Shown here: in pieces, positions 1-64,000 of the stretch
How positions within the stretch are numbered: position 1 is the first letter of the stretch
Layout of the letters: the number at the start of each line of letters is the position of its first letter
NCBI GenBank assembly: GCA_963714015.1
Contig: OY970223.1
Location: 512,001-576,000, forward strand
DNA length: 64,000 bases
Direction of reading: 5' to 3'
DNA from: Vulcanimicrobiota bacterium
GTDB taxonomy: Bacteria; Vulcanimicrobiota; Vulcanimicrobiia; Vulcanimicrobiales; Vulcanimicrobiaceae
The notes under the pieces: model-generated
The model's input: only the letters and a program-made list of their open reading frames with translations
Told to the model about the DNA's origin: nothing
Database searches by the model: none
Position numbers and translations under genes: made by a program

Positions 1-294
1 CCGAACCTGCCCTCCTACCCGATCAAACAGCGTCTGCAAGCCGAGGGCGTGAACGTCGTTTTGCTCAGCGTTCCGCCGGAGGCGAACTTTCCCGAGAACA
101 TTTTCGGACTGAACGACAAAGGCGACGTGCTTTGGCAGATCGAGGCGCGGCCCTCGAAAGCGGCCAACAATAAGTACACGTCGATTCGCGACGAGGTAGG
201 CCTCGTCGTGGGCAAGACCGAGGACAACTGTCAGCGCAAGATCGACCCCAAAACCGGCAAGGTGCTGACCGAAGAGGCCGCTCCCCCGGCCTGA
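1..294 (+). CDS. Hypothetical protein, 5'-truncated by the window edge
   Basis: Frame of ORF 49..294 is open back to base 1. Contains ENIFGLNDKGDVLWQIE...IDPKTGKV. No family assigned with confidence. Confidence 0.6.
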   Translation, partial: PNLPSYPIKQRLQAEGVNVVLLSVPPEANFPENIFGLNDKGDVLWQIEARPSKAANNKYTSIRDEVGLVVGKTEDNCQRKIDPKTGKVLTEEAAPPA

Positions 295-330
295 CGAGGG
301 GGCGCCGGTCTTTCCAGCCGTGCGCTTCGC

Positions 331-361
331 TTGACGGGTCCCAGGGGGGTCGTGATATATT
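331..361 (+). promoter_or_regulatory. Sigma70-type promoter of the infC operon
   Basis: TTGACG at 331-336 and extended -10 TGaTATATT at 353-361. Confidence 0.55.
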
Positions 362-369
362 GCCTGAGC

Positions 370-484
370 CGAAGTAGGGCCCGGAAGGGTCCTCACCGGA
401 TGCCTGCGGGCGATCCGGTCTTCACCGAGGAGCCGCCGGCCGGTCTCCGCGTTGGGGTCGCTTCGGCGACGCCTTTTTTATTTT
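370..484 (+). promoter_or_regulatory. L20-leader-like autoregulatory RNA with intrinsic terminator (attenuator)
   Basis: GAAGTAG...hairpin...CTCACC arrangement as in Firmicutes L20 leaders. Hairpin GGGGTCGC-TTCG-GCGACGCC (454-473) is followed by a T tract, upstream of infC-rpmI-rplT. Confidence 0.6.
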
Positions 485-536
485 ACGCAGGGGCCCGGCC
501 GCGATAGTTCGGGTCACTTTAAACGGGGGTTTTGAC

Positions 537-1143
537 ATAGCTCGACCGCTCAGAATAAACGACCAGATACGCATCCGCCAAGTGCGCGTGATCGACGATG
601 ACGGCAGTCGAGCTGGGGATCATGCTTACCGAAGATGCTCTGGCTCGAGCGCGCAACGCCGGTTTGGACCTGATCGAGGTCTCTCCGACCGCACAACCGC
701 CGGTATGCAAAATAGCGGATTACGGACGTCTCAAGTACGAGCAATCCAAAAAAGACAAAGACGCCCGCAAAAAACAGAAGAACTTCGAACTCAAAGAAGT
801 GAAGCTGCGGCCGAAAATCGAGACCCACGATTACGAGACCAAGGCCCGCATGGCCGAACGTCTGCTGCTCGACGGAAGCAAGATCAAAGTGACGATCATG
901 TTCCGCGGGCGCGAGATAACTTATACGAGTTTTGGGCGCAAACTGCTCGATCGCATGGCGGTCGACATGGCGCCAATCGCCATAGTCGAGCGCGATCCGA
1001 AGCTCGAAGGAAAAAATATGTTCATGATCATGGCTCCCCGGCCTACACCGGCCGGACCGCCGAAGTTCTTGTCGATGCACGAGAAAGAACGCGAAAGCAA
1101 AGCCGGAGATCAAGAAGTCAAGAAGGAGCCTACAAGTGCCTAA
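537..1143 (+). CDS. infC: Translation initiation factor IF-3 (non-canonical ATA start; +1 frameshift near 610)
   Basis: ATA at 537 after GGGGGT gives IARPLRINDQIRIRQVRVIDDDGS. Removing one G near 610 joins it to QLGIMLTEDAL...EVKLRPKI...IMFRGRE (ORF 598..1143). Confidence 0.93.
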
Positions 1144-1342
1144 GATTCGTACCCACCGTGGTACCGCAAAACGTGTGAAAGTGAGTGCAAACGGTAAAGT
1201 GACGCACCGTCACCAGTTCAGCGGCTGCGGTCACATCATGAGCAAGCGCACGCGCAAGCGCAAACGCAAATTCCGTAAAGATCAGCCGGTGTTCCCGGGC
1301 GACCTCAAACGCTTGGCACCGACGATTCCGTATTTGGTGTAG
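1136..1342 (+). CDS. rpmI: 50S ribosomal protein L35
   Basis: MPKIRTHRGTAKRVKVSANGK; lies between infC and rplT. Confidence 0.97.
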   Translation: MPKIRTHRGTAKRVKVSANGKVTHRHQFSGCGHIMSKRTRKRKRKFRKDQPVFPGDLKRLAPTIPYLV

Positions 1343-1355
1343 GAGGGTACGGTAG

Positions 1356-1718
1356 ATGGCACGCATCAAACGCGGACTTCACGGTCTGAAGCACCGCCGC
1401 AAGGTCATGAAACTCGTCAAGGGCTTTCGCGCCGCCCGCCGCCGCAACTATCGCGTTGCGAACGAAGCGCTGCTGCACTCGCTTGCTTACGCATACCGCG
1501 ACCGCCGCGTCCGCAAGCGCGACTTCCGCGCTCTTTGGATCAGCCGCATCAACGCCGCCGCGCGCAAGGAAGGCCTAACGTACTCCGTTTTCATGAACGG
1601 GCTGAAAAAGTCGGGCATCAGCTTGAACCGCAAAGCGCTTGCGGAGCTCGCAGTCAGCGACGCGGCCGCTTTCGGCTCACTGCTCAAAGCCGCCAAACAA
1701 GCCGTCGGGAATAAATAA
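1356..1718 (+). CDS. rplT: 50S ribosomal protein L20
   Basis: MARIKRG...YAYRDRRVRKRDFRALWISRINAAAR; SD GGAGG. Confidence 0.98.
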   Translation: MARIKRGLHGLKHRRKVMKLVKGFRAARRRNYRVANEALLHSLAYAYRDRRVRKRDFRALWISRINAAARKEGLTYSVFMNGLKKSGISLNRKALAELAVSDAAAFGSLLKAAKQAVGNK

Positions 1719-1804
1719 TCGTTTTACCAAAAGAAAACGCCTGCGGTCTTTTTTTGCCGCTTTCGTCATAACGGCAAGGGGGCGGCTGCGATAAACTGGC
1801 TGGC

Positions 1805-2080
1805 ATGAAGAAGCGCACCGCACTCCTCTCGCTGATCGCATTACTCGCAGCTCCCGCAACGACGCTCGCGGCCGTGGATGCATCGCTCATTCCGGACGGC
1901 ACGTATGTGGTCAAAGTCGAGAAGGTCGACGACACGCAGCATGTTACCGTCGTGATGAACAACGGCATCGAGACGACGCTCCCCGCTACGGGCAGCGTGA
2001 ATTTCGGAAACGTCAAAGCGAATGAGACGATCAAAATCTCGGTCGTCAAAGGCAAAGTTCCGGTCTTCGCGATTCAGTAA
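1805..2080 (+). CDS. Small exported hypothetical protein
   Basis: Signal peptide MKKRTALLSLIALLAAPATTLA followed by a beta-rich mature region. Confidence 0.75.
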   Translation: MKKRTALLSLIALLAAPATTLAAVDASLIPDGTYVVKVEKVDDTQHVTVVMNNGIETTLPATGSVNFGNVKANETIKISVVKGKVPVFAIQ

Positions 2081-2102
2081 ACCTTCGATAAAAAAGCGCA
2101 TT

Positions 2103-2135
2103 GAAGCCTCGGTACGCAAAGTACCGGGGCTTCTT
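2103..2135 (+). terminator. 13-bp hairpin, probable terminator
   Basis: GAAGCCTCGGTAC-GCAAA-GTACCGGGGCTTC downstream of ORF 1805..2080; weak T tail. Confidence 0.45.
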
Positions 2136-2301
2136 GCCATCCCGGCGAGTGCTCGTCTCTACGCCGGCGGGTTGCTCGGAGTACCGGCGCGGTCCGGCCG
2201 CCGCGGAAGAACGTCTGCGCGAGGCTCTCCGGGTCCGGCGAGCGTCATCCTTGACCTGCCCCAGGGGCGTACTTTGGGCGTGAACGAAGTGTGGAACCGG
2301 C

Positions 2302-2868
2302 ATGGCATCGCTTACGACGCCTCCCCGAGGCGCTGACGAGGCTACGTTGGCGCAGGCCTTTGCACGGCGCGAGGAGTGGGCATTTACCGAAGCCTACCGG
2401 CGATACGGCGCGTTGCTGTACACAGTCGCGTTGAATGTGCTTCATAGCGCCGAAGAAGCGGAGGACTGCGTTCACGACGTGCTCGTGCGAGTGTGGAAAA
2501 ACGTCACTGCTTTCGCCGCGCAGCGCGGTTCAGTACGGGCGTTCCTGGTCGTCTGCGTGCGCAACGATGCGATCTCGCGGCGGCGCTCGTCCGCCCGCCG
2601 GGCGAATCTGGCGGAACGCGTCTCGCGCGACTCAGAAATGCAGCAAGAGATTCACATCGAAGATTTCGTCGAAAACCGCCGCGTGCGCGAGGCGATCGAG
2701 CAGCTTCCCGAAGATCAGCGCAATGCGGTGCTGCTCGCGTATTTCGGCGGAAAAACGCACGTAGAGATCGCCAAAGAACTGGACCAGCCGCTCGGAACGA
2801 TAAAAAGCCGGATCTCGCTCGGTCTTCGCAAACTGGGACTCGCGCTTTCGATCGGAGCTCACTCGTGA
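2302..2868 (+). CDS. ECF RNA polymerase sigma factor (SigK-like)
   Basis: Region 2 AEDCVHDVLVRVW; region 4 AVLLAYFGGKTHVEIAKELDQPLGTIKSRI. Confidence 0.92.
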   Translation: MASLTTPPRGADEATLAQAFARREEWAFTEAYRRYGALLYTVALNVLHSAEEAEDCVHDVLVRVWKNVTAFAAQRGSVRAFLVVCVRNDAISRRRSSARRANLAERVSRDSEMQQEIHIEDFVENRRVREAIEQLPEDQRNAVLLAYFGGKTHVEIAKELDQPLGTIKSRISLGLRKLGLALSIGAHS

Positions 2869-3521
2869 GCGAGCATATCGAGGAACTTGCCGAACTCTAC
2901 GCGCTAGGAACGCTCGACGATTTGGAGCGGGCGCGGGTCGAAAAGCACGTCGAAAGCTGCGAGGATTGCGCGATCCGCCTGGACGAAGCGGCGATCGTCG
3001 TCGCGGACGTTGCCCAAGCCCAGTCGACCGTAACGCCGCCGCACCAGTTGGAGACCCGCTTGTTGCAATCGGCGGGGCTGCAGCGGAGCCGGCCATCCGC
3101 GCGGCGCCCGCTTTGGCATTGGCAAGTCTTCGGCGCTATTGCCGCGGTGTTCGCGCTTGCATTCGTTCCGGCTTGGGTTGCCGTAGACTTCACGTCGCTT
3201 GCGCGCAACGACGACAACCGCGCGCTGGCGCGGCTCGCGAGCGCGCCGTTCAACCGCGCCACCTTCATGGGTTCGAATCACCGGCCGATGGACGCCAAGG
3301 TTTTGTATGGGCCGGGCGGCGACTGGTACTACGTCGTCGTGATGCATCCTAGCCCCAACATGCACGTTGCGTACATGCACGGGGCAAGGATGGAGATGCT
3401 GGGCACCGTTGCGATGCACGGCGAGAGCGGAACGCTCTATCTTCCCGTCAAGCACAAAATGGAAGAACTCGCGCTGCTTGAGGGCAGCCGGGTCGTTGCC
3501 GACGCGCATCTCGTCTACTGA
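2865..3521 (+). CDS. Membrane-anchored zinc-binding anti-sigma factor (RskA-like)
   Basis: GTG start overlapping the sigma stop (GTGA); LYALGTL motif, HxxxCxxC (HVESCEDC), one TM segment. Confidence 0.85.
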   Translation: MSEHIEELAELYALGTLDDLERARVEKHVESCEDCAIRLDEAAIVVADVAQAQSTVTPPHQLETRLLQSAGLQRSRPSARRPLWHWQVFGAIAAVFALAFVPAWVAVDFTSLARNDDNRALARLASAPFNRATFMGSNHRPMDAKVLYGPGGDWYYVVVMHPSPNMHVAYMHGARMEMLGTVAMHGESGTLYLPVKHKMEELALLEGSRVVADAHLVY

Positions 3522-3589
3522 ATCAGGCCTTCGTAAAACCTCGATAAAGCGCCGAAGGCGCTCGCCCACCCTCACCGAACTGCGGCACC

Positions 3590-5026
3590 ATGGCCAACCG
3601 GGTCGCCTGCTTATTGCTGGCTCTGTTTCTCGTCCCCGCTGCCGGGAGCGCCGCGCCTCAAACCGCCGCCCCGCCGGCGGTTCCACAAGCCCAGCTCACG
3701 CCGCCGCCATTCACGCCGGACCGCGCTCGCGCAATCGAGGGTATTGCGCTCGGTGAGATCCACTCCGGCAGCACGCCGGGCCTGGCAATAGGCGTGGTCG
3801 AGGACGGCCTGCTCGTGTACGCTCACGGCTTCGGAACCGCCAATCTGGAAACGCATCGCGGCATGAGCGTCTCGACGGAATTCTACACCGGATCGCTCAT
3901 GCAGCAGTTTACCGCGGCCGCGGTGCTGCTGCTGGTCCAGCGCAAACAGATCGCGCTTACCGACAAGGTGACCAAGTACGTTCCCGAACTGAGCATAGCA
4001 AAAAACGTGACGGTAGAAGAGCTGCTGTACCACACGTCGGGTCTGCCCGATGCAACGCAGGCGCCCGGAATCGTTCACGATCTCACGCGGCCCGTCAAAA
4101 TCGCCGACTTGCTCAAAGCCGTCGACAAGATGAACTTGTCATTCGATCCCGGCACGAAGGCTCAGTACAACAACTTCAATTACACGATAGCGGCGTTGAT
4201 CGTCGAACGGGTAACGCAGCTTCCGCTCTCGGTGTTCTTGTCCTCGAACGTCTTTCAACCGCTGATCATGACCTCGACGTTCCTGGCGGGCGATCAAGGG
4301 ATTTCGCAAGCACACGCCGTCGGCTACACGCGCTCGAACGGCCGGTTCGTGCGGGCCAAGACGTGGAATCCCGCGTGGTTGGCCGGCAGCGGCGATCTGG
4401 TGACGACGGTCGACGATTTGGCGAAATGGGACGTCGGCCTGCCCTTGATTCTCAACGTCGATTCGGTGCGCAGCATGTGGAGCGTAGCTCCGAACGTCGC
4501 CGGTTCGCAATTCGGCATGGGCTGGATCATCGATCAGCGCGGCGGAGCCCGATTCGTGTGGCATGCCGGACAGATAGCGGGATTTCACGCAATGAACGCG
4601 CTCTTGCCCGATCAGCACGTAGCGGTCATCGTTCTCACGAACGCCGACTCGCTCGGTGAGAGTACGGTTCAGCCCGAACTGGTAGCCAATCGGATTCTAG
4701 ACGTGGTGGCGCCGCTTCCGCCGGCGCACTTCGCCAACGTGATTCTGACGCGAGCTGGAGAATGGCTCGGCCGGCTTGCGCGAGGCGACATCGATCGAAC
4801 GCAGCTTACGCCGGCTTTCAGTCAATACTTAACGGATCAGCTTGTAGAACAGACTGATCTCAAATCCCTCGGACCGGTAATTTCGATGGTCCCAATCGAG
4901 AGCTATCAAAGCTCGGATGACACGGTGTACGTCTTTGACGTTCGTTTCCGCCGCGGCGCCTTACGGTATCAATTCAAGGTCACGCCGGACGGGAAAGTTG
5001 ACGGGATTCAGCTCTCGGGCGATTAG
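3590..5026 (+). CDS. Exported serine hydrolase, beta-lactamase/AmpC family (SxxK reads SLMQ)
   Basis: Signal peptide; PGLAIGVV, LLYHTSGL, YNN, WHAG motifs. Confidence 0.88.
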   Translation: MANRVACLLLALFLVPAAGSAAPQTAAPPAVPQAQLTPPPFTPDRARAIEGIALGEIHSGSTPGLAIGVVEDGLLVYAHGFGTANLETHRGMSVSTEFYTGSLMQQFTAAAVLLLVQRKQIALTDKVTKYVPELSIAKNVTVEELLYHTSGLPDATQAPGIVHDLTRPVKIADLLKAVDKMNLSFDPGTKAQYNNFNYTIAALIVERVTQLPLSVFLSSNVFQPLIMTSTFLAGDQGISQAHAVGYTRSNGRFVRAKTWNPAWLAGSGDLVTTVDDLAKWDVGLPLILNVDSVRSMWSVAPNVAGSQFGMGWIIDQRGGARFVWHAGQIAGFHAMNALLPDQHVAVIVLTNADSLGESTVQPELVANRILDVVAPLPPAHFANVILTRAGEWLGRLARGDIDRTQLTPAFSQYLTDQLVEQTDLKSLGPVISMVPIESYQSSDDTVYVFDVRFRRGALRYQFKVTPDGKVDGIQLSGD

Positions 5027-5298
5027 TCGTCGCCGTTTGCCAGCCGCCGTCCCGTCGCCTCGATAACCTTGCCCAGCATGCTCACCGCTTCCGCGCGCGA
5101 GGCGTTGCTGAACATGTACTTGAGCTTGTCGTCGGAATCTTCAACGATCAGCACGGCGCGTTTGCCCGCGCGAACCGCTGCGATCAGCTTGTTGAGATAG
5201 GCTTCGTCTTCCGGAGCCAAAACCGACGGAGCGCCGGCGTCTTTGCCGTCGCTGAGCAAATATTTTAGGACCGCATTTATATCTCGCGGAGTATCCAA
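5023..5298 (-). CDS. Hypothetical protein
   Basis: TTG start with GGAGG upstream; protein-like composition. Confidence 0.7.
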   Translation of the reverse strand: MDTPRDINAVLKYLLSDGKDAGAPSVLAPEDEAYLNKLIAAVRAGKRAVLIVEDSDDKLKYMFSNASRAEAVSMLGKVIEATGRRLANGDD

Positions 5299-5399
5299 CG
5301 CGCACCATCCTCCATGGCAGAAACTGCCGCCATCTACTAAAAGCGCATAAGCGGCTTTAGCGGCTGTTTCGTCTATAGATTATCGACCCTTAAATGAAA

Positions 5400-5933
5400 C
5401 TATTTATGTCGACGCCCTGCCAGCCAAAGGAGCGCCAAGATCGTTTTCATGTCGACGATCTCGCCGCTTGCTTGCATGGACCAGGCCTCGTCGAAGGATA
5501 CTTCGCGAACCTCGATGCGTTCATCTTCTTCCAGCGCCTGCGGGCCGGCATGCAATTCTCGCGCGGCATAAACGTGCACTCGCTCGGTACAAAAACCGGG
5601 CGTCGGATATGCCGTGCAGAGCGCCTCCCAGCGGTCCGCCACGTAACCGGTTTCCTCGCGGAGCTCGCGCTGTGCGCCTGCTTCGCATTCCTCTCCCGGT
5701 TCAGCCGTCCCGGCCGGAATTTCCCAGAGCTCGGCACGAGCGGCGTGGCGATATTGGCGCACCAGAACCAGCCGGTCGTCCGCAGGCATCGCCGCGATCG
5801 CGAACGAGCCCGGATGCTGGATGATGTCGACATTGCGTTCCTTGCCGTCAATTTCGATGGAATCGACGCGAACCGTAAAGATTCGGCCTTTGTAAATTTC
5901 TTGCGAACGCAGCACTTCAGGGAGGTCGGGCAT
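5400..5933 (-). CDS. NUDIX hydrolase (ADP-ribose pyrophosphatase-like)
   Basis: Nudix box GTAEPGEECEAGAQRELREETG; LVRQYRHA; start placed at ATG 5933. Confidence 0.92.
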   Translation of the reverse strand: MPDLPEVLRSQEIYKGRIFTVRVDSIEIDGKERNVDIIQHPGSFAIAAMPADDRLVLVRQYRHAARAELWEIPAGTAEPGEECEAGAQRELREETGYVADRWEALCTAYPTPGFCTERVHVYAARELHAGPQALEEDERIEVREVSFDEAWSMQASGEIVDMKTILALLWLAGRRHK

Positions 5934-6012
5934 GCCGGTCAATTTGACGCAACGTGCGAACAAGTCCCGCGCCGAAACGGATTAGATCGCTCGATGCGCG
6001 TACAACCGCAAC

Positions 6013-6204
6013 GTGCAGTCTTCGATCGGGCGGGAACTTCTATGGCTCGCCGTGTGGCTCGCCATTTTCGTGCTGCTGACGGTACTGATGCTCAAGTTCG
6101 TCGTGCCGCACCACTTCAACGATCGCATCGCCGTTATAATCTCGGCCATCCTCTCCGGCCTTGCGATGATCGGACTACGTGCCTACGCCACTCGGGGCGC
6201 ATAA
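6013..6204 (+). CDS. Small two-TM membrane protein
   Basis: Two hydrophobic helices; overlaps the start of the next gene. Confidence 0.6.
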   Translation: MQSSIGRELLWLAVWLAIFVLLTVLMLKFVVPHHFNDRIAVIISAILSGLAMIGLRAYATRGA

Positions 6205-6952
6205 CGCCCGGCTGAGCCTCGTTCGCGAGCTGCTCACGAAAAAGGGGCGGCAGCAACACGCGCGCTTTTCGTTCGAGGGACCGACGCTGCTGGAGGAGGC
6301 ACTTCGCGCCGGCGTTCCGGTCGAAGCAGTCTACGCGACGCCGGAAAGATACGAGTCGTCACCGCCGCTGCAGATGGCGGAGTCCCACGGCATCGGCGTT
6401 TATCTCGTGGACGACCGGAGCATGGCGCGGATCTCCGATCTGGATACCCCGCCGGGCATCGTCGCGGTCGCACCTATCACTCTGGAACCGCTGGAGAAGC
6501 TGCTCGAGGCACCGGGGATAGTGCTGTTGCTGGCCGATGTCAATGACCCCGGGAATGCCGGCACGCTGCTACGGACGGCTGATGCCTTCGGCGTCGATCG
6601 GGTCGTGTTCGGTTCCGAAGGGGCCGCTCCGCACAACCCCAAGGTCGTCCGGGCGGCCATGGGCTCTATCTTCCGCGTTCGACTCGCGACAGCCCAGCCG
6701 GACGGGCTCAGTCACGCCGCCGCCTCGCGGCGCGTCACCGGCCTGACCGCCCGCGGCGAGCCGCTCCGCGGACTGGAATGGCATGAAAGCGACGTCTTGG
6801 TCGTTGGGAGCGAGCGAAGAGGGCTCGGAGACTGGGCGCGCGTCTGCAGCCGCTACGCGGCCATTCCAATGCTCGGCCAGGCGGAAAGCCTTAATGCCGC
6901 AGCGGCCGGCTCGATCGCCCTTTACGAGGCGACCAAGCCGCAGCAGGGTTGA
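6179..6952 (+). CDS. TrmH/SpoU family RNA methyltransferase
   Basis: DPGNAGTLLRTADAFG, VGSERRGL, IPMLGQAESLNAAAA. Confidence 0.93.
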   Translation: MPTPLGAHNARLSLVRELLTKKGRQQHARFSFEGPTLLEEALRAGVPVEAVYATPERYESSPPLQMAESHGIGVYLVDDRSMARISDLDTPPGIVAVAPITLEPLEKLLEAPGIVLLLADVNDPGNAGTLLRTADAFGVDRVVFGSEGAAPHNPKVVRAAMGSIFRVRLATAQPDGLSHAAASRRVTGLTARGEPLRGLEWHESDVLVVGSERRGLGDWARVCSRYAAIPMLGQAESLNAAAAGSIALYEATKPQQG

Positions 6953-7031
6953 CTCCAGACCCCCTCCGGCCGCGTTGTCAAGACAGTGCCTTCGGGCCGA
7001 AAAGTCAAGACTATCTTGTGGAAAAGTCGCA

Positions 7032-7040
7032 TGCTATACT
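7032..7040 (+). promoter_or_regulatory. Extended -10 promoter element upstream of the YqzL-like ORF
   Basis: TGCTATACT. Confidence 0.45.
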
Positions 7041-7100
7041 GCTGCCATTCGCACAGGCGTGCGGAGCCAAAACGTTCTGAGAAGGAGACCCAAGAAGCCG

Positions 7101-7202
7101 ATGGCGACCTGCGAATTCTTTTGGAAACTCTTTAAGGACACGGGATCGATCAACGCGTATCTGATATACCGGCAACTCCATCCCACACCGGCTCCAACGT
7201 AG
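7101..7202 (+). CDS. YqzL-like small protein (33 aa)
   Basis: MATCEFFWKLFKDTGSINAYLIYRQLHPTPAPT matches the YqzL pattern WxxFxxTGxIxxYLxY; GAAGGAG upstream and its own terminator. Confidence 0.75.
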   Translation: MATCEFFWKLFKDTGSINAYLIYRQLHPTPAPT

Positions 7203-7218
7203 TAAAAAGATTTCTATC

Positions 7219-7256
7219 AAACGCCCGGAATATCGCCGGGCGTTTTCATTTTTTTT
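7219..7256 (+). terminator. Rho-independent terminator
   Basis: AAACGCCCGG-AATATCG-CCGGGCGTTT followed by a T tract. Confidence 0.8.
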
Positions 7257-7464
7257 GGTCTTCGTGCCGGCTGTACTGCGGCTCGGGCGACGCTCGAAAA
7301 TCGACATCCGCTCGATTTTCTGCTAAGTGAAATTCTTGCAATGCGCGCGTTGAAACAGACGTCCTGTCTGGGCGGAAATTATCACATTGACCTCGGCCGG
7401 AGTACCTGCGGGGCCGAAAGAAAGAAAGCCCGGAAACAGTTCGGGCGTTTGCTGGAAAATTGGG

Positions 7465-8500
7465 ATGAGCGGCTTGGATCAACAGCTTAACGGAGCTTAA
7501 AGAACGATTTGAGGAGGCGTTAGGGCGCGTTACGAACGAGCGCGCTTTAGAAGAAGTACGAGTTCGATTTTTAGGCCGCAGCGGCGAGGTCACCGTCTTG
7601 CGGCGCGCCATCGGGCAGCTGCCTGCCGCCGAGCGGCCCGGCGCCGGCAAAGTCGTAAACGAAGCCGTCGCTCATATGGAGCGGCTGCTCGGCGAGGCGC
7701 AGGCAAAGATCGAAGCGCAAGCGTTCGAAGCTGAACTTCAAACGCGGATCGACGTCACGTTCCCCTCGCCTGAGCCTCGGATGGGGACGATACACCCGAT
7801 CCGCCGCGTCATCGAAGATGCGTGCGCGTACTTTCAGCGGCACGGATTCGCCGTCGTTCTCGGACCCGAAATCGAACCGGAATACTACAACTTCGATGCG
7901 CTGAACATTCCGCCCGATCATCCCGCGCGCGAGGGCTTCGACTCGTTTTTCTTGAGCGATAATCTTCTACTGCGCCCGCATACCTCGCCGATGCAGATTC
8001 GCACGATGCAGCAGCAGCGCCCGCCGGTCGCCGTCGTCGTTCCGGGACGCTGTTACCGGCGCGATGCCGTCGACGCGCGGCATTTGTTTCAGTTCGTGCA
8101 AATCGAAGGTCTGCTGGTCGACGAAGGCGTCCACTTCGGTCATCTCAAGGGAATGCTCACCGGTATGTGCCGCGAGCTCTTCGGCCGCGATCAGCAAGTG
8201 CGCTTTAGGCCTTCGTTCTTTCCATTTACGGAGCCGAGCGCCGAAGTGGACACGACGTGCCCGTTATGCCGCGGCGAGTCGACCGAATGCCGCATGTGCG
8301 GCGGCTCCGGATGGATCGAATTGGGCGGATCCGGTATGGTGCATCCTAACGTGCTGCGCAACATGGATTACGATCCCGCCGTGTACTCCGGCTGGGCCTT
8401 CGGCTTCGGCATCGAGCGTTTGGCGCTCGTCCGCTATGACGTCGACGACATTCGGCGTTTCTACGAAAACGCGCCGGACTTTTTGAGGCAGCTCTCATGA
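7465..8500 (+). CDS. pheS: Phenylalanyl-tRNA synthetase alpha subunit (+1 frameshift near 7489)
   Basis: ATG 7465 MSGLDQQL joins TELKERFEEAL...RVRFLGRSG if one A is removed. Motifs NFDALNIPPDHPAR, RPSFFPFTEPS, GWAFGFGIERL. Confidence 0.95.
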
Positions 8501-10857
8501 GGGTTCCCTTGGGCTGGCTCAGGCAGTACGTCGATCTGCCGGCGGACGCGGGAAGGGTCGCCGAGATGCTCGCCGAGATCGGTTTTCCGGTCGACTCGAT
8601 AGAGCACCGGCCCCCGATCACCGGCGTAGTCTCCGGGCGGATTGCGCAGCTCGAGAAGCATCCGAACGCCGATCGCCTGCAAGTGGGCAAGATCGACGTC
8701 GGCAACGGAGCCGCTTTGACCATCGCAACGGCTGCGACGAACGTTGCACGGGGTCAAACGATTGCCGTTGCGACCATCGGCGCGCAGCTCCCGCATCTCA
8801 AGATCGAACGGCGCAAGATGCGCGGCGTTGAATCCGAAGGCATGATGATCTCCGCCGAAGAGCTCGCGCTGCCCGCGGAATGGTTCGAGGACGGAATCAT
8901 GCAGTTCGAAGCGGAGCTTGCCGCCGGAACCGACGTCGTCGAATACTTCAATCTCGGCGAGCCGGTGCTCGACGTGGAGGTGACGAGCAATCGCGTCGAC
9001 GCGCTGTGCGTCGTCGGCTTGGCGCGCGAACTGGCGGCATATCAGGGTGCTTCTCTGCGAATGCCGCCGCTGGACTATCATGTGTCGCCCGGCGGAGAAC
9101 CGGTGCGCGTGTCGCTGCAAAGCAGCGATTGTCACCGGTACGTCGCGCAAAGTTTCACCGGTATCCGCGTGGGCGTCTCGCCAGCGTGGATGCGCATCCG
9201 CCTCGCCCTTGCCGGCCAGCGTCCAATCAATAATATCGTCGACATTTCGAACTACGTCATGCTCGAGATGGGACAACCGCTGCACTTCTACGACGGCGAA
9301 AAGATCGCCGGCCGCCATATCATCGTGCGCGACGCCCATCCGGGCGAGCCTTTGGTCACGCTGGACGATGCAGAGCACGAGCTCTCGGCGCAGACGCTCG
9401 TCATCGCGGATGAGAGCGGCGCAATCGGCCTTGCCGGACTCAAAGGCGGTAAAAGCAGCGAAGTCTCTGACAAAACTTCAGAGATCGTACTCGAGGCGGC
9501 GAACTTCACCGGTGCGCGCGTGCGGCGCGCCGGCGCGCAACTCGGACTTCGCACCGACGCGGGCGCGAGACACGAAAAAGCGCTGCCGCTCGCTTTCACC
9601 GATTTGGGAGCGCAGCGTTCCGCACATCTGCTGACGGCTCAAGGCGCGCGCGCCCACGCACCGCAGGCTTTCGGCGAACCAATCGCCGTGCTGCCTCCAA
9701 TCCCGTTTGCGATCTCCGACGTCAAACGTCTCCTCGGCTTCGATCTCCCGCCGCAGGAGGCAATCGAATACCTCGATCGTTTGAGCTTCAAATCCGAGCT
9801 GCTCGCTGCGGGCGAGTTTGCGGTAACGCCGCCGCCATGGAGGCGCGACGTCGCTCTTTCCGCGGACTTGATCGAAGAGATCGCTCGCATGGCGGGCTAC
9901 GATCGCATTGCCGAAGTCATACCGCCCGTCGCTCAGCATGACATTTCCAGCAGCGGCTATGACTTGGAGAGCCGCATCGCGCACACTCTCGCTGCGCTGG
10001 GATATCAAGAAATCTGTTCCGTCGCCCTGCACGGCGCGCAGGTGTTCGAGCGGCTGGAACGAGGCGGCGTCACGCCGCCGGTTCGCCCGCTCGAGGTGCT
10101 CAATCCGCTCTCCGAGGATCAGCGGTATCTGCGCTATGCTTTGGGACCTGCAATGCTCGAGCATCTTGCGCGCACGGCACAACCGATCCGAATTTTCGAG
10201 ATCGGACACATTTTCTGGGACGACCAAGGACGGCCGGTCGAACAGCCCACCCTTGCATTCGGCATGACGGCCGAAACAATGGGCGAGGCCGATTGGCGCG
10301 ACGAGAACTTCCTGAAGATCAAAGGCGATGCGCTCGAACTGATCGCCGCGCTGACCGGACGGCGCGACGTCGACGCCGCACGCGACGTGCGCAACGGAAT
10401 GCACCCGGGTAAGACCGCCGTACTGCTGCTCGACGGTCGCGAGATTGCCTCATTCGGTGCGGTCGATCCCCGCGTGCTGCGAGCGTTCGACGTGCAGTTG
10501 CCGGCATACATGGTCAACGTCTTTCTGGACAACATTCCGGAATACCGGACTCCGCGGTACGCACCGCCGTCCAGGTATCCTTCGACATATCGCGATTTGG
10601 CGCTGCTCTGCGATCTCGATGTCGAGACGGCTGCACTCGAACGCGCAATCAAACGTTCCATCGGGCCCCTTTGCACGAAGGTGCGCGCGTTTGACGAATA
10701 TCGCGGCGCCGGACTCGGCCCGGGCAAAAAGAGTTTGGCAATTCGCGTAACGATGCAGCACGGCGACCGCACCATCACCGACGAGGAAGCTGATGCCGCG
10801 GTGCAGCGGGCGCTCGAAGCGCTCCGCGACGATCTCGGCGTTACGCTCCGGACTTAA
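8497..10857 (+). CDS. pheT: Phenylalanyl-tRNA synthetase beta subunit
   Basis: MRVPLGWLRQY, HPNADRL, RPINNIVDISNYV, HPGKTA, C-terminal anticodon-binding domain. Confidence 0.97.
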   Translation: MRVPLGWLRQYVDLPADAGRVAEMLAEIGFPVDSIEHRPPITGVVSGRIAQLEKHPNADRLQVGKIDVGNGAALTIATAATNVARGQTIAVATIGAQLPHLKIERRKMRGVESEGMMISAEELALPAEWFEDGIMQFEAELAAGTDVVEYFNLGEPVLDVEVTSNRVDALCVVGLARELAAYQGASLRMPPLDYHVSPGGEPVRVSLQSSDCHRYVAQSFTGIRVGVSPAWMRIRLALAGQRPINNIVDISNYVMLEMGQPLHFYDGEKIAGRHIIVRDAHPGEPLVTLDDAEHELSAQTLVIADESGAIGLAGLKGGKSSEVSDKTSEIVLEAANFTGARVRRAGAQLGLRTDAGARHEKALPLAFTDLGAQRSAHLLTAQGARAHAPQAFGEPIAVLPPIPFAISDVKRLLGFDLPPQEAIEYLDRLSFKSELLAAGEFAVTPPPWRRDVALSADLIEEIARMAGYDRIAEVIPPVAQHDISSSGYDLESRIAHTLAALGYQEICSVALHGAQVFERLERGGVTPPVRPLEVLNPLSEDQRYLRYALGPAMLEHLARTAQPIRIFEIGHIFWDDQGRPVEQPTLAFGMTAETMGEADWRDENFLKIKGDALELIAALTGRRDVDAARDVRNGMHPGKTAVLLLDGREIASFGAVDPRVLRAFDVQLPAYMVNVFLDNIPEYRTPRYAPPSRYPSTYRDLALLCDLDVETAALERAIKRSIGPLCTKVRAFDEYRGAGLGPGKKSLAIRVTMQHGDRTITDEEADAAVQRALEALRDDLGVTLRT

Positions 10858-10865
10858 GGTACGCC

Positions 10866-11396
10866 ATGAGCTGGCCGGATATTCTGATAGCCGCGGTGCT
10901 TCTAATCGCCGTTCTTAAAGGCTATAAGCGCGGGTTCATCATGGAGCTGGCGGGCTTCATCGCTTTGGCGCTGGCGCTTATCACGCCATGGCTGTACCCG
11001 GGCACGTTCGACGGAACCATTCGCCAACTGCTGCACTTGGGACCAGGCTCGGCGCACGTCGTCGCGATGTTCGCGGTGGGTATCGCCACATACGTCGCCA
11101 TAATGATTTTGGCGCGAATCTTGAGCACTATCGCCAAGCTCCCGATCATCGGCCTTGGGAACGCGCTTGCGGGCGCGGCGGTGGGCCTCGCCAAGGGACT
11201 AATCGGGCTTTGGCTCGTGCTCTACATCGCGCTGTTCTTCCCACTCTCGGCCGACATTCGACAAGGCTTGCAGCGCTCGGTCCTCGTCGGAATCATTACC
11301 ATGCCCGACGACTACGTCGACAGCCGGATTAGCGCGACGCTCCCATGGTTTGCGCATCCTGTAGCCGATCCGATATTTGCGCGGCATCACGTTTAG
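10866..11396 (+). CDS. CvpA family membrane protein
   Basis: DILI...GYKRGFIMEL, NALAGAAVGLAKG; four TM segments. Confidence 0.85.
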   Translation: MSWPDILIAAVLLIAVLKGYKRGFIMELAGFIALALALITPWLYPGTFDGTIRQLLHLGPGSAHVVAMFAVGIATYVAIMILARILSTIAKLPIIGLGNALAGAAVGLAKGLIGLWLVLYIALFFPLSADIRQGLQRSVLVGIITMPDDYVDSRISATLPWFAHPVADPIFARHHV

Positions 11397-12555
11397 CGCC
11401 GCCCGTCAAGTCCAGAAACACTCTCAGCGCGGCCTGGACGCCTGCGCCGACATGCACCGGAACTTCGTATTCGAGCAGAGCCATTTCGAGCGCACCGATT
11501 GCGCCGAGCACGTCGATTTGAGAGACGTCGCCCATCGTTCCCATGCGCACGATCTTGCCCTTGAGATCGAGCTGCCCGCCGGATAGTGAAACGCCGCGCT
11601 CTTCGCGCAGTTTGCGCAGAAGCGTTGCTGCGTCGACTCCTTGGGGAACGCAGCCCGCCACCACGGTTACCGAATGCGCGTCGGGCTCGGAGAAGACGCG
11701 CAGCCCCAGCGCTTCGAACGCGGCGCGAATCGCTTGCGCGTAGATTGCATGGCGTTTGCGAACGTTTTCCGCGCCTTCGTTATGATAGTGTGCGAGCGCG
11801 GCGTCCAACGCAAAGAGCACCGAAACCGGAGGCGTCCAAGGCGTTTGTCCCTGCCGTGAAAACTCTCGCGCCTTGAGCAGGTCGAAGTAGAACCGCGCCG
11901 TGCGTGAAGATTCGATCGCTTGCCATGCGCGCGGACTCACGGCAACCATTGCAGCTCCGGGGGGCGCCGCCAGAACCTTCTGCGTGGCGGTTACGACGAC
12001 GTCGTACCCCCATTCGTCCATGCGGAAATCGTCGGCACCCAAACCGCTGACGGAGTCGACGATCGTCAGCGCACCATGCTCCCTTACGATCGTCGCCAGG
12101 CGCTTCATATCGTTTTGCACGCCGGTCGACGTCTCGTTGTGCGTGAGCAGAATGCCCTTATAGCGGCGCTTCGCGTCGCCTCGCAACGCGCCGGCGAGCG
12201 CCTCCGGATCCAGCGCGCTGCCGAGCTCCGTCTCCAGCGTATCGACCTCGATACCGAACGTTTTTGCGATTGCGACCATACGCCGTCCGAAGACGCCGAC
12301 GGGTGCTGCCAAAATCGTATCGCCCGGCGAGAACGTGCTCGCGATGGCCGCTTCCAATCCTCCGGTGCCCGAGGATCCCAGAAGCAGAATATCGGCGGAC
12401 TCCGTGCCGTAAATCGGGCGCAAGCCCTCGTCGATGCGCTTGACCAGCGCGGCAAACTGCGGACCGCGGTGGTCGATGAGCGGCTTGCTCATCGCCGCCA
12501 GCACGGACTCGGGCACGGTTACCGGCCCAGGTATGAAGAGCAGATTCTTTTTCAT
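11329..12555 (-). CDS. Class V PLP aminotransferase (alanine-glyoxylate/serine-pyruvate type)
   Basis: LFIPGP, HNETSTGV, VDSVSG, TATQK (PLP Lys), RMGTMG. Confidence 0.92.
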   Translation of the reverse strand: MKKNLLFIPGPVTVPESVLAAMSKPLIDHRGPQFAALVKRIDEGLRPIYGTESADILLLGSSGTGGLEAAIASTFSPGDTILAAPVGVFGRRMVAIAKTFGIEVDTLETELGSALDPEALAGALRGDAKRRYKGILLTHNETSTGVQNDMKRLATIVREHGALTIVDSVSGLGADDFRMDEWGYDVVVTATQKVLAAPPGAAMVAVSPRAWQAIESSRTARFYFDLLKAREFSRQGQTPWTPPVSVLFALDAALAHYHNEGAENVRKRHAIYAQAIRAAFEALGLRVFSEPDAHSVTVVAGCVPQGVDAATLLRKLREERGVSLSGGQLDLKGKIVRMGTMGDVSQIDVLGAIGALEMALLEYEVPVHVGAGVQAALRVFLDLTGGAKRDAAQISDRLQDAQTMGASR

Positions 12556-12556
12556 T

Positions 12557-12903
12557 TTGAAAGGCGCTTCGCTTCGAGCTCCGCGCCCCCCGCTGACGCG
12601 GGGCCCCCCTTACCGCACGGCGCGTAAAGCTTCTGCTCAACGTACGCCTCCCCGAGGGCGCCGCCAAGATCGCGCGGAATTGAAAGGCGCTTCGCTTCGA
12701 GCTCCGCGCCCCCCGCTGACGCGGGGCCCCCCTTACCGCACGGCGCGTAAAGCTTCTGCTCGACGTACGCCTCCCCGAGGGCGCCGCCAAGATCGCGGAA
12801 TTGAAAGGCGCTTCGCTTCGAGCTCCGCGCCCCCCGCTGACACGGGGCCCCCCTTACCGCACGGCGCGTAAAGCTTCTGCTCAACGTACGCCTCCCCGAG
12901 GGC
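12557..12903. repeat. Tandem repeat array, ~2.8 copies of a 121-123 bp GC-rich structured unit
   Basis: Units start TTGAAAGGCGCTTCGCTTCGAGCTCCGCG at 12557, 12680 and 12801; they differ by two substitutions and a 2-nt indel. Confidence 0.97.
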
Positions 12904-12946
12904 CCGCGGGCACCCAGCGGGGGGTCCGGAACGTGAAGCGAAGCGC
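12808..12946. mobile_element. Putative non-autonomous (MITE/REP-like) element with ~32-bp imperfect terminal inverted repeats
   Basis: Left end GCGCTTCGCTTCgagcTCCGcgCCCCCCGCTG pairs with right end CAGCGGGGGGtcCGGAacgtGAAGCGAAGCGC; no transposase or clear target-site duplication. Confidence 0.45.
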
Positions 12947-12953
12947 ATGGCAA

Positions 12954-13991
12954 ATGGACCTGACCGACATCAAGCTGACCGAGTTCGCAGCCTGCGCGGG
13001 TTGAGCGAGTAAACTCGGCTCGTCCGAGCTGGCGCAGGTCCTGCGCCGTTTACCGCAATCCGCCGACGCTAACGTGATCGTCGGTTTTAATACAGCCGAC
13101 GATGCCGGCGTCTACCGGCTGACCGACGATCTTGCCATCGTGCAGACCGTCGATTTTTTCACGCCCATCGTGGATGATCCGTACGACTTCGGACGCATTG
13201 CGGCGGCCAACGCGCTCTCGGACGTCTATGCGATGGGCGCAAAGCCGATCAGCGCATTGAACATTGCCGCTTTCCCTAGTGAAACGATCGACGTTGCGAT
13301 ACTCGAACGAATACTGCAAGGCGGCTCGGCTATCGCGCAGCAAGCGGGCGTTGCCATCCTCGGCGGCCATACAATCAAAGACAGCGAGCCCAAGTACGGC
13401 ATGGCGGTAACCGGAACGATCGATCCCGCAAACATCGTTACGAACGGGAACGCTCGCCCCGGGGATATCCTGCTTCTAACCAAACCCCTCGGGACGGGCG
13501 TTCTCTCCACCGCCCTTAAACAACGAACTATTACGCCGGAGCGCATGCAGCGCGCGGTCGAGTGGATGGTTCTGCTCAACGATCGTGCCTCGCTCGCAAT
13601 GGTTGCGGCGAACGCGCATGCGGCGACCGACATAACAGGTTACGGCTTGCTTGGGCACGCCGGTGAGATGATGCGAGCGTCAGCGATCAATTTGCGACTG
13701 TTTGCGCAGAGTGTTCCGCTCATGGAAGGCGTCCTCGAACTGATCGAGTCGGGCTGCGTTCCGGGCGGAACGAAGGACAACGCCAGAGCCCATAGCGAGT
13801 TCACCACGTTCGGTTCGGCCGTTGGTCCGGAGATGCGGCTGGCCCTCTCGGACGCGCAAACGTCGGGCGGCCTATTGATTGCGCTGCCCGCAGAGAACGT
13901 GGAAACGTTCCGTTCTCATTTGGCAGGTTCCGGCTCGCTGTGCGCCGTTATCGGGGAAGTACGTCCCGGTGAGGGCATCACTGTCGAGTAA
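12954..13991 (+). CDS. selD: Selenide, water dikinase (selenophosphate synthetase), selenoprotein form
   Basis: MDLTDIKLTEFAACAG-TGA(13002-13004)-ASKLG is in frame with ORF 13074..13991 (DDAGVY, QTVDFFTPIVDDPYDFG, TDITGYGLLGH, DAQTSGGLL). Confidence 0.95.
13005..13047 (+). promoter_or_regulatory. Bacterial SECIS-like element
   Basis: Hairpin GGCGCAG-GTC-CTGCGCC (13031-13047) shortly after the in-frame UGA; apical GCAGGUC resembles the E. coli fdhF SECIS. Confidence 0.75.
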
Positions 13992-15357
13992 GAGCGCACT
14001 CCGCGCCAGCTCCAACTACAAATGGTACGCGCTTGCCTCCGTCATGTTGGGGACGTTCATGTCACCGCTCGACGCGAGCATTGCAAACGTAGCGCTGCCC
14101 ACGATTTCTCACGCATTCGGCGTCCCCGTCGACAGCGTCGAATGGGTGCTTATATCGTACATGCTCGTAACGTCGTCGACGCTCGTGCTTTTCGGACGCC
14201 TCGGCGATCTCATCGGTCAAAAGCAGGTGTACATCATCGGCTTTGCGATCTTCGGTCTTTCGTCGCTGGCGTGTGCGTTTGCGCCCGGTTTCGTTGCGCT
14301 GATCGGAGCGCGCGCGGTCCAGGGCATCGGCTCGGCCATGCTCATGTCGTCTAGTCCGGCGATCATCACCGGCGCGTTTCCGGCCTCCCAGCGCGGACGC
14401 GCGATCGGCCTGAACGGCGCCGCGGTCGCATTGGGCCTTTCGATGGGGCCGCTGCTCGGCGGTTTGATCATCACATACTGGAATTGGCGCTGGATATTCT
14501 TGATCAACGTGCCGATCTCGATCCTCGCGCTGCTCATCTGCGCTTTCGTGCTCCGGCGTGAAGAGCGGCAAGCCGAGCGATTCGACTTCGCCGGCTCGTT
14601 CATTGCCTTCACGACATTGCTTGCTCTTTCGCTCGCCCTCTCGCGCGCCCACGTCTGGGGCTGGGGCTCCGCACCGACAATAGTACTGCTCGTTTACGCC
14701 GTCATTGGAGCGTTCATGTTCTACGTGGTGGAGTGCCGCGTGAGCGCGCCGATGATGGATATGGAACTCTTCAAGGACCGCACGTTTGCGTTCTCAGTCC
14801 TCGCAGCGACGCTTTATTTTTGCGCGATGTACTGCGTGATATTCATCATACCGCTGACGGCCCAAACTGCTCTGGGACGAACGGCGTTGCAGGCCGGGTT
14901 ACTGCTGCTTCCCATATCCGCGCTGAACGTAGTTCTGGCACCGGTGGCGGGCGCGCTCTCCGACCGGATTGCGGCGCGCTACATCTCCACAGCGGGAGCG
15001 CTTGTATTCTTGGCGGGAACACTCATGCTCGCCCTTCAGCCGGTGCATCCGGCGATGACGATGCTTTATCTTTCACTCGTGGTCGCCGGAGCGGGCACTG
15101 CAGTCTTCAGTCAGCCCAATAACAGCGCGATTATGGGACACGCGCCGCCAAACCGGCGTGGGATTGCCGCGGGAATTCTGGCGACGGCGCGCACCTCCGG
15201 ACAGCTGCTCGGCGTCAGCGTTGCCGGCGCCATCTACTTTCTTCGTTCGCAGCAACTGGGGCCGCTCGCTCACACATACGCGCCGGCAAAGGACGTATTC
15301 TTCGCGGTCACTGCAATCATGATCGCGGTGGCCGTGGTATCCTTCAAGCGTGAGTGA
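13969..15357 (+). CDS. MFS transporter, DHA2 (EmrB/QacA) family
   Basis: [35 protein letters not shown] start at 13969 is inferred. Confidence 0.9.
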
Positions 15358-16859
15358 GAAGCGCGCAATCCTCGCACTCGACCAAGGCACGACCAGCTCG
15401 CGCGCATTTGTTTTCGATCGCCAAGCGCGCATTTTGGGCAGCGCTCAGCGCGAGCTTTCGCAGACCTATCCGCAGCCCGGTTGGATCGAGCATGACCCGC
15501 TGGAAATTTGGAATTCGCAACTCGCAACGGCGCGAGAGGCGCTCGAGCGTTCCGGGATTTCCGGAGACGACGTGGCCGCAATCGGAATCACGAATCAGCG
15601 CGAGACGACGATCGTCTGGGATCGAAAGACCGGTAAACCGTGGTGCAATGCCATCGTCTGGCAGGATCGCCGCACCGCGGGCCTTTGTGCGCAGTTGCGG
15701 GAGCGCGGCCGGGAGGCAATGGTGCGCGAACGCACCGGACTGGTGATCGATCCGTATTTCTCCGCGTCGAAAATTCAATGGATTCTGGAGAACGTCGAGG
15801 ATCTGCGCGAGCACGCCGAGCGTGGGGAAGTCTCTTTCGGAACGGTCGATGCGTGGCTGATCTGGAACTTGACGGCCGGGCGCGCGCACGCTACCGACGT
15901 CACCAACGCGTCGCGGACGATGTTGTTCGACATCCGCAATCTGCGCTGGGACGAGGAGTCTGTCAGCTCCTTCTCGATTCCGCAGGCTATGCTTCCCGAC
16001 GTTCTCCCGACCACGGCGGAATACGGGCGGACCGATAGAGCGCTGTTCGGATCGCCGATTCCGATTTGCGCGGCAGCGGGCGACCAGCAGGCGGCGCTCG
16101 CAGGTCAAGCCGGATTCGCTGAAGGTTCCGCAAAAAACACATACGGAACCGGATCGTTCCTCGTTTTGAATACCGGCGATCGGATCGTCCGCAGCGAGCA
16201 CGGATTGATTGCGACGATCGCCCTGGGATTGCAGCCCGGTCACGCCGCATACGCGCTGGAAGGTTCCGTGTTCGTTACGGGAGCCGCCGTTCAGTGGCTC
16301 AGGGACGAGCTGAAGTTCTTCGAACGAGCAAGTGAAATAGCGGCATTGGCCTCGAGCGTGAGTGACTCGGGCGGCGTATTTTTCGTTCCGGCATTTACCG
16401 GCCTCGGCGCGCCTTATTGGGACCCCAACGCACGCGGGACGATGATAGGACTCACTCGTGGAACGACGCGCGCGCATATCGCAAGGGCCGCGCTGGAAGC
16501 CATCGCGTTCCAAACCTGCGACGTGATCGACGCAATGCGGCAAGACTCGGGCATCGTGCTCGAGGAGTTGCGCGTCGACGGAGGCGCTTCTACGCAACGA
16601 TTTGTTGATGCAGATTCAAGCAGATCTCCTCAACTGCTGCGTCGTTCGCCCTTCCGTCTCGGAGACGACCGCGCTCGGCGCGGCGTATCTGGCGGGCCTG
16701 CAGTGCGGCTTTTGGCCCGACGTCGAGTCGATCGTCTCCCACTGGAAAGAGGCCGCGCGGTTCGAGCCGCACATCTCCGAAGATCGACGCGCTGCGGCGC
16801 TTAAGCATTGGCGGCGCGCCGTCGAGCGCGCGCGCGGCTGGATTGCCGACGGAGAATGA
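15350..16859 (+). CDS. glpK: Glycerol kinase (+1 frameshift near 16592)
   Basis: [32 protein letters not shown], then [10 protein letters not shown]...ETTALGAA in the +1 frame (ORF 16602..16859). Confidence 0.93.
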
Positions 16860-18256
16860 ATCGGGCGCTCGCCCTGAATCGACTGCAATCCGAGCGGTTC
16901 GACGTTCTGGTCATCGGCGGCGGAGCCACCGGTCTTGGCTGTGCGCTCGATGCAGCATCGCGCGGTTATTTGACGGCGCTCATCGAGGCAGAAGACTTTG
17001 CCAAAGCGACCTCGAGCAGATCGACGAAGCTGATTCACGGCGGCGTTCGCTATCTGCGCCAAGGGAACTTTTCGCTCGTTCGCGAGGCGCTTTTGGAACG
17101 TGCGCGTATCCTTGAAAACGCCCCGGATTACGTCCATTCGCTGGAGTTTTTCGTCCCCGCACGGCATCTTCTCGAGAGTTTGTATTATGCTGCGGGGCTA
17201 AAACTCTACGACGTTCTTTCAGGCGGCCGCGCCTTTCCCGCCAGCCGCTCGGTGCGCGGCGGTGTGACGTATTGGGATGCGCAATTCGACGACGCTCGCA
17301 TGGCGATTGCACTGGCGCGTACCGCGCACGGTCAGGGAGCGGCCATTGCAAATTACGCCGCCGTTACCGCAATTCACTACGAACGAGGACGGGTGGCGGG
17401 CGCGCAAGCATTCGATCGCGAGAGCGGCACCTCTTTTACGATACGAGCCCGCAGCGTAGTCAACGCGGGCGGAATTTTCGTCGATCGTCTTCGCGAACTG
17501 GACGAGCCGTCGTGTGATCCGCTGCTCGCGTTCAGTCGCGGAACCCACATCGTCGCCGATCTCGCTTTTCTGCACGATCCCAAGCGCGCGGTGCTGGTAC
17601 CGCGAACTGCAGACGGACGCGTGCTCTTTGCGATTCCTTGGCTGGGGCGCGCGTTGATCGGGACGACCGATATCGCAGCGGAAAAGGCCGAGTACGATCC
17701 GGTTCCGGCTCCCGCCGAGATCGAGTATTTGATCGCGACGGCTAGTCCTTACCTCGCCCGGCCGATCGCGCGCAGCGATGTGCGCAGCGCTTTCACCGGT
17801 CTGCGCCCTTTGCTCCGCGCGCCCGCCTCGGCCACGTCTCATCTTTCCCGCGAGCACGCCGTGGTCGTTTCAAAAAACGGATTGGTGACGATTGCAGGCG
17901 GCAAATGGACGACGTACCGGAAGATGGCGCAGAGCGCCGTCGACGCCGCCGCGCAAACCGCAGAGTTGAATTTTGCGCCATGCCGAACCGCGCAGTTGCG
18001 CTTGTGCAACGATGAGATGCCGGCGAATCCGGCACTGCAGCTCGCCCACGCCGTGAAAAACGAGATGGCGCGGACGGTCGAGGATTTTTTGGCGCGCCGT
18101 ACGAGGCTGTTGTTCTTGGACGCGCGCACAGCGATCGCACAAGCGCCGCAAGTTTCTACCGCACTTGCGCAGCTGATGGGCTTCGGGCAAAGTTGGGCTG
18201 CCGAGCAATCCGCCGCCTTTGTTAAAATTGCGCGGAATTATACATTGAACACGTAG
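16856..18256 (+). CDS. glpD: FAD-dependent glycerol-3-phosphate dehydrogenase
   Basis: FDVLVIGGGATG, TSSRSTKLIHGGVRYL, GGKWTTYRKMA; ATGA coupling to glpK. Confidence 0.93.
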   Translation: MNRALALNRLQSERFDVLVIGGGATGLGCALDAASRGYLTALIEAEDFAKATSSRSTKLIHGGVRYLRQGNFSLVREALLERARILENAPDYVHSLEFFVPARHLLESLYYAAGLKLYDVLSGGRAFPASRSVRGGVTYWDAQFDDARMAIALARTAHGQGAAIANYAAVTAIHYERGRVAGAQAFDRESGTSFTIRARSVVNAGGIFVDRLRELDEPSCDPLLAFSRGTHIVADLAFLHDPKRAVLVPRTADGRVLFAIPWLGRALIGTTDIAAEKAEYDPVPAPAEIEYLIATASPYLARPIARSDVRSAFTGLRPLLRAPASATSHLSREHAVVVSKNGLVTIAGGKWTTYRKMAQSAVDAAAQTAELNFAPCRTAQLRLCNDEMPANPALQLAHAVKNEMARTVEDFLARRTRLLFLDARTAIAQAPQVSTALAQLMGFGQSWAAEQSAAFVKIARNYTLNT

Positions 18257-18308
18257 GGGCCGCCCGGCGTCCGGTGGGAGAAGGGCAGGTCGAGGCGAAG
18301 ACCGCCGC

Positions 18309-18866
18309 ATGATCGATCGCAGCGGCGCCTCGGTCGCCCAGCTCGCCGCCAGCCTGTCTCGCGCGCGGTCGGGCGAAGCACCGGACGCGGAAGTGATCCA
18401 GTGGCTTCGCGCTGTTGCCGAGACGGCCCGATTAATTCCGCTGCCCAAAATCTGCGATCCCCGCCGAACCTACGGACGCACCCTGCTGCACCGCTGCGAG
18501 AACTTCGAAATTTTAGTGTTGCACTGGCAGCCGCATTCCGTTTCGGCGATTCACGATCACGGCGGTTCCCGGTGCTGGTTCGCCGTATCGCAAGGCACGA
18601 TGGGCGTCGAGAATTTCGTGCGTCGCGATTCCGGAGCGACGCCGGGATTCGCAAAGATTGGATTCGAGGGGCGAGAGTTGCTCTCGGGAGGCGCGATCGA
18701 TTACCGCCAAGACGACGTTCATTTACACCGCTGTTTTGCGGGCGAGGATCGGGTCGTGACGCTGCACGTGTACGCGCGTCCGATCGATCGCTTTCATACG
18801 TTCGACGAACGCGCGGATCGCTGCAGCGATGCGGCCTCTACCTACGACGCGATACTGAACGCTTAA
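18309..18866 (+). CDS. Cysteine dioxygenase family cupin
   Basis: YGRTLL, SAIHDHG, LHR, TLHVY motifs. Confidence 0.85.
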   Translation: MIDRSGASVAQLAASLSRARSGEAPDAEVIQWLRAVAETARLIPLPKICDPRRTYGRTLLHRCENFEILVLHWQPHSVSAIHDHGGSRCWFAVSQGTMGVENFVRRDSGATPGFAKIGFEGRELLSGGAIDYRQDDVHLHRCFAGEDRVVTLHVYARPIDRFHTFDERADRCSDAASTYDAILNA

Positions 18867-21324
18867 CGCGCTTCACGGCACCGTTCGGACGGCGGCGCCC
18901 CTGCCCCGAACCGGGCCGGAGCGGCACCACGTTGCCGACGCGGCGATTGTCCTCTCCCAAGTCGACAGGCGTAATGATGCGCTTCCCGAGCGCATGATAC
19001 AGCACCTCGGAGAGTTCTTCCACGGGAACGAACGTCATCGTGTCCCGAACTTCCTTGGGAATGTCGTCGAGATCGATTTCGTTACGCTTGGGAAGAATGA
19101 TCTTCTTGATGCCTGCGCGTTTGGCGCCGAGCACCTTTTCTTTGAGCCCACCGATGGGCAGAACTTGACCGGTGAGCGTGATCTCACCCGTCATTGCAAC
19201 GTCCGGATCGACTTTGTTTCCCGTGAGCAGCGAGGTAATGGCTGTAGCCAGCGCGATGCCCGCCGACGGACCGTCTTTGGGCGTGGCGCCCGCCGGAACG
19301 TGAATGTGCAGATCGTGCTTGGCGAAATAGTCTTCGGGTAAACCGAGCTCGGCAGTACGCGATCTCAGGAAAGAAACGGCGGCCTGCGCGCTCTCCTTCA
19401 TGACGTCGCCGAGCTGTCCGGTGAGAACCAGATTGCCGCTGCCCGGCATCACCGTCGTCTCGATGAACAAAATATCGCCGCCGACGGGCGTGTAGAACAT
19501 TCCGGTGGAGACGCCGACCGAGGCAACGCGCTTCTTTACCTCGCTGTAGAACCGCGCCTTGCTGAGAAACTCATGGAGATTCTCGGCCTTGATGCGGCCT
19601 TTGTAACGCGACTCTTCGGCGATGCGGCGGGCGACCTTGCGGAACACCGTGCCGATCTCGCGCTCCAGGTTGCGCACTCCCGCTTCACGAGTATAGTCCG
19701 TGATGATGAGGCGCAGGGCGGCATCGTTCATTTGGACTTGCGACTCTTTGAGCCCGTTGACCTTACGCTGCTTGGGGATCAAATAGCGCTTGGCAATCTG
19801 AACCTTTTCGAGTTCGGTGTAGCCTGAGAGCGTGATGATCTCCATGCGATCGCGCAGTGGTCCGCTGACCGTGTCCAGCGTGTTGGCGGTGCAAACGAAG
19901 AGCACTTGGGAAAGATCGAACGGCAGATCCAGATAGTGATCCCGAAAGGTACTGTTCTGCTCCGGATCGAGAACTTCGAGCAGCGCGGATTGCGGATCGC
20001 CGCGAAAATCGGCGCCGACCTTGTCGATCTCGTCGATCATCATGACCGGATTGCGCGTCCCTGCGTCCCTAATCGCGCGCAGAATCGTTCCGGGCATCGA
20101 TCCGATATACGTTCGGCGATGACCTCGAATCTCGGCCTCGTCGCGCACGCCGCCGACGGAGAGACGCACGAATTTGCGGCCCATCGCGCGAGCAATCGAC
20201 TGTCCGAGCGACGTCTTTCCGACGCCCGGCGGCCCCACGAAGCACAGAATCGGGCCCGTCAGCCGGTTCTTCAGTTTGCCGACGGCCAAATACTCGACGA
20301 TGCGGTCCTTGATCTTTTCGAGATCGTAGTGATCCTCGTCCAGAATCTCGCGCGCGTGTTTGATATCGATGTGGTCCGTGGTCTCCTTTGACCACGGCAG
20401 CTGCACCAGCCAGTCCAAGTACGTGCGGATGACGCTGTATTCCGGGCTTGCCTGGGGAACTTTGGAGAGGCGATCCAGCTCGCGGTCCGCTGATTTGCGA
20501 ACCTCCTCCGGCATCTGCGCTTCTTCGATTTTGCCGCGCAGCTCGTTTGTCTCGGCGAGTTGCGGATCGACCTCGCCGAGCTCTTCCTGAATGGCGCGCA
20601 ATTGCTGGCGCAGGTAGAACTCGCGCTGGTTTTTTTCCATCTCGCGCTGGATGTCGGACTGAATCTTATGTCCGAGTTCGACGACTTCGAGCTCTTTGGT
20701 AAGCATCATCGTCAGCTTGCGCATGCGCTTCATCGTGTTGCGCTCTTCGAGCAGTGCTTGACGTTCCGCAGTTTCCAAGCGCATCGTCGACGCAACGAAA
20801 TACGTCAGGAGGTTGGGATCCGTGATATTTTGGACCTCCATCTCCATCTCGCGCGGCGCCTGCGGAAGATATCCGAGCAGCTTCTGGAAGAGACCGGCCA
20901 GATTTCGCTGCATGGCGACGAGCTCTTCGGACGAAACGGTAACGTCGGGCAGTTCGGTGTAGGCCGCGACCATGTAGGGTTCGGTCTGCACGAATTGCTC
21001 GATCTTGAATACCGACTGACCTGCGACGATGCAGCGCAGCGTGCCGTCGGGTACCTTGAGCATCTTCTGCACCGTTCCGATGGTGCCGATGCGATGCACG
21101 TCGTTCGGGCCGGGATTTTCGGTCTCGCGGTTCTTGAGCACCGTAAGCGCTATCGGCTTGCCGTCACGGAGCGCTTCCTCGACGAGCTGAATTCCGGGCT
21201 TTTTCACGACCGCAAGCGGTATAACGGTGTTGGGAAACAGCACTGCCTCTTGCAGCGGCAAAACGCCGACCGTATTGGCCGCAGCCGGCTGCGAATCATT
21301 AACGTTTTCTTTTTGTGCGGCCAT
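18838..21324 (-). CDS. lon: ATP-dependent protease La
   Basis: GPPGVGKT, DEIDK, PKDGPSAG; N-terminal LON domain. Confidence 0.98.
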   Translation of the reverse strand: MAAQKENVNDSQPAAANTVGVLPLQEAVLFPNTVIPLAVVKKPGIQLVEEALRDGKPIALTVLKNRETENPGPNDVHRIGTIGTVQKMLKVPDGTLRCIVAGQSVFKIEQFVQTEPYMVAAYTELPDVTVSSEELVAMQRNLAGLFQKLLGYLPQAPREMEMEVQNITDPNLLTYFVASTMRLETAERQALLEERNTMKRMRKLTMMLTKELEVVELGHKIQSDIQREMEKNQREFYLRQQLRAIQEELGEVDPQLAETNELRGKIEEAQMPEEVRKSADRELDRLSKVPQASPEYSVIRTYLDWLVQLPWSKETTDHIDIKHAREILDEDHYDLEKIKDRIVEYLAVGKLKNRLTGPILCFVGPPGVGKTSLGQSIARAMGRKFVRLSVGGVRDEAEIRGHRRTYIGSMPGTILRAIRDAGTRNPVMMIDEIDKVGADFRGDPQSALLEVLDPEQNSTFRDHYLDLPFDLSQVLFVCTANTLDTVSGPLRDRMEIITLSGYTELEKVQIAKRYLIPKQRKVNGLKESQVQMNDAALRLIITDYTREAGVRNLEREIGTVFRKVARRIAEESRYKGRIKAENLHEFLSKARFYSEVKKRVASVGVSTGMFYTPVGGDILFIETTVMPGSGNLVLTGQLGDVMKESAQAAVSFLRSRTAELGLPEDYFAKHDLHIHVPAGATPKDGPSAGIALATAITSLLTGNKVDPDVAMTGEITLTGQVLPIGGLKEKVLGAKRAGIKKIILPKRNEIDLDDIPKEVRDTMTFVPVEELSEVLYHALGKRIITPVDLGEDNRRVGNVVPLRPGSGQGRRRPNGAVKRVKRSVSRRR

Positions 21325-21327
21325 GTT

Positions 21328-21759
21328 CTAAGCCAGAATCCTTTTGACGATCATTCGTATTTCGGTGCGCGTTGCAGGCAGAAATTCGGCCGGCGCAATC
21401 GGCAACGCAATGGTGAGCATGCCGTCGCCGTAGGTTGCGGTCACTTCTCCGTACTGCACCGCGACCGGCAGATGAAGTTTTTTGACGAAATCGCCGCCGG
21501 CTATCTCTTTTTGGAGATAGGACCCGCCGCGCAAGCGAGCGGCTTCCGAGCGCCTGCCGGAGATAAACATGTGCCGCTCGTCGACGAAAATGCGCAGACT
21601 CTCGCTCTCCGCTCCGGCGACCTCGACGCGCACGATGAGAGCGCGTCCCTCCTCGTCTATCACCACGTCGGCGTTGGGCTGCCAGCGGCCGGCATTGGGC
21701 CGCCGGACCAATTCCGCGAAGAGCCGCTCGAACTCGGCCCGCGGGTCGTCAACATCCAT
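21328..21759 (-). CDS. Hsp20/alpha-crystallin small heat-shock protein
   Basis: WQPNADV, EIAGGDFVKKLHLP, ATYGDGMLTIALP; directly upstream of lon. Confidence 0.9.
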   Translation of the reverse strand: MDVDDPRAEFERLFAELVRRPNAGRWQPNADVVIDEEGRALIVRVEVAGAESESLRIFVDERHMFISGRRSEAARLRGGSYLQKEIAGGDFVKKLHLPVAVQYGEVTATYGDGMLTIALPIAPAEFLPATRTEIRMIVKRILA

Positions 21760-21780
21760 CTTTGCAATAAACCTTCATCG

Positions 21781-21807
21781 TTAGCAATGAGATGCGGCGA
21801 GTGCTAA
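21781..21807 (-). promoter_or_regulatory. CIRCE element (HrcA operator) upstream of hsp20-lon
   Basis: Minus strand TTAGCACTC-N9-CATTGCTAA. Confidence 0.8.
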
Positions 21808-21891
21808 CCCCTTTCCAATGGCTTCCTTGAACGGAATACCGAGGCAAGCATCTGCAGGACCACCGCGGCGCCGCAGTCCAAGTCGGCCTTC

Positions 21892-22695
21892 ATGAGCGGC
21901 GCGGCTTCCAACGGTGTCGACTTCTCCCGCGCGATTCGCACGTATGGCGACGCGCGGAATCCGCCCATTTTGTTCCTGCACGGCATTCGCTTGGGCGCGG
22001 CGATTTGGGAGCCCCATGCGAACGAGCTCAGCGACGAATTTTTCGTCGTCACCCCCGATCTTCCCGGACACGGCCGCTTGGCCGGCCTCCCTTTCGAACC
22101 ATCGTTGAACGACGCGTTTTTGGCATACATCGCTGAAAACGTTACGACGCGCGCGCCGCTGGTGGTCGGATATTCGCTCGGCGGCTACGTCGCAATGCGC
22201 TATGCGGTCGATTTGCCTGACCGCACGGCGGGACTGCTGATTAGCGGGTGCTCGACCGACGTCGTTGAGGGGAAAGCGCTGCTCTACGAGCTCGCGGTCG
22301 CGTTCGCGAGCCAATTTTCGGCGCGGCGTCTGCAGAATTTCTTGGCGCTCTGCTTTCAACTTACGTTGCCAAACCGCGTAACGGACGTCGTCATTCCGCT
22401 TCCGTTCAACCAGCGGGTCTTCGAAACCAGCCGTTCGACGATTGTGAACGTGCGTTACAGCGAACTGCTTGCGTATTACCCCAAGCCCGTGATGATCGTC
22501 AATGGCGAATATGACGCACTGTTCCGCCCGGATGAAAACAAATATGCTCAAGCCGCCAACGCCGAATTGATCGTCGTGGAGGGATCGGATCACGCTGTGC
22601 CGCTGCGCCGCCCCAAGGAGTTTTCCACTTACGTGCGGCGGTTCGCGCGGAGCGTCTTTAGCCCCGAAGCCTCCCCCGAAGGATGTGCTCGCTAA
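21892..22695 (+). CDS. Alpha/beta hydrolase
   Basis: FLHG, DLPGHG, GYSLG nucleophile elbow, GEYD, GSDH. Confidence 0.9.
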   Translation: MSGAASNGVDFSRAIRTYGDARNPPILFLHGIRLGAAIWEPHANELSDEFFVVTPDLPGHGRLAGLPFEPSLNDAFLAYIAENVTTRAPLVVGYSLGGYVAMRYAVDLPDRTAGLLISGCSTDVVEGKALLYELAVAFASQFSARRLQNFLALCFQLTLPNRVTDVVIPLPFNQRVFETSRSTIVNVRYSELLAYYPKPVMIVNGEYDALFRPDENKYAQAANAELIVVEGSDHAVPLRRPKEFSTYVRRFARSVFSPEASPEGCAR

Positions 22696-22701
22696 GGACC
22701 C

Positions 22702-23415
22702 TTGGCCCAAAAGAGGCCGGTTGAAGGGCCCGCGCAAGGGCATAGGCTCATTTGGTACGCTTCTAACGTGAAGAGTGAAGCGCTGGAGCGTTATGCAGAC
22801 CTGGTAGCCCCGCGCACGGTCGCAATTTACCGCGTAGGGCCGGCATCCGCGGACGCGCTCCGCGCACTTATCATCACGAGCCGCATCGGCATCGACAATC
22901 CGTACTATTACTCGGTGCGAGAGCGCTTGCCCCAGCGGTTTGCCCAGCAATTCGCGGAGGAACCGTTCGTCGTGCCGGGCTGGTCGGTCCGTGCCCTCCA
23001 GCATTGGACGCGGCCGCCGCTCGAGCTCATGCGCGGACATGACGTGGCGCGCTCGCTTCCGGCGCTGGAGAACGAAAACGAGTCGTTGTGCCGCGCCCTG
23101 GAAACGTACTGCGCAGGCGGTGAACCGGAAAAACGGCTCTCAGGTTTTGGCTCGTTCGACGTTGCGCAAGCGCGCCGTCTGCTGTACGGAGAAGCGACGC
23201 ACGAGGCACTCGATCGTGAATACGCCTTCGAACGCACGCGACTCATCGAAGGATATTTCCACGACCTCGCGTCGATGGGATTCGGCTACGGCGCGCTTTT
23301 CCAGGCTCGAGCGTATCCGCACGCAGTACGCGCGGCAGACTCGGCCACGTTCCTGCACAATGTTGTACGCAACTTCTATCACGTACGCCGCCGAATTGAG
23401 GAATACGTAGCCTAA
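22702..23415 (+). CDS. Hypothetical protein (start uncertain, possibly GTG 22768)
   Basis: Long ORF co-oriented with its neighbours; no motif recognised. Confidence 0.65.
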   Translation: MAQKRPVEGPAQGHRLIWYASNVKSEALERYADLVAPRTVAIYRVGPASADALRALIITSRIGIDNPYYYSVRERLPQRFAQQFAEEPFVVPGWSVRALQHWTRPPLELMRGHDVARSLPALENENESLCRALETYCAGGEPEKRLSGFGSFDVAQARRLLYGEATHEALDREYAFERTRLIEGYFHDLASMGFGYGALFQARAYPHAVRAADSATFLHNVVRNFYHVRRRIEEYVA

Positions 23416-23449
23416 AAGCAAACGGCCGATCCTGCGCGAAAGGGCCGCC

Positions 23450-24796
23450 ATGGCTAAACTCGTGCGGCGCTTGGGCGTCTTCGATGCCGCTCTCATCGTC
23501 ATGGGCGGCATCATCGGCTCAGGGATTTTTCGCAACCCCTCGGTCGTAGCAAAGATCGTACATAGCCCGGCGCTCGTGCTGTTGGCGTGGACTTTCGGCG
23601 GTATCATCGCGCTCTTGGGCGGCTTTGTTTTTGCGGAGCTTGCAGAACGCCGTTCCGCGGATGGCGGCCTGTACGCGTACATGCGCGACGCCTATCATCC
23701 CGTCGTCGCGTTTATGTACGGTTGGACGCTGCTGCTTGTCTCGCAAAGCGGCGGTATGGCCGCGTCGGCCGTAACCTTCGCGGGCTACTTCGGGCCGCTG
23801 ACGGGCCTGCACATCGACGAGCGGCTTCTAGGTGTCGGTACGCTGGCGCTGCTCACGATCGTGAACTGTTTCGGCGTGCGCGCCGGCAGCAACGTGCAGA
23901 ACTTTTTCATGGTAGTCAAGATTGCCGCAATTGCCGCGCTTATCGGCGTGGGGGTATTCGCGCATCCGACTGCCGGGGCCGCGGCGGCGGGCGCCGGATT
24001 CAACAGCTCGCTCGATCTGATCACCGCGATGGGCTTGGCAATGATCCCGGTGCTCTTTGCGTACAGCGGATGGCAGACGTCGAGCTTCATGACCGGTGAA
24101 CTGAAAAACCCGAAGCGCACGCTTCCGTTAGGAATGATTGTCGGCGTGGTAGGCGTCGTCGTGCTGTACATGCTCGTCAACATCGTCTGCCTTCACGTGC
24201 TCGGCGTGCGCGGGCTGATGAATACGGACACGCCCGCAAGCGACGTCGTTCGAGCATTCATGGGCCCGCGCGGCGCGCAGTTGATTGCGGCGGCCGTTTG
24301 CCTCTCCACGTTCGGTTTCATCAGCAACCAGATCCTGACGTCGCCCCGCGTGTATCACGCGATGGCCGAGGACGGAATCTTCTTCAAACCCGTCGCGTGG
24401 GTGCATCCGCGCTCGCGCGTACCGGTAGTGGCAATCGCGCTTCAAGGCGCAGTTGCAATCGCCATCGCGCTGCTCGGCAATTACGATCAAATTTTGAACT
24501 ACGTGACGTCGGTCGACTACACGTTCTTTACGCTTTCTGCGCTCGCGCTGTTCATCTTCCGGGCGCGGGATAAACGCGCCCCGCTCGCCGTACAACCCGC
24601 ATTCCGCGTGCCGGGACATCCGGTTTCGACCGCGATATTCATGGTTGTCGCCGTCGCAGTCGTCATCGATACGTACGTCAAGCAGCCCCTCAACAGTTTT
24701 ATCGGTCTGGCGATCCTGCTTGTGGGAATACCGGTCTACTTCGTATTCCTGCGCTCTGGGCTGACGGCAGCTACCCCCGGGGACGGTTTATCGTGA
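23450..24796 (+). CDS. APC family amino acid permease
   Basis: GGIIGSGIF, FAELA, FAYSGW, GELKNPKRTLP; about 12 TM segments. Confidence 0.93.
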   Translation: MAKLVRRLGVFDAALIVMGGIIGSGIFRNPSVVAKIVHSPALVLLAWTFGGIIALLGGFVFAELAERRSADGGLYAYMRDAYHPVVAFMYGWTLLLVSQSGGMAASAVTFAGYFGPLTGLHIDERLLGVGTLALLTIVNCFGVRAGSNVQNFFMVVKIAAIAALIGVGVFAHPTAGAAAAGAGFNSSLDLITAMGLAMIPVLFAYSGWQTSSFMTGELKNPKRTLPLGMIVGVVGVVVLYMLVNIVCLHVLGVRGLMNTDTPASDVVRAFMGPRGAQLIAAAVCLSTFGFISNQILTSPRVYHAMAEDGIFFKPVAWVHPRSRVPVVAIALQGAVAIAIALLGNYDQILNYVTSVDYTFFTLSALALFIFRARDKRAPLAVQPAFRVPGHPVSTAIFMVVAVAVVIDTYVKQPLNSFIGLAILLVGIPVYFVFLRSGLTAATPGDGLS

Positions 24797-24838
24797 GAAG
24801 CCGGATGCGGCCTTGACGATCTCGCGCGGGAAGCCGGC

Positions 24839-25261
24839 TTACTGGTAGAAGATCGTAATCTGCTGTCCCGAGACGTAGATCGCGACAACCTGACTGATCG
24901 TCACGTTTTTCGCGAGCAGAAGCTTCGAGAGCGGCATTATCACGTCGTCGCTACCGGTTAGCGTCGTATGCGTGAGTGTGTCGCGCATGTCCGAAATGTC
25001 CGAAGCGTTCTTTTTCATTGCCGCCTTGAACGCGGCTTCGTCTCCCGGCGAGAGTACGCTTTGAACGTCAACGATTTCGAATTGACTTTGGCTCAGATCG
25101 GCCATCATCGAGCGCAGTTTATCGGTCTGCGCCGCGACGTTCTTGACCGCCGTGACGAGCTCGCCCGAGCCGGCAGCGTAGGCCGGCAATACGAGCGCTC
25201 CGGTGAGAGACGCAGCAAAAAGGACCGACGATAGAGCCGCCGACAAACGGAGTTTGACCAT
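24839..25261 (-). CDS. Exported hypothetical protein
   Basis: Signal peptide; GGAGG SD. Confidence 0.75.
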   Translation of the reverse strand: MVKLRLSAALSSVLFAASLTGALVLPAYAAGSGELVTAVKNVAAQTDKLRSMMADLSQSQFEIVDVQSVLSPGDEAAFKAAMKKNASDISDMRDTLTHTTLTGSDDVIMPLSKLLLAKNVTISQVVAIYVSGQQITIFYQ

Positions 25262-25356
25262 GACATCCGCCTCCTTGTGCTTATAGTATAGCGCAAATCG
25301 GCAGCCTGGTGGGAGCGAGGCCTCGCGAGCGCCGCACCCGCACGGCGCTCCGGTAT

Positions 25357-25881
25357 CTAAGGCGTTAGGTCACCGCAAGAGACGTAGGTCTTCAGATCGT
25401 TGAGGCTCTTGTGAACGTTGATTGCATAGTGGCCTTTTTTGAGTTCGGCCACCGAGACACCCGAGATGTTCGTCATGGAGGAACCGTTCACGACGTTGTT
25501 CAGGCTCTTCCATGGAGCCGGATCGATGTTCTTGCACGTTCCCTTGTGAATGTGCGCGGGCTCGGAGGCGCCTTTGGGCTCGTTGTAGACGTGAATGGAG
25601 ACCTGCAGGCCGCCGTTCTTGTCACCGGCGCTGGCCGCCCCGTCCTGCTTAGAACCGTTGAGCGCACCCATATTGATGTTCAGCAGATGTCCGGATATGG
25701 CGTTGTGCGCGTTGTGCAGCGGATTGAACTGCTTTACCCGAGTGCCGCTGCTCATCGTATTTCCCGTATTGGTCGTGTTGCCGTTGTTGCCGTTGTTGCC
25801 CTTATTGCCGCCACCGCAGGCGCAAAGTAAAAGCGCCGCAACCAGTGACGCGGCAGCAAGGCGAAGCGTAGTTGGATTCAT
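25357..25881 (-). CDS. Lipoprotein with CHRD/Cu-Zn SOD-like His-Cys domain
   Basis: Lipobox LCAC, Asn/Gly linker, EPAHIHKGTC...YAINVH...YVSCGDL. Confidence 0.7.
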   Translation of the reverse strand: MNPTTLRLAAASLVAALLLCACGGGNKGNNGNNGNTTNTGNTMSSGTRVKQFNPLHNAHNAISGHLLNINMGALNGSKQDGAASAGDKNGGLQVSIHVYNEPKGASEPAHIHKGTCKNIDPAPWKSLNNVVNGSSMTNISGVSVAELKKGHYAINVHKSLNDLKTYVSCGDLTP

Positions 25882-26017
25882 GCTTGCTCACTCTCCGAAA
25901 AGGACAGGTTTTCATTGCTTATTACCTATTCGATGCGAGCGTTAACGACGAGCGGGCAGCAGCCTTTATTTCGGCTGCCTAGCGCTCGCCTGATGCCGGC
26001 AAATTTAGACGGATTAT

Positions 26018-26055
26018 AAAACAAAAGGGCCCTGCGGTCGCCCGCCGGGCCCTTT
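26018..26055 (-). terminator. Intrinsic terminator of groEL
   Basis: AAAGGGCCC...GGGCCCTTT inverted repeat, followed on the minus strand by TGTTTT. Confidence 0.7.
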
Positions 26056-26081
26056 CTCAAACGTAACCGCGCGAGCGCGAA

Positions 26082-27755
<1,674 letters not shown>

Positions 27756-28061
27756 TTAAACGCCGGCCGGAACTTTGTCGACGATGGCGAGGACGTCTTT
27801 TTCAGAAATGATGAGGTACTCGGTGCCGTCAATCTTGACTTCGGAGCCGGAGTACTTGGAATAGATGATGCGATCGCCGACCTTGACATCCATCGAGATC
27901 TTGGTGCCGTTCTCGAGCGTGCGGCCGGTGCCGACCGCGCGAACGAGACCTTCTTGCGGCTTCTCTTTGGCAGTGTCCGGGAGAAACACGCCGCCGGCAC
28001 TCCTGTCTTGCTGTTCGACGTGTTCAACGACCACGCGATCGCCCAAGGGCTTGAGATTCAC
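27756..28061 (-). CDS. groS: Co-chaperonin GroES
   Basis: GTG start after [24 protein letters not shown]. Confidence 0.98.
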
Positions 28062-28117
28062 GAAAACCTCCAAAAAATAGGTGTAAGCGCCCGAGTGGAC
28101 TCGGGCCAATCTAGCCG

Positions 28118-28144
28118 TTGGCACTCTCAGCAGAAGAGTGCCAG
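28118..28144 (-). promoter_or_regulatory. CIRCE element upstream of groES
   Basis: TTGGCACTC-N9-GAGTGCCAG. Confidence 0.88.
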
Positions 28145-28151
28145 CCATGGA

Positions 28152-28180
28152 ATATTAGCAGAGTAGTGTTAAGACTGCAA
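28152..28180 (-). promoter_or_regulatory. Sigma70 promoter of groESL
   Basis: Minus strand TTGCAG-N17-TAATAT with TG extension, just upstream of the CIRCE. Confidence 0.7.
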
Positions 28181-28243
28181 GCACCTTTTGCGGGCCCTGA
28201 ACGGACTCGCGGCCGGGCGCTTGGCTGCCTAGGGGCCGCTCAC

Positions 28244-28702
28244 CTATTGCGTCGTAAAAGACCCGATCTGCTGGCTTTCAACGCAGTCGGAGTTCAAGTT
28301 GTTTAGATAGACCGCGATGGAAGAACCGGCGACGTCGAGCGCAGAGAAAGTGCTCGTTTGATAAACCGGGTTGGCGAACGTGGGCGTCTGATTCGGGGTC
28401 GGTAGCGGAGCCGGCGCCGTTTGGAAAGCGCCGCCCTGCAAGCCTTGACCGGTCGCCGGCGCGATGAGCGTCACGCCCCAGCCGGACGGAATCGCGGATG
28501 TCGATCCAACGATGACTTGGGTCAGCGAGTCCGGTACTCCCGTCGCGCCGGGAGCGGGATAAACCATTACTGTCTGCGAGACGCCCGGCGGTGTACCGCA
28601 CGGACCGGGCGCCGAAACGCCGCTGTTGTTGTTGCAGGCAACGAGCGCAATCCCGCAGATTGCGAGCGTGCCCCAAGGCAGAAATCTGTTCATAGCGCGC
28701 AT
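28244..28702 (-). CDS. Hypothetical lipoprotein
   Basis: Lipobox LVAC; VYPAPGATGVP Ig-like start. Confidence 0.72.
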   Translation of the reverse strand: MRAMNRFLPWGTLAICGIALVACNNNSGVSAPGPCGTPPGVSQTVMVYPAPGATGVPDSLTQVIVGSTSAIPSGWGVTLIAPATGQGLQGGAFQTAPAPLPTPNQTPTFANPVYQTSTFSALDVAGSSIAVYLNNLNSDCVESQQIGSFTTQ

Positions 28703-28736
28703 TATTTCAAATCCACCTTAGCAAAGGCCATGAAAC

Positions 28737-29687
28737 TCAAGGAATTCGGATATGAGCGCCGGGCTGGAACGGATCGAAGTGCATCATGGTGCGATGCAGC
28801 CACGAATGCCGTTTTGGTCCGGGTGAAGGCGAGGGCGTCGGCACGGAGACGTTTCCGGCGACCTCAGCGGCCTGAGGCGATGCACTCGGCAGCGGCGTTG
28901 CATCGCTGTACGAGTTCGGCATGTCCTGAGTATCCAGCGGAGAGGCATTTACGACGGGCGGCGCCATGGCATTAACCGTCAGCGTGGCCGCTCCCGGGGG
29001 CGGAGTTTTTGAACGGCGCTGCCGGATGCGTCGAGCCGGAGCCGGCGCCTGTTGGATCGTCGCGGCGGGCACACCGGCCGGCTGTTGCGGGGTCTCCAAC
29101 GGTACCTGAACCGGTTGCGGCGCTACCGCAACGTGCATGGGGCGGCGCCGCGCCGGCGGCGGCGAAACCGAAATCCGGCGGTGCTGCCGAGTCGATGGCG
29201 GCTGGGAGATCTGAGGTGCTGCAACAACTGCCGCGCGCGGCAAAGGCTGAGGCGCTTGCGCAGCCGCCCGCGCGCTGGAGATCGCATGCTCCGCGCCGGC
29301 TCCCAGGAGCAAGAGCGCTGCTGCTGCACCCGCGAGCACCGTTCTTCGATCCGCCAAGCCCCGGCGTTCTTCGCCGATCGCGACCATGCGGTGCGCCGGA
29401 CAATGGTCCAACACGGCGGATGCGAACGCCGGACCGAACAAGTTTACCGCCCGCAGATTGCTCTTGAGAAACTGAACGAACGCGCGTGTAAGGACGTCGT
29501 CGTTCTTGTCCTTTGCAAGCACTTGCGTTAGCTCTTCGCTATAGTAACTTCCGCCTTTGGCGATGCCCTCGTGCAAGAGCGCCCGGACGGTCGTTCCGTC
29601 GAGCGTGCAAACATAGCGCTCAATCGCCTGCGCGAGATCGAACGGATCGGTTTGGGCAAGCAGTTCGTCGAGACGGTGAACAGCCAC
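28737..29687 (-). CDS. Hypothetical single-pass membrane protein with Pro-rich C-terminal region
   Basis: Helical N-terminal domain, hydrophobic segment VLAGAAAALLLLG, long Pro/Ala/Gln tail. Confidence 0.65.
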   Translation of the reverse strand: MAVHRLDELLAQTDPFDLAQAIERYVCTLDGTTVRALLHEGIAKGGSYYSEELTQVLAKDKNDDVLTRAFVQFLKSNLRAVNLFGPAFASAVLDHCPAHRMVAIGEERRGLADRRTVLAGAAAALLLLGAGAEHAISSARAAAQAPQPLPRAAVVAAPQISQPPSTRQHRRISVSPPPARRRPMHVAVAPQPVQVPLETPQQPAGVPAATIQQAPAPARRIRQRRSKTPPPGAATLTVNAMAPPVVNASPLDTQDMPNSYSDATPLPSASPQAAEVAGNVSVPTPSPSPGPKRHSWLHRTMMHFDPFQPGAHIRIP

Positions 29688-29749
29688 GACTTATCTTTTA
29701 CCCGGCATACGCCAGGCCATGGCAGTACGGGCTCGAAGGCAGCGAGCAC

Positions 29750-30889
29750 ATGATCGGCAGCATCCGAGTTTCGCAGGAGGCATTGCAAAAAAACGCACGG
29801 GCATTGAGCGATTTAGTCGCTCCGGCCCGGTGCGCCTTCGTCGTCAAGAGCAACGCGTACGGTCACGGTTTAGTGGAAGCGGCGCGCTCGATTGAGCCCT
29901 TCGCCGTAAAGTTGTGCGTCTATTCAATCGAGGAAGCCGTCGAGCTCAGGGATGCGCACATTCAGAGCAGCATCTTCGTGATGGGGCCGATCGAAAGCGC
30001 CGATTTAGACGAAGCGCTCGCGCGAGATCTCGAAATCGCCTTGTGGGATACCGGCGGCTACTTACGCGCCGTAGGCAGCGCCGCATCGCGATGCTACAAA
30101 CGCGCTCAGGTTCACGTGAAAATCAATACCGGCGTCGCGCGTTTGGGACTAGAGCCGCAGGACGCACCCGATGCAATCGAAGACTATGTGCGCATTCCGG
30201 AACTGCAAATCGCGGGCGTCTTCTCTCATTTGGCGGCCGCCGAAGAATTGGACTCGCCTTTCACCGCACAGCAGCTCGAACGGTTCAACCGCGTGCTGCA
30301 CGGCGCCGAACCGGTTCTGCACGCTCGCGGTATTCAGCCGATCCGGCACATCGCCGCATCAGCGGCCGCGATGCTCTGGCCGCAGACGCGTCTGGACATG
30401 GTACGCATCGGAGTCGCACTCTACGGCCTTTGGCCCTCACCTCAGACCCGCGTTGCGATGAACGGCGCACAGTTACCGCTCGAGCCGGCGCTCTCGTTCG
30501 TCAGTTCGCTCGTCGCGGTACGCAACGTCGACGCCGGAACGCCGATCGGATACGGCTCGACGTATCACGTGCCGAGGGCCACCCGAATAGGCGTCGTTCC
30601 GCTCGGCTACGCGGACGGCATCCCGCGTCTGCTCTCCAATCGGGGCGCATTTTTGGTCGGCGGGAGGCGCTGCGCGATCGTGGGACGGGTGTGCATGAAC
30701 ATGACGATGATCGACCTCGGCGCCGGCAGCTCGGCAAAGCCGGGTGAGCGCGTCACGTTGCTCGGCAGCGACGGAGAAGCCCATGTCGGCCCGGACGACT
30801 GGGCGGAATGGGCAGACACGATCAATTACGAGATCGTTACACGCCTGCCCGCAGAACTTCCGCGCACCGCGGGTACGTTAGTCGTGTAA
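29750..30889 (+). CDS. alr: Alanine racemase
   Basis: VVKSNAYGHG, HVKINTGVARLG, IGYG, GYADG, GRVCMN. Confidence 0.95.
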   Translation: MIGSIRVSQEALQKNARALSDLVAPARCAFVVKSNAYGHGLVEAARSIEPFAVKLCVYSIEEAVELRDAHIQSSIFVMGPIESADLDEALARDLEIALWDTGGYLRAVGSAASRCYKRAQVHVKINTGVARLGLEPQDAPDAIEDYVRIPELQIAGVFSHLAAAEELDSPFTAQQLERFNRVLHGAEPVLHARGIQPIRHIAASAAAMLWPQTRLDMVRIGVALYGLWPSPQTRVAMNGAQLPLEPALSFVSSLVAVRNVDAGTPIGYGSTYHVPRATRIGVVPLGYADGIPRLLSNRGAFLVGGRRCAIVGRVCMNMTMIDLGAGSSAKPGERVTLLGSDGEAHVGPDDWAEWADTINYEIVTRLPAELPRTAGTLVV

Positions 30890-30890
30890 G

Positions 30891-32087
30891 ATGGTTACCG
30901 TCGCGGTAAACGATCGTCCCATCCCGGCGGTTGCAGTCGTCCGGCAGGGTCGCGTCCTTTTGCCGCTTCGCGCAACGTTTGCGGCGCTCGGGGCAACCGT
31001 GCAATACGATCCGCAACGCCGCGTCGTCGTCGCGAAAACGCTCGTGCATGCCGTCCGTTTAGAGATTGGGTCTCGCATCGCTCAGCTCGACGGCAAGACG
31101 GCGCGGCTGGACGTTCCGCCGCAGATCCTCGCGGGCGAGACATTCGTTCCGATTCGCTTCGTCGCGCAAGCATTCGGGGCGCGCGTGTCGTACGACGCGC
31201 AGGACGCTCTCGTTTCGATCGCGGTTCCCGAAGAGCTCGTCCTAAGCCGCGCGCACGTAATGGGTTTGATGCCGGCAGCCGGAGCGCAGGTTGCCACGGC
31301 GTATCCGAATATCGCTGCGTCGCTGAGCGGTGGAACCGCTGCAAACGGCGATGTCATGCTGACGGTCGACGGGAAGGACGTGACCGCGCTTTCTTCCTTC
31401 GACGGTTCCACCGTTACGTATCTGCCGCGTACGGCGCTGCCGATCGGTTCGCACACCGTGGTCTTCAGCGGAAAGGACGACGCCGGCAACACCTTCAGTT
31501 CGCAGTGGAACTTCACGACGACCAGCACGCCGCAAGCCGACGAAGGCTTACCGCTTCAGAGCTACGGCTACCAGTTTTTCTCAAACGGATCGACGTGGTT
31601 CCGCTACGGCGACTGGATGCACTTCACCCTGATCGCTCCGCCTGGCGGAAGCGCTTACCTCGAATTGTGCAATCTAGGCTACCAATACGCGCTCTGGAAC
31701 GGCGGACAAGGAACGAATTACATCGCCGACATTCCCGCGCCGTATGGCTATTCGATCTCTTCGTGTCCGGTAACGGCAGTGTATACGGCCTGGAACGGCA
31801 CGCAATACTTCGTTCCGTATCCCGTGTATGTCGGGCTCTACACCTCGCCGCAGCCGTACATCATCGGACCTGGAGCGTTCGCGACGCCAAGCCCCGTACC
31901 GCGCGCGATCGGTCTGCCGGGGGAACGGCGGCCCGTACCGTTGCAGGCTAGTCCCCTTCCCGGGCCGAGGCCGATATCGAAACCGGTCGTCAAACCGGTT
32001 GCGCAGCCGCCGATCAAACCGGTTTCAAAACCGGCACCGGTCCAAAAGCCGATCCCGAAGTCGCCTTCACTTAAGCCGATACGCTGA
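30891..32087 (+). CDS. Copper amine oxidase N-terminal (stalk) domain protein with Ig-like domain and Pro-rich tail
   Basis: GRVLLPLRATFAALGATV.YD, LDVPPQILAGETFVPIRFVAQAFGARV. Confidence 0.8.
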   Translation: MVTVAVNDRPIPAVAVVRQGRVLLPLRATFAALGATVQYDPQRRVVVAKTLVHAVRLEIGSRIAQLDGKTARLDVPPQILAGETFVPIRFVAQAFGARVSYDAQDALVSIAVPEELVLSRAHVMGLMPAAGAQVATAYPNIAASLSGGTAANGDVMLTVDGKDVTALSSFDGSTVTYLPRTALPIGSHTVVFSGKDDAGNTFSSQWNFTTTSTPQADEGLPLQSYGYQFFSNGSTWFRYGDWMHFTLIAPPGGSAYLELCNLGYQYALWNGGQGTNYIADIPAPYGYSISSCPVTAVYTAWNGTQYFVPYPVYVGLYTSPQPYIIGPGAFATPSPVPRAIGLPGERRPVPLQASPLPGPRPISKPVVKPVAQPPIKPVSKPAPVQKPIPKSPSLKPIR

Positions 32088-32790
32088 TCGCTTCGCGAAG
32101 ATCGATCGTGCCTTCGTAGAGCGCATTGCCCAAAATGCAAGCATCGACGTTGGAAGGAGCGCGCTCGCGAAGCTCGCGCACGTGATCGATCGTCCGGGCG
32201 CCGCCGGCGGCGGTAATCTTGACTCCGGCAGTCTCCGCGACGGCGGCAAGCGCATCCAAATCAAAGCCCTCGCCGGTGCCGAACCTCGAGATTTCGGTGA
32301 AAACTATACGGGTTACGCCCCACTGCACGACGCGGGCAACGAGCGCATCCCGATTGATCTGCGTCTCGTCCTGCCAGCCGCGAACTGAAACCACGTCGCC
32401 CCACGCGTCGACCCCGGCAAAGACACGTTCGCCCAATTGGTGAATCATGTTGCGCGCGGCGCGTTCTTCTTCGACCAGCACCGTGCCCAAAATGACGTAT
32501 GCTGCGCCGGCGTCCAGCATCGCTTGCGCTTGAGCGAGCGTACGGATTCCGCCGCCCACCTGAACCGGCACGCCGGCGGCACGGCAGATTGCCGCCAGTA
32601 CGTCGGAGTTTTCGCCGGTTCCGAACGCGCGATCCAAATCGACCACGTGTAACTGGCGCGCCCCGGCCGCGACGAAACTTTTTGCCTGAGCAACCGGATC
32701 GGTTTCATACGTCTTCTCGCGGGACGGATCGCCTTGCTGCATCCGCACTACCTTGCCGCCGCGGACGTCGATGGCCGGAATGACCAGCAT
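32071..32790 (-). CDS. hisA: HisA family ProFAR isomerase homolog
   Basis: IPAIDVRGGKVVR, LHVVDLD, QVGGGIR, VRGW; loop 6 reads TEISRFG. Confidence 0.8.
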   Translation of the reverse strand: MLVIPAIDVRGGKVVRMQQGDPSREKTYETDPVAQAKSFVAAGARQLHVVDLDRAFGTGENSDVLAAICRAAGVPVQVGGGIRTLAQAQAMLDAGAAYVILGTVLVEEERAARNMIHQLGERVFAGVDAWGDVVSVRGWQDETQINRDALVARVVQWGVTRIVFTEISRFGTGEGFDLDALAAVAETAGVKITAAGGARTIDHVRELRERAPSNVDACILGNALYEGTIDLREAISVSA

Positions 32791-32798
32791 GCGCGCGG

Positions 32799-33968
32799 TT
32801 ATGCCTTACCGTTGGCCGTGCGCTGTTCGATAGCTTCGAACGGATGCACGGGCGGTCCGGAGTATGTCGCCTGCGGACGAATCAGGCGATTGTCGGCGAG
32901 CTGCTCGAGAATGTGCGCCGTCCAGCCGGCGATGCGGCCGCACGCAAAGATCGGCGTGAACTCATCGCCGGGAAATCCTAGGCTGTAAAACAGCGGCGCG
33001 CTGTAGAAGTCGACATTCGCGTAGATGCGCTTATCCGGCTTGGTTTCCTGAAGCACCTTGTTTGAGGCGTCTTCAAGCGCGCGCGCGATTTTGTACCACT
33101 TGGGATCGGTCGTTTCACTGAGCTTTTTGGCCACAAGTTCCAAATGCTGCGCGCGCGGATCGCGCACTTTGTACTCGCGGTGACCCATGCCCATGATCCG
33201 CTCGCCGCGCGCCAGAACCTCACGCACGGATGTTTCGGCGCGCTCCGGTTTGCCGATCTCCAGCAATACGCGGCCGACTGCGCTCGCGGCACCCCCATGG
33301 GCTTCACCTTGCAACGTGGAGATCGCTGCGGTGACCGCGGCGTAGAGATCCGCTTTGGTCGAAGCGGTAACGCGCGCGGAGAAGGTGGACGCGTTGTACG
33401 AGTGATCCGCGAGCAGCACCAGATACGTGTCCATCGCGTCCTCGGCGACGGCGGTCGGCACCTCGCCGCGGCTCATATATAAAAAGTTAGCCGCCTGCGT
33501 GAGGTCCGTGCGGGGCTCGATCGGTTCGAGTCCCCGCCGGATGCGATCCCACATCGCAACGACGGTGGGAACCTTGGCAATCAACTCGATTGCGGTGTGC
33601 ACGTCGGAAATGTGCGCGCCTTTTGCGTCGACCGGAACGAACAGCGAGAGACCCGACACGATCGTCCGAAGCACGTCCATGGGCCACGCATCTTTAGGTG
33701 CCCGCTCCATGGCATTGATGAGCGGCTCGGGGATCATCCGACGGGACGCCAGTTCTTTTTTGAGGATGGCGAGTTCGCTCTTCGAGGGCAGATGGCCGTA
33801 GAGCAACAGATGGACGACTTCTTCGAAACACGCGTTCGGTGCGAGATCGTTGATGTCGTAGCCGCGGTAGGTCAGGCGCCCTTCCTTACCCTCAACGTTG
33901 CTGAGCAGCGTCTTCCCGACGACGACGCCTTCGAGACCGCGATCGACGACAATACCAGTGGTAGACAG
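32799..33968 (-). CDS. Citrate synthase / 2-methylcitrate synthase family (probable CTG start)
   Basis: RGLEGVV, LTYRGYDI, DHSYNASTF, HGGA, GMGHREYKVRDPRA, ANVDFYS. Confidence 0.93.
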   Translation of the reverse strand: MSTTGIVVDRGLEGVVVGKTLLSNVEGKEGRLTYRGYDINDLAPNACFEEVVHLLLYGHLPSKSELAILKKELASRRMIPEPLINAMERAPKDAWPMDVLRTIVSGLSLFVPVDAKGAHISDVHTAIELIAKVPTVVAMWDRIRRGLEPIEPRTDLTQAANFLYMSRGEVPTAVAEDAMDTYLVLLADHSYNASTFSARVTASTKADLYAAVTAAISTLQGEAHGGAASAVGRVLLEIGKPERAETSVREVLARGERIMGMGHREYKVRDPRAQHLELVAKKLSETTDPKWYKIARALEDASNKVLQETKPDKRIYANVDFYSAPLFYSLGFPGDEFTPIFACGRIAGWTAHILEQLADNRLIRPQATYSGPPVHPFEAIEQRTANGKA

Positions 33969-34089
33969 TGTTTGGTTCCTCCGGCCCGGAGCATTCGGCG
34001 GGCCCGCGAGCCATCCCCACGGGCTTGCTCCGGTAGCCGGGCGGCTCGGGCTTAAAGTGACGTTAACCCGGCTCTGAGAAAATGAGCGC

Positions 34090-34521
34090 GTGGCCGTTGC
34101 CGACCTCATCGAAATTCAACGCGTGACACCGCTTCTGCGTTTACAGCAAGCGCTGCGCTCGCACGGCCCCACGCTGAACCTGCTTTTCGAATACGCGCGC
34201 GCCGCACCCGACGAAGAGTGGACCGTACGCGAAGCGTTTGCCGGAGCCATCGCCCTCGTTCTGCACGATCTCGTTCGCCGCTTTTGGAAAGACTGCGGCG
34301 CAAACAAGCATGATTGGAAGTCGATCGGCCCGCTTCTGGACGGGTATTCGATTCCACAGCTCCTTGCCGCGGCCGCCAAACATAACGGAAAGAAACATGG
34401 ACTGCGCAGCAACTCGGCTTGGCCGCTTCTTGAATTGCTGGGCACGGGCGGCGGCTACGCGCACATCGACGAAGCCGTTCGCGGATTCGCGGCCGCGCTC
34501 ACCGAGCGTTTAGGAACTTAA
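34090..34521 (+). CDS. Hypothetical protein
   Basis: 143-aa ORF divergent from the citrate synthase gene; no motif recognised. Confidence 0.55.
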   Translation: MAVADLIEIQRVTPLLRLQQALRSHGPTLNLLFEYARAAPDEEWTVREAFAGAIALVLHDLVRRFWKDCGANKHDWKSIGPLLDGYSIPQLLAAAAKHNGKKHGLRSNSAWPLLELLGTGGGYAHIDEAVRGFAAALTERLGT

Positions 34522-34687
34522 GCCTCGCTCAATCGATTCGGTGCGACGTTACGTTAAAGCGCCGAATTGCGTTCCGATACCTATTGCACGTTCGCATGCG
34601 GAATGTTCGGGCGAAGGCGCCATCGCGTACGTTGCGGATCACGCCAACGGATCGATCTATGCGTTCGTCCGGCCGGCATGCCGGCTG

Positions 34688-35644
34688 CTATTCGGGCGCG
34701 TCGTCGACGTGCTGCGCGTACTCGCGCGGATTGAAATACCAGCTCGGGAGCGAACTCGGGAACTGAATGTCGTTATAGTCGAACGTAACCTTCTGCCCGT
34801 CTCCGGTATAGATCTTATCCTCGGTGATCGTGCCGCTCTTGTCCGTGTGAATAATGGGCATCACGGTGCCGTCCAAATGCGTGATTACGACGTAGCCGTC
34901 GAGATAGCCGAGCGTGTAGTCGAAGATCACCGGATAGATGTCGTCTCCTTGAACGAACAGGCGGTCATGGGCGATAATCTTGCGCAGAACGAAGGTCTTT
35001 TTGTCGACCCAGATCTGACGCAGCACGTTGCGCTCGGGATCGCGGCGCGGTTCGAGCCAAAGATGCAGCATGTCGCCTTCAACCGCGACCTTAGGAACGT
35101 TGTAATCGAATTCGCCGACGACGACGACCGCTGAGATCGTTTTGAGAGGTCCGTTGGTCGGCTCCGGCGTGGGCACGACGTTTATGGGCTGCGGATGCGC
35201 CGGCTCGAACAGGTCGGCCGTCGGCGGTCCCGGGTCGCGATCCTGATTGAGCGCCGGTCGATCGAAATTCAGCGGTCCGTCGGTATCGCCGCGGTCGACT
35301 TGGCGGTACAGCGCAGCGCGATCGGTATTACGAACCCAGTATTTGCGCGTATACGAACTGGCGTAATCCGGAAGCGGCGTGGAATCGGGACCGACGCTGT
35401 AATTGGTGTTCTGCGCGCGCACGAGCGTGTAGGTTTCGTACGCCGGAGGCGGGCGGTGCAGTCGATAAACACGCCGGATGTAACCGAGAAGGCGCACCGG
35501 CGTAAGCGTCTGATAAGGCGGAAGCGGCAATTCGGCTTGAGGATCCGCGCTCGTTTTTACGCGCGGGATCGAAAACGCGGCCGCAATCAATGCCGCGGCG
35601 AACACGGCAATGCCGGCGCGCCGGAGGGGCGATCCAGTACTCAT
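34688..35644 (-). CDS. Exported hypothetical protein with LolA/RseB-like motif
   Basis: Signal/TM segment; HLWLEPRRDP...LRQIWVDKKTF. Confidence 0.7.
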   Translation of the reverse strand: MSTGSPLRRAGIAVFAAALIAAAFSIPRVKTSADPQAELPLPPYQTLTPVRLLGYIRRVYRLHRPPPAYETYTLVRAQNTNYSVGPDSTPLPDYASSYTRKYWVRNTDRAALYRQVDRGDTDGPLNFDRPALNQDRDPGPPTADLFEPAHPQPINVVPTPEPTNGPLKTISAVVVVGEFDYNVPKVAVEGDMLHLWLEPRRDPERNVLRQIWVDKKTFVLRKIIAHDRLFVQGDDIYPVIFDYTLGYLDGYVVITHLDGTVMPIIHTDKSGTITEDKIYTGDGQKVTFDYNDIQFPSSLPSWYFNPREYAQHVDDAPE

Positions 35645-35694
35645 GTCTGTGGTACAACGTACGGGAGGGGCACGAAGTTACATCCCGGCAGAGC

Positions 35695-36642
35695 CTAACG
35701 CGACAGAACGCGTTCGCCTGCGCGGGCAAGCGCGTACCCGACCAGCCGGTCGACCAGTGCCCCGTATGAGATTCCGGCCGCTCCGCACGCGTCCGGTATG
35801 AGGCTGGTCGGCGTAAGGCCGGGCAAAGAGTTTATCTCCAGGATATAAGGGCGGCCTTCTTTGCTGACGATGAAATCGCAGCGGGAGTAGTCGCGCAATC
35901 CGACGAGCCGGTGCACGGAAAGCGCCAGCATTTGCACGCGCGCGGCCAAATCAGGATCGATGCGCGCGGGGACGACGTGCGTACTCCCGCCGGCGCCGTA
36001 CTTTGCGTCGTAAGTATAAAATTCGTCTTTGGTCGGAATGACTTCGATGACGGGCAACGCATCCTCACCGAGGATCGCGCAGTGCAGTTCGCGACCGCCG
36101 ACAAACTCCTCCGCAATCACTTCGGTGTACTCTTCGGCCGCTGCCAGCATTGCCTTAGTCCATTGTTCGTGCGTATGCACGATCGTGACGCCGACGCTGC
36201 TGCCTTCGTACCTGGGCTTGATGACGAGCGGCAGATCGAGGGAACCGGGAAGCAGCGGCAGCGTACCCCCGGTGAGATCGAACAGATCCCATGCGGGCGT
36301 CGGCAGCCCTTCGGCCGCGCAGAGTTTCTTGGTGAGGTGTTTGTCCATCGCGATGGCCGACGCTTCTATGCCGCTTCCGGTGTACGGGATGTTCAAATGC
36401 TCGAGAATGCCTTGGATTTGTCCGTTCTCGCCGCCCGGGCCGTGGAGCGCGATAAACGTCACGTCCGGTGCGATCTCGCGAATGGCATCCACGAACCGCA
36501 CGTCGTAGTCGAGCGACTTGGTCTCGTAGCCGAGATCGTTCAGTGCGCGCAGCACGCCCGATCCGCTTTGAATCGAGATCTCGCGTTCGGCGCTGTTGCC
36601 GCCCATCACGACGGCGACGCTGCCCTTCGAAGTTCTAGTCAA
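35695..36642 (-). CDS. ddl: D-alanine--D-alanine ligase
   Basis: VMGGNSAEREIS, ALHGPGGENG, LEINSLPG; TTG start overlapping the murB stop. Confidence 0.96.
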   Translation of the reverse strand: MTRTSKGSVAVVMGGNSAEREISIQSGSGVLRALNDLGYETKSLDYDVRFVDAIREIAPDVTFIALHGPGGENGQIQGILEHLNIPYTGSGIEASAIAMDKHLTKKLCAAEGLPTPAWDLFDLTGGTLPLLPGSLDLPLVIKPRYEGSSVGVTIVHTHEQWTKAMLAAAEEYTEVIAEEFVGGRELHCAILGEDALPVIEVIPTKDEFYTYDAKYGAGGSTHVVPARIDPDLAARVQMLALSVHRLVGLRDYSRCDFIVSKEGRPYILEINSLPGLTPTSLIPDACGAAGISYGALVDRLVGYALARAGERVLSR

Positions 36643-37601
36643 GTGACCGGCTCCGTATCGATGAAGACGCCGACGAGATGCACTTCGAGCTCGAGTTCGA
36701 CGCTGAAGCGCTCCGCCACGGCTCGGCGCACGCGCGCCAGCAGCGCCGCGACGTCGCACGCGCGCGCATTCGCGACGTTGTTGATGAAATTTGCATGCAG
36801 CGGCGAGACTTCCGCGCCACCCTGACGCCACCCCTTAGCGCCGGCCGCTTCGATCAACCGAGCCGCCTTTTCGCCCCGAGGATTCCGAAAACAGGAACCC
36901 GCGTTCGGAAGCGCGATGGGTTGCGTGTTTTTGCGCCGCACGAGCCGGTGCTGCACTTCCTCGCGCACCATTTTGGCTTCGCCGCGTTCGAATTGCAATG
37001 TGACGCGCGTGACCACGGCGTCTCGCGCCAGTGAGGTGTGGCGGTAATAATATTGCACGCTGACCGGATGCGGATCGGCTTTCGCCGGCGATTGCACCCA
37101 TACGTCCATGACGAAATCGCCGATCTCTTTGTCGGTCCCCGCGTTCATACGCAACGAACCGCCGACGCTTCCCGGAATTCCGGCGAGCGAACCGATGCCG
37201 GTAGCGCCGGCACTCGCGGCTTTTGCAGTCAATTGCGCCATATTTGCGGATGCACCGGCGTATACCAGCACTGCGTCTTGCGAAGCGTCGATGCGAATCT
37301 GCGCAAACTCTCCTGCCAGTCGCAAAACCAAACCACGAATTCCGCCATCCCCGACCAGCAAATTGCTTCCGCTGCCCAGGACGAACCACGGGGTCTTGCG
37401 CTTGCAGCAGAACCGCATGATTTGCGCGAGGGCTGCTTCGTTTTGGACTGTCACCAGCGCATCGGCGGGACCGCCGACTCGCCACGACGTGTAGGGCGCC
37501 AGCGGCTCGTCAAAAGCTGCGTTCGCTCCGGCGATGCCCGTCAGGATCTCGCGATCGCCCGAGGAAAGGACGCTCTCGAGCGCTACTGACACGGCGCTCA
37601 T
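36639..37601 (-). CDS. murB: UDP-N-acetylenolpyruvoylglucosamine reductase
   Basis: VGGPAD, GSGSNLL, GIPGSVGG, NAGSCFRNP, HANFI. Confidence 0.96.
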   Translation of the reverse strand: MSAVSVALESVLSSGDREILTGIAGANAAFDEPLAPYTSWRVGGPADALVTVQNEAALAQIMRFCCKRKTPWFVLGSGSNLLVGDGGIRGLVLRLAGEFAQIRIDASQDAVLVYAGASANMAQLTAKAASAGATGIGSLAGIPGSVGGSLRMNAGTDKEIGDFVMDVWVQSPAKADPHPVSVQYYYRHTSLARDAVVTRVTLQFERGEAKMVREEVQHRLVRRKNTQPIALPNAGSCFRNPRGEKAARLIEAAGAKGWRQGGAEVSPLHANFINNVANARACDVAALLARVRRAVAERFSVELELEVHLVGVFIDTEPVT

Positions 37602-38968
37602 GCGCCGGCCGCTTGCGGAATACCGGCCGCGAGCTGTGCGGCGACGTTCGTGATGTTGCCGGCGCCGAGCATCAAGACGAGCGCTCCAGGCGGCGCATCG
37701 CTCGCCAGGATATCGCGCAAATCCTCGACGGCTTTGACGTAATACACCGGTTTGCCGAGAGCCTGGAGGGGCTGGCCGATGTTGCGTTCGCTCACACCTT
37801 GGATGGGCGCTTCGCTGGCCGCGTAGATTGGGGCCAAGTATACTGCGTCGGCGCCTTGCAGCGCTTCGGCGAACTCACGCGCGAGATGGGCAGTTCGAGT
37901 GTACCGATGCGGCTGGAAAGCAACCAATACCGGACCGGAATGGTACAGACGCGCTGCGGCGATCGTTGCTCGAACAGCGGTCGGATGGTGCGCGTAATCG
38001 TCCACGACCGTGAAGCGGCTGCGCTTTGCGAGGATTTCGAAACGGCGGCGCACGCCGCGAAAGTCCTTCAGCGCTTCGGCGATCTTCAGGAACGGTATGC
38101 CCAGTTCGCGCGCCACCGCGATCGCGGCCAGCGCGTTCTGCACGTTGATTTCCCCCGGCACCTGGAGTTTTGCAGTACCCAAGCACACGCCGCCGGAGAC
38201 GACGTCGAAGGACGATCCGAAATCCGCGAAACGGACGTTCACTGCCCGCAGATCCGCTTCGGGGCGAAGTCCGTACGTTTGCGTTCGAGCGCGCCGCGTG
38301 CCTTGCGCGACGGTACGGCTGTGCAGGTTGTCGATGCCGACGATCGCGGCGCCGCCTTCGGGCAGTTTGCTCAAGAACGCGTCGAAGGCCTCGACCAACT
38401 GCGGAAGTTCGGCATCGGATGCCAAGTGATCGTTCTCGATGTTCGTTACGACGGCGATCGCCGGTTCGAGCAGTGCAAACGAGCCGTCGGACTCGTCCGC
38501 TTCCGTCAAAAACCATGGCGCGCTTCCATGGTGCGCATTCGTTCCGGTGAGTGCGTCGATTCCACCAAGGACCAAACTCGCGTCGATCCCGCAGCCGCGT
38601 AAAACCGTAGCGGTCATGGCAGTACTCGTCGTCTTGCCGTGCGTTCCGCAGATCGCGATGCCGCGCAATCCTTCCATGATGCGGCGCAGCATTTCCCCGC
38701 GTCGCACGATCGGCACGTCCCATTCGAGCGCGTGCCGGTATTCGGGATTCTGCGGATCGATTGCCGAACTCACGACGACGGTGCTTGCATTCACGTTGCG
38801 AGCATCGTGACCGATCGTTATCGCCGCACCTTGCTCGCGAAGCGCATCGATCAGCGGCGATTCCGCAACGTCGGAGCCGGTGATTCGCTCGCCGCGCGAG
38901 AGCAAAATCGAAGCGATGGCGCTCATACCGATGCCCCCGACACCGACGAAATGCAGAGAGTTGCTCAC
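37598..38968 (-). CDS. murC: UDP-N-acetylmuramate--L-alanine ligase
   Basis: HFVGVGGIGMS, GTHGKTT, EADESDG, DDYAHHP, FQPHRY. Confidence 0.97.
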   Translation of the reverse strand: MSNSLHFVGVGGIGMSAIASILLSRGERITGSDVAESPLIDALREQGAAITIGHDARNVNASTVVVSSAIDPQNPEYRHALEWDVPIVRRGEMLRRIMEGLRGIAICGTHGKTTSTAMTATVLRGCGIDASLVLGGIDALTGTNAHHGSAPWFLTEADESDGSFALLEPAIAVVTNIENDHLASDAELPQLVEAFDAFLSKLPEGGAAIVGIDNLHSRTVAQGTRRARTQTYGLRPEADLRAVNVRFADFGSSFDVVSGGVCLGTAKLQVPGEINVQNALAAIAVARELGIPFLKIAEALKDFRGVRRRFEILAKRSRFTVVDDYAHHPTAVRATIAAARLYHSGPVLVAFQPHRYTRTAHLAREFAEALQGADAVYLAPIYAASEAPIQGVSERNIGQPLQALGKPVYYVKAVEDLRDILASDAPPGALVLMLGAGNITNVAAQLAAGIPQAAGA

Positions 38969-40080
38969 GCGGCTCTCCTTCGCGCCGCCAGGCCGTCTAT
39001 CCGTGCGACGATCGTCGCAACGGGATCGCCCCCGCCAAGCGAGCGTGCCGCAGCGCGCATTTCGGCAAGCCGCGAGGGCTCCATCGCGTTGCGCAGCGTC
39101 CACCAAAGCGAGTCGGCGTTCAGTTTGGAATCTTCAATGACGATCGCCGCACCGCTCGCCTCGAATACTGCGGCGTTACGCGCCTGATGATCCTCGGAGG
39201 CGAACGGATACGGAATCAGAATGGAAGGCGCTCCCAATGCCGCAAGTTCGCCGATCGTCGACGCACCGGCCCGTGCAACGACCAGCTCCGCTACGGCGTA
39301 CGCATCCGCCATCTCGGTGAGATACGGCACGAGTTTGACGAAATTTCCGCCGAACGTGTCCCGCTCCTCGGCGCGCATGTATTCGTAGTCGCGCTCACCG
39401 GCGACGTGCAGTATCTGCCAATCGTTCGGAAGCGCCCGTCGCGTCACCAGGGCAGCCACGGTTTCATTTATCGAGCGCGCGCCCTGACTTCCACCGATCG
39501 CCAAAATCGTGCGGCGGGACGGATCGAGGCCTAGACGACGCGCCGCTTCGACCCGGTTGTTCGGGCGAAGCAGTGAGGCGCGCACCGGGATCCCGGTATG
39601 CACGAACTTGTGAGCAAGTGCGCCGTCGGGCTGTGCGAACGCGCCCCAAACTTCGTCGACCATCGGCGCCAGGAGGCGATTCGTCAAACCGGGCTGAGCA
39701 TTCGGCTCGAGCAGCGCGAATCGCGCGCGCAGACGCCCGGCGGAACGCAGAACCTTGGCGGCCGCGATGACCGGAAAGCAGACATAGCCCCCGGTGGCGA
39801 TGACGACGTCGGGATCGAAACGCACGAGCGCGCGCATTGCCTGTGCGATTCCGGCAAGATTTGCCCAAGCAGTGCCGATCAGTGCGAGCGAGAGGCGGCG
39901 GCGAAGCGGGCGGCTCGAGATCGTCTCGAGTTCGTAGCCCGCAGAAGGAATGATGCTCGTCTCCAAACGGCCGTTCGTACCGATGAAGCGGATTTGCGCC
40001 CGCGATCGAATCGCGTCGGCAAGCGCGATGGCCGGATAGAGATGGCCGCCCGTGCCTCCCCCGGCAAAGATCACTTTCAT
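38965..40080 (-). CDS. murG: Lipid II GlcNAc transferase
   Basis: GGGTGGHLYP, GGSQGA, RAGAST, DHQARNA. Confidence 0.97.
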   Translation of the reverse strand: MKVIFAGGGTGGHLYPAIALADAIRSRAQIRFIGTNGRLETSIIPSAGYELETISSRPLRRRLSLALIGTAWANLAGIAQAMRALVRFDPDVVIATGGYVCFPVIAAAKVLRSAGRLRARFALLEPNAQPGLTNRLLAPMVDEVWGAFAQPDGALAHKFVHTGIPVRASLLRPNNRVEAARRLGLDPSRRTILAIGGSQGARSINETVAALVTRRALPNDWQILHVAGERDYEYMRAEERDTFGGNFVKLVPYLTEMADAYAVAELVVARAGASTIGELAALGAPSILIPYPFASEDHQARNAAVFEASGAAIVIEDSKLNADSLWWTLRNAMEPSRLAEMRAAARSLGGGDPVATIVARIDGLAARRRAA

Positions 40081-41126
40081 GCCGCTTCGGAATTCCAGAG
40101 CAAGTCCTGTGCGTGCCCGTCGGATCTCGCCACCAGCACGTCGCTTCCCCCGGGCCATAGCGTCATGGTCGTCTCGTACGAAAGGTTGAGCGCCGGCGGC
40201 TCCATGCGTACCCATGCGAACGGCGCTCGTTCGCTCGCGCGCGCGCCAATCTCCCGCACGTCGCGCTCGAGATCGCGCCGCTGCGCAGGAGTGAGGTGCT
40301 CGACCATGACGGTGTGCATGACGATCGTGGTGAAACCGGGCTTTGGAAGCGCGACCTCGGCCATCCATCGGATGCCGTCCGCTCGATCGATGCTGACGGG
40401 ATGCTCGCGCGCTATAGCGATTGCCCGCTCGACGCGGTCGAAGCGATCGCGCTGATCCGGCCATACGAAACTCAAGAGACGCGCAGCGTCCGAAGTTTTG
40501 CGCACGTCGAGCGGATGCACATCGCATCCGCGCCGCTCGACAACCTCGAGCGGCACTTCCAAATACGGAGGGGCGCCTTCGAGTGTCCGGTTGTTCAGCG
40601 TCAAACCGGAGTTTGCGCCGCCCCATGTCCACCCATCGCCGGTATGCCGGTAGCGGTCGAAGTTGAGCACGAGTCCGGCGCTCGAGCCGATTTCGAAGAT
40701 GCGCAGCGGCAGCTGCGTCAAACCGGCCACCCGCAGCACGGCGGCTAAGATCGGCGTCGCGCGCGCGACTTCATTCGTCTGAACGGTCAGCCGCAGTTGC
40801 TCTTCGTACTGCGCGAAGTGATGCTGCAAGTCGTCGGCGGTTGCGCGCCACGCGGCAGCAGGATCGCCGTCTCCGCCTGTGGATGGAAAGTGCGATGCAA
40901 GCGCCGGCGCAAGTTTGAGCAGCGCCCGGTAATGCGCAGCGCCGGCCAGCAGAAGTCCCGGTCTCGTGCGGTGAGCGTGACGGTCCAGCAGCCGGCGAAC
41001 GGCACCGCCCGATTCGTACGACGCTGCGGCATCGCGCAAGAGTGCGCCGTAGAACGGCGAGCCCATTGACGCGCAGGCCGCGGCTTGCAGCCGCAGGCGC
41101 TCCGCGATTCCGCCTTGCGCCTCCAT
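40077..41126 (-). CDS. DUF2332 family protein
   Basis: QAAAC..MGSPFY, VQTNEVAR, EIGSSAGL, LSFVWPDQ, HAQ. Confidence 0.85.
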   Translation of the reverse strand: MEAQGGIAERLRLQAAACASMGSPFYGALLRDAAASYESGGAVRRLLDRHAHRTRPGLLLAGAAHYRALLKLAPALASHFPSTGGDGDPAAAWRATADDLQHHFAQYEEQLRLTVQTNEVARATPILAAVLRVAGLTQLPLRIFEIGSSAGLVLNFDRYRHTGDGWTWGGANSGLTLNNRTLEGAPPYLEVPLEVVERRGCDVHPLDVRKTSDAARLLSFVWPDQRDRFDRVERAIAIAREHPVSIDRADGIRWMAEVALPKPGFTTIVMHTVMVEHLTPAQRRDLERDVREIGARASERAPFAWVRMEPPALNLSYETTMTLWPGGSDVLVARSDGHAQDLLWNSEAA

Positions 41127-41131
41127 TGAAA

Positions 41132-42298
41132 TTACGGATCCAAGTTGACGCGGCGGTGGCGGCCCACGTTCATAACCAGCGCTACGGCGACGAGGCATAC
41201 GATTAGCGAACTGCCGCCGAACGAAATGAACGGCAGCGGAACGCCGGTCACCGGCCAGGACGACGTAACCACGCCGATGTTCACGAATGCTTGAATGACG
41301 ATCATCGCCGTGCAGCCCCCGGCGAGAAAGAACCCGAAGCGATCCGGTGCGCTGATTGCGATGCGAATTGCGCGGTACGCGAATGCGATGAACAGCGCTA
41401 TCACCGCAACGGTGCCAAAAAGCCCGAGTTCCTCGCCGAGCACCGAAAAGATGAAGTCGGTATATTGCTCCGGCAAGTAAAAGAATTTGGCTCGTGACTC
41501 ACCTAGGCCGACGCCGAAGAGTCCGCCGCTGCCCAGCGCAAGCAGCGACTGCACGATATGAAATCCCGTGTTCTGCGCATCTTTCCAAGGATCCAAGAAG
41601 GCGAAGATGCGCGCGCGCTTGTAGGGGCTGGCCAGCACGGCGAAAAGAACCGGCGGCACCGTCGAGAGCGCGATCACGAAGAGATGCTCCAAACGTGCGC
41701 CGGCCGCAAAAAGCATCGCAAACGCCGTGAACACGATGAGGCTGGCGGTGCCCATGTCGGGTTCCAGAAAGATGAGAATGGCGAACGTCAGAACCACTAG
41801 GCAAAGCGGAAATAACCCGCGGCTGAGCGACGTGATGCGATCGCCCCGAATCGAAAGCGCGGCCGAAAGATACAGAACTATTCCAAGCTTGGCAAACTCC
41901 GAGGGCTGAACGGAGATTATCCCTGCTCCTATCCAACGGCGCGCGCCGTTCACTGCCACGCCCACGTGCGGTACCAAAACCGCGGTCAACGCCAGCCCGC
42001 ACGCCAGGATGGCGTAGGGTGCGATCGGCCGGAGCTTGCGGTAGTCGATGCGGTAGGCGAAGAACGCGGCCGCAAGCCCCACCGCGAGATAGACGAGCTG
42101 ACGTTTGACGTAGTAAGCAGTGTCGTGATGATCTGCATAAGCCTGCGCGCTGGAGGCGCTGAATATCATCGCAAGGCCGATCGCGACCAGACATGCCACC
42201 GATCCGAAGAGCACGACGTCCGGCGGCGCTGCGTGATATGAGCGGGGCTTTGAGCCGCTTTGGGACCGGCTTCCTCTGAGCGGCAGCGTGACGCTCAT
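41132..42298 (-). CDS. ftsW: SEDS peptidoglycan polymerase FtsW
   Basis: GARRWI, QPSEFAK, EPDMGT, LPEQYTDFIF, GVPLPFISFGGSS. Confidence 0.96.
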   Translation of the reverse strand: MSVTLPLRGSRSQSGSKPRSYHAAPPDVVLFGSVACLVAIGLAMIFSASSAQAYADHHDTAYYVKRQLVYLAVGLAAAFFAYRIDYRKLRPIAPYAILACGLALTAVLVPHVGVAVNGARRWIGAGIISVQPSEFAKLGIVLYLSAALSIRGDRITSLSRGLFPLCLVVLTFAILIFLEPDMGTASLIVFTAFAMLFAAGARLEHLFVIALSTVPPVLFAVLASPYKRARIFAFLDPWKDAQNTGFHIVQSLLALGSGGLFGVGLGESRAKFFYLPEQYTDFIFSVLGEELGLFGTVAVIALFIAFAYRAIRIAISAPDRFGFFLAGGCTAMIVIQAFVNIGVVTSSWPVTGVPLPFISFGGSSLIVCLVAVALVMNVGRHRRVNLDP

Positions 42299-43689
42299 AG
42301 TTCCGCAGGCTCCGGAAGCTCGTGCACGGCCGCACTAAATTGCCGGCCGCGGTCCTCGGCGGATTCGAACATGTCGAATGATGCGCACGCCGGCGAGAGC
42401 AGCACCATCCACCCCGGCTTTGCAAGCGAGAGCGCTCGGCGCACCGCGTCGGCCATGCTCTCCGCGTGCTCGATCGGCGTGCGGTAAACGTGCGAGGCGA
42501 TATCTTCCGCCGCCTCGCCGATGAGCACTAATGCCTCCACTCGTTCGTCGATGACCCGTCCGAGCTCGGTGAAGTCGGTATTTTTAGACTTGCCGCCGGC
42601 AATCAGCACACAGGGGCGATCGTAAGCGCGCAGTGCCGCGATCGCGGATCCCGGATTCGTCGCTTTTGAGTCGTCGACGAACAGCACCCCGCCGATCTCC
42701 ATGACTGATTGGAGCCGGTGCGCCATTGCGGAGAACGACTTCACGCCTTCGCGCAGCGCATGCGGTTCCACTCCCACGGCCAGCGCCGCAAGCAGTGCCG
42801 CCATAACGTTCTGCACGTTATGGCTTCCGGCCAGCGGAATCTCGCCGGTTCGAACGATCTCGATCGCCCGCGGGTCTCCGCTGAACGGCGTGAAGATCAC
42901 CGAGTCGCCACTCAGGTACATGGCTGCGCGCTCGTGGCGGGCGCCCAGCGTGAACCATAGTTGGCGCGCGTGCATGCGAGGCTCTCCCGAATGCCAGTCG
43001 AGCTGCGCAACGCGCTCGTCGTCGAGGTTGCCGACGAAAAAGTCTTGCTCGCTTTGGTTGGCAAAGATGCGGTATTTCGCTTCGGCATACTCGTCCATCG
43101 AGTAATAGCGGTCCAGGTGATCCGCAGAAATGTTCAGGATGACCGAGACGCGCGGCCGGAACGAGCGGATCGCTTCGAGTTGAAACGAGGAGACCTCGGC
43201 AACGACCCAGTCGCAGGGATGCGCTGCCGGCACTTCGCGTATCAGCGGATTTCCGATGTTCCCGCCGACGTGCACGGATCGCCCCGCCGCTTGCAGCAGA
43301 TGACCGATCAGCGAGGTCGTGGTCGATTTTCCCTTTGTTCCGGTCACTGCGACGATCGGCGCGCTGCAAAGCCGGTACGCCACTTCGATCTCGCTGAAAA
43401 CCGGAACGCCCGCATCCTGTACCGCGCGCACGAGCGCGCCGTTCAGCGGTACGCCCGGTGAAAGCACCGCCACGGTAAATCGGCCCAGCAGTGGAGCAAG
43501 TTCGGCCGGCGCTATGAACCGGGCACCGGTGCTCTCTATTGCCGATATGGCATCGCGCAGCTCCGCGGGCGCTTTCTCGTCTACCGCATACACCGCCGCG
43601 CCGCGGGCCCGCAGCACTTCCGCCGTAGCTTGGCCGCTGCGTCCGATGCCGATGACCAATATCGTGTCGCCGCCGCCGAAATTCTTCAT
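42295..43689 (-). CDS. murD: UDP-MurNAc-L-Ala--D-glutamate ligase
   Basis: GTKGKSTT, EVSSFQL, DDSKATN, LSPACASFD. Confidence 0.97.
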   Translation of the reverse strand: MKNFGGGDTILVIGIGRSGQATAEVLRARGAAVYAVDEKAPAELRDAISAIESTGARFIAPAELAPLLGRFTVAVLSPGVPLNGALVRAVQDAGVPVFSEIEVAYRLCSAPIVAVTGTKGKSTTTSLIGHLLQAAGRSVHVGGNIGNPLIREVPAAHPCDWVVAEVSSFQLEAIRSFRPRVSVILNISADHLDRYYSMDEYAEAKYRIFANQSEQDFFVGNLDDERVAQLDWHSGEPRMHARQLWFTLGARHERAAMYLSGDSVIFTPFSGDPRAIEIVRTGEIPLAGSHNVQNVMAALLAALAVGVEPHALREGVKSFSAMAHRLQSVMEIGGVLFVDDSKATNPGSAIAALRAYDRPCVLIAGGKSKNTDFTELGRVIDERVEALVLIGEAAEDIASHVYRTPIEHAESMADAVRRALSLAKPGWMVLLSPACASFDMFESAEDRGRQFSAAVHELPEPAEL

Positions 43690-44651
43690 ATTGCGATCGC
43701 CATTCCGATGGCGGATAGAACGATCGAAGCGAGCCAAAATCGGCCCGTGACTTTGGTTTCGGGCCAGCCTTCCAACTCGAAATGGTGGTGGAGCGGACTC
43801 ATGCGCAAGATGCGCTTTCCGCCGGTGCGCTTGAAATAAACAACCTGGACGATCACCGAGAGCGCTTCGATGACGAAGACGCCGCCGACTACGATCAGCA
43901 AGAGCATCTCACCGGTGAGTATAGCCAGTGAAGCGAGCAAAGCTCCCAGCGCCAGCGAACCGGTGTCGCCCATGAACATTTTAGCCGGATAGCGATTGTA
44001 GAGCAGCAGGAATGCCGCCGTTGCTCCAATCTCCAGCAGCGCCACTTGCGGCACGGCCGGAACGTAGAACCAGAATCCCAGCGCAGCAAAAACCGCCAGC
44101 GGCGGTATGACGGTGCCGGTGGCAAGTCCATCGAGGCCGTCAGTGAGATTCACGGCGTGAATCGTACCGGTGATCGCCAAGATTCCGAGCAACAGCCAAG
44201 CCCAGTGGGGAACCGCGAGCACGAAACTGCCGGCATGCAGAACGACGTCGCGCGGAAAAGTTCCGTAAGAAGACGAGATTGCGGTCAAAAAAATCACTGC
44301 CACGAGCGCCGTGAGTAAGTATTTGCTGCGCGCGCGCAATCCCCGGTTTTTACCGCGCAAAATTCCCAGTGCGTCGTCGGCCGCGCCGATTGCGGCGCAG
44401 GCAGCGACGAGAAAGAAGATCGTGCCGTCGAACGGTGCGTCGAGCGAGGCGAGCAACACGAAAAGCGGCGTCACGAAACAGAGCCCGCCCATCGTCGGAG
44501 TTCCCGTTTTACGCTGGTGCGTTTGCGGCGCGTCCTCGTAAGCATGTTGGCGCAGCCGGCGCCGCCGCAGCAGGGGCAGCAGAAGCGCGCCCGTCAAGGC
44601 GGCAATTGCGAATCCGGCGGCAACCCAGAGGCCGGCGAGCGTCCAAGTCAC
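43686..44651 (-). CDS. mraY: Phospho-MurNAc-pentapeptide transferase
   Basis: KTGTPTMGG, VNLTDGLDGL, FMGDTGS, PLHHHFE; GTG start. Confidence 0.96.
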   Translation of the reverse strand: MTWTLAGLWVAAGFAIAALTGALLLPLLRRRRLRQHAYEDAPQTHQRKTGTPTMGGLCFVTPLFVLLASLDAPFDGTIFFLVAACAAIGAADDALGILRGKNRGLRARSKYLLTALVAVIFLTAISSSYGTFPRDVVLHAGSFVLAVPHWAWLLLGILAITGTIHAVNLTDGLDGLATGTVIPPLAVFAALGFWFYVPAVPQVALLEIGATAAFLLLYNRYPAKMFMGDTGSLALGALLASLAILTGEMLLLIVVGGVFVIEALSVIVQVVYFKRTGGKRILRMSPLHHHFELEGWPETKVTGRFWLASIVLSAIGMAIAI

Positions 44652-45352
44652 TCCGCGGCCTCTTCGAGCAGCGGATTTAAGCCGGTGCCGCGCCATTTCA
44701 GGACGACAATCGGCGTCTGCTCGTCGCCGTTGCCGTGCGGATTCGAAAGAAGCGCAAGCTCGACGTTACGACGGTTCACCCCCGCGCTGGCGCCCAGAAC
44801 CTTCGCTTTCTCTAAATCATTGGCATCGACGACCGCGCAGCCGATGCCGGTGCGATCCAAGACCGACTGCGCCAAGGCGTCCGGATTCTGCGGCGCAAAA
44901 ACGATCATGCGTTCGAACGGCGGCAGCGTTCCGGTATATCCGTCGATCGCCGCAATCGCCTCGCCCAAAATTTCGTAGAACATTCCTCGCCGCCCCGCGA
45001 ACCGTCCAAGCACTTGCATCAGCGCGGCATAGAGTACTCTGCCGGGGCCGGCCTGATCGATAACGATCTGCAGCGACTCGGGCTGACTCACCGTCGCAAG
45101 CGGGCCCGCACGGCGCGAAAGATAGTAGGCGATGCGCGAAGGACGCACGTATTCTGCGCGAACGGCTTGGCCTTGGGCGATCGCCACCGCCGTTTCGGAA
45201 ATGGCGAGCACGTCGCCGGGGCGCGCGATACCGCTTGCGCTGCGCTCGACGAGCGTAATGAGGTCGTCGCCGGCTTGCACCAGCGGCGTGCGCACCGGAA
45301 TGGCAACCACTCCGCTCGGAAGCTCCGTCCGCGAGATTTGCAGGCGTTTCAT
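44648..45352 (-). CDS. CofE/F420-0:gamma-glutamyl ligase-like protein
   Basis: PVRTPLVQAGDDL, PGDVLAISETAVAIAQG, AIDGYTGTLPP, VVDANDL, NPHGNGDEQTPIV. Confidence 0.78.
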   Translation of the reverse strand: MKRLQISRTELPSGVVAIPVRTPLVQAGDDLITLVERSASGIARPGDVLAISETAVAIAQGQAVRAEYVRPSRIAYYLSRRAGPLATVSQPESLQIVIDQAGPGRVLYAALMQVLGRFAGRRGMFYEILGEAIAAIDGYTGTLPPFERMIVFAPQNPDALAQSVLDRTGIGCAVVDANDLEKAKVLGASAGVNRRNVELALLSNPHGNGDEQTPIVVLKWRGTGLNPLLEEAAE

Positions 45353-46734
45353 GCCGGCTCCGCCGCCCCAGGCACGCGCAAAGCGGCGACGATTTCTTCC
45401 ATCTTATATTTTCGGGAGCCCTTGAACAGGACGGCATCGCGCGGGCCCGTATGCTCGCGCAGCCAGCTCGCGGCTTCCTCGTTCGTCTCGAACCGCACGA
45501 TGCGATCCGCCGGCATCCCGGCGGCGACCGCGCCCGCGGCAATTGACGAGGCGTATTCACCCCCGACGAGGAGTGCGTCTACGCCGACTGCCGCTGCATG
45601 CGCACCCACGCGTTCGTGCAAAGCGGTCGAAAGCGGCCCCAGTTCCGCCATACTTGCGAGCACCGCGATGCGATGCTCGGCCGCTTCGGCAGAAAACGCA
45701 TTCAGCGCGGCGATCATTCCGCTCGCGTTGGCGTTGTACGCGTCGTATATCAAACGCGCTCCGTTTTCACCCGGAACGCTCTCATACCGCCCCGGCGGAA
45801 GCGTAAGGTGCGGAATCGCTTCGATCGCCGTGGATTTCGGCATGTCGAGGGCCAGTGCCGCAGCAACGGCCGCAGCCAAGTTTGCACGATTGTGGGCGCC
45901 GGGCAAGCGGACACGCGTCTCAAACTGCTGTTCGCGCCCCTGCAGTGTAACGATCAACGTCTGTTCGTTCGGGATCCACACGCCCGGACCGCAGGGTTTG
46001 CCGGTACCGAACCAGATCGGCGAGGTTCGCAGCAGCGGGGCGCGCAGCGCCGATTCCGTATCGCCTGCATTCAGCACTGCCTGCGCGCCGTTCGAGAACA
46101 GTCCCCATTTCGTACGCGCAAGGCGCTCGGCGGACCCGAAAATCTCCAGATGCGCCTCGCCGATATTCGTCAGCACGCCTACATGCGGGTGCGCAAGGGA
46201 GACCAGCTCCGCAATCTCGCCTTCGTGCCGCGCGCCCATCTCGATCACGGCTGCAGTATGACGAGATCGCAACTGCAGCAGCAGTTTGCTCACGCCGATC
46301 TCATTGTTTTCGTTCGCCGGCGTCGCCAGTACGCGGTCCTCACCGTAATACGCGATGAGCAGCTGCGCCAAGAGATGCTTGGTCGTGGTTTTGCCGGCGC
46401 TTCCCGTGATGGCGATGACGCGTCCGGCGTACGTGCTGCGCGCATCCGCCGCCAGCTGCATGTACGCGAGCTTTGTGTCGCCGACGATGAGCGCGCATAT
46501 ATCGGGCGGCAACATTGCCGGACCCTCGACGACGAACGCAGCGGCGCCCTTTCTGTGCGCTTCCTCGATGAACGCGTGACCGTCGTAACGCTCGCCTCGA
46601 AGCGCGAGAAACGTATCACCGGGGCAGATCGTCCGCGTGTCGGTAACGATGCGCAGTTCATTTGGAAACGCACCGCCGTTCACCACTTGCGCCGACGTGG
46701 CGGCAGCAGCTCGTTGCAGCGTTAAGCCATTCAC
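45349..46734 (-). CDS. murF: UDP-MurNAc-tripeptide--D-Ala-D-Ala ligase
   Basis: ITGSAGKTTTK, NNEIG, EMGA, DAYNAN, MAELG, KGSR. Confidence 0.96.
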   Translation of the reverse strand: MNGLTLQRAAAATSAQVVNGGAFPNELRIVTDTRTICPGDTFLALRGERYDGHAFIEEAHRKGAAAFVVEGPAMLPPDICALIVGDTKLAYMQLAADARSTYAGRVIAITGSAGKTTTKHLLAQLLIAYYGEDRVLATPANENNEIGVSKLLLQLRSRHTAAVIEMGARHEGEIAELVSLAHPHVGVLTNIGEAHLEIFGSAERLARTKWGLFSNGAQAVLNAGDTESALRAPLLRTSPIWFGTGKPCGPGVWIPNEQTLIVTLQGREQQFETRVRLPGAHNRANLAAAVAAALALDMPKSTAIEAIPHLTLPPGRYESVPGENGARLIYDAYNANASGMIAALNAFSAEAAEHRIAVLASMAELGPLSTALHERVGAHAAAVGVDALLVGGEYASSIAAGAVAAGMPADRIVRFETNEEAASWLREHTGPRDAVLFKGSRKYKMEEIVAALRVPGAAEPA

Positions 46735-48197
46735 AATTTCACCGTTCCGCGGCGCTGCAACGCTCCCCGAACGACTGCGACGTCGTCGAAAGGCAGAACA
46801 TGGGATCCGACGATTTGATAGCGCTCGTGGCCCTTTCCGGCAACCAAAATTGCATCCCCGGGCCTTGCTTCATTCACCGCCAACTCGATGGCGGCGCGGC
46901 GATCCGGTTCGACCGCATGCGGCGCTGTACCGATTGCCGGGAGAATATCGTCGATGATCGCGCCCGGATCTTCGGTGCGCGGATTGTCCGAGGTAACGAT
47001 CGCGAAATCGGCATAGCGCGCGGCCGCGGCTCCCATGAGGGCGCGTTTACCGCGATCGCGATCCCCGCCGCAGCCGAAAACGATGATGATCCGGCCGCGG
47101 GTTACTTCCCTAAGAGAGCGCAGCGCATTTTCAAGCGCGTCCGGCGTGTGTGCATAGTCGATGACGGCATCGACGCCGTCGCCGGGCACGTGCTCCATCC
47201 GTCCGCTGACGCGGGCGAGCGTTTCCAGTCCGGCGGCGGAATCGGCATCACCGATCCCTAGAGCGCGCGCCGACGCAATGGCACAAAGCGCATTGTACAC
47301 GTTGAAACGACCGGGAATGCGCACGCTGAACCGGCGCGCGTCTAAGGTGAACGCGCTTCCGTCGGCGCGCACCTCCAATTCCGAGGGGCGAACATCGGCG
47401 GCATTCTTGACAGCGTACGTCAGAACCGGTTTGCGGCTGCGCAATTCCCGCGACCAGCGATCTCCCAGTTCGTCGTCGACGTTGAAGATCGCATGCGGGG
47501 CTTGCTCGAACAACTGGTGCTTAGCCGCCGCATAGGCTTCGAACGTTTTGTGGAAGTCGAGATGGTCGCGCGTGACGTTCGTAAGCGCGCCGGCGTCGAA
47601 GTGAATGTCGGCGACGCGCTGCAGCGCAAGCGCATGCGAGCTGACCTCCATCGCGACGGCCTTCGCGCCTTGGCGGCGCATTTCCGCGAGCAGCGAATGG
47701 AGCTGCGGCGCAAGCGGCGTGGTGTTCTCCAGCGGCCGCTCGCTGCCGCCGAAGCGCGCGCCGATCGTTCCGATGGTTCCCGCAGGTATTCCGGCAGCAG
47801 TGAAAATAGCGGCGAGCATTTGCGTGGTCGTGGTTTTCCCGTTCGTGCCGGTAATGCCGGCAACGATCAGCGCACGCGAAGGGCTGCCGTAAAACACGTC
47901 GGCGATCTGAGAGACCGCCCGGGCCGAATCCGGAACGACGATCGCCGTTACGCCGGGCGGCACCTCACAATGCTCTTCCATGACGACCGCAACCGCACCG
48001 CGCTCCGCTGCCTGCGCGATGAAGCGGTGACCGTCGGTCTGTTCGCCGCGCAGCGCGACGAATAGCGCTCCCGGCCGGACTTCTCGGGAATCCGATGCTA
48101 GCGCCGTCACCTGTTTTGCGGTTTCGCCGACGACTCGTGTGTTCTGCGCAAGCGTGCGCAGCAGCGTTTCCAGCGCTACGCCTTGCTCCGGCTCCAT
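46731..48197 (-). CDS. murE: UDP-MurNAc-dipeptide--meso-diaminopimelate ligase
   Basis: GTNGKTT, MEVSSH, DHLDFH, DYAHTPD, DNPR (DAP-type), AGKGHE. Confidence 0.97.
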   Translation of the reverse strand: MEPEQGVALETLLRTLAQNTRVVGETAKQVTALASDSREVRPGALFVALRGEQTDGHRFIAQAAERGAVAVVMEEHCEVPPGVTAIVVPDSARAVSQIADVFYGSPSRALIVAGITGTNGKTTTTQMLAAIFTAAGIPAGTIGTIGARFGGSERPLENTTPLAPQLHSLLAEMRRQGAKAVAMEVSSHALALQRVADIHFDAGALTNVTRDHLDFHKTFEAYAAAKHQLFEQAPHAIFNVDDELGDRWSRELRSRKPVLTYAVKNAADVRPSELEVRADGSAFTLDARRFSVRIPGRFNVYNALCAIASARALGIGDADSAAGLETLARVSGRMEHVPGDGVDAVIDYAHTPDALENALRSLREVTRGRIIIVFGCGGDRDRGKRALMGAAAARYADFAIVTSDNPRTEDPGAIIDDILPAIGTAPHAVEPDRRAAIELAVNEARPGDAILVAGKGHERYQIVGSHVLPFDDVAVVRGALQRRGTVKL

Positions 48198-48199
48198 GG

Positions 48200-49966
48200 C
48201 TATCGGCTATTCTCCGCGAGCTTCGGCCGGACCAAGCGCGCCGGCGGATTTATTGCGGGGAGCACGCCCGCATGGAGCATCGCGGCCTTTGCGATTTCGA
48301 CGAAAGCCGGAGCCGCAACCTCGGAGCCGTAGATGGACCCGACCGGCCTTTCCACTTTGACGTAGATAACGTAGCGCGGACGTTGGTAGGGGATCATGCC
48401 GATGAAGGACGCTACGTACGCGCCCGGCTCGTAGATGCCGTTTACGGGAATCTGCGCGGTGCCGGTCTTTCCCGCAGTCGTATATCCGGCGATTTGCGCG
48501 GCGGGATTGCCCGTTCCGCGTACGACGACCGCTCGCAGAAAGGCTCTCAGCCGCGCCGCGGTGCGGGACGAGAAGACGCGGCGTTCGATTTCCGGTGGAT
48601 ATTGATAGATCTGATTGCCTTGCGGGTCGAGAACTGCGCGTAATACGCGCGGACGCATGAGCAGACCGCCGTTGGCAATCGCGCTGTAGAAGCGCGCCAT
48701 GGCGATCGGCGTCACTGAGACGCCTTGTCCGAATGCCATGGTCGCCAGCGAACTCCCGCTCCAGTCAGCCGGCGCCGGCACGATTCCGGGATTTTCTCCG
48801 GAGATGCCAATCTGCGTCGGATCGCCGAATCCCGCGCGGCGCTCCATCGCGTAGAACGTCGAGCCGCCGATCTTCATCGCCACTTGGGCCGCGCCGATGT
48901 TCAGCGAATCGGCAATGATCGTCTCGAGCGTATCGCCGCCGGGGCTTGGCGCCAGTCCGTCGACGGCGTTATAGATTTGACGCCCTCCGACGACAAGGGG
49001 GCCGGTCGAGAGAAATTTCTCGCCCAGCGAAACCTTGCCGCTTTCGATTGCGGCCGCGGCCGTTACGAGTTTGAAGGTCGAACCGGGTTCGTACGCGTCT
49101 TGAACGGCCCGGTCGCGCAAATCGCCGGCGGAGAACTTCCAATACTGATTCGGATCGAAGTGCGGCAGATTCGCCAGCGCGAGCACTTCGCCGGTGTTCG
49201 GATCCATTACGATTGCGGTGCCGCTTTCCGCGTGATATTCCTTGACCTGCTTGGCAAGCGACGATTCTGCGACGAATTGCAGATACGGATCGATCGTCAG
49301 TTCGAGTGAGAGGCCGGGTTTTGCGGGTTTGATCACGCGCTCGCGCCCGAAGGGAATCGGACGGCCGAATTCGTCGGTTTCCATCGTAACGCGGCCGGAC
49401 GTGCCTTTGAGCAGATCGTCGTACGTGTATTCCAGGCCGTCCAGCCCATTCTCGTCGATCCCGACAAAGCCCAGGAGCGTCGACGCACTTTTGCCGGCCA
49501 AATCGACTCGCCGTCCCGTGTCCTCTTCAATCAGCGAAATGCCGGGCAGATCCAGACTTTGCACTTTGACTGCGAGGTCGTGCGGAATCTTTCGCGCAAT
49601 CCAAACAAACTGCAGCGCCCGATCGTGCAGCAACTCGATCGTCGCTTTGTCGAGTTTGCCGACCAGCGGCTCGAGCTCGCGCACGGCGGCGTCGGGATCC
49701 GCCAGATCGTGCGGCACGCCGTACACACTTTCGGACGGAAGGGATTGCACCAGCACGTTACCGTCGCGATCGAGGATGCTCCCGCGGCGGGCAAAGACTT
49801 CGACCGTATCGCTGCGCTGTTCCAAAGCCTCTTTGGCGTAAAGCGGGCCTTTGAGCATCTGCACGTCGACCAGGCGCCACGACAAGTAGATGCCTACGGC
49901 CATCAGCACGTAAAAGAGCGTTTTCGCGCGCCGGGGTGCGACGCGCGAAAAGGTCCGCTTATGCAT
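48200..49966 (-). CDS. ftsI: Class B penicillin-binding protein (FtsI/SpoVD-like)
   Basis: RRGSILDRDG, EPGSTFK, SLN, KTGT. Confidence 0.9.
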   Translation of the reverse strand: MHKRTFSRVAPRRAKTLFYVLMAVGIYLSWRLVDVQMLKGPLYAKEALEQRSDTVEVFARRGSILDRDGNVLVQSLPSESVYGVPHDLADPDAAVRELEPLVGKLDKATIELLHDRALQFVWIARKIPHDLAVKVQSLDLPGISLIEEDTGRRVDLAGKSASTLLGFVGIDENGLDGLEYTYDDLLKGTSGRVTMETDEFGRPIPFGRERVIKPAKPGLSLELTIDPYLQFVAESSLAKQVKEYHAESGTAIVMDPNTGEVLALANLPHFDPNQYWKFSAGDLRDRAVQDAYEPGSTFKLVTAAAAIESGKVSLGEKFLSTGPLVVGGRQIYNAVDGLAPSPGGDTLETIIADSLNIGAAQVAMKIGGSTFYAMERRAGFGDPTQIGISGENPGIVPAPADWSGSSLATMAFGQGVSVTPIAMARFYSAIANGGLLMRPRVLRAVLDPQGNQIYQYPPEIERRVFSSRTAARLRAFLRAVVVRGTGNPAAQIAGYTTAGKTGTAQIPVNGIYEPGAYVASFIGMIPYQRPRYVIYVKVERPVGSIYGSEVAAPAFVEIAKAAMLHAGVLPAINPPARLVRPKLAENSR

Positions 49967-49972
49967 GGCGGA

Positions 49973-50413
49973 CTATTTCGCGCGCAGCAGGCTGGTCAAA
50001 CTGGAGAGGAAGGCCAAGTGCGATCCGTCTTCGCGTTTGACGCGCGCCGGAAGTGTGACGACGGCGAATTGCTGCGGATCGCTCATATGCAGCGACGAGG
50101 CCAGACGGGCGAGCCGATCGTCGGATTCGAGTTGGGCAAGCCGATCGTCCAAACGCGCGGCTTCGGCCTGTAAATCCGCTCGCTGACGTTCGGCGCGCGC
50201 CATGGCGTAATTGAGACTGGTAAGATGCGCGGTGAGCATGACGTATAGCATCGCGCAAGCAAGCCCGGCGAACAGCATTGCGCAAAACGAGCGCAGCGCC
50301 GAATAGCGGGCAAGGGCTTTGCGCCGCACTCGACGCTGGGTGGCCTGTTTGGCGGTGCGAACGTTGGAGATGCGCGGTTTGGGCTGAAGCGTTTGTGCAA
50401 GTTGTGCCGGCAT
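49973..50413 (-). CDS. FtsL-like cell division protein
   Basis: Basic N-terminus, one TM segment, coiled coil; lies between rsmH and the PBP gene. Confidence 0.7.
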   Translation of the reverse strand: MPAQLAQTLQPKPRISNVRTAKQATQRRVRRKALARYSALRSFCAMLFAGLACAMLYVMLTAHLTSLNYAMARAERQRADLQAEAARLDDRLAQLESDDRLARLASSLHMSDPQQFAVVTLPARVKREDGSHLAFLSSLTSLLRAK

Positions 50414-50416
50414 CGA

Positions 50417-51292
50417 TCAGCTTGCCTTCCGTTTGGCGGCGCGCAGCTTGGCGCTGCGTGCGCGGGGATTTTGCTGGAGTTCGTCCTGGCCCGGAACGAC
50501 GGGCTTACGCGTGAGCACTTCAAGCCGTTCATCCTCACGGAAAGCGTGCTTGACGATCCGGTCTTCCAGTGAATGAAAGCTGATGGCGACAACGCGGCCC
50601 GCGTCACGCAGCCGATCGACTGCGGCGTCGAGGCCTTCACGCAGGACATCGAGCTCGTCGTTCACCGCAATGCGCAGCGCTTGGAATACTCGGGTTGCGG
50701 GATGGATCCGTTCGCGCCGCCCCGGCCGGTAGAGCAGTCCGCTGATCATCTGTCCGAACTCCACGGTCGTGTCGGGCAGCGTTCCGGTTTTGCGGCGCTG
50801 CACGATAACGCGCGCGATGCGCCGGGCCGCGCGTTCCTGTCCATAGTTAAAGAAGATGTCCGCCAGCTCGGATTCGCTGGCCGTCATGAGAATGTCGAAT
50901 GCGCTCCGGCCGACACGTGAATCCATCCGCATGTCGAGCGGCGCCGATTCTCGAAACGAGAATCCGCGAGAGCCCTCATCAAACTGCATTGACGAAATCC
51001 CAAGGTCGAAGAGGATGCCGTCGACCCGCTCGATTCCGAGCCGATCCAAGGCTGAGGAAATGTGGCGGAAGTTCGATTGCGCGAAGGTGAAATGCCGGTC
51101 GGCGATCTGCGCGGCGCGACCCGCTGCCGACGGATCTGCATCGAGCGCAATGAGCCGGCCGCTCGTCAAGCGCGCCAGGATGCCCCGGCTGTGTCCGCCC
51201 GCGCCGAACGTCGCATCGACATAGATCCCATCCGGGCGGATCGCCAAATACTCCAGCGAGGCCTCGAACAGGACCGGAACGTGTTGATCCAT
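50417..51292 (-). CDS. rsmH: 16S rRNA m4C1402 methyltransferase
   Basis: HVPVL, DATFGAGGHS, DLGISSMQ, ISFHSLEDRIVK, NPRARSAKLR. Confidence 0.97.
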   Translation of the reverse strand: MDQHVPVLFEASLEYLAIRPDGIYVDATFGAGGHSRGILARLTSGRLIALDADPSAAGRAAQIADRHFTFAQSNFRHISSALDRLGIERVDGILFDLGISSMQFDEGSRGFSFRESAPLDMRMDSRVGRSAFDILMTASESELADIFFNYGQERAARRIARVIVQRRKTGTLPDTTVEFGQMISGLLYRPGRRERIHPATRVFQALRIAVNDELDVLREGLDAAVDRLRDAGRVVAISFHSLEDRIVKHAFREDERLEVLTRKPVVPGQDELQQNPRARSAKLRAAKRKAS

Positions 51293-51310
51293 CCGTCCAC
51301 CACTCCGGCA

Positions 51311-51754
51311 TCAGTACAATCCCAGCTCCGCCATGATGTCGGACACGTCGTCAGCAGGCTTGGCATACTCGGCCACGCGCTCGCGAGCCCAAACTTCCAC
51401 CCGCGTTAGTGAACCTATCGAAGTCACATCCCGCTCGATGGCCGCGAACGTCCGCAGCGACCCGGGAATCAGCAGGCGGCCTTGCGCGTCGCACGCGACC
51501 TCTTCGGTATGCGCGAACACGTGGCGAACGAAGCGCCGAAACCGGTCGTCCTTCGTTGCTGCAGTCTCCAATCGCGTGCAGATCTGCTCCCAAGCCGACT
51601 CGGGATAGAGCAGCAGACACGGGTCGGACGAGGAAATAGTTAAGATGAAGCCTGTGCCTAGCCGCTCCCGGAACCGCGCAGGCACGATGAGACGCCCCTT
51701 CTCGTCCAGGGCGTGCTCGACCGAGCCGGTGAAGCGCGGCAAGTCCGCGTGCAA
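51311..51754 (-). CDS. mraZ: Division/cell wall cluster repressor MraZ
   Basis: LDEKGRLIVPARFR, DAQGRLLIP, RVEVW. Confidence 0.95.
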   Translation of the reverse strand: MHADLPRFTGSVEHALDEKGRLIVPARFRERLGTGFILTISSSDPCLLLYPESAWEQICTRLETAATKDDRFRRFVRHVFAHTEEVACDAQGRLLIPGSLRTFAAIERDVTSIGSLTRVEVWARERVAEYAKPADDVSDIMAELGLY

Positions 51755-51770
51755 GCTACCCTCCCTTGGT

Positions 51771-51823
51771 CACCACTTTGCACCACTTTGCACCACTATA
51801 CGCTTACGGCTCTCCCCATGCAA
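51771..51823 (-). promoter_or_regulatory. dcw promoter with three MraZ-binding direct repeats
   Basis: Minus strand TTGCAT-N17-TATAGT overlapping GTGGTG x3 at 10-bp period (CACCAC at 51771, 51781, 51791 on plus). Confidence 0.85.
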
Positions 51824-51989
51824 GGCCGGTACGCAGGCCTAAAACTTAGCGGAAGTTCGGGATTGACGGGACGTATTCGAACGCGTGTTCGATGCTCGAA
51901 CTGAGCGGTACGTTTCGAGGCAACGGCCGCGTAAATGATGCGACTGAAACATGCCGGAATGATCCTGAAGGACGCTAAAGCGGGAAACG

Positions 51990-53114
51990 ATGTTCGGCAA
52001 AGCGATCGCCATTGCGGCCATAGCCATCGCAGCGATTTCGGTTGTTTCAGCAAACGCTGAACCCTGGCGTGTGCCGCCGAGCACCAAGATCATCACCGAA
52101 CCGGTCACCTTTCATGACGCAGGCGCGACGCTGCGAGGAACGGTTTACATTCCGGATGTCCCAAAAGAAGTGCCGGCGATTGTCGTATTGCATGGAGCGT
52201 CGGAGCCGCTCGCAAGCACGCCCCTTTACGAACACCTGCGGTACGCGCTGCCCCAAATCGGCGTAGCGGTGCTGCTTTTCGACCGGCGCGGAACGGGAGC
52301 ATCGACCGGGAATCCAAAGGTGCCGTACAGCACGCTCGCCGAGGACGGTATCGCAGGCGCGCGCGCCGTTCGAAAGTTGCGGAACATCGACCCAAAGCGC
52401 GTAGGATATTGGGGCATAAGCCAAGGCGGATGGCTCGCAACGTTCTCAGCCGCCAGAGATCCCCAGGCCGCGTTCGCGGTTGCCGTGTCCGCACCACTCG
52501 TAACTGCAGAAACGCAGATGGAGTTTGCCATGTCAAACCAGCTCACTGTTCTGGGCTTCGGCAAGGCGGACATCGACGACATGCTACAAGCGCGCCGCGA
52601 ATTGGACGGATACTATAACGGCCGAAATTCGCGGACCGGCGCGGTAACCGCCCTAAGCAAAATCAGCGGCAAATCGTGGTTCAAGCTGATGTATCTGCCG
52701 GCGCCTCAGTCCGTACCTAAAACGTCCGCTTCGCGCTCGGCATACGTATGGCGCACCCAAATGGACGTCGATTCGGTCGCGTCGTTGTCGCAGGTGAAGG
52801 TGCCGACGCTTTTCCTCCTGGGCGATTCAGACCCGTGGATTCCCGTTCAGCGCACCACCGAGCTGCTTCGGGCGGCGTCGAAGAAACAGCCTTTGCTGAG
52901 CTATGCCGTCGTAGCCGACGCCAACCATCTCATGATGATCCCTCCGGCAAAGGAACGAATGAGCGATGCGTCCCCGGCCGAGGTAGCTGTGGAGAGACCT
53001 CAAGCGCCGGCGTATTTCCTGATCTTGGCCGCTTGGCTGCAAAAGAACGTCCTGGATCGGGGCGATGTACCGTTATGGAAAGCTGACAGGCGCCTGCCCG
53101 ATAGGACTAAGTAG
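51990..53114 (+). CDS. Exported alpha/beta hydrolase (S9/S15-like)
   Basis: Signal peptide; FDRRGTG, GISQGG, GDSDPW, ANH. Confidence 0.85.
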   Translation: MFGKAIAIAAIAIAAISVVSANAEPWRVPPSTKIITEPVTFHDAGATLRGTVYIPDVPKEVPAIVVLHGASEPLASTPLYEHLRYALPQIGVAVLLFDRRGTGASTGNPKVPYSTLAEDGIAGARAVRKLRNIDPKRVGYWGISQGGWLATFSAARDPQAAFAVAVSAPLVTAETQMEFAMSNQLTVLGFGKADIDDMLQARRELDGYYNGRNSRTGAVTALSKISGKSWFKLMYLPAPQSVPKTSASRSAYVWRTQMDVDSVASLSQVKVPTLFLLGDSDPWIPVQRTTELLRAASKKQPLLSYAVVADANHLMMIPPAKERMSDASPAEVAVERPQAPAYFLILAAWLQKNVLDRGDVPLWKADRRLPDRTK

Positions 53115-53183
53115 CAACTGGCCAAGGTTTGCAGTATAGTGGAAGTGCCGGGCGGTTAGAGCTTCTCGAGGAGGGACCGTCAA

Positions 53184-53567
53184 ATGACTCGCCTTCTGAG
53201 CCGGCGCTCTATCGTTTTCTTAGCAGCCTATCTGCTAATGACGATATCGGTCGTGCTCCCATCAGCTCCCGCGAACGCATGCAACAAGTCGTTTCGCGTT
53301 TACAACGATACCGACACCGCGATCGAACAGCTCTTCGTTTCTCCAACGTCCGCCTCTAATTGGGAAGACGACGTGCTCGGAGATAACATGCTCGATTCCG
53401 CCGAGAATACTTTGATCGACATGTCAAGCGATCAACGCGACTTGAAGATGTACGACGTCAAAGCGGTATTCACCAACGGCGCCGTGGTCATCGGCGACAA
53501 AATTCCGATTTGCGCGGCCGTACACGTACATATTCGGGCGAGCGGAGTCACCTACACGACAGAATAG
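53184..53567 (+). CDS. Exported hypothetical protein
   Basis: Signal peptide; FRVYNDT..IEQLFVSP....WEDDVLG, YDVKAVF; SD GAGGAGG. Confidence 0.75.
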   Translation: MTRLLSRRSIVFLAAYLLMTISVVLPSAPANACNKSFRVYNDTDTAIEQLFVSPTSASNWEDDVLGDNMLDSAENTLIDMSSDQRDLKMYDVKAVFTNGAVVIGDKIPICAAVHVHIRASGVTYTTE

Positions 53568-53716
53568 GGGCCCGGCGTGCCGTTGCAGGGAACCCCCCGG
53601 CGAGAGGTAAGACGTCTGATGTGTTGAAGGGAAAGCGGCATCATGCCGATTTCTTCCGGCTGCCGAATCGACGGCGAGGACGTAGGTGCACTCGGTAAAA
53701 CACCCGTTCGCATGGC

Positions 53717-56211
53717 ATGCTTCGCCGGCGATGCCGGGATCGGTGCGTTTCCGTAACGCGACTGATTGACGCCAATCTCGGGCGAGCAACTCTTGTATCT
53801 CTCGCCATGGCGCTGACGTCCGCCGCTTCTGCGAGCGCGGCAGATCTCGGCGGCTACGTGCACCGGACCGTGCAGGCGCCCTACCGATTCCTCGACACGA
53901 TCGTACGTCTTCATTTCGACATCGGCGCGGGAATCGTCTATGGCCGCGAGACGGCCATAATCTCCGCAAAAGGCGCGATGCAGGACATCCCGTTCAACAC
54001 GAGCGGCATCCACTACCGTAGCATCACCGTCAGCGGAATACCCAGCGCCTATGCGGTACGCGAGCGCGAAGAAAGGCTGACGATCCGCCTCGCCAAACCG
54101 GTCACCGCCGGCAAACGGCTGCGCATCGATTTCGACTACTGGGCAAAACCGCGGCGCGGCCTTTACTTCATTCGACCGGACAAGTCATATCCGAATGAAA
54201 CGCCGCAAATCTGGACGCAAGGGGAGCCTACGGACAACCGCGCGTGGTTTCCCACTTGGGATCAGCCGAATGAAAAAACTCCGAGCGAACTGATCGTCTC
54301 GGTACCGCACGGCTGGACCGTCATCGGCAACGGATATCTCAAGACCCACACTCGCCTCGCTTCCCACGACGTATGGGATTGGGCCGCGCCCCGTCGGAAA
54401 TCAACATATCTCATTGCCTTTGCCGCCGGACCGCTCGTCGAATGGCACGACGCGCTCGGACGCCTTTCCATCGACTCGTTTGTGAAACCGCCGTTAGCAC
54501 CTTTCAACGCACAGTGCTTTCGCGAAACGAAAGCAATGGTCGCGTTCTACCAGCAGATCACAGGCACGCCGTTCCCGTTTGCGAAATACGATCAGATCGC
54601 TGCCGAACGTTTCATATTCGGCGGTATGGAAGACGCGTCCGATACGATAGTCACGGAGGTTGCGCTCCATCCCGCAATCGAAGAGGCGGAAAACCCATGC
54701 GATCGGCTCGTCGCGCACGAACTAGCGCAGCATTGGTACGGTGACGACGCGACGATGGCAGACTGGGCCGACATCTGGCTGAACGAAGGTTTCGCGACGT
54801 ACTACGACGAGCTTTGGACCGAGCATCGCTTCGGCGTTCCCGATTTCGAGTATGCGCGTTACAATGCGCAGCAGGCATATTTCTCAGAGGCGCAGCTGTA
54901 CCAGCGCCCCATCGTTGACTATAAATACGCAAATCCGCTCCAAGATGTTGATCGACGCCAGCAGCCACGAACGTCCCGCGCAAGTCCTCCACATGCTGCG
55001 GACGATGGCCGGCGATGCGCGCTTCTTCGCCGCCGTCGACGCCTATCTGCACGAGTATACCTACCGCAACGCCGACACGCATCAATTCTTCAAGGCGATC
55101 GGCAAGTCGCTCGGCATGAACCTCGATTGGTTCGAAAACGAATGGTTTTATCGTGCGTCGTATCCGCGCTTCGTCGTGTCGCAAAAGTACGAAACCGCAA
55201 CGCGTACGCTGCTGCTGCACGTGGAGCAGCACAACGTCGACGGACGCCCGTTTCGCATGCCCATCGCCGTGGAAGTCTTTACGGACGGCCGCACGATCTC
55301 CACGACGGCGATACTGCGGAGGAACGTGCAGGATCTCTCGATCGAGAACGTCCGCTCGTATCCGCAGATGGTGCTCTTCGATCCCGACAACAATCTCTTG
55401 CGCCGGCTAACGTTCGGGAAAACCACAGCCGAGCTGGCATACCAGCTGTCACATGCACGCCACGTCGGAGATCGTGAATGGGCGCTCGCGAAACTCGCGA
55501 GCGACGCTAGCGCTTCGCCGCCCACGCATGCGGCTGCGTTGAGAGCGATCCGGTACGCCGCCGGCTACGATCCGTTCTGGGGGGTTCGTCAGGACGCGGT
55601 TAGCGCAGCCGCGAGCTTCGATGACGCCGTGGCGGTCGAGCGCGCGTTGCACGACGCGGACGTACGCGTTCGCATCGCCGCCGAAAACGCCGCCGGCCAT
55701 CTCCACGGTCCGCCCGCAGCATTGGTCGCCGCACTGCAGCGAGATTCCAGCGACGCAAATCCGGATGTCGCCGCCGCCGCGCTCACGGCTCTCGGCGCGC
55801 TGCGGCCGCTGCAAGAATGGGAGCGCCTGACCTCCGCGCTCAATCATGCATCCTTTGGCGACGCCGTGGCCATCGGAGCGCTCAATGGACTAGCGGTCCA
55901 CTGCGATCGGTCGGCATACGAGCTCGATTCGGCAGCGCACGGCGTACGGCATCGACGAGCCGGAACGAGACGCCGCCGTTCAAGCGCTCGCGCAATGCGC
56001 GCTGCAGCGCAAAGAGCCCGATCTGGCACTCAAGCCGCTTACGAATCTCGCTTTGTACGATCCGCTGATCTCGACGAGAATCGCGGCGGCAGCCGCGCTT
56101 GGAACGCTGCACGACAAGCGGGCCATTCCGTCACTCCAACGCATCGAAGCGACCGATCCGCTCGAGCTCGTGCGCGAAAATGCGCGCGCCGCCGTCACCG
56201 CACTGCGATGA
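53717..56211 (+). CDS. M1-family aminopeptidase-like protein with C-terminal HEAT repeats (two frameshifts, near 54945 and 55926; start uncertain)
   Basis: WTQGE, WFPTWD, STYLIA, GGMED, HELAQHW, WLNEGFATY; continues in ORF 54852 (VLHMLR) and a third frame ending ...VRENARAAVTALR. Confidence 0.85.
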
Positions 56212-56226
56212 CGAGCGCCGGGCCCG

Positions 56227-56925
56227 TTAACGCCGGCGCAGCAACGCTTCGATTCCCTCGCGCGATCCCTGCAGGTGGGATTTCGCCAGCCTACGCACCT
56301 TTGAGATCTCGCCCCGCGCGATCGCCGAACACAACGCGTCGTGCAGCGTGTCGTCCTCGTCACGAATATAACGCGCATCGATGGCGGCATTGACTGCAGG
56401 CTTCGCGATCTCGACGAGGGAGGCATAAATGTCGTACAATGCGGTGTTCTTCGCAGCCCGCGCGATCGCAAGATGAAAATCGAAATCAGCATCGCCATAC
56501 GCCGCAACGTCGCCGAGCTTCGCCGCCGCTGCCCGCAGCTTGAGCGCTTTACGCATCGCCGCCACATCACGCGCGCTGCGCCGCGCGGCAGCCAATTCCG
56601 CAAGCGGCACTTCAAGGACGAGCCGCGCCTCGTAGAGGTCGTTCAATGCGGCACGCCCGAGCCGTTCCTCAAAGCTTTCGCGCAGCGCCCCTTCGGCTAC
56701 GAACGTTCCCTCGCCATGGCGCACGTTCACGACTCCCGTGCTCGATAGCACGCGCATCGCCTCGCGCACCGTCGAACGGCCCACGCCAAACGTTTCGCTT
56801 AGGGCTCCCTCCGGGGGCAAACGGCCTCCGACGGCATACGTACCGTTGACGACCAGGGCGCGAATCCGATCGGCAACCTGCTGCGCGAGGCTGTCCCGCT
56901 TTACTCTTCGGGCCGGCATGAACAT
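56227..56925 (-). CDS. GntR/FadR family transcriptional regulator
   Basis: RLPPEGALSETFGVGRSTVREA, GEGTFV, FCD domain DFDFHLAIA. Confidence 0.92.
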   Translation of the reverse strand: MFMPARRVKRDSLAQQVADRIRALVVNGTYAVGGRLPPEGALSETFGVGRSTVREAMRVLSSTGVVNVRHGEGTFVAEGALRESFEERLGRAALNDLYEARLVLEVPLAELAAARRSARDVAAMRKALKLRAAAAKLGDVAAYGDADFDFHLAIARAAKNTALYDIYASLVEIAKPAVNAAIDARYIRDEDDTLHDALCSAIARGEISKVRRLAKSHLQGSREGIEALLRRR

Positions 56926-57163
56926 CGCTTCGTCCACATGGCTTCCGCCGCCTCGAACTATTGCCAGGCCCGCGTGTATCGGGATCTGAACGCATCCTGC
57001 GCCCGCAGTTCGCATTCGGTGCGCAGATGGTTGGCCATTTCCACTCGACAGGCACGCTCGAAGCGCTCCGCCAAGTCACCATTTTGAGATCAATTGCGTT
57101 CTAGAGGCTTGAGTGCACGTCACTGTGCTCGATCAGGCAACAGAACGAAAGGAGTACGAGATC

Positions 57164-57526
57164 TTGAAGGAAGTTTCCCTAATCCTCTATCCTGCAGCAG
57201 ACGTAACGAAAACCAAGCAGTTTTTTCGCGAGCTCACCGGTGTCGACCCTTACGTAGATTCACCGCAATATATCGGCTACAAGAATGGCGATATGGAAAT
57301 CGGACTGGTTCCAAGCAAACGCGAATCGGGTGGCCTTCCGTATTGGACCGTAAGCGACATCGAGGCCAGCATTAAAGCGCTCGTCGATGCGGGCGGCACA
57401 GTCGAGCAGCAGATCACCGACGTCGGTTACGGGTTGCTGGTTGCCAGCGTCAAGGATCCCGGCGGATCGAGCGTCGGCTTGCGGCAGTTCCCGAAAGGTA
57501 ATGATCAAAGCGCTGGTCCGGCTTGA
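57164..57526 (+). CDS. VOC/glyoxalase family protein
   Basis: TTG start after AAGGAG; YWTVSDIEA...AGG, KDPGG. Confidence 0.85.
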   Translation: MKEVSLILYPAADVTKTKQFFRELTGVDPYVDSPQYIGYKNGDMEIGLVPSKRESGGLPYWTVSDIEASIKALVDAGGTVEQQITDVGYGLLVASVKDPGGSSVGLRQFPKGNDQSAGPA

Positions 57527-57608
57527 ATCTGGGGCTTATTCGTCCTGTCTTGCTTGTCTCGCAACTAGGGCAGCAATGAAGAAGAAGGCGCCGGCATTGG
57601 CAAACGCG

Positions 57609-58481
57609 TCAGGACGCTGCGTGGGCATTCGGCGCAGAGCGGACGGGCCAAACGGTCAGTACGCGCGATTGCCAATCGAAAATCGTATTAAAGCGGCGCA
57701 GCAAACCGTCGCCGATGCTTCCCATCAGGCTCGAGGTCGAAAAAGCGCCCGCATTTCCGAGCGGTATGCGGGTGCGCACGTCCGGCACGGAAAATCCGAA
57801 AACCGTTCACCGTGCTCGAGAAGACGTCACCGCGGATCGGGCCGCCGATGCCGTAACCGGTTACCACGTTGCGTGCGCTCATGGGCAACGCGTAAAAGCC
57901 TTTTGCGCGCGCGAACCGCTGAAACACCGTAAGAGCGGAACGATCGCCCGTATCGACGGCCATATCTCCGTGCACGCCGTTGATTGCGCCCTTGACAACG
58001 ATAAGCCCGTCTTTAACCTCAAATGGAATCCGGTGCGCGCTCGCCGGAGCTTCGGGCATCGTGGAAGAGACCGCCAGGAGACGACCGTCCATGTCTATCG
58101 CGGTGTACCGCGTCCTCAAAGCGTCGTAGCCGATAATTCCGTCGAGTTGGGGAAACCCGAAAATTTTGCGGATGGCGTCGAGACTCACCACCAAGGCCGG
58201 CATTCTTCCCGTACGGTAGCTCCCAGCTGCACACTGCGTATTTCGGTCAGATACGTCTGCGCGCGCCGGGCGCCTGCGCCCCCGACGAGGGGTCCGCGCT
58301 TCAACGCGAGATGCAATTGCGCCGCGGCTTGAGGCGTAAGTCCGATGCCGTTGGTTCCCGTATCGAATATCATGGCAAAGCCGCGCTTGCCGTTGACGTC
58401 TGCGCGAACGACGATGCGGTTGTCGACGATTTGAAACGGCACTCGCGTCTGCAGCGCCGCAGCAAGTACGAGGGCGACCAT
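57609..58481 (-). CDS. Exported retropepsin-like aspartyl protease with two DTG motifs (frameshifts near 58215 and 57806)
   Basis: MIFDTGT (ORF 58185..58529), DGIIGYD and AVDTGDR (ORF 57688..58554), then GSIGDGLLRRF...* in the third segment. Confidence 0.8.
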
Positions 58482-58596
58482 CTGCCGCTCGAAGTTGCGG
58501 CTTATTTTGCACGCCCCTGCTTGCCGCAATTATGGCATCGCATAGAGGAACCAACCGCTATTCCGAACACCAGTTCGCAGCCTGATTTTTTTTGCA

Positions 58597-58623
58597 TGTC
58601 GAAATCGGCCGGCCTCGGGCGAC
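58597..58623 (+). promoter_or_regulatory. Putative ECF42-type promoter
   Basis: TGTCGA-N17-CGAC upstream of a DGPF/YciI gene. Confidence 0.6.
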
Positions 58624-58663
58624 GTATCAGCAGAGCACGTTCACTCGATAGGAGCAACCGCAC

Positions 58664-59011
58664 ATGAAAGTAGTTTCCATATTCACGATCGATCCCGCGA
58701 CTGCTAAGCCTCCGACTCCCGAAATGCAGCAGCGCATGGGCGAACTGATCGGCGAGATGCGCGCGAAAGGGATTCTTATCGAAACCGGCGGCCGCGGTCC
58801 GTCCAGCGACATGCTCGAGCTGCGGGTCTCGCGCAAAAGCGGGTCATACGACGTAACGGACGGCCCGTTTGCCGAAGCCAAGGAAGTCGTCGGCGGGTTC
58901 GCGCTCATGGAGCTTCGCGATCGTGACGACGTCATCGCTTGGTCTAAGCGGTTCCTCGATATTGTCGGCGATGCGACCTGCTATCTGCACGAAGTCGAGA
59001 TGGCTCCCTAG
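58664..59011 (+). CDS. YciI/DGPF family protein
   Basis: VTDGPFAEAKEVVGGF. Confidence 0.92.
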   Translation: MKVVSIFTIDPATAKPPTPEMQQRMGELIGEMRAKGILIETGGRGPSSDMLELRVSRKSGSYDVTDGPFAEAKEVVGGFALMELRDRDDVIAWSKRFLDIVGDATCYLHEVEMAP

Positions 59012-59013
59012 CC

Positions 59014-59403
59014 ATGCAAGTCGCACGCACGGTCGTTCGGATACTGATCGGTTTACTGTTCGTCTTTGCGGGAGTGATGACGTTCGTCATCGCCCCGCCG
59101 CCGCAGCCGGGCTTAGCCGGAACCGTAAGCGAAGCGCTGTACCGTTCGCATTGGTCGTTTTTCGTAGCGTTCGCTCAAATCGCTCTCGGTGCGTTGTTCT
59201 TATGGAATCGATACATGCCGATAGCGCTCGTAATACTCTTCGCATTCCTCTACAACAGCCTTGCGTTCCACTTGGGAACTTCGCCGGCATTTGCTCCGGT
59301 TCCAATCGTCATCGCGGCGCTGGCAGTTTTCGTGGCGTGGCCGTACCGCGCCGCCTTCGCGCCGTTATTTCGGGCTAAGCCCGAGATGAATCGTTTGGGC
59401 TAA
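59014..59403 (+). CDS. DoxX-like membrane protein
   Basis: VRILIGLLFVFAG; four TM segments; NSLAFH. Confidence 0.75.
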   Translation: MQVARTVVRILIGLLFVFAGVMTFVIAPPPQPGLAGTVSEALYRSHWSFFVAFAQIALGALFLWNRYMPIALVILFAFLYNSLAFHLGTSPAFAPVPIVIAALAVFVAWPYRAAFAPLFRAKPEMNRLG

Positions 59404-60092
59404 TCTTTTCCGAAAGCGTAGGATGGGAACGTCACGCTTTCGAGCCGGAGCGAACTGGTAAAGGGTGCGTCGGTGCGATCGTTCGGCGGCGGAGTCCAAA
59501 CGGCGTCAATCCGGGATATCCACCACGTTTGGTTCGGGGGAAACGGCTCGAACGCGTAATCGATGAGCCCGGACCAGCCGTTTTGGTGCATGGCGTACGT
59601 AAGTTTGCGCACGTCGGAAGTCTGCGCGTCGACCCAGACGGCACGCAGAGGATAATAGTCCGGGTCGCCCAGCGGCCTAAGCACCAAGTGGTAACATTCT
59701 CGGCCGTCCACCGGCTCCTCACCGGCCGGCGTGACGTCGTAGTGAATCGCATGCACCGATGCAATCGTGCGCAAGTCTGAAACAAACGGATCGATCTGGG
59801 TGCTATGCGGATACTGCGCCGCAATGTTGAATCCCAGCGGCGAGCGTCCCGGTCCGACGCAAGCCGGTCCTATCGACGTCGCCGGCTGCGGCGAGTCCGA
59901 GTCGAGCTCGCGTGTTTTACACCAGTGGTCCTCGGTGCGCAGCAGCACATGTTCGATTCCGGTCGTGACTTTGCCGCCGGCGTTAACGTGCTTAATCCGC
60001 ACGTCGAAATCGATGAACGGCGGCAGCCTGCGGCTCTCCCAGGCGCTTTGCGCCTTTTGGAAGATTGCTAACGGTGGAGGCGGTTGGAGCAT
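59400..60092 (-). CDS. Hypothetical protein with LolA/RseB-like motif
   Basis: GEEPVDGRECYHLVLRP..DP...LRAVWVDAQT. Confidence 0.7.
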   Translation of the reverse strand: MLQPPPPLAIFQKAQSAWESRRLPPFIDFDVRIKHVNAGGKVTTGIEHVLLRTEDHWCKTRELDSDSPQPATSIGPACVGPGRSPLGFNIAAQYPHSTQIDPFVSDLRTIASVHAIHYDVTPAGEEPVDGRECYHLVLRPLGDPDYYPLRAVWVDAQTSDVRKLTYAMHQNGWSGLIDYAFEPFPPNQTWWISRIDAVWTPPPNDRTDAPFTSSLRLESVTFPSYAFGKD

Positions 60093-60099
60093 CTAGTGC

Positions 60100-60921
60100 T
60101 CAAGGAACGATTGCAACAACGCGGGCGGGGAAGCCCGAGCCGCCTTTCGGTTTTGCGAACGTCACCATTACAAGCGCTCCGGCATCCGGGACACGATCCA
60201 GATGTGCGAGCATTTCTATTTGATAATGGCCTTGGTGGAGGAGCCAGGACTCCAGTGAATAGTCGTTGTGGGAAGCTGCCACGCCGGGATCCGTGTCGGT
60301 CGTCTCGTGTCCAGTCGCGGTGACGTGACGCACTTGGTACAAGTACTTGAGTACCGGCATGCTCCATCCGGGGTAGTGCGCCACACCGTGCGCGTCTTTG
60401 TTGGCCATAGCAGCGGCGTTAGGCCAGCGTTTCGACCAGTCGGTTCGCATCGCAACGAAGGCGTCCGCCGGTATAGGACCATGAGCGGACTCCCACGCAC
60501 GCACGTCTGCCATGGTGAGCGTATAGTCGGAATTGCGCGCAACTTTCCCGTGCACGTCGATGACTACTAACGGCAGCAGCATCTGGCTGGGGTCGATTTG
60601 ATCCACGGTGCGGCCGCCGGGCGCGAAATGCGCCGGAGCGTCGACGTGCGTTCCCCATTGGCCCACGTGACAGAACTCCTGCGCGAGAAATCCATCGTGC
60701 CGGTAAGTGTAGAGCGTCTTCACAGTCTCATCGGGGAAACCGGGCCAGTGCGGAATACCGGGGGCAAACGCGTGCGTCAGGTCGACGAAACGATGCGCGT
60801 GCAGCGTGCGGTAAGCTTGCGTCAACGTCGGAGGTGCCTGCGCGGGAGCGCGCAGCGCAGCAGCTCCGTAACCAATTATCGAGCCGGCAAATACGAGAGC
60901 CGCTGCTGCCGATAATTTCAC
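60100..60921 (-). CDS. Exported cyclase (kynurenine formamidase-like) family protein
   Basis: VDLTH, GTHVDAPAHF, RTDWS, GSGFPARV. Confidence 0.9.
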   Translation of the reverse strand: MKLSAAAALVFAGSIIGYGAAALRAPAQAPPTLTQAYRTLHAHRFVDLTHAFAPGIPHWPGFPDETVKTLYTYRHDGFLAQEFCHVGQWGTHVDAPAHFAPGGRTVDQIDPSQMLLPLVVIDVHGKVARNSDYTLTMADVRAWESAHGPIPADAFVAMRTDWSKRWPNAAAMANKDAHGVAHYPGWSMPVLKYLYQVRHVTATGHETTDTDPGVAASHNDYSLESWLLHQGHYQIEMLAHLDRVPDAGALVMVTFAKPKGGSGFPARVVAIVP

Positions 60922-61250
60922 GCTGCACCTCCGGAACGAATGCGAACGTAGCCTTGCAGCCGGCGCTTCGCCTTTTTGAAGGCACCGCGGACGGCGAGAA
61001 CCGGATCTCTGAAGGCCGGCTCCAATTCGCCGTCCTCGCGATTGATGAAGATGTCTTCGCCCGGCACGCTCACTACGATTCGCGCGTGAAACGGCGCGCC
61101 GGCACGTTTATGGGCGTGCTCCACGACCACTCGGCAGGCGATGATGTGATGATAATACTTATCCAGCCGCTCCGCCTCACGGGTAATGAGCTGATCGAGC
61201 GCTTCAGAGTGCCGTACGTCACGGTACGAGATCTGCACGGGAATAGCCAT
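60918..61250 (-). CDS. HPF/RaiA family ribosome-associated protein
   Basis: VQISYRDVRHSEAL, CRVVVE, AVRGAFKKAKRRL; GGAGG SD. Confidence 0.85.
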   Translation of the reverse strand: MAIPVQISYRDVRHSEALDQLITREAERLDKYYHHIIACRVVVEHAHKRAGAPFHARIVVSVPGEDIFINREDGELEPAFRDPVLAVRGAFKKAKRRLQGYVRIRSGGAA

Positions 61251-61448
61251 ACGCAAGCGCCTCCGGAGGAGGTTTTCCGCATCTAACTCGCTCGTCCCGC
61301 CTCCCCGAGAAGATCTCGCGTTCTCCGGTTTTTCTCGACGAAGGCTCCTGGCTAACGTATCGTTCGCAACGGCGGTCATACTGCATCCGTTCGGATGATC
61401 CGTTCGGAGGCTGGCGCGTATATCTCGACAACCGTAGGATGTGTAGGG

Positions 61449-62519
61449 ATGCTCGATCTCGTCTTGTCGGCGCTGTTCATCTCGCCGCAATCAACCGCGT
61501 CTCCGACACCCTCACCGGCGCCTTCGCCGGCCGTGGCGGCCGGTTACGACGTCACGCTGTTCGCGCTCGACACGCAAGGGTCGTGGAGTTCGGACTTTTC
61601 GAACGCCACGATAAACTTGACGGCTAACGCCGGCAATCTGCATGGCACTGCGAGCGTCGGCGAGTATAACTTCCCCACCGTTGGTTTTCCGATAGCGCAA
61701 AGCACTGCGTTTCAGTCGAATACCAACCTCTATTCGGTCGTTCCGGTTGGCTCCGTGTCGTACAGCTTGGGCCCGCACTGGAGCGTCGCGGCCGGTAAGT
61801 TCGCGGCGCTGCTCGGCCAAGAGTCGCCTTTTACCTATCAAAACGTCAACATCGAACGCGGTGTGGCTTGGGCAATGGAGCCGACGATAAGCCGCGGCGT
61901 GCAGGCAGCGTATACGACCGGTCCGTGGGCGCTCACGCTGCAATACAACGACGCTTACTATTCCGGGCATGACCGAGCCTTTGAAGGCCTGATCGGATGG
62001 GCGCCGTCCTCAAGCACTAACGTTCAATTCGCCGCAATACTGCCGAACCAGAACGCAGGTCCAAATCCAACGGTTAGCGTGGGAAACAAGGCCGAGTACG
62101 ATTTTATGTATACGCGGCAGATCGGCAAGCTGCAGCTCTTGCCGTACGTTCTGCTCGTGAACTCTCCCTCGTCGGCGAAGCTGGGATACGCGCAGGCCCA
62201 AAGTGCATGGGCCGGCGCAGCGATCGCGACGTGGACGTTCAATACACCGTTGTCCATTGCGCTGCGCTACGAAACAGCGGCCAACGGCAGCTCCGTCTCA
62301 GACAAGCATGGTAACGCGGATCTGATCGGATTCGGTCCGGGCAGCAACGCGCGCACTTTGACGGTTACGCCGGCGCTGCACTTCGGCGATGGCGGAATAC
62401 TTCGCCTGGAATATTCGACGATTTCACTTTCCTCTTATACACCCGGCTTGGGCTTGGGCCCATTGGGAACGGCCGCAGCGCAAGATCGCATCGGTTTTGA
62501 ATTCGGAGTAATGCGATGA
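61449..62519 (+). CDS. Putative outer-membrane beta-barrel porin
   Basis: Signal and Pro-rich linker, alternating beta strands, AGKF..LLG.E, LRYE, LRLEY, C-terminal IGFEFG. Confidence 0.75.
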   Translation: MLDLVLSALFISPQSTASPTPSPAPSPAVAAGYDVTLFALDTQGSWSSDFSNATINLTANAGNLHGTASVGEYNFPTVGFPIAQSTAFQSNTNLYSVVPVGSVSYSLGPHWSVAAGKFAALLGQESPFTYQNVNIERGVAWAMEPTISRGVQAAYTTGPWALTLQYNDAYYSGHDRAFEGLIGWAPSSSTNVQFAAILPNQNAGPNPTVSVGNKAEYDFMYTRQIGKLQLLPYVLLVNSPSSAKLGYAQAQSAWAGAAIATWTFNTPLSIALRYETAANGSSVSDKHGNADLIGFGPGSNARTLTVTPALHFGDGGILRLEYSTISLSSYTPGLGLGPLGTAAAQDRIGFEFGVMR

Positions 62520-62602
62520 TTCTCGAAATCGCACTGGTCATTGGATCCATAGCCATCTTCGCCCTTTTGGACTACTACGTCGAAGGCTGCGAGCGGGTGT
62601 AG
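62516..62602 (+). CDS. Small membrane peptide upstream of kdpF (28 aa)
   Basis: MILEIALVIGSIAIFALLDYYVEGCERV; ATGA-coupled to the porin gene. Confidence 0.7.
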   Translation: MILEIALVIGSIAIFALLDYYVEGCERV

Positions 62603-62605
62603 CAG

Positions 62606-62695
62606 ATGCATTTTGACGACGTGCTCGGCTTGATCCTGTCGTTGCTGGGGCTTGCGTATCTGATCTTCGCCATGCTTCGGCCGGAAAAGTTTTAA
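62606..62695 (+). CDS. kdpF: K+-transporting ATPase subunit F
   Basis: MHFDDVLGLILSLLGLAYLIFAMLRPEKF with the YL..A...PEKF signature. Confidence 0.92.
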   Translation: MHFDDVLGLILSLLGLAYLIFAMLRPEKF

Positions 62696-62703
62696 GAGAC
62701 GCT

Positions 62704-64000
62704 ATGACGATCGCAGGCTGGGCGCAGTGGGCAGTATTCTTTCTGATAATACTGGCGCTCACGAAGCCGCTGGGTTCATACATGGCTCGAGTTTTCCAAG
62801 GGGAACGCACGTGGCTTTCCCCGTTGCTGGTACCGCTCGAACGCGTAATCTATCGTTTCGGTGGGGTACGTGAAGACGAGGAGATGACCTGGTACGGCTA
62901 CGCGCTTTCGATGCTGGCGTTTTCGGCGGTGGGCCTAGCGTGGCTTTACGTGTTGCTGCGCACTCAGCAGTGGCTGCCGCTCAATCCGCAGCACATTCCG
63001 AACATGGCGCCGGGCTTGGCGTGGAACACGGCTGCGAGCTTTCTTACCAACACGAATTGGCAGTTCTACAGCGGCGAGAGCGCCATGAGCTACCTCTGTC
63101 AGATGGCCGGGCTTGCCTGGCACAACTTCGTCTCCGCCGCTGTGGGTATTGCCATGGCCGTCGCGGTCGTTCGCGGCGTGGTGCGCACTTCTCAGAATAC
63201 GCTGGGCAATTTTTGGGTCGACCTCACGCGCTGCTGTCTGTACGTTTTGCTTCCGATTTCGATCGCCGGCTGTCTGCTTTTGGTGATGCTGGGAGTCCCG
63301 CAGAACTTTCACGCTTACGAAACCGTGAAATCCGTTGAAGGCTTTTCGCAGGCCATCACGGGCGGCCCCATGGCCTCGCAAGAAGTCATCAAAGAGCTCG
63401 GCACGAACGGCGGCGGCTTCGTAAACGCCAACTCCGCATCACCGAGCGAGAATCCGACGCCGTTTTCTAATTTTTTCGAGATGATCCTCATTTTCTTGAT
63501 CGCCGCGGGTCTTACGTTCATGTATGGAAGAATGGCCAAAGATACGCGGCAAGGCTGGGCCATCTTCACCGCAATGGCGATTTTGTTTACGGCTGGTTTT
63601 TGCGTTGCTTACGCGGCGGAGTCGGCCGGAAATCCGATCGTTCATCACCTCGGCGTCTCCGGCCCAAATATGGAGGGCAAAGAGTGCCGGTTCGGCATAG
63701 CCGGCTCGGCGCTTTTTGCAACGGTGACGACCGATACGTCTTGCGGTGCAGTGAACTCCATGCACGATTCTTTCATGCCGCTCGGCGGCCTCGTACCGCT
63801 GGTAAACATGCAGCTGGGCGAAATCGCATTCGGGGGGGTCGGCAGCGGGCTCTACGGCATGATCGTCTTCGTCGTTCTCACGGTGTTCATCGCAGGGCTA
63901 ATGGTCGGGAGGACCCCCGAGTTTCTCGGCAAGAAAATCGAGCGGCGAGAGGTGCAGTTCGCAATTCTTGCCATACTCGTGACGCCGGTCCTCTCTTTGG
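62704..64000 (+). CDS. kdpA: K+-transporting ATPase subunit A (3'-truncated by the window edge)
   Basis: KPLGSYMARVF, SFLTNTNWQFYSGE, ELGTNGGG, GAVNSMHDS, GRTPEFLGKKIE. Confidence 0.97.
   Translation, partial: MTIAGWAQWAVFFLIILALTKPLGSYMARVFQGERTWLSPLLVPLERVIYRFGGVREDEEMTWYGYALSMLAFSAVGLAWLYVLLRTQQWLPLNPQHIPNMAPGLAWNTAASFLTNTNWQFYSGESAMSYLCQMAGLAWHNFVSAAVGIAMAVAVVRGVVRTSQNTLGNFWVDLTRCCLYVLLPISIAGCLLLVMLGVPQNFHAYETVKSVEGFSQAITGGPMASQEVIKELGTNGGGFVNANSASPSENPTPFSNFFEMILIFLIAAGLTFMYGRMAKDTRQGWAIFTAMAILFTAGFCVAYAAESAGNPIVHHLGVSGPNMEGKECRFGIAGSALFATVTTDTSCGAVNSMHDSFMPLGGLVPLVNMQLGEIAFGGVGSGLYGMIVFVVLTVFIAGLMVGRTPEFLGKKIERREVQFAILAILVTPVLSL

Follow-up and report, generated by a model that had tools for sequence, protein, structure and literature searches.

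A gene of the CofE fold lies between murF and mraY in the dcw cluster of this genome, and its connection to the synthesis of peptidoglycan precursors is well supported, because its position is conserved, because it occurs fused to MurF, and because relatives have other cell-wall enzymes as fusion partners. We put it at about an even chance that the encoded protein acts there as an NTP-dependent amide ligase on a carboxylate of the stem peptide, at the step that leads from MurF to MraY. Peptidoglycan synthesis is considered to have a complete inventory of cytoplasmic steps, to which an enzyme working between MurF and MraY would add an accessory one. If it is indeed a ligase, it would also put the CofE fold to a new use, in a gene that is kept throughout the Eremiobacteria class and has relatives in other phyla.

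The gene was analyzed in a window of 64,000 nucleotides (the whole stretch of DNA presented here), which belongs to a host genome of 3.56 Mb assembled as a single contig, with a marker-based completeness of 89.6%. Positions in the window and the domains on which the assignments are based are as follows:

50417..51754, minus strand: mraZ and rsmH, the head of the dcw cluster (MraZ and Methyltransf_5)
48200..49966, minus strand: ftsI-type class B PBP (Transpeptidase and PBP_dimer)
46731..48197, minus strand: murE, in the same operon (Mur ligase domains)
45349..46734, minus strand: murF, 461 aa (Pfam Mur_ligase, Mur_ligase_M and Mur_ligase_C)
44648..45352, minus strand: the CofE-like gene (P0001), an ATG-start ORF of 234 aa for a putative non-F420 ligase of the CofE fold (PF01996)
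43686..44696 (longest ORF), minus strand: mraY (Glycos_transf_4 and MraY_sig1)
42295..43737, minus strand: murD (MurD-like_N and Mur ligase domains)
41132..42298, minus strand: ftsW (FTSW_RODA_SPOVE)
35695..40080, minus strand: murG, murC, murB and ddl, the tail of the dcw cluster (Pfam; the murG start is approximate)

The original prediction had described the CofE-like gene as coupled to murF through an ATGA and to mraY through a GTGA, and direct reading of the sequence bears this out. Plus-strand TCAT at positions 45349-45352 is ATGA on the coding strand, so the first codon of the CofE-like gene shares bases with the TGA that ends murF upstream. At the other end, plus-strand TCAC at 44648-44651 is coding-strand GTGA, and the CofE-like stop thus overlaps a possible GTG start of mraY at 44651. 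The start of mraY is ambiguous, being either this GTG or the ATG at 44696 that opens the longest ORF and produces a 49-nt overlap with the CofE-like gene; the two genes overlap with either choice. The host dcw cluster also contains a second insertion, an unrelated DUF2332 gene.

To compare this arrangement across genomes we used a narrower alignment, because the 27-sequence alignment was too diverse for a locus search, and retained the 80 loci most similar to the CofE-like gene (54-80% identity). The order murF, CofE-like gene, mraY was the only one found in this set. murF is located upstream in 78 of the 80 loci and mraY downstream in 77, with contig ends cutting the remaining 2 and 3, respectively; both neighbours are present in 75 loci and the rest are cut in the same way. 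An intact CofE-like ORF of 214-261 aa was found in 75/80 loci, and database searches returned 1767 relatives at E<=0.001, which indicates that the gene is no chance ORF. Overlaps of the NTGA type are frequent at both its 5' and its 3' end. In addition, two genomes have murF and the CofE-like gene fused into a single ORF (742 and 744 aa), and there is also a fused representative of 736 aa. Read-through of the ORF from the CofE-like gene into MraY occurs among the relatives as well, and 4 of the 32 proteins scanned for fusions carry MraY. The same scan of more distant relatives found fusions to Amidase_3 (6 proteins), to an AsnB-type amidotransferase (3/32, with GATase, Asn_synthase and the CofE-like domain in a single chain) and to Polysacc_deac_1 (1 protein), and other relatives carry a fused, uncharacterised single-pass membrane domain. 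Amidase_3 enzymes are usually extracytoplasmic, which makes them an awkward partner for a cytoplasmic NTP-dependent ligase unless these particular amidases are cytoplasmic; inspection by eye of the Amidase_3-type relatives P0131 and P0136 revealed no N-terminal hydrophobic segment.

The conserved position bears on whether the substrate is peptidoglycan at all. An active CofE-type ligase could instead modify, for example, a secondary wall polymer, a lipid carrier or a different cofactor that bears a carboxylate, with the dcw cluster providing co-expression only. PF01996 does include other non-F420 subfamilies, and the protein matches TIGR04132 ('putative folate metabolism gamma-glutamate ligase') weakly (E 0.04). 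Moreover, linkage to the dcw cluster is missing outside one class, and the DUF2332 gene shows that insertions in this cluster need not be functional. However, the CofE-like gene occupies the identical position in 80/80 loci, whereas DUF2332 is present in 13/80, and covalent fusions join it to MurF as well as to murein enzymes of four further kinds. Its neighbour in the Negativicutes is a glutamate racemase, with 3/3 of the candidates tested scoring over the TIGR00067 cut-off. We consider a substrate outside peptidoglycan improbable.

The protein was next compared with known families. PF01996 was the only Pfam domain detected (E 2.8e-13, 50.3 bits against a gathering cut-off of 25), in agreement with the CofE-type motifs claimed for it beforehand, and the scan found neither Mur_ligase_M nor Mur_ligase_C in the 234-aa sequence. 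Its AF2 model (pLDDT 93) matched Af-CofE only when searched with Foldseek (E 1.6e-9, TM 0.61), and VIA superposed the model on Af-CofE with Z 15.2 and an rmsd of 3.2 Å over 186 residues (26% identity). Alignment of the CofE-like family with canonical CofE by hhalign (probability 97.8%, E 1.3e-12) revealed the motifs GDD, PGD, xxGR, P..PD and VD.N as common to both. With CofE and FbiB's N-terminal domain (PF01996, TIGR01916; 2PHN, 2G9I, 7ULD) the protein hence has in common the fold over approximately 186 residues, the N-terminal GDD...PGD...GR block and the VD.N motif, and by analogy would share their acyl-phosphate amide-ligase chemistry; it differs from them in its genomic partners, in the lack of an F420 pathway and in the lack of a C-terminal tail with the stacking Arg.

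Among 76 sequences of 54-100% identity, 52 of the 234 positions are invariant, and the polar residues among them include D47, E53, E67, R70, D137, D176, N178, D179, N204, N208, D210 and R221. D47, D137 and D176, which supply the Asp in the motifs PGD, (I/V)D and VD.N, are retained together with N178 across the whole CofE-like family. By contrast, three residues that are invariant in six canonical CofE sequences are changed (K43 to I58, E45 to Q60 and H38 to E53), the canonical motifs HGxVCANAG and FGRxWR are replaced, and D-A-N-D-L stands where canonical CofE has D-(S/T)-(F/N)-G-R. Canonical CofE also has about 26 more residues between the D.N motif and the C-terminal G(K/N).D..P motif. For a protein of the PF01996/CofE fold, a homodimer whose active site lies at its interface would be expected.

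The replaced residues and motifs would suit a protein that has kept the CofE fold but lost catalysis and serves cell-wall synthesis as a regulator or adaptor that, for instance, docks MurF to MraY at the membrane or senses a pool of nucleotide or precursor. The MurF fusions and the read-through into MraY would suit a tether too, and some relatives possess TPR repeats or a membrane anchor, as scaffold proteins typically do. Against this, many of the invariant positions hold Asp, Glu, Asn, Arg or Thr, the four residues kept family-wide resemble an active site rather than a surface patch, and the CofE core is preserved over the 186 aligned residues. We regard a purely structural or sensory role as unlikely; the number of invariant positions, many of them polar, suggests that the protein is probably still an enzyme.

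Public annotation names this protein 'coenzyme F420-0:L-glutamate ligase', which implies a conventional CofE adding glutamate to F420-0, and both the PF01996 match and the NCBI names of close relatives agree with this. However, it scored 34.0 bits against the curated TIGR01916 equivalog, which has a cut-off of 180.65, and 33.6 bits against NF009809 (cut-off 274). F420 genes had been noted as missing from the window, and this extends to the whole genome (3.56 Mb at the completeness given above): cofD had no match, and no cofC was found above cut-off, the best nucleotidyltransferase-like matches reaching <=29 bits against 105. Two CofH-like ORFs are present, one of which is MqnC (471 bits, over the cut-off) and the other MqnE-like. 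A role in F420 synthesis is equally at odds with the distribution of canonical CofE, which was found in 0/331 genomes of the host's own class, where 305/331 have a weak CofE-like match. In the phylum sample of 401 genomes it was present in 39, all from other classes, and the CofE-like gene can exist in those genomes as a separate second copy. In a phylogenetic tree the CofE-like family separates from canonical CofE with full local support. Finally, the model covers residues 1-226 of the 249 of Af-CofE and the protein stops 3 residues later, so that the VIA alignment contains no counterpart of the C-terminal tail with R234. The available text of PMC10861534 describes this Arg as stacking on F420, and G153-C155, which follow the D-T-N motif, as contacting F420. 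Altogether, the low equivalog score, the lack of cofD and cofC, the identity of the CofH-like ORFs as MqnC and MqnE-like, the class profile and the missing tail led us to reject a canonical F420-0 CofE, which we consider scarcely credible. A non-F420 identity would correct a widespread mis-annotation in organisms that lack F420.

Amide-ligase chemistry can reasonably be inferred from the fold and the conserved Asp-containing motifs. In the mechanism that we favour, a soluble CofE-fold enzyme in the cytoplasm would have been recruited from cofactor tailoring into cell-wall synthesis. With a nucleotide triphosphate and a divalent metal bound, as in CofE, it would convert a free stem-peptide carboxylate by phosphorylation into an acyl-phosphate, and the amide would form when this intermediate is attacked by an amine or amino acid. 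The target would most likely be the alpha-carboxyl of D-iso-Glu or, alternatively, the free carboxyl of meso-DAP. The substrate in the host could be the MurF product UDP-MurNAc-pentapeptide, or modification could take place at the hand-over to MraY (lipid I). Catalysis itself, the nucleotide, the carboxylate modified and the nucleophile added are each our inference. Of the proposed accessory ligase for peptidoglycan, the cell-wall link thus stands through position and fusions, and ligase activity would follow from the fold. The available text of the one culture paper on Eremiobacterota (PMC9758169) describes 'thin peptidoglycan' and says nothing further on wall chemistry.

The activity proposed has counterparts of other folds. 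The MurC-MurF ligases and Mpl belong to the same pathway and are genomic neighbours, and MurF is sometimes fused to a CofE-like domain, but their fold is unrelated. MurT/GatD amidates the D-iso-glutamate of lipid II in Gram-positive bacteria and consists of MurT, a protein of the Mur-ligase fold, and a glutaminase partner. The CofE-like protein may resemble this system in a cytoplasmic, nucleotide-dependent activation of a stem carboxylate after the pentapeptide is completed, sometimes in association with the membrane, and differs from it in having no Mur ligase domain. A MurT/GatD system was ruled out for the host, as MurT_C was not found in its genome; hence no known D-Glu-amidating system is present, which leaves room for such an activity. 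The AsnB-type amidotransferases AsnB1 and LtsA amidate meso-DAP by adenylation and with ammonia derived from glutamine. They too activate a carboxylate of the stem peptide, and some chains fuse AsnB-type and CofE-like domains; both fold and chemistry are different from those of the CofE-like protein. The mechanism of CofE itself has been compared to those of MurD and FPGS in the available text of PMC8498797 and PMC10861534.

A further counterpart is the diamine-adding activity of the Negativicutes, which places cadaverine or putrescine on the alpha-carboxyl of D-Glu. The available text of PMC10628300 and PMC5020339 reports polyamines on the D-Glu of Negativicutes peptidoglycan, and that of PMC10628300, which also describes OmpM phenotypes of the tractable Veillonella parvula, identifies this modification as what the OmpM outer-membrane tether recognises. 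The original prediction invoked both polyamines and OmpM. For the host we rejected the OmpM tether: no SLH domain was found in its genome, in a search whose positive controls matched in 4/14 genomes, meaning that there is no OmpM and that tethering through it cannot be the role of the gene there. A profile search without a positive control likewise found no homologue of the Negativicutes membrane partner described below in the host genome at E<=1. The polyamine idea stays alive for the Negativicutes themselves, since the CofE-like family occurs in Selenomonas and Veillonella beside a glutamate racemase. Conservation of the dcw linkage was similarly divided: it is kept in the 80 class loci, and no dcw gene lies within 8 kb of any of 80 Negativicutes-type loci.

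In the Negativicutes, the single-pass membrane domain is encoded by its own gene directly upstream of the CofE-like gene (71/72 loci), and a glutamate racemase is nearby in 44/59. Searches of Pfam, NCBIfam and PDB sequences with the membrane partner gave no match. The enzyme that attaches diamines was reportedly described in Kamio's work as a membrane-bound 'lipid intermediate:diamine transferase'. Our literature search of article texts retrieved neither a paper tying a CofE-like protein to peptidoglycan nor a gene named for polyamine attachment in the Negativicutes. Tentatively, and with more doubt than confidence, we propose that this PF01996 subfamily, together with its membrane partner, may be the enzyme still missing for attachment of diamines or other amines to the D-Glu alpha-carboxyl of lipid-linked precursors in Negativicutes and other Terrabacteria, of which the Eremiobacterial gene would be a soluble, MurF-coupled version. 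If amine attachment is correct, the Mur pathway of several phyla would include an additional, previously unrecognised step performed by a ligase of the CofE fold, and the family would be a concrete candidate for the gene that links polyamines to murein in Selenomonas and Veillonella, a question that dates from the 1980s. The family was found in every Negativicutes genus that surfaced, with named members in Selenomonas, Anaerovibrio, Veillonella, Megasphaera, Dialister, Sporomusa and Thermosinus. It is also present in Clostridia, monoderm Bacillota, Actinomycetota and Chloroflexota, and the relatives in the ESM Atlas are labelled Bacillota, Actinomycetota, Vulcanimicrobiota and Chloroflexota.

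The CofE-fold gene of the window is part of a complete, minus-strand dcw cluster that runs mraZ, rsmH, a 146-aa ORF, ftsI, murE, murF, the CofE-fold gene, mraY, murD, ftsW, a DUF2332 gene, murG, murC, murB and ddl. The features referred to below are:

44648..45352, minus strand: CofE-fold gene, ATG start, 234 aa, PF01996
directly upstream of it, minus strand: murF, 461 aa, three Mur ligase domains (Pfam), position after murE
40077..41198, minus strand: DUF2332 gene inserted between ftsW and murG, 373 aa, PF10094 (E 1.7e-83)
49973..50413, minus strand: 146-aa ORF at the usual ftsL place
34688..35644, minus strand: 318-aa ORF at the usual ftsQ place

The 146-aa and 318-aa ORFs had no Pfam match at E<=0.001, and an NCBIfam scan gave no model for the DUF2332 gene. 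Reading of the sequence confirmed the ATGA overlap described in the original prediction, in which the start of the CofE-fold gene and the TGA that ends the preceding Mur ligase gene overlap. The GTGA coupling to mraY held in part: the TGA of the CofE-fold gene overlaps a GTG at 44651 that is a possible mraY start, but the longest mraY ORF begins instead at ATG 44696, which would overlap the CofE-fold gene by 49 nt.

The CofE-type motifs reported for the 234-aa protein were borne out by its match to PF01996 (E 2.8e-13, 50.3 bits versus a cut-off of 25) and by motifs common to canonical CofE, the F420-0:gamma-glutamyl ligase. Curated CofE equivalog models gave 34 bits versus cut-offs of 180.65 and 274, and a PDB sequence search matched the reference CofE structure (Af-CofE) via residues 18-90 only (E about 4e-4). 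An AlphaFold2 model built from a 27-sequence alignment was confident (mean pLDDT 93), and Foldseek matched it in the PDB to Af-CofE (E 1.6e-9, TM 0.61) and to nothing else. VIA-align superposed model residues 13-231 onto residues 1-226 of the 249-residue Af-CofE chain (Z 15.2, rmsd 3.2 A, 186 residues, 26% identity), with runner-up chains at Z below 3. Because Af-CofE is the sole good PDB match and the next chains fall below Z 3, the modelled protein is a CofE fold along its entire length.

We then compared the family with six canonical CofE proteins of the same phylum using hhalign (probability 97.8%, E 1.3e-12, 145 columns). Common to both are GDD, PGD followed by a beta-strand, (Q/E)GR, P...A, P..PD and (I/V)VD.N, the last of which HMMER also aligned to IITDTN of Af-CofE. 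In contrast to canonical CofE, the family has Ile for K43, Gln for E45, Glu for H38, GxFY...G for HGxVCANAG, and N-D-L for FGRxWR after the Asp. Comparison of 76 Eremiobacterial sequences gives 52 invariant positions, many of them polar; in 27 diverse members T22, A75, G123, F125, P154, N204, P205 and P214 are invariant and D47, Q60, D137, D176, N178, G207 and T213 nearly so. Judged from the alignments, this conservation pattern is that of an enzyme whose substrate has changed, and the protein may bind a nucleotide. The replacement of several canonical CofE residues counts against a ligase acting on murein, and the protein could instead be a non-catalytic adaptor linking MurF and MraY, which we regard as unlikely.

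The window belongs to a single-contig genome of 3.56 Mb (89.6% complete by markers), in which a genome-wide search found the CofE-fold gene to be the only PF01996 gene. This genome gave no match to cofD, and its best cofC matches reached 29 bits or less versus a cut-off of 105. Two adjoining CofH-like ORFs scored as MqnC (471 bits, cut-off 428) and as MqnE-like (403 bits, its best match), and by these scores are menaquinone genes. The absence of F420 genes, previously noted for the window, thus extends to the whole genome. Canonical CofE scored above its cut-off in 39 of 401 phylum genomes sampled, all 39 from other classes. Using a weak CofE-like match as a proxy, we found this match alone in 305 of 331 genomes of the window's own class and canonical CofE in none of the 331, a tally that partly rests on 14 genomes flagged unpublished (G128, G232, G178, G230, G212, G344, G391, G237, G275, G245, G328, G247, G263 and G370). 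Canonical CofE and a CofE-like copy coexist in some genomes, such as G090 and G080. The F420 ring in Af-CofE is held by G153-C155, F92 and the partner-chain Arg234 beneath a domain-swapped hairpin, according to the portion of PMC10861534 consulted. The CofE-fold protein stops three residues past the position aligned to Af-CofE residue 226, and relative to the six canonical sequences it is about 26 residues short between the D.N and C-terminal motifs. The function is almost certainly not F420 tailoring; that the gene encodes an ordinary CofE, whose fold it is predicted to have, is extremely improbable. Family members are widely annotated in databases as 'coenzyme F420-0:L-glutamate ligase', for example in Megasphaera, Veillonella and Sporomusa, and several Eremiobacterial members as 'ribosomal protein S28E/S33' in JGI entries; both names look wrong.

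To define the genomic context, we scanned for relatives with one genome per species, which returned at least 591, and kept the best 80 (54-80% identity), all of Eremiobacterota/Vulcanimicrobiota type by record title, although a few titles look mis-binned. Of these best 80, 78 have murF as the immediate upstream neighbour and 77 have mraY as the immediate downstream one; the missing neighbours are all at contig ends, with no alternative arrangement, and the ORF is intact (214-261 aa) in 75. The remaining 5 loci comprise two contig-end cuts, two in assemblies frameshifted in many genes and one read-through, in which the frame continues into MraY (L019:7001-8668, a 555-aa ORF). An (A/G/T)TGA context occurs at 61 of the 80 stops by hand count, and an A follows most starts, so that the TGA of the start can double as the murF stop. 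Unlike the CofE-fold gene, the DUF2332 gene lies between ftsW and murG in just 13 of the 80 loci. Two genomes from a different family of the own class carry murF–CofE-like fusion ORFs of 742 and 744 aa, in which PF01996 follows three Mur ligase domains, and a 736-aa database representative is built alike.

A profile of the non-Eremiobacterial members detected stand-alone proteins of 210-225 aa in many Negativicutes (Sporomusa, Thermosinus, Methylomusa, Lucifera, Megasphaera, Anaeroglobus, Colibacter, Schwartzia, Anaerovibrio, Anaerosinus, Selenomonas, Veillonella and Dialister); members also occur in Thermanaeromonas, Peptococcaceae and Limnochordales. The dcw synteny looked to in the original prediction stands for the murF and mraY flanks of the best 80 relatives but not for the Negativicutes-type metagenome loci, where 0 of 80 had a dcw gene within 8 kb. 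This confinement of dcw linkage to one class counts against action on murein, and the protein could be a ligase with a substrate other than murein, placed here just for co-expression, a reading to which we assign a low probability. Of 59 Negativicutes-type loci, 44 have a glutamate racemase-like gene no more than 1.5 kb upstream (3 of 3 tested exceeded the TIGR00067 threshold), and rph and rdgB-type genes lie downstream. Enough flank was present in 72 loci; 71 of them have, on the same strand and ending less than 150 nt upstream, a gene whose unannotated product of about 180 aa is here called the membrane partner (for example L096:7429-7980, L100:7415-7990 and L154:7423-7965, stand-alone genes). 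Homology links it to the N-terminal region of fusions of about 400 aa (BLASTP E 4e-8, 147 residues), as at the N-termini of P0133, P0137 and P0140, and an HMM of an 11-sequence alignment found it fused to the CofE-like domain in 32 of 168 sequences. That alignment keeps the motifs G(D), N.G.Q, R.D.Y(F/W)E and R; Pfam, NCBIfam and PDB sequences gave no match. Its single hydrophobic segment, right at the N-terminus, has almost no Lys/Arg before it and 1-4 after it, from which, by the positive-inside rule, we infer that the rest of the protein and the fused CofE-like domain are cytoplasmic.

A search of 1.84 billion representatives returned 715 relatives at E<=0.001 (88 reaching E<=1e-30), many of them longer proteins. 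A Pfam scan of 32 family proteins for second domains found MurF (1), MraY joined to a partial CofE-like domain (4; P0252, P0186, P0234 and P0237), Amidase_3 (6, Bacillota MAG by name), TPR (3, Actinomycetota MAGs), GATase with Asn_synthase (3), M20 peptidase (1), and a CofE-like domain followed by a hydrophobic segment and Polysacc_deac_1 (1). The proteins joined to MraY, like the L019 read-through, may be genuine fusions or may be artefacts of assembly or of gene calls that read through. The rest had no second Pfam domain, and many are of about 400 aa, carrying a hydrophobic helix at the N-terminus and some 150 residues more; one cluster of this build is named Candidatus Xenobia. In a FastTree analysis of 140 domain sequences and 3 canonical CofE (a fast method with local supports), the whole family separated from canonical CofE with support 100, the one split to lean on. 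The tree also grouped the window's CofE-fold protein and other Eremiobacterial sequences with the MurF fusion (92), stand-alone proteins of Clostridia and Limnochordales with the Amidase_3 fusions (95), and a Negativicutes clade (96) as sister to the membrane-domain fusions (98).

The function is very probably related to the cell wall, and by analogy we give an even chance to a CofE-type ligase acting on murein. Such a cytoplasmic ligase would use a nucleotide triphosphate to activate a free stem-peptide carboxylate and join an amine or amino acid to it, acting on the MurF product or at hand-over to MraY. Amidase_3 fusions speak against this, as that enzyme type usually works outside the cytoplasm. 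In other lineages the partner domain would keep the same catalytic domain at the inner membrane face, and this points to lipid-linked precursors as its substrates in those lineages. Kamio's group reportedly found the diamine-attaching activity to be membrane-bound with a lipid intermediate as substrate. As a first guess the target would be the D-Glu alpha-carboxyl, the alternative being the DAP carboxyl, because of the glutamate racemase neighbourhood, the likeness to the CofE substrate (a glutamyl residue that has a single free carboxylate) and the modification known from Negativicutes. In Negativicutes the D-Glu alpha-carboxyl bears cadaverine or putrescine, a modification recognised by the OmpM SLH domain, as stated in PMC10628300 and PMC5020339; the words 'ligase' and 'transferase' do not occur in PMC10628300. 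A literature search found no paper naming a gene for polyamine attachment, nor, in the main texts of open journals, one on the family's cell-wall association. New in this family of CofE-fold ligases would be the pathway context, the partners and the presumed substrate.

The own genome contained no SLH domain, and a profile search (run without a positive control) detected no membrane partner in it. An OmpM tether, as originally proposed, therefore cannot be the purpose there. It also lacks MurT_C, and hence any known D-Glu-amidating system. The phylum culture paper, in the excerpts available, describes a Gram-negative envelope with thin peptidoglycan, without wall chemistry, and does not mention 'F420' (PMC9758169). 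A few kb past the dcw cluster end, window 29513..32087 (+) encodes an alanine racemase extended by about 85 residues at its N-terminus, followed by a copper amine oxidase N-terminal domain protein. Outside the window, the genome's sole match to AR-fold Orn/DAP/Arg decarboxylases is lysA-like and split over two adjacent frames (G000:C1:13319-14030; loci L180 and L181), which suggests a frameshift or sequencing error.
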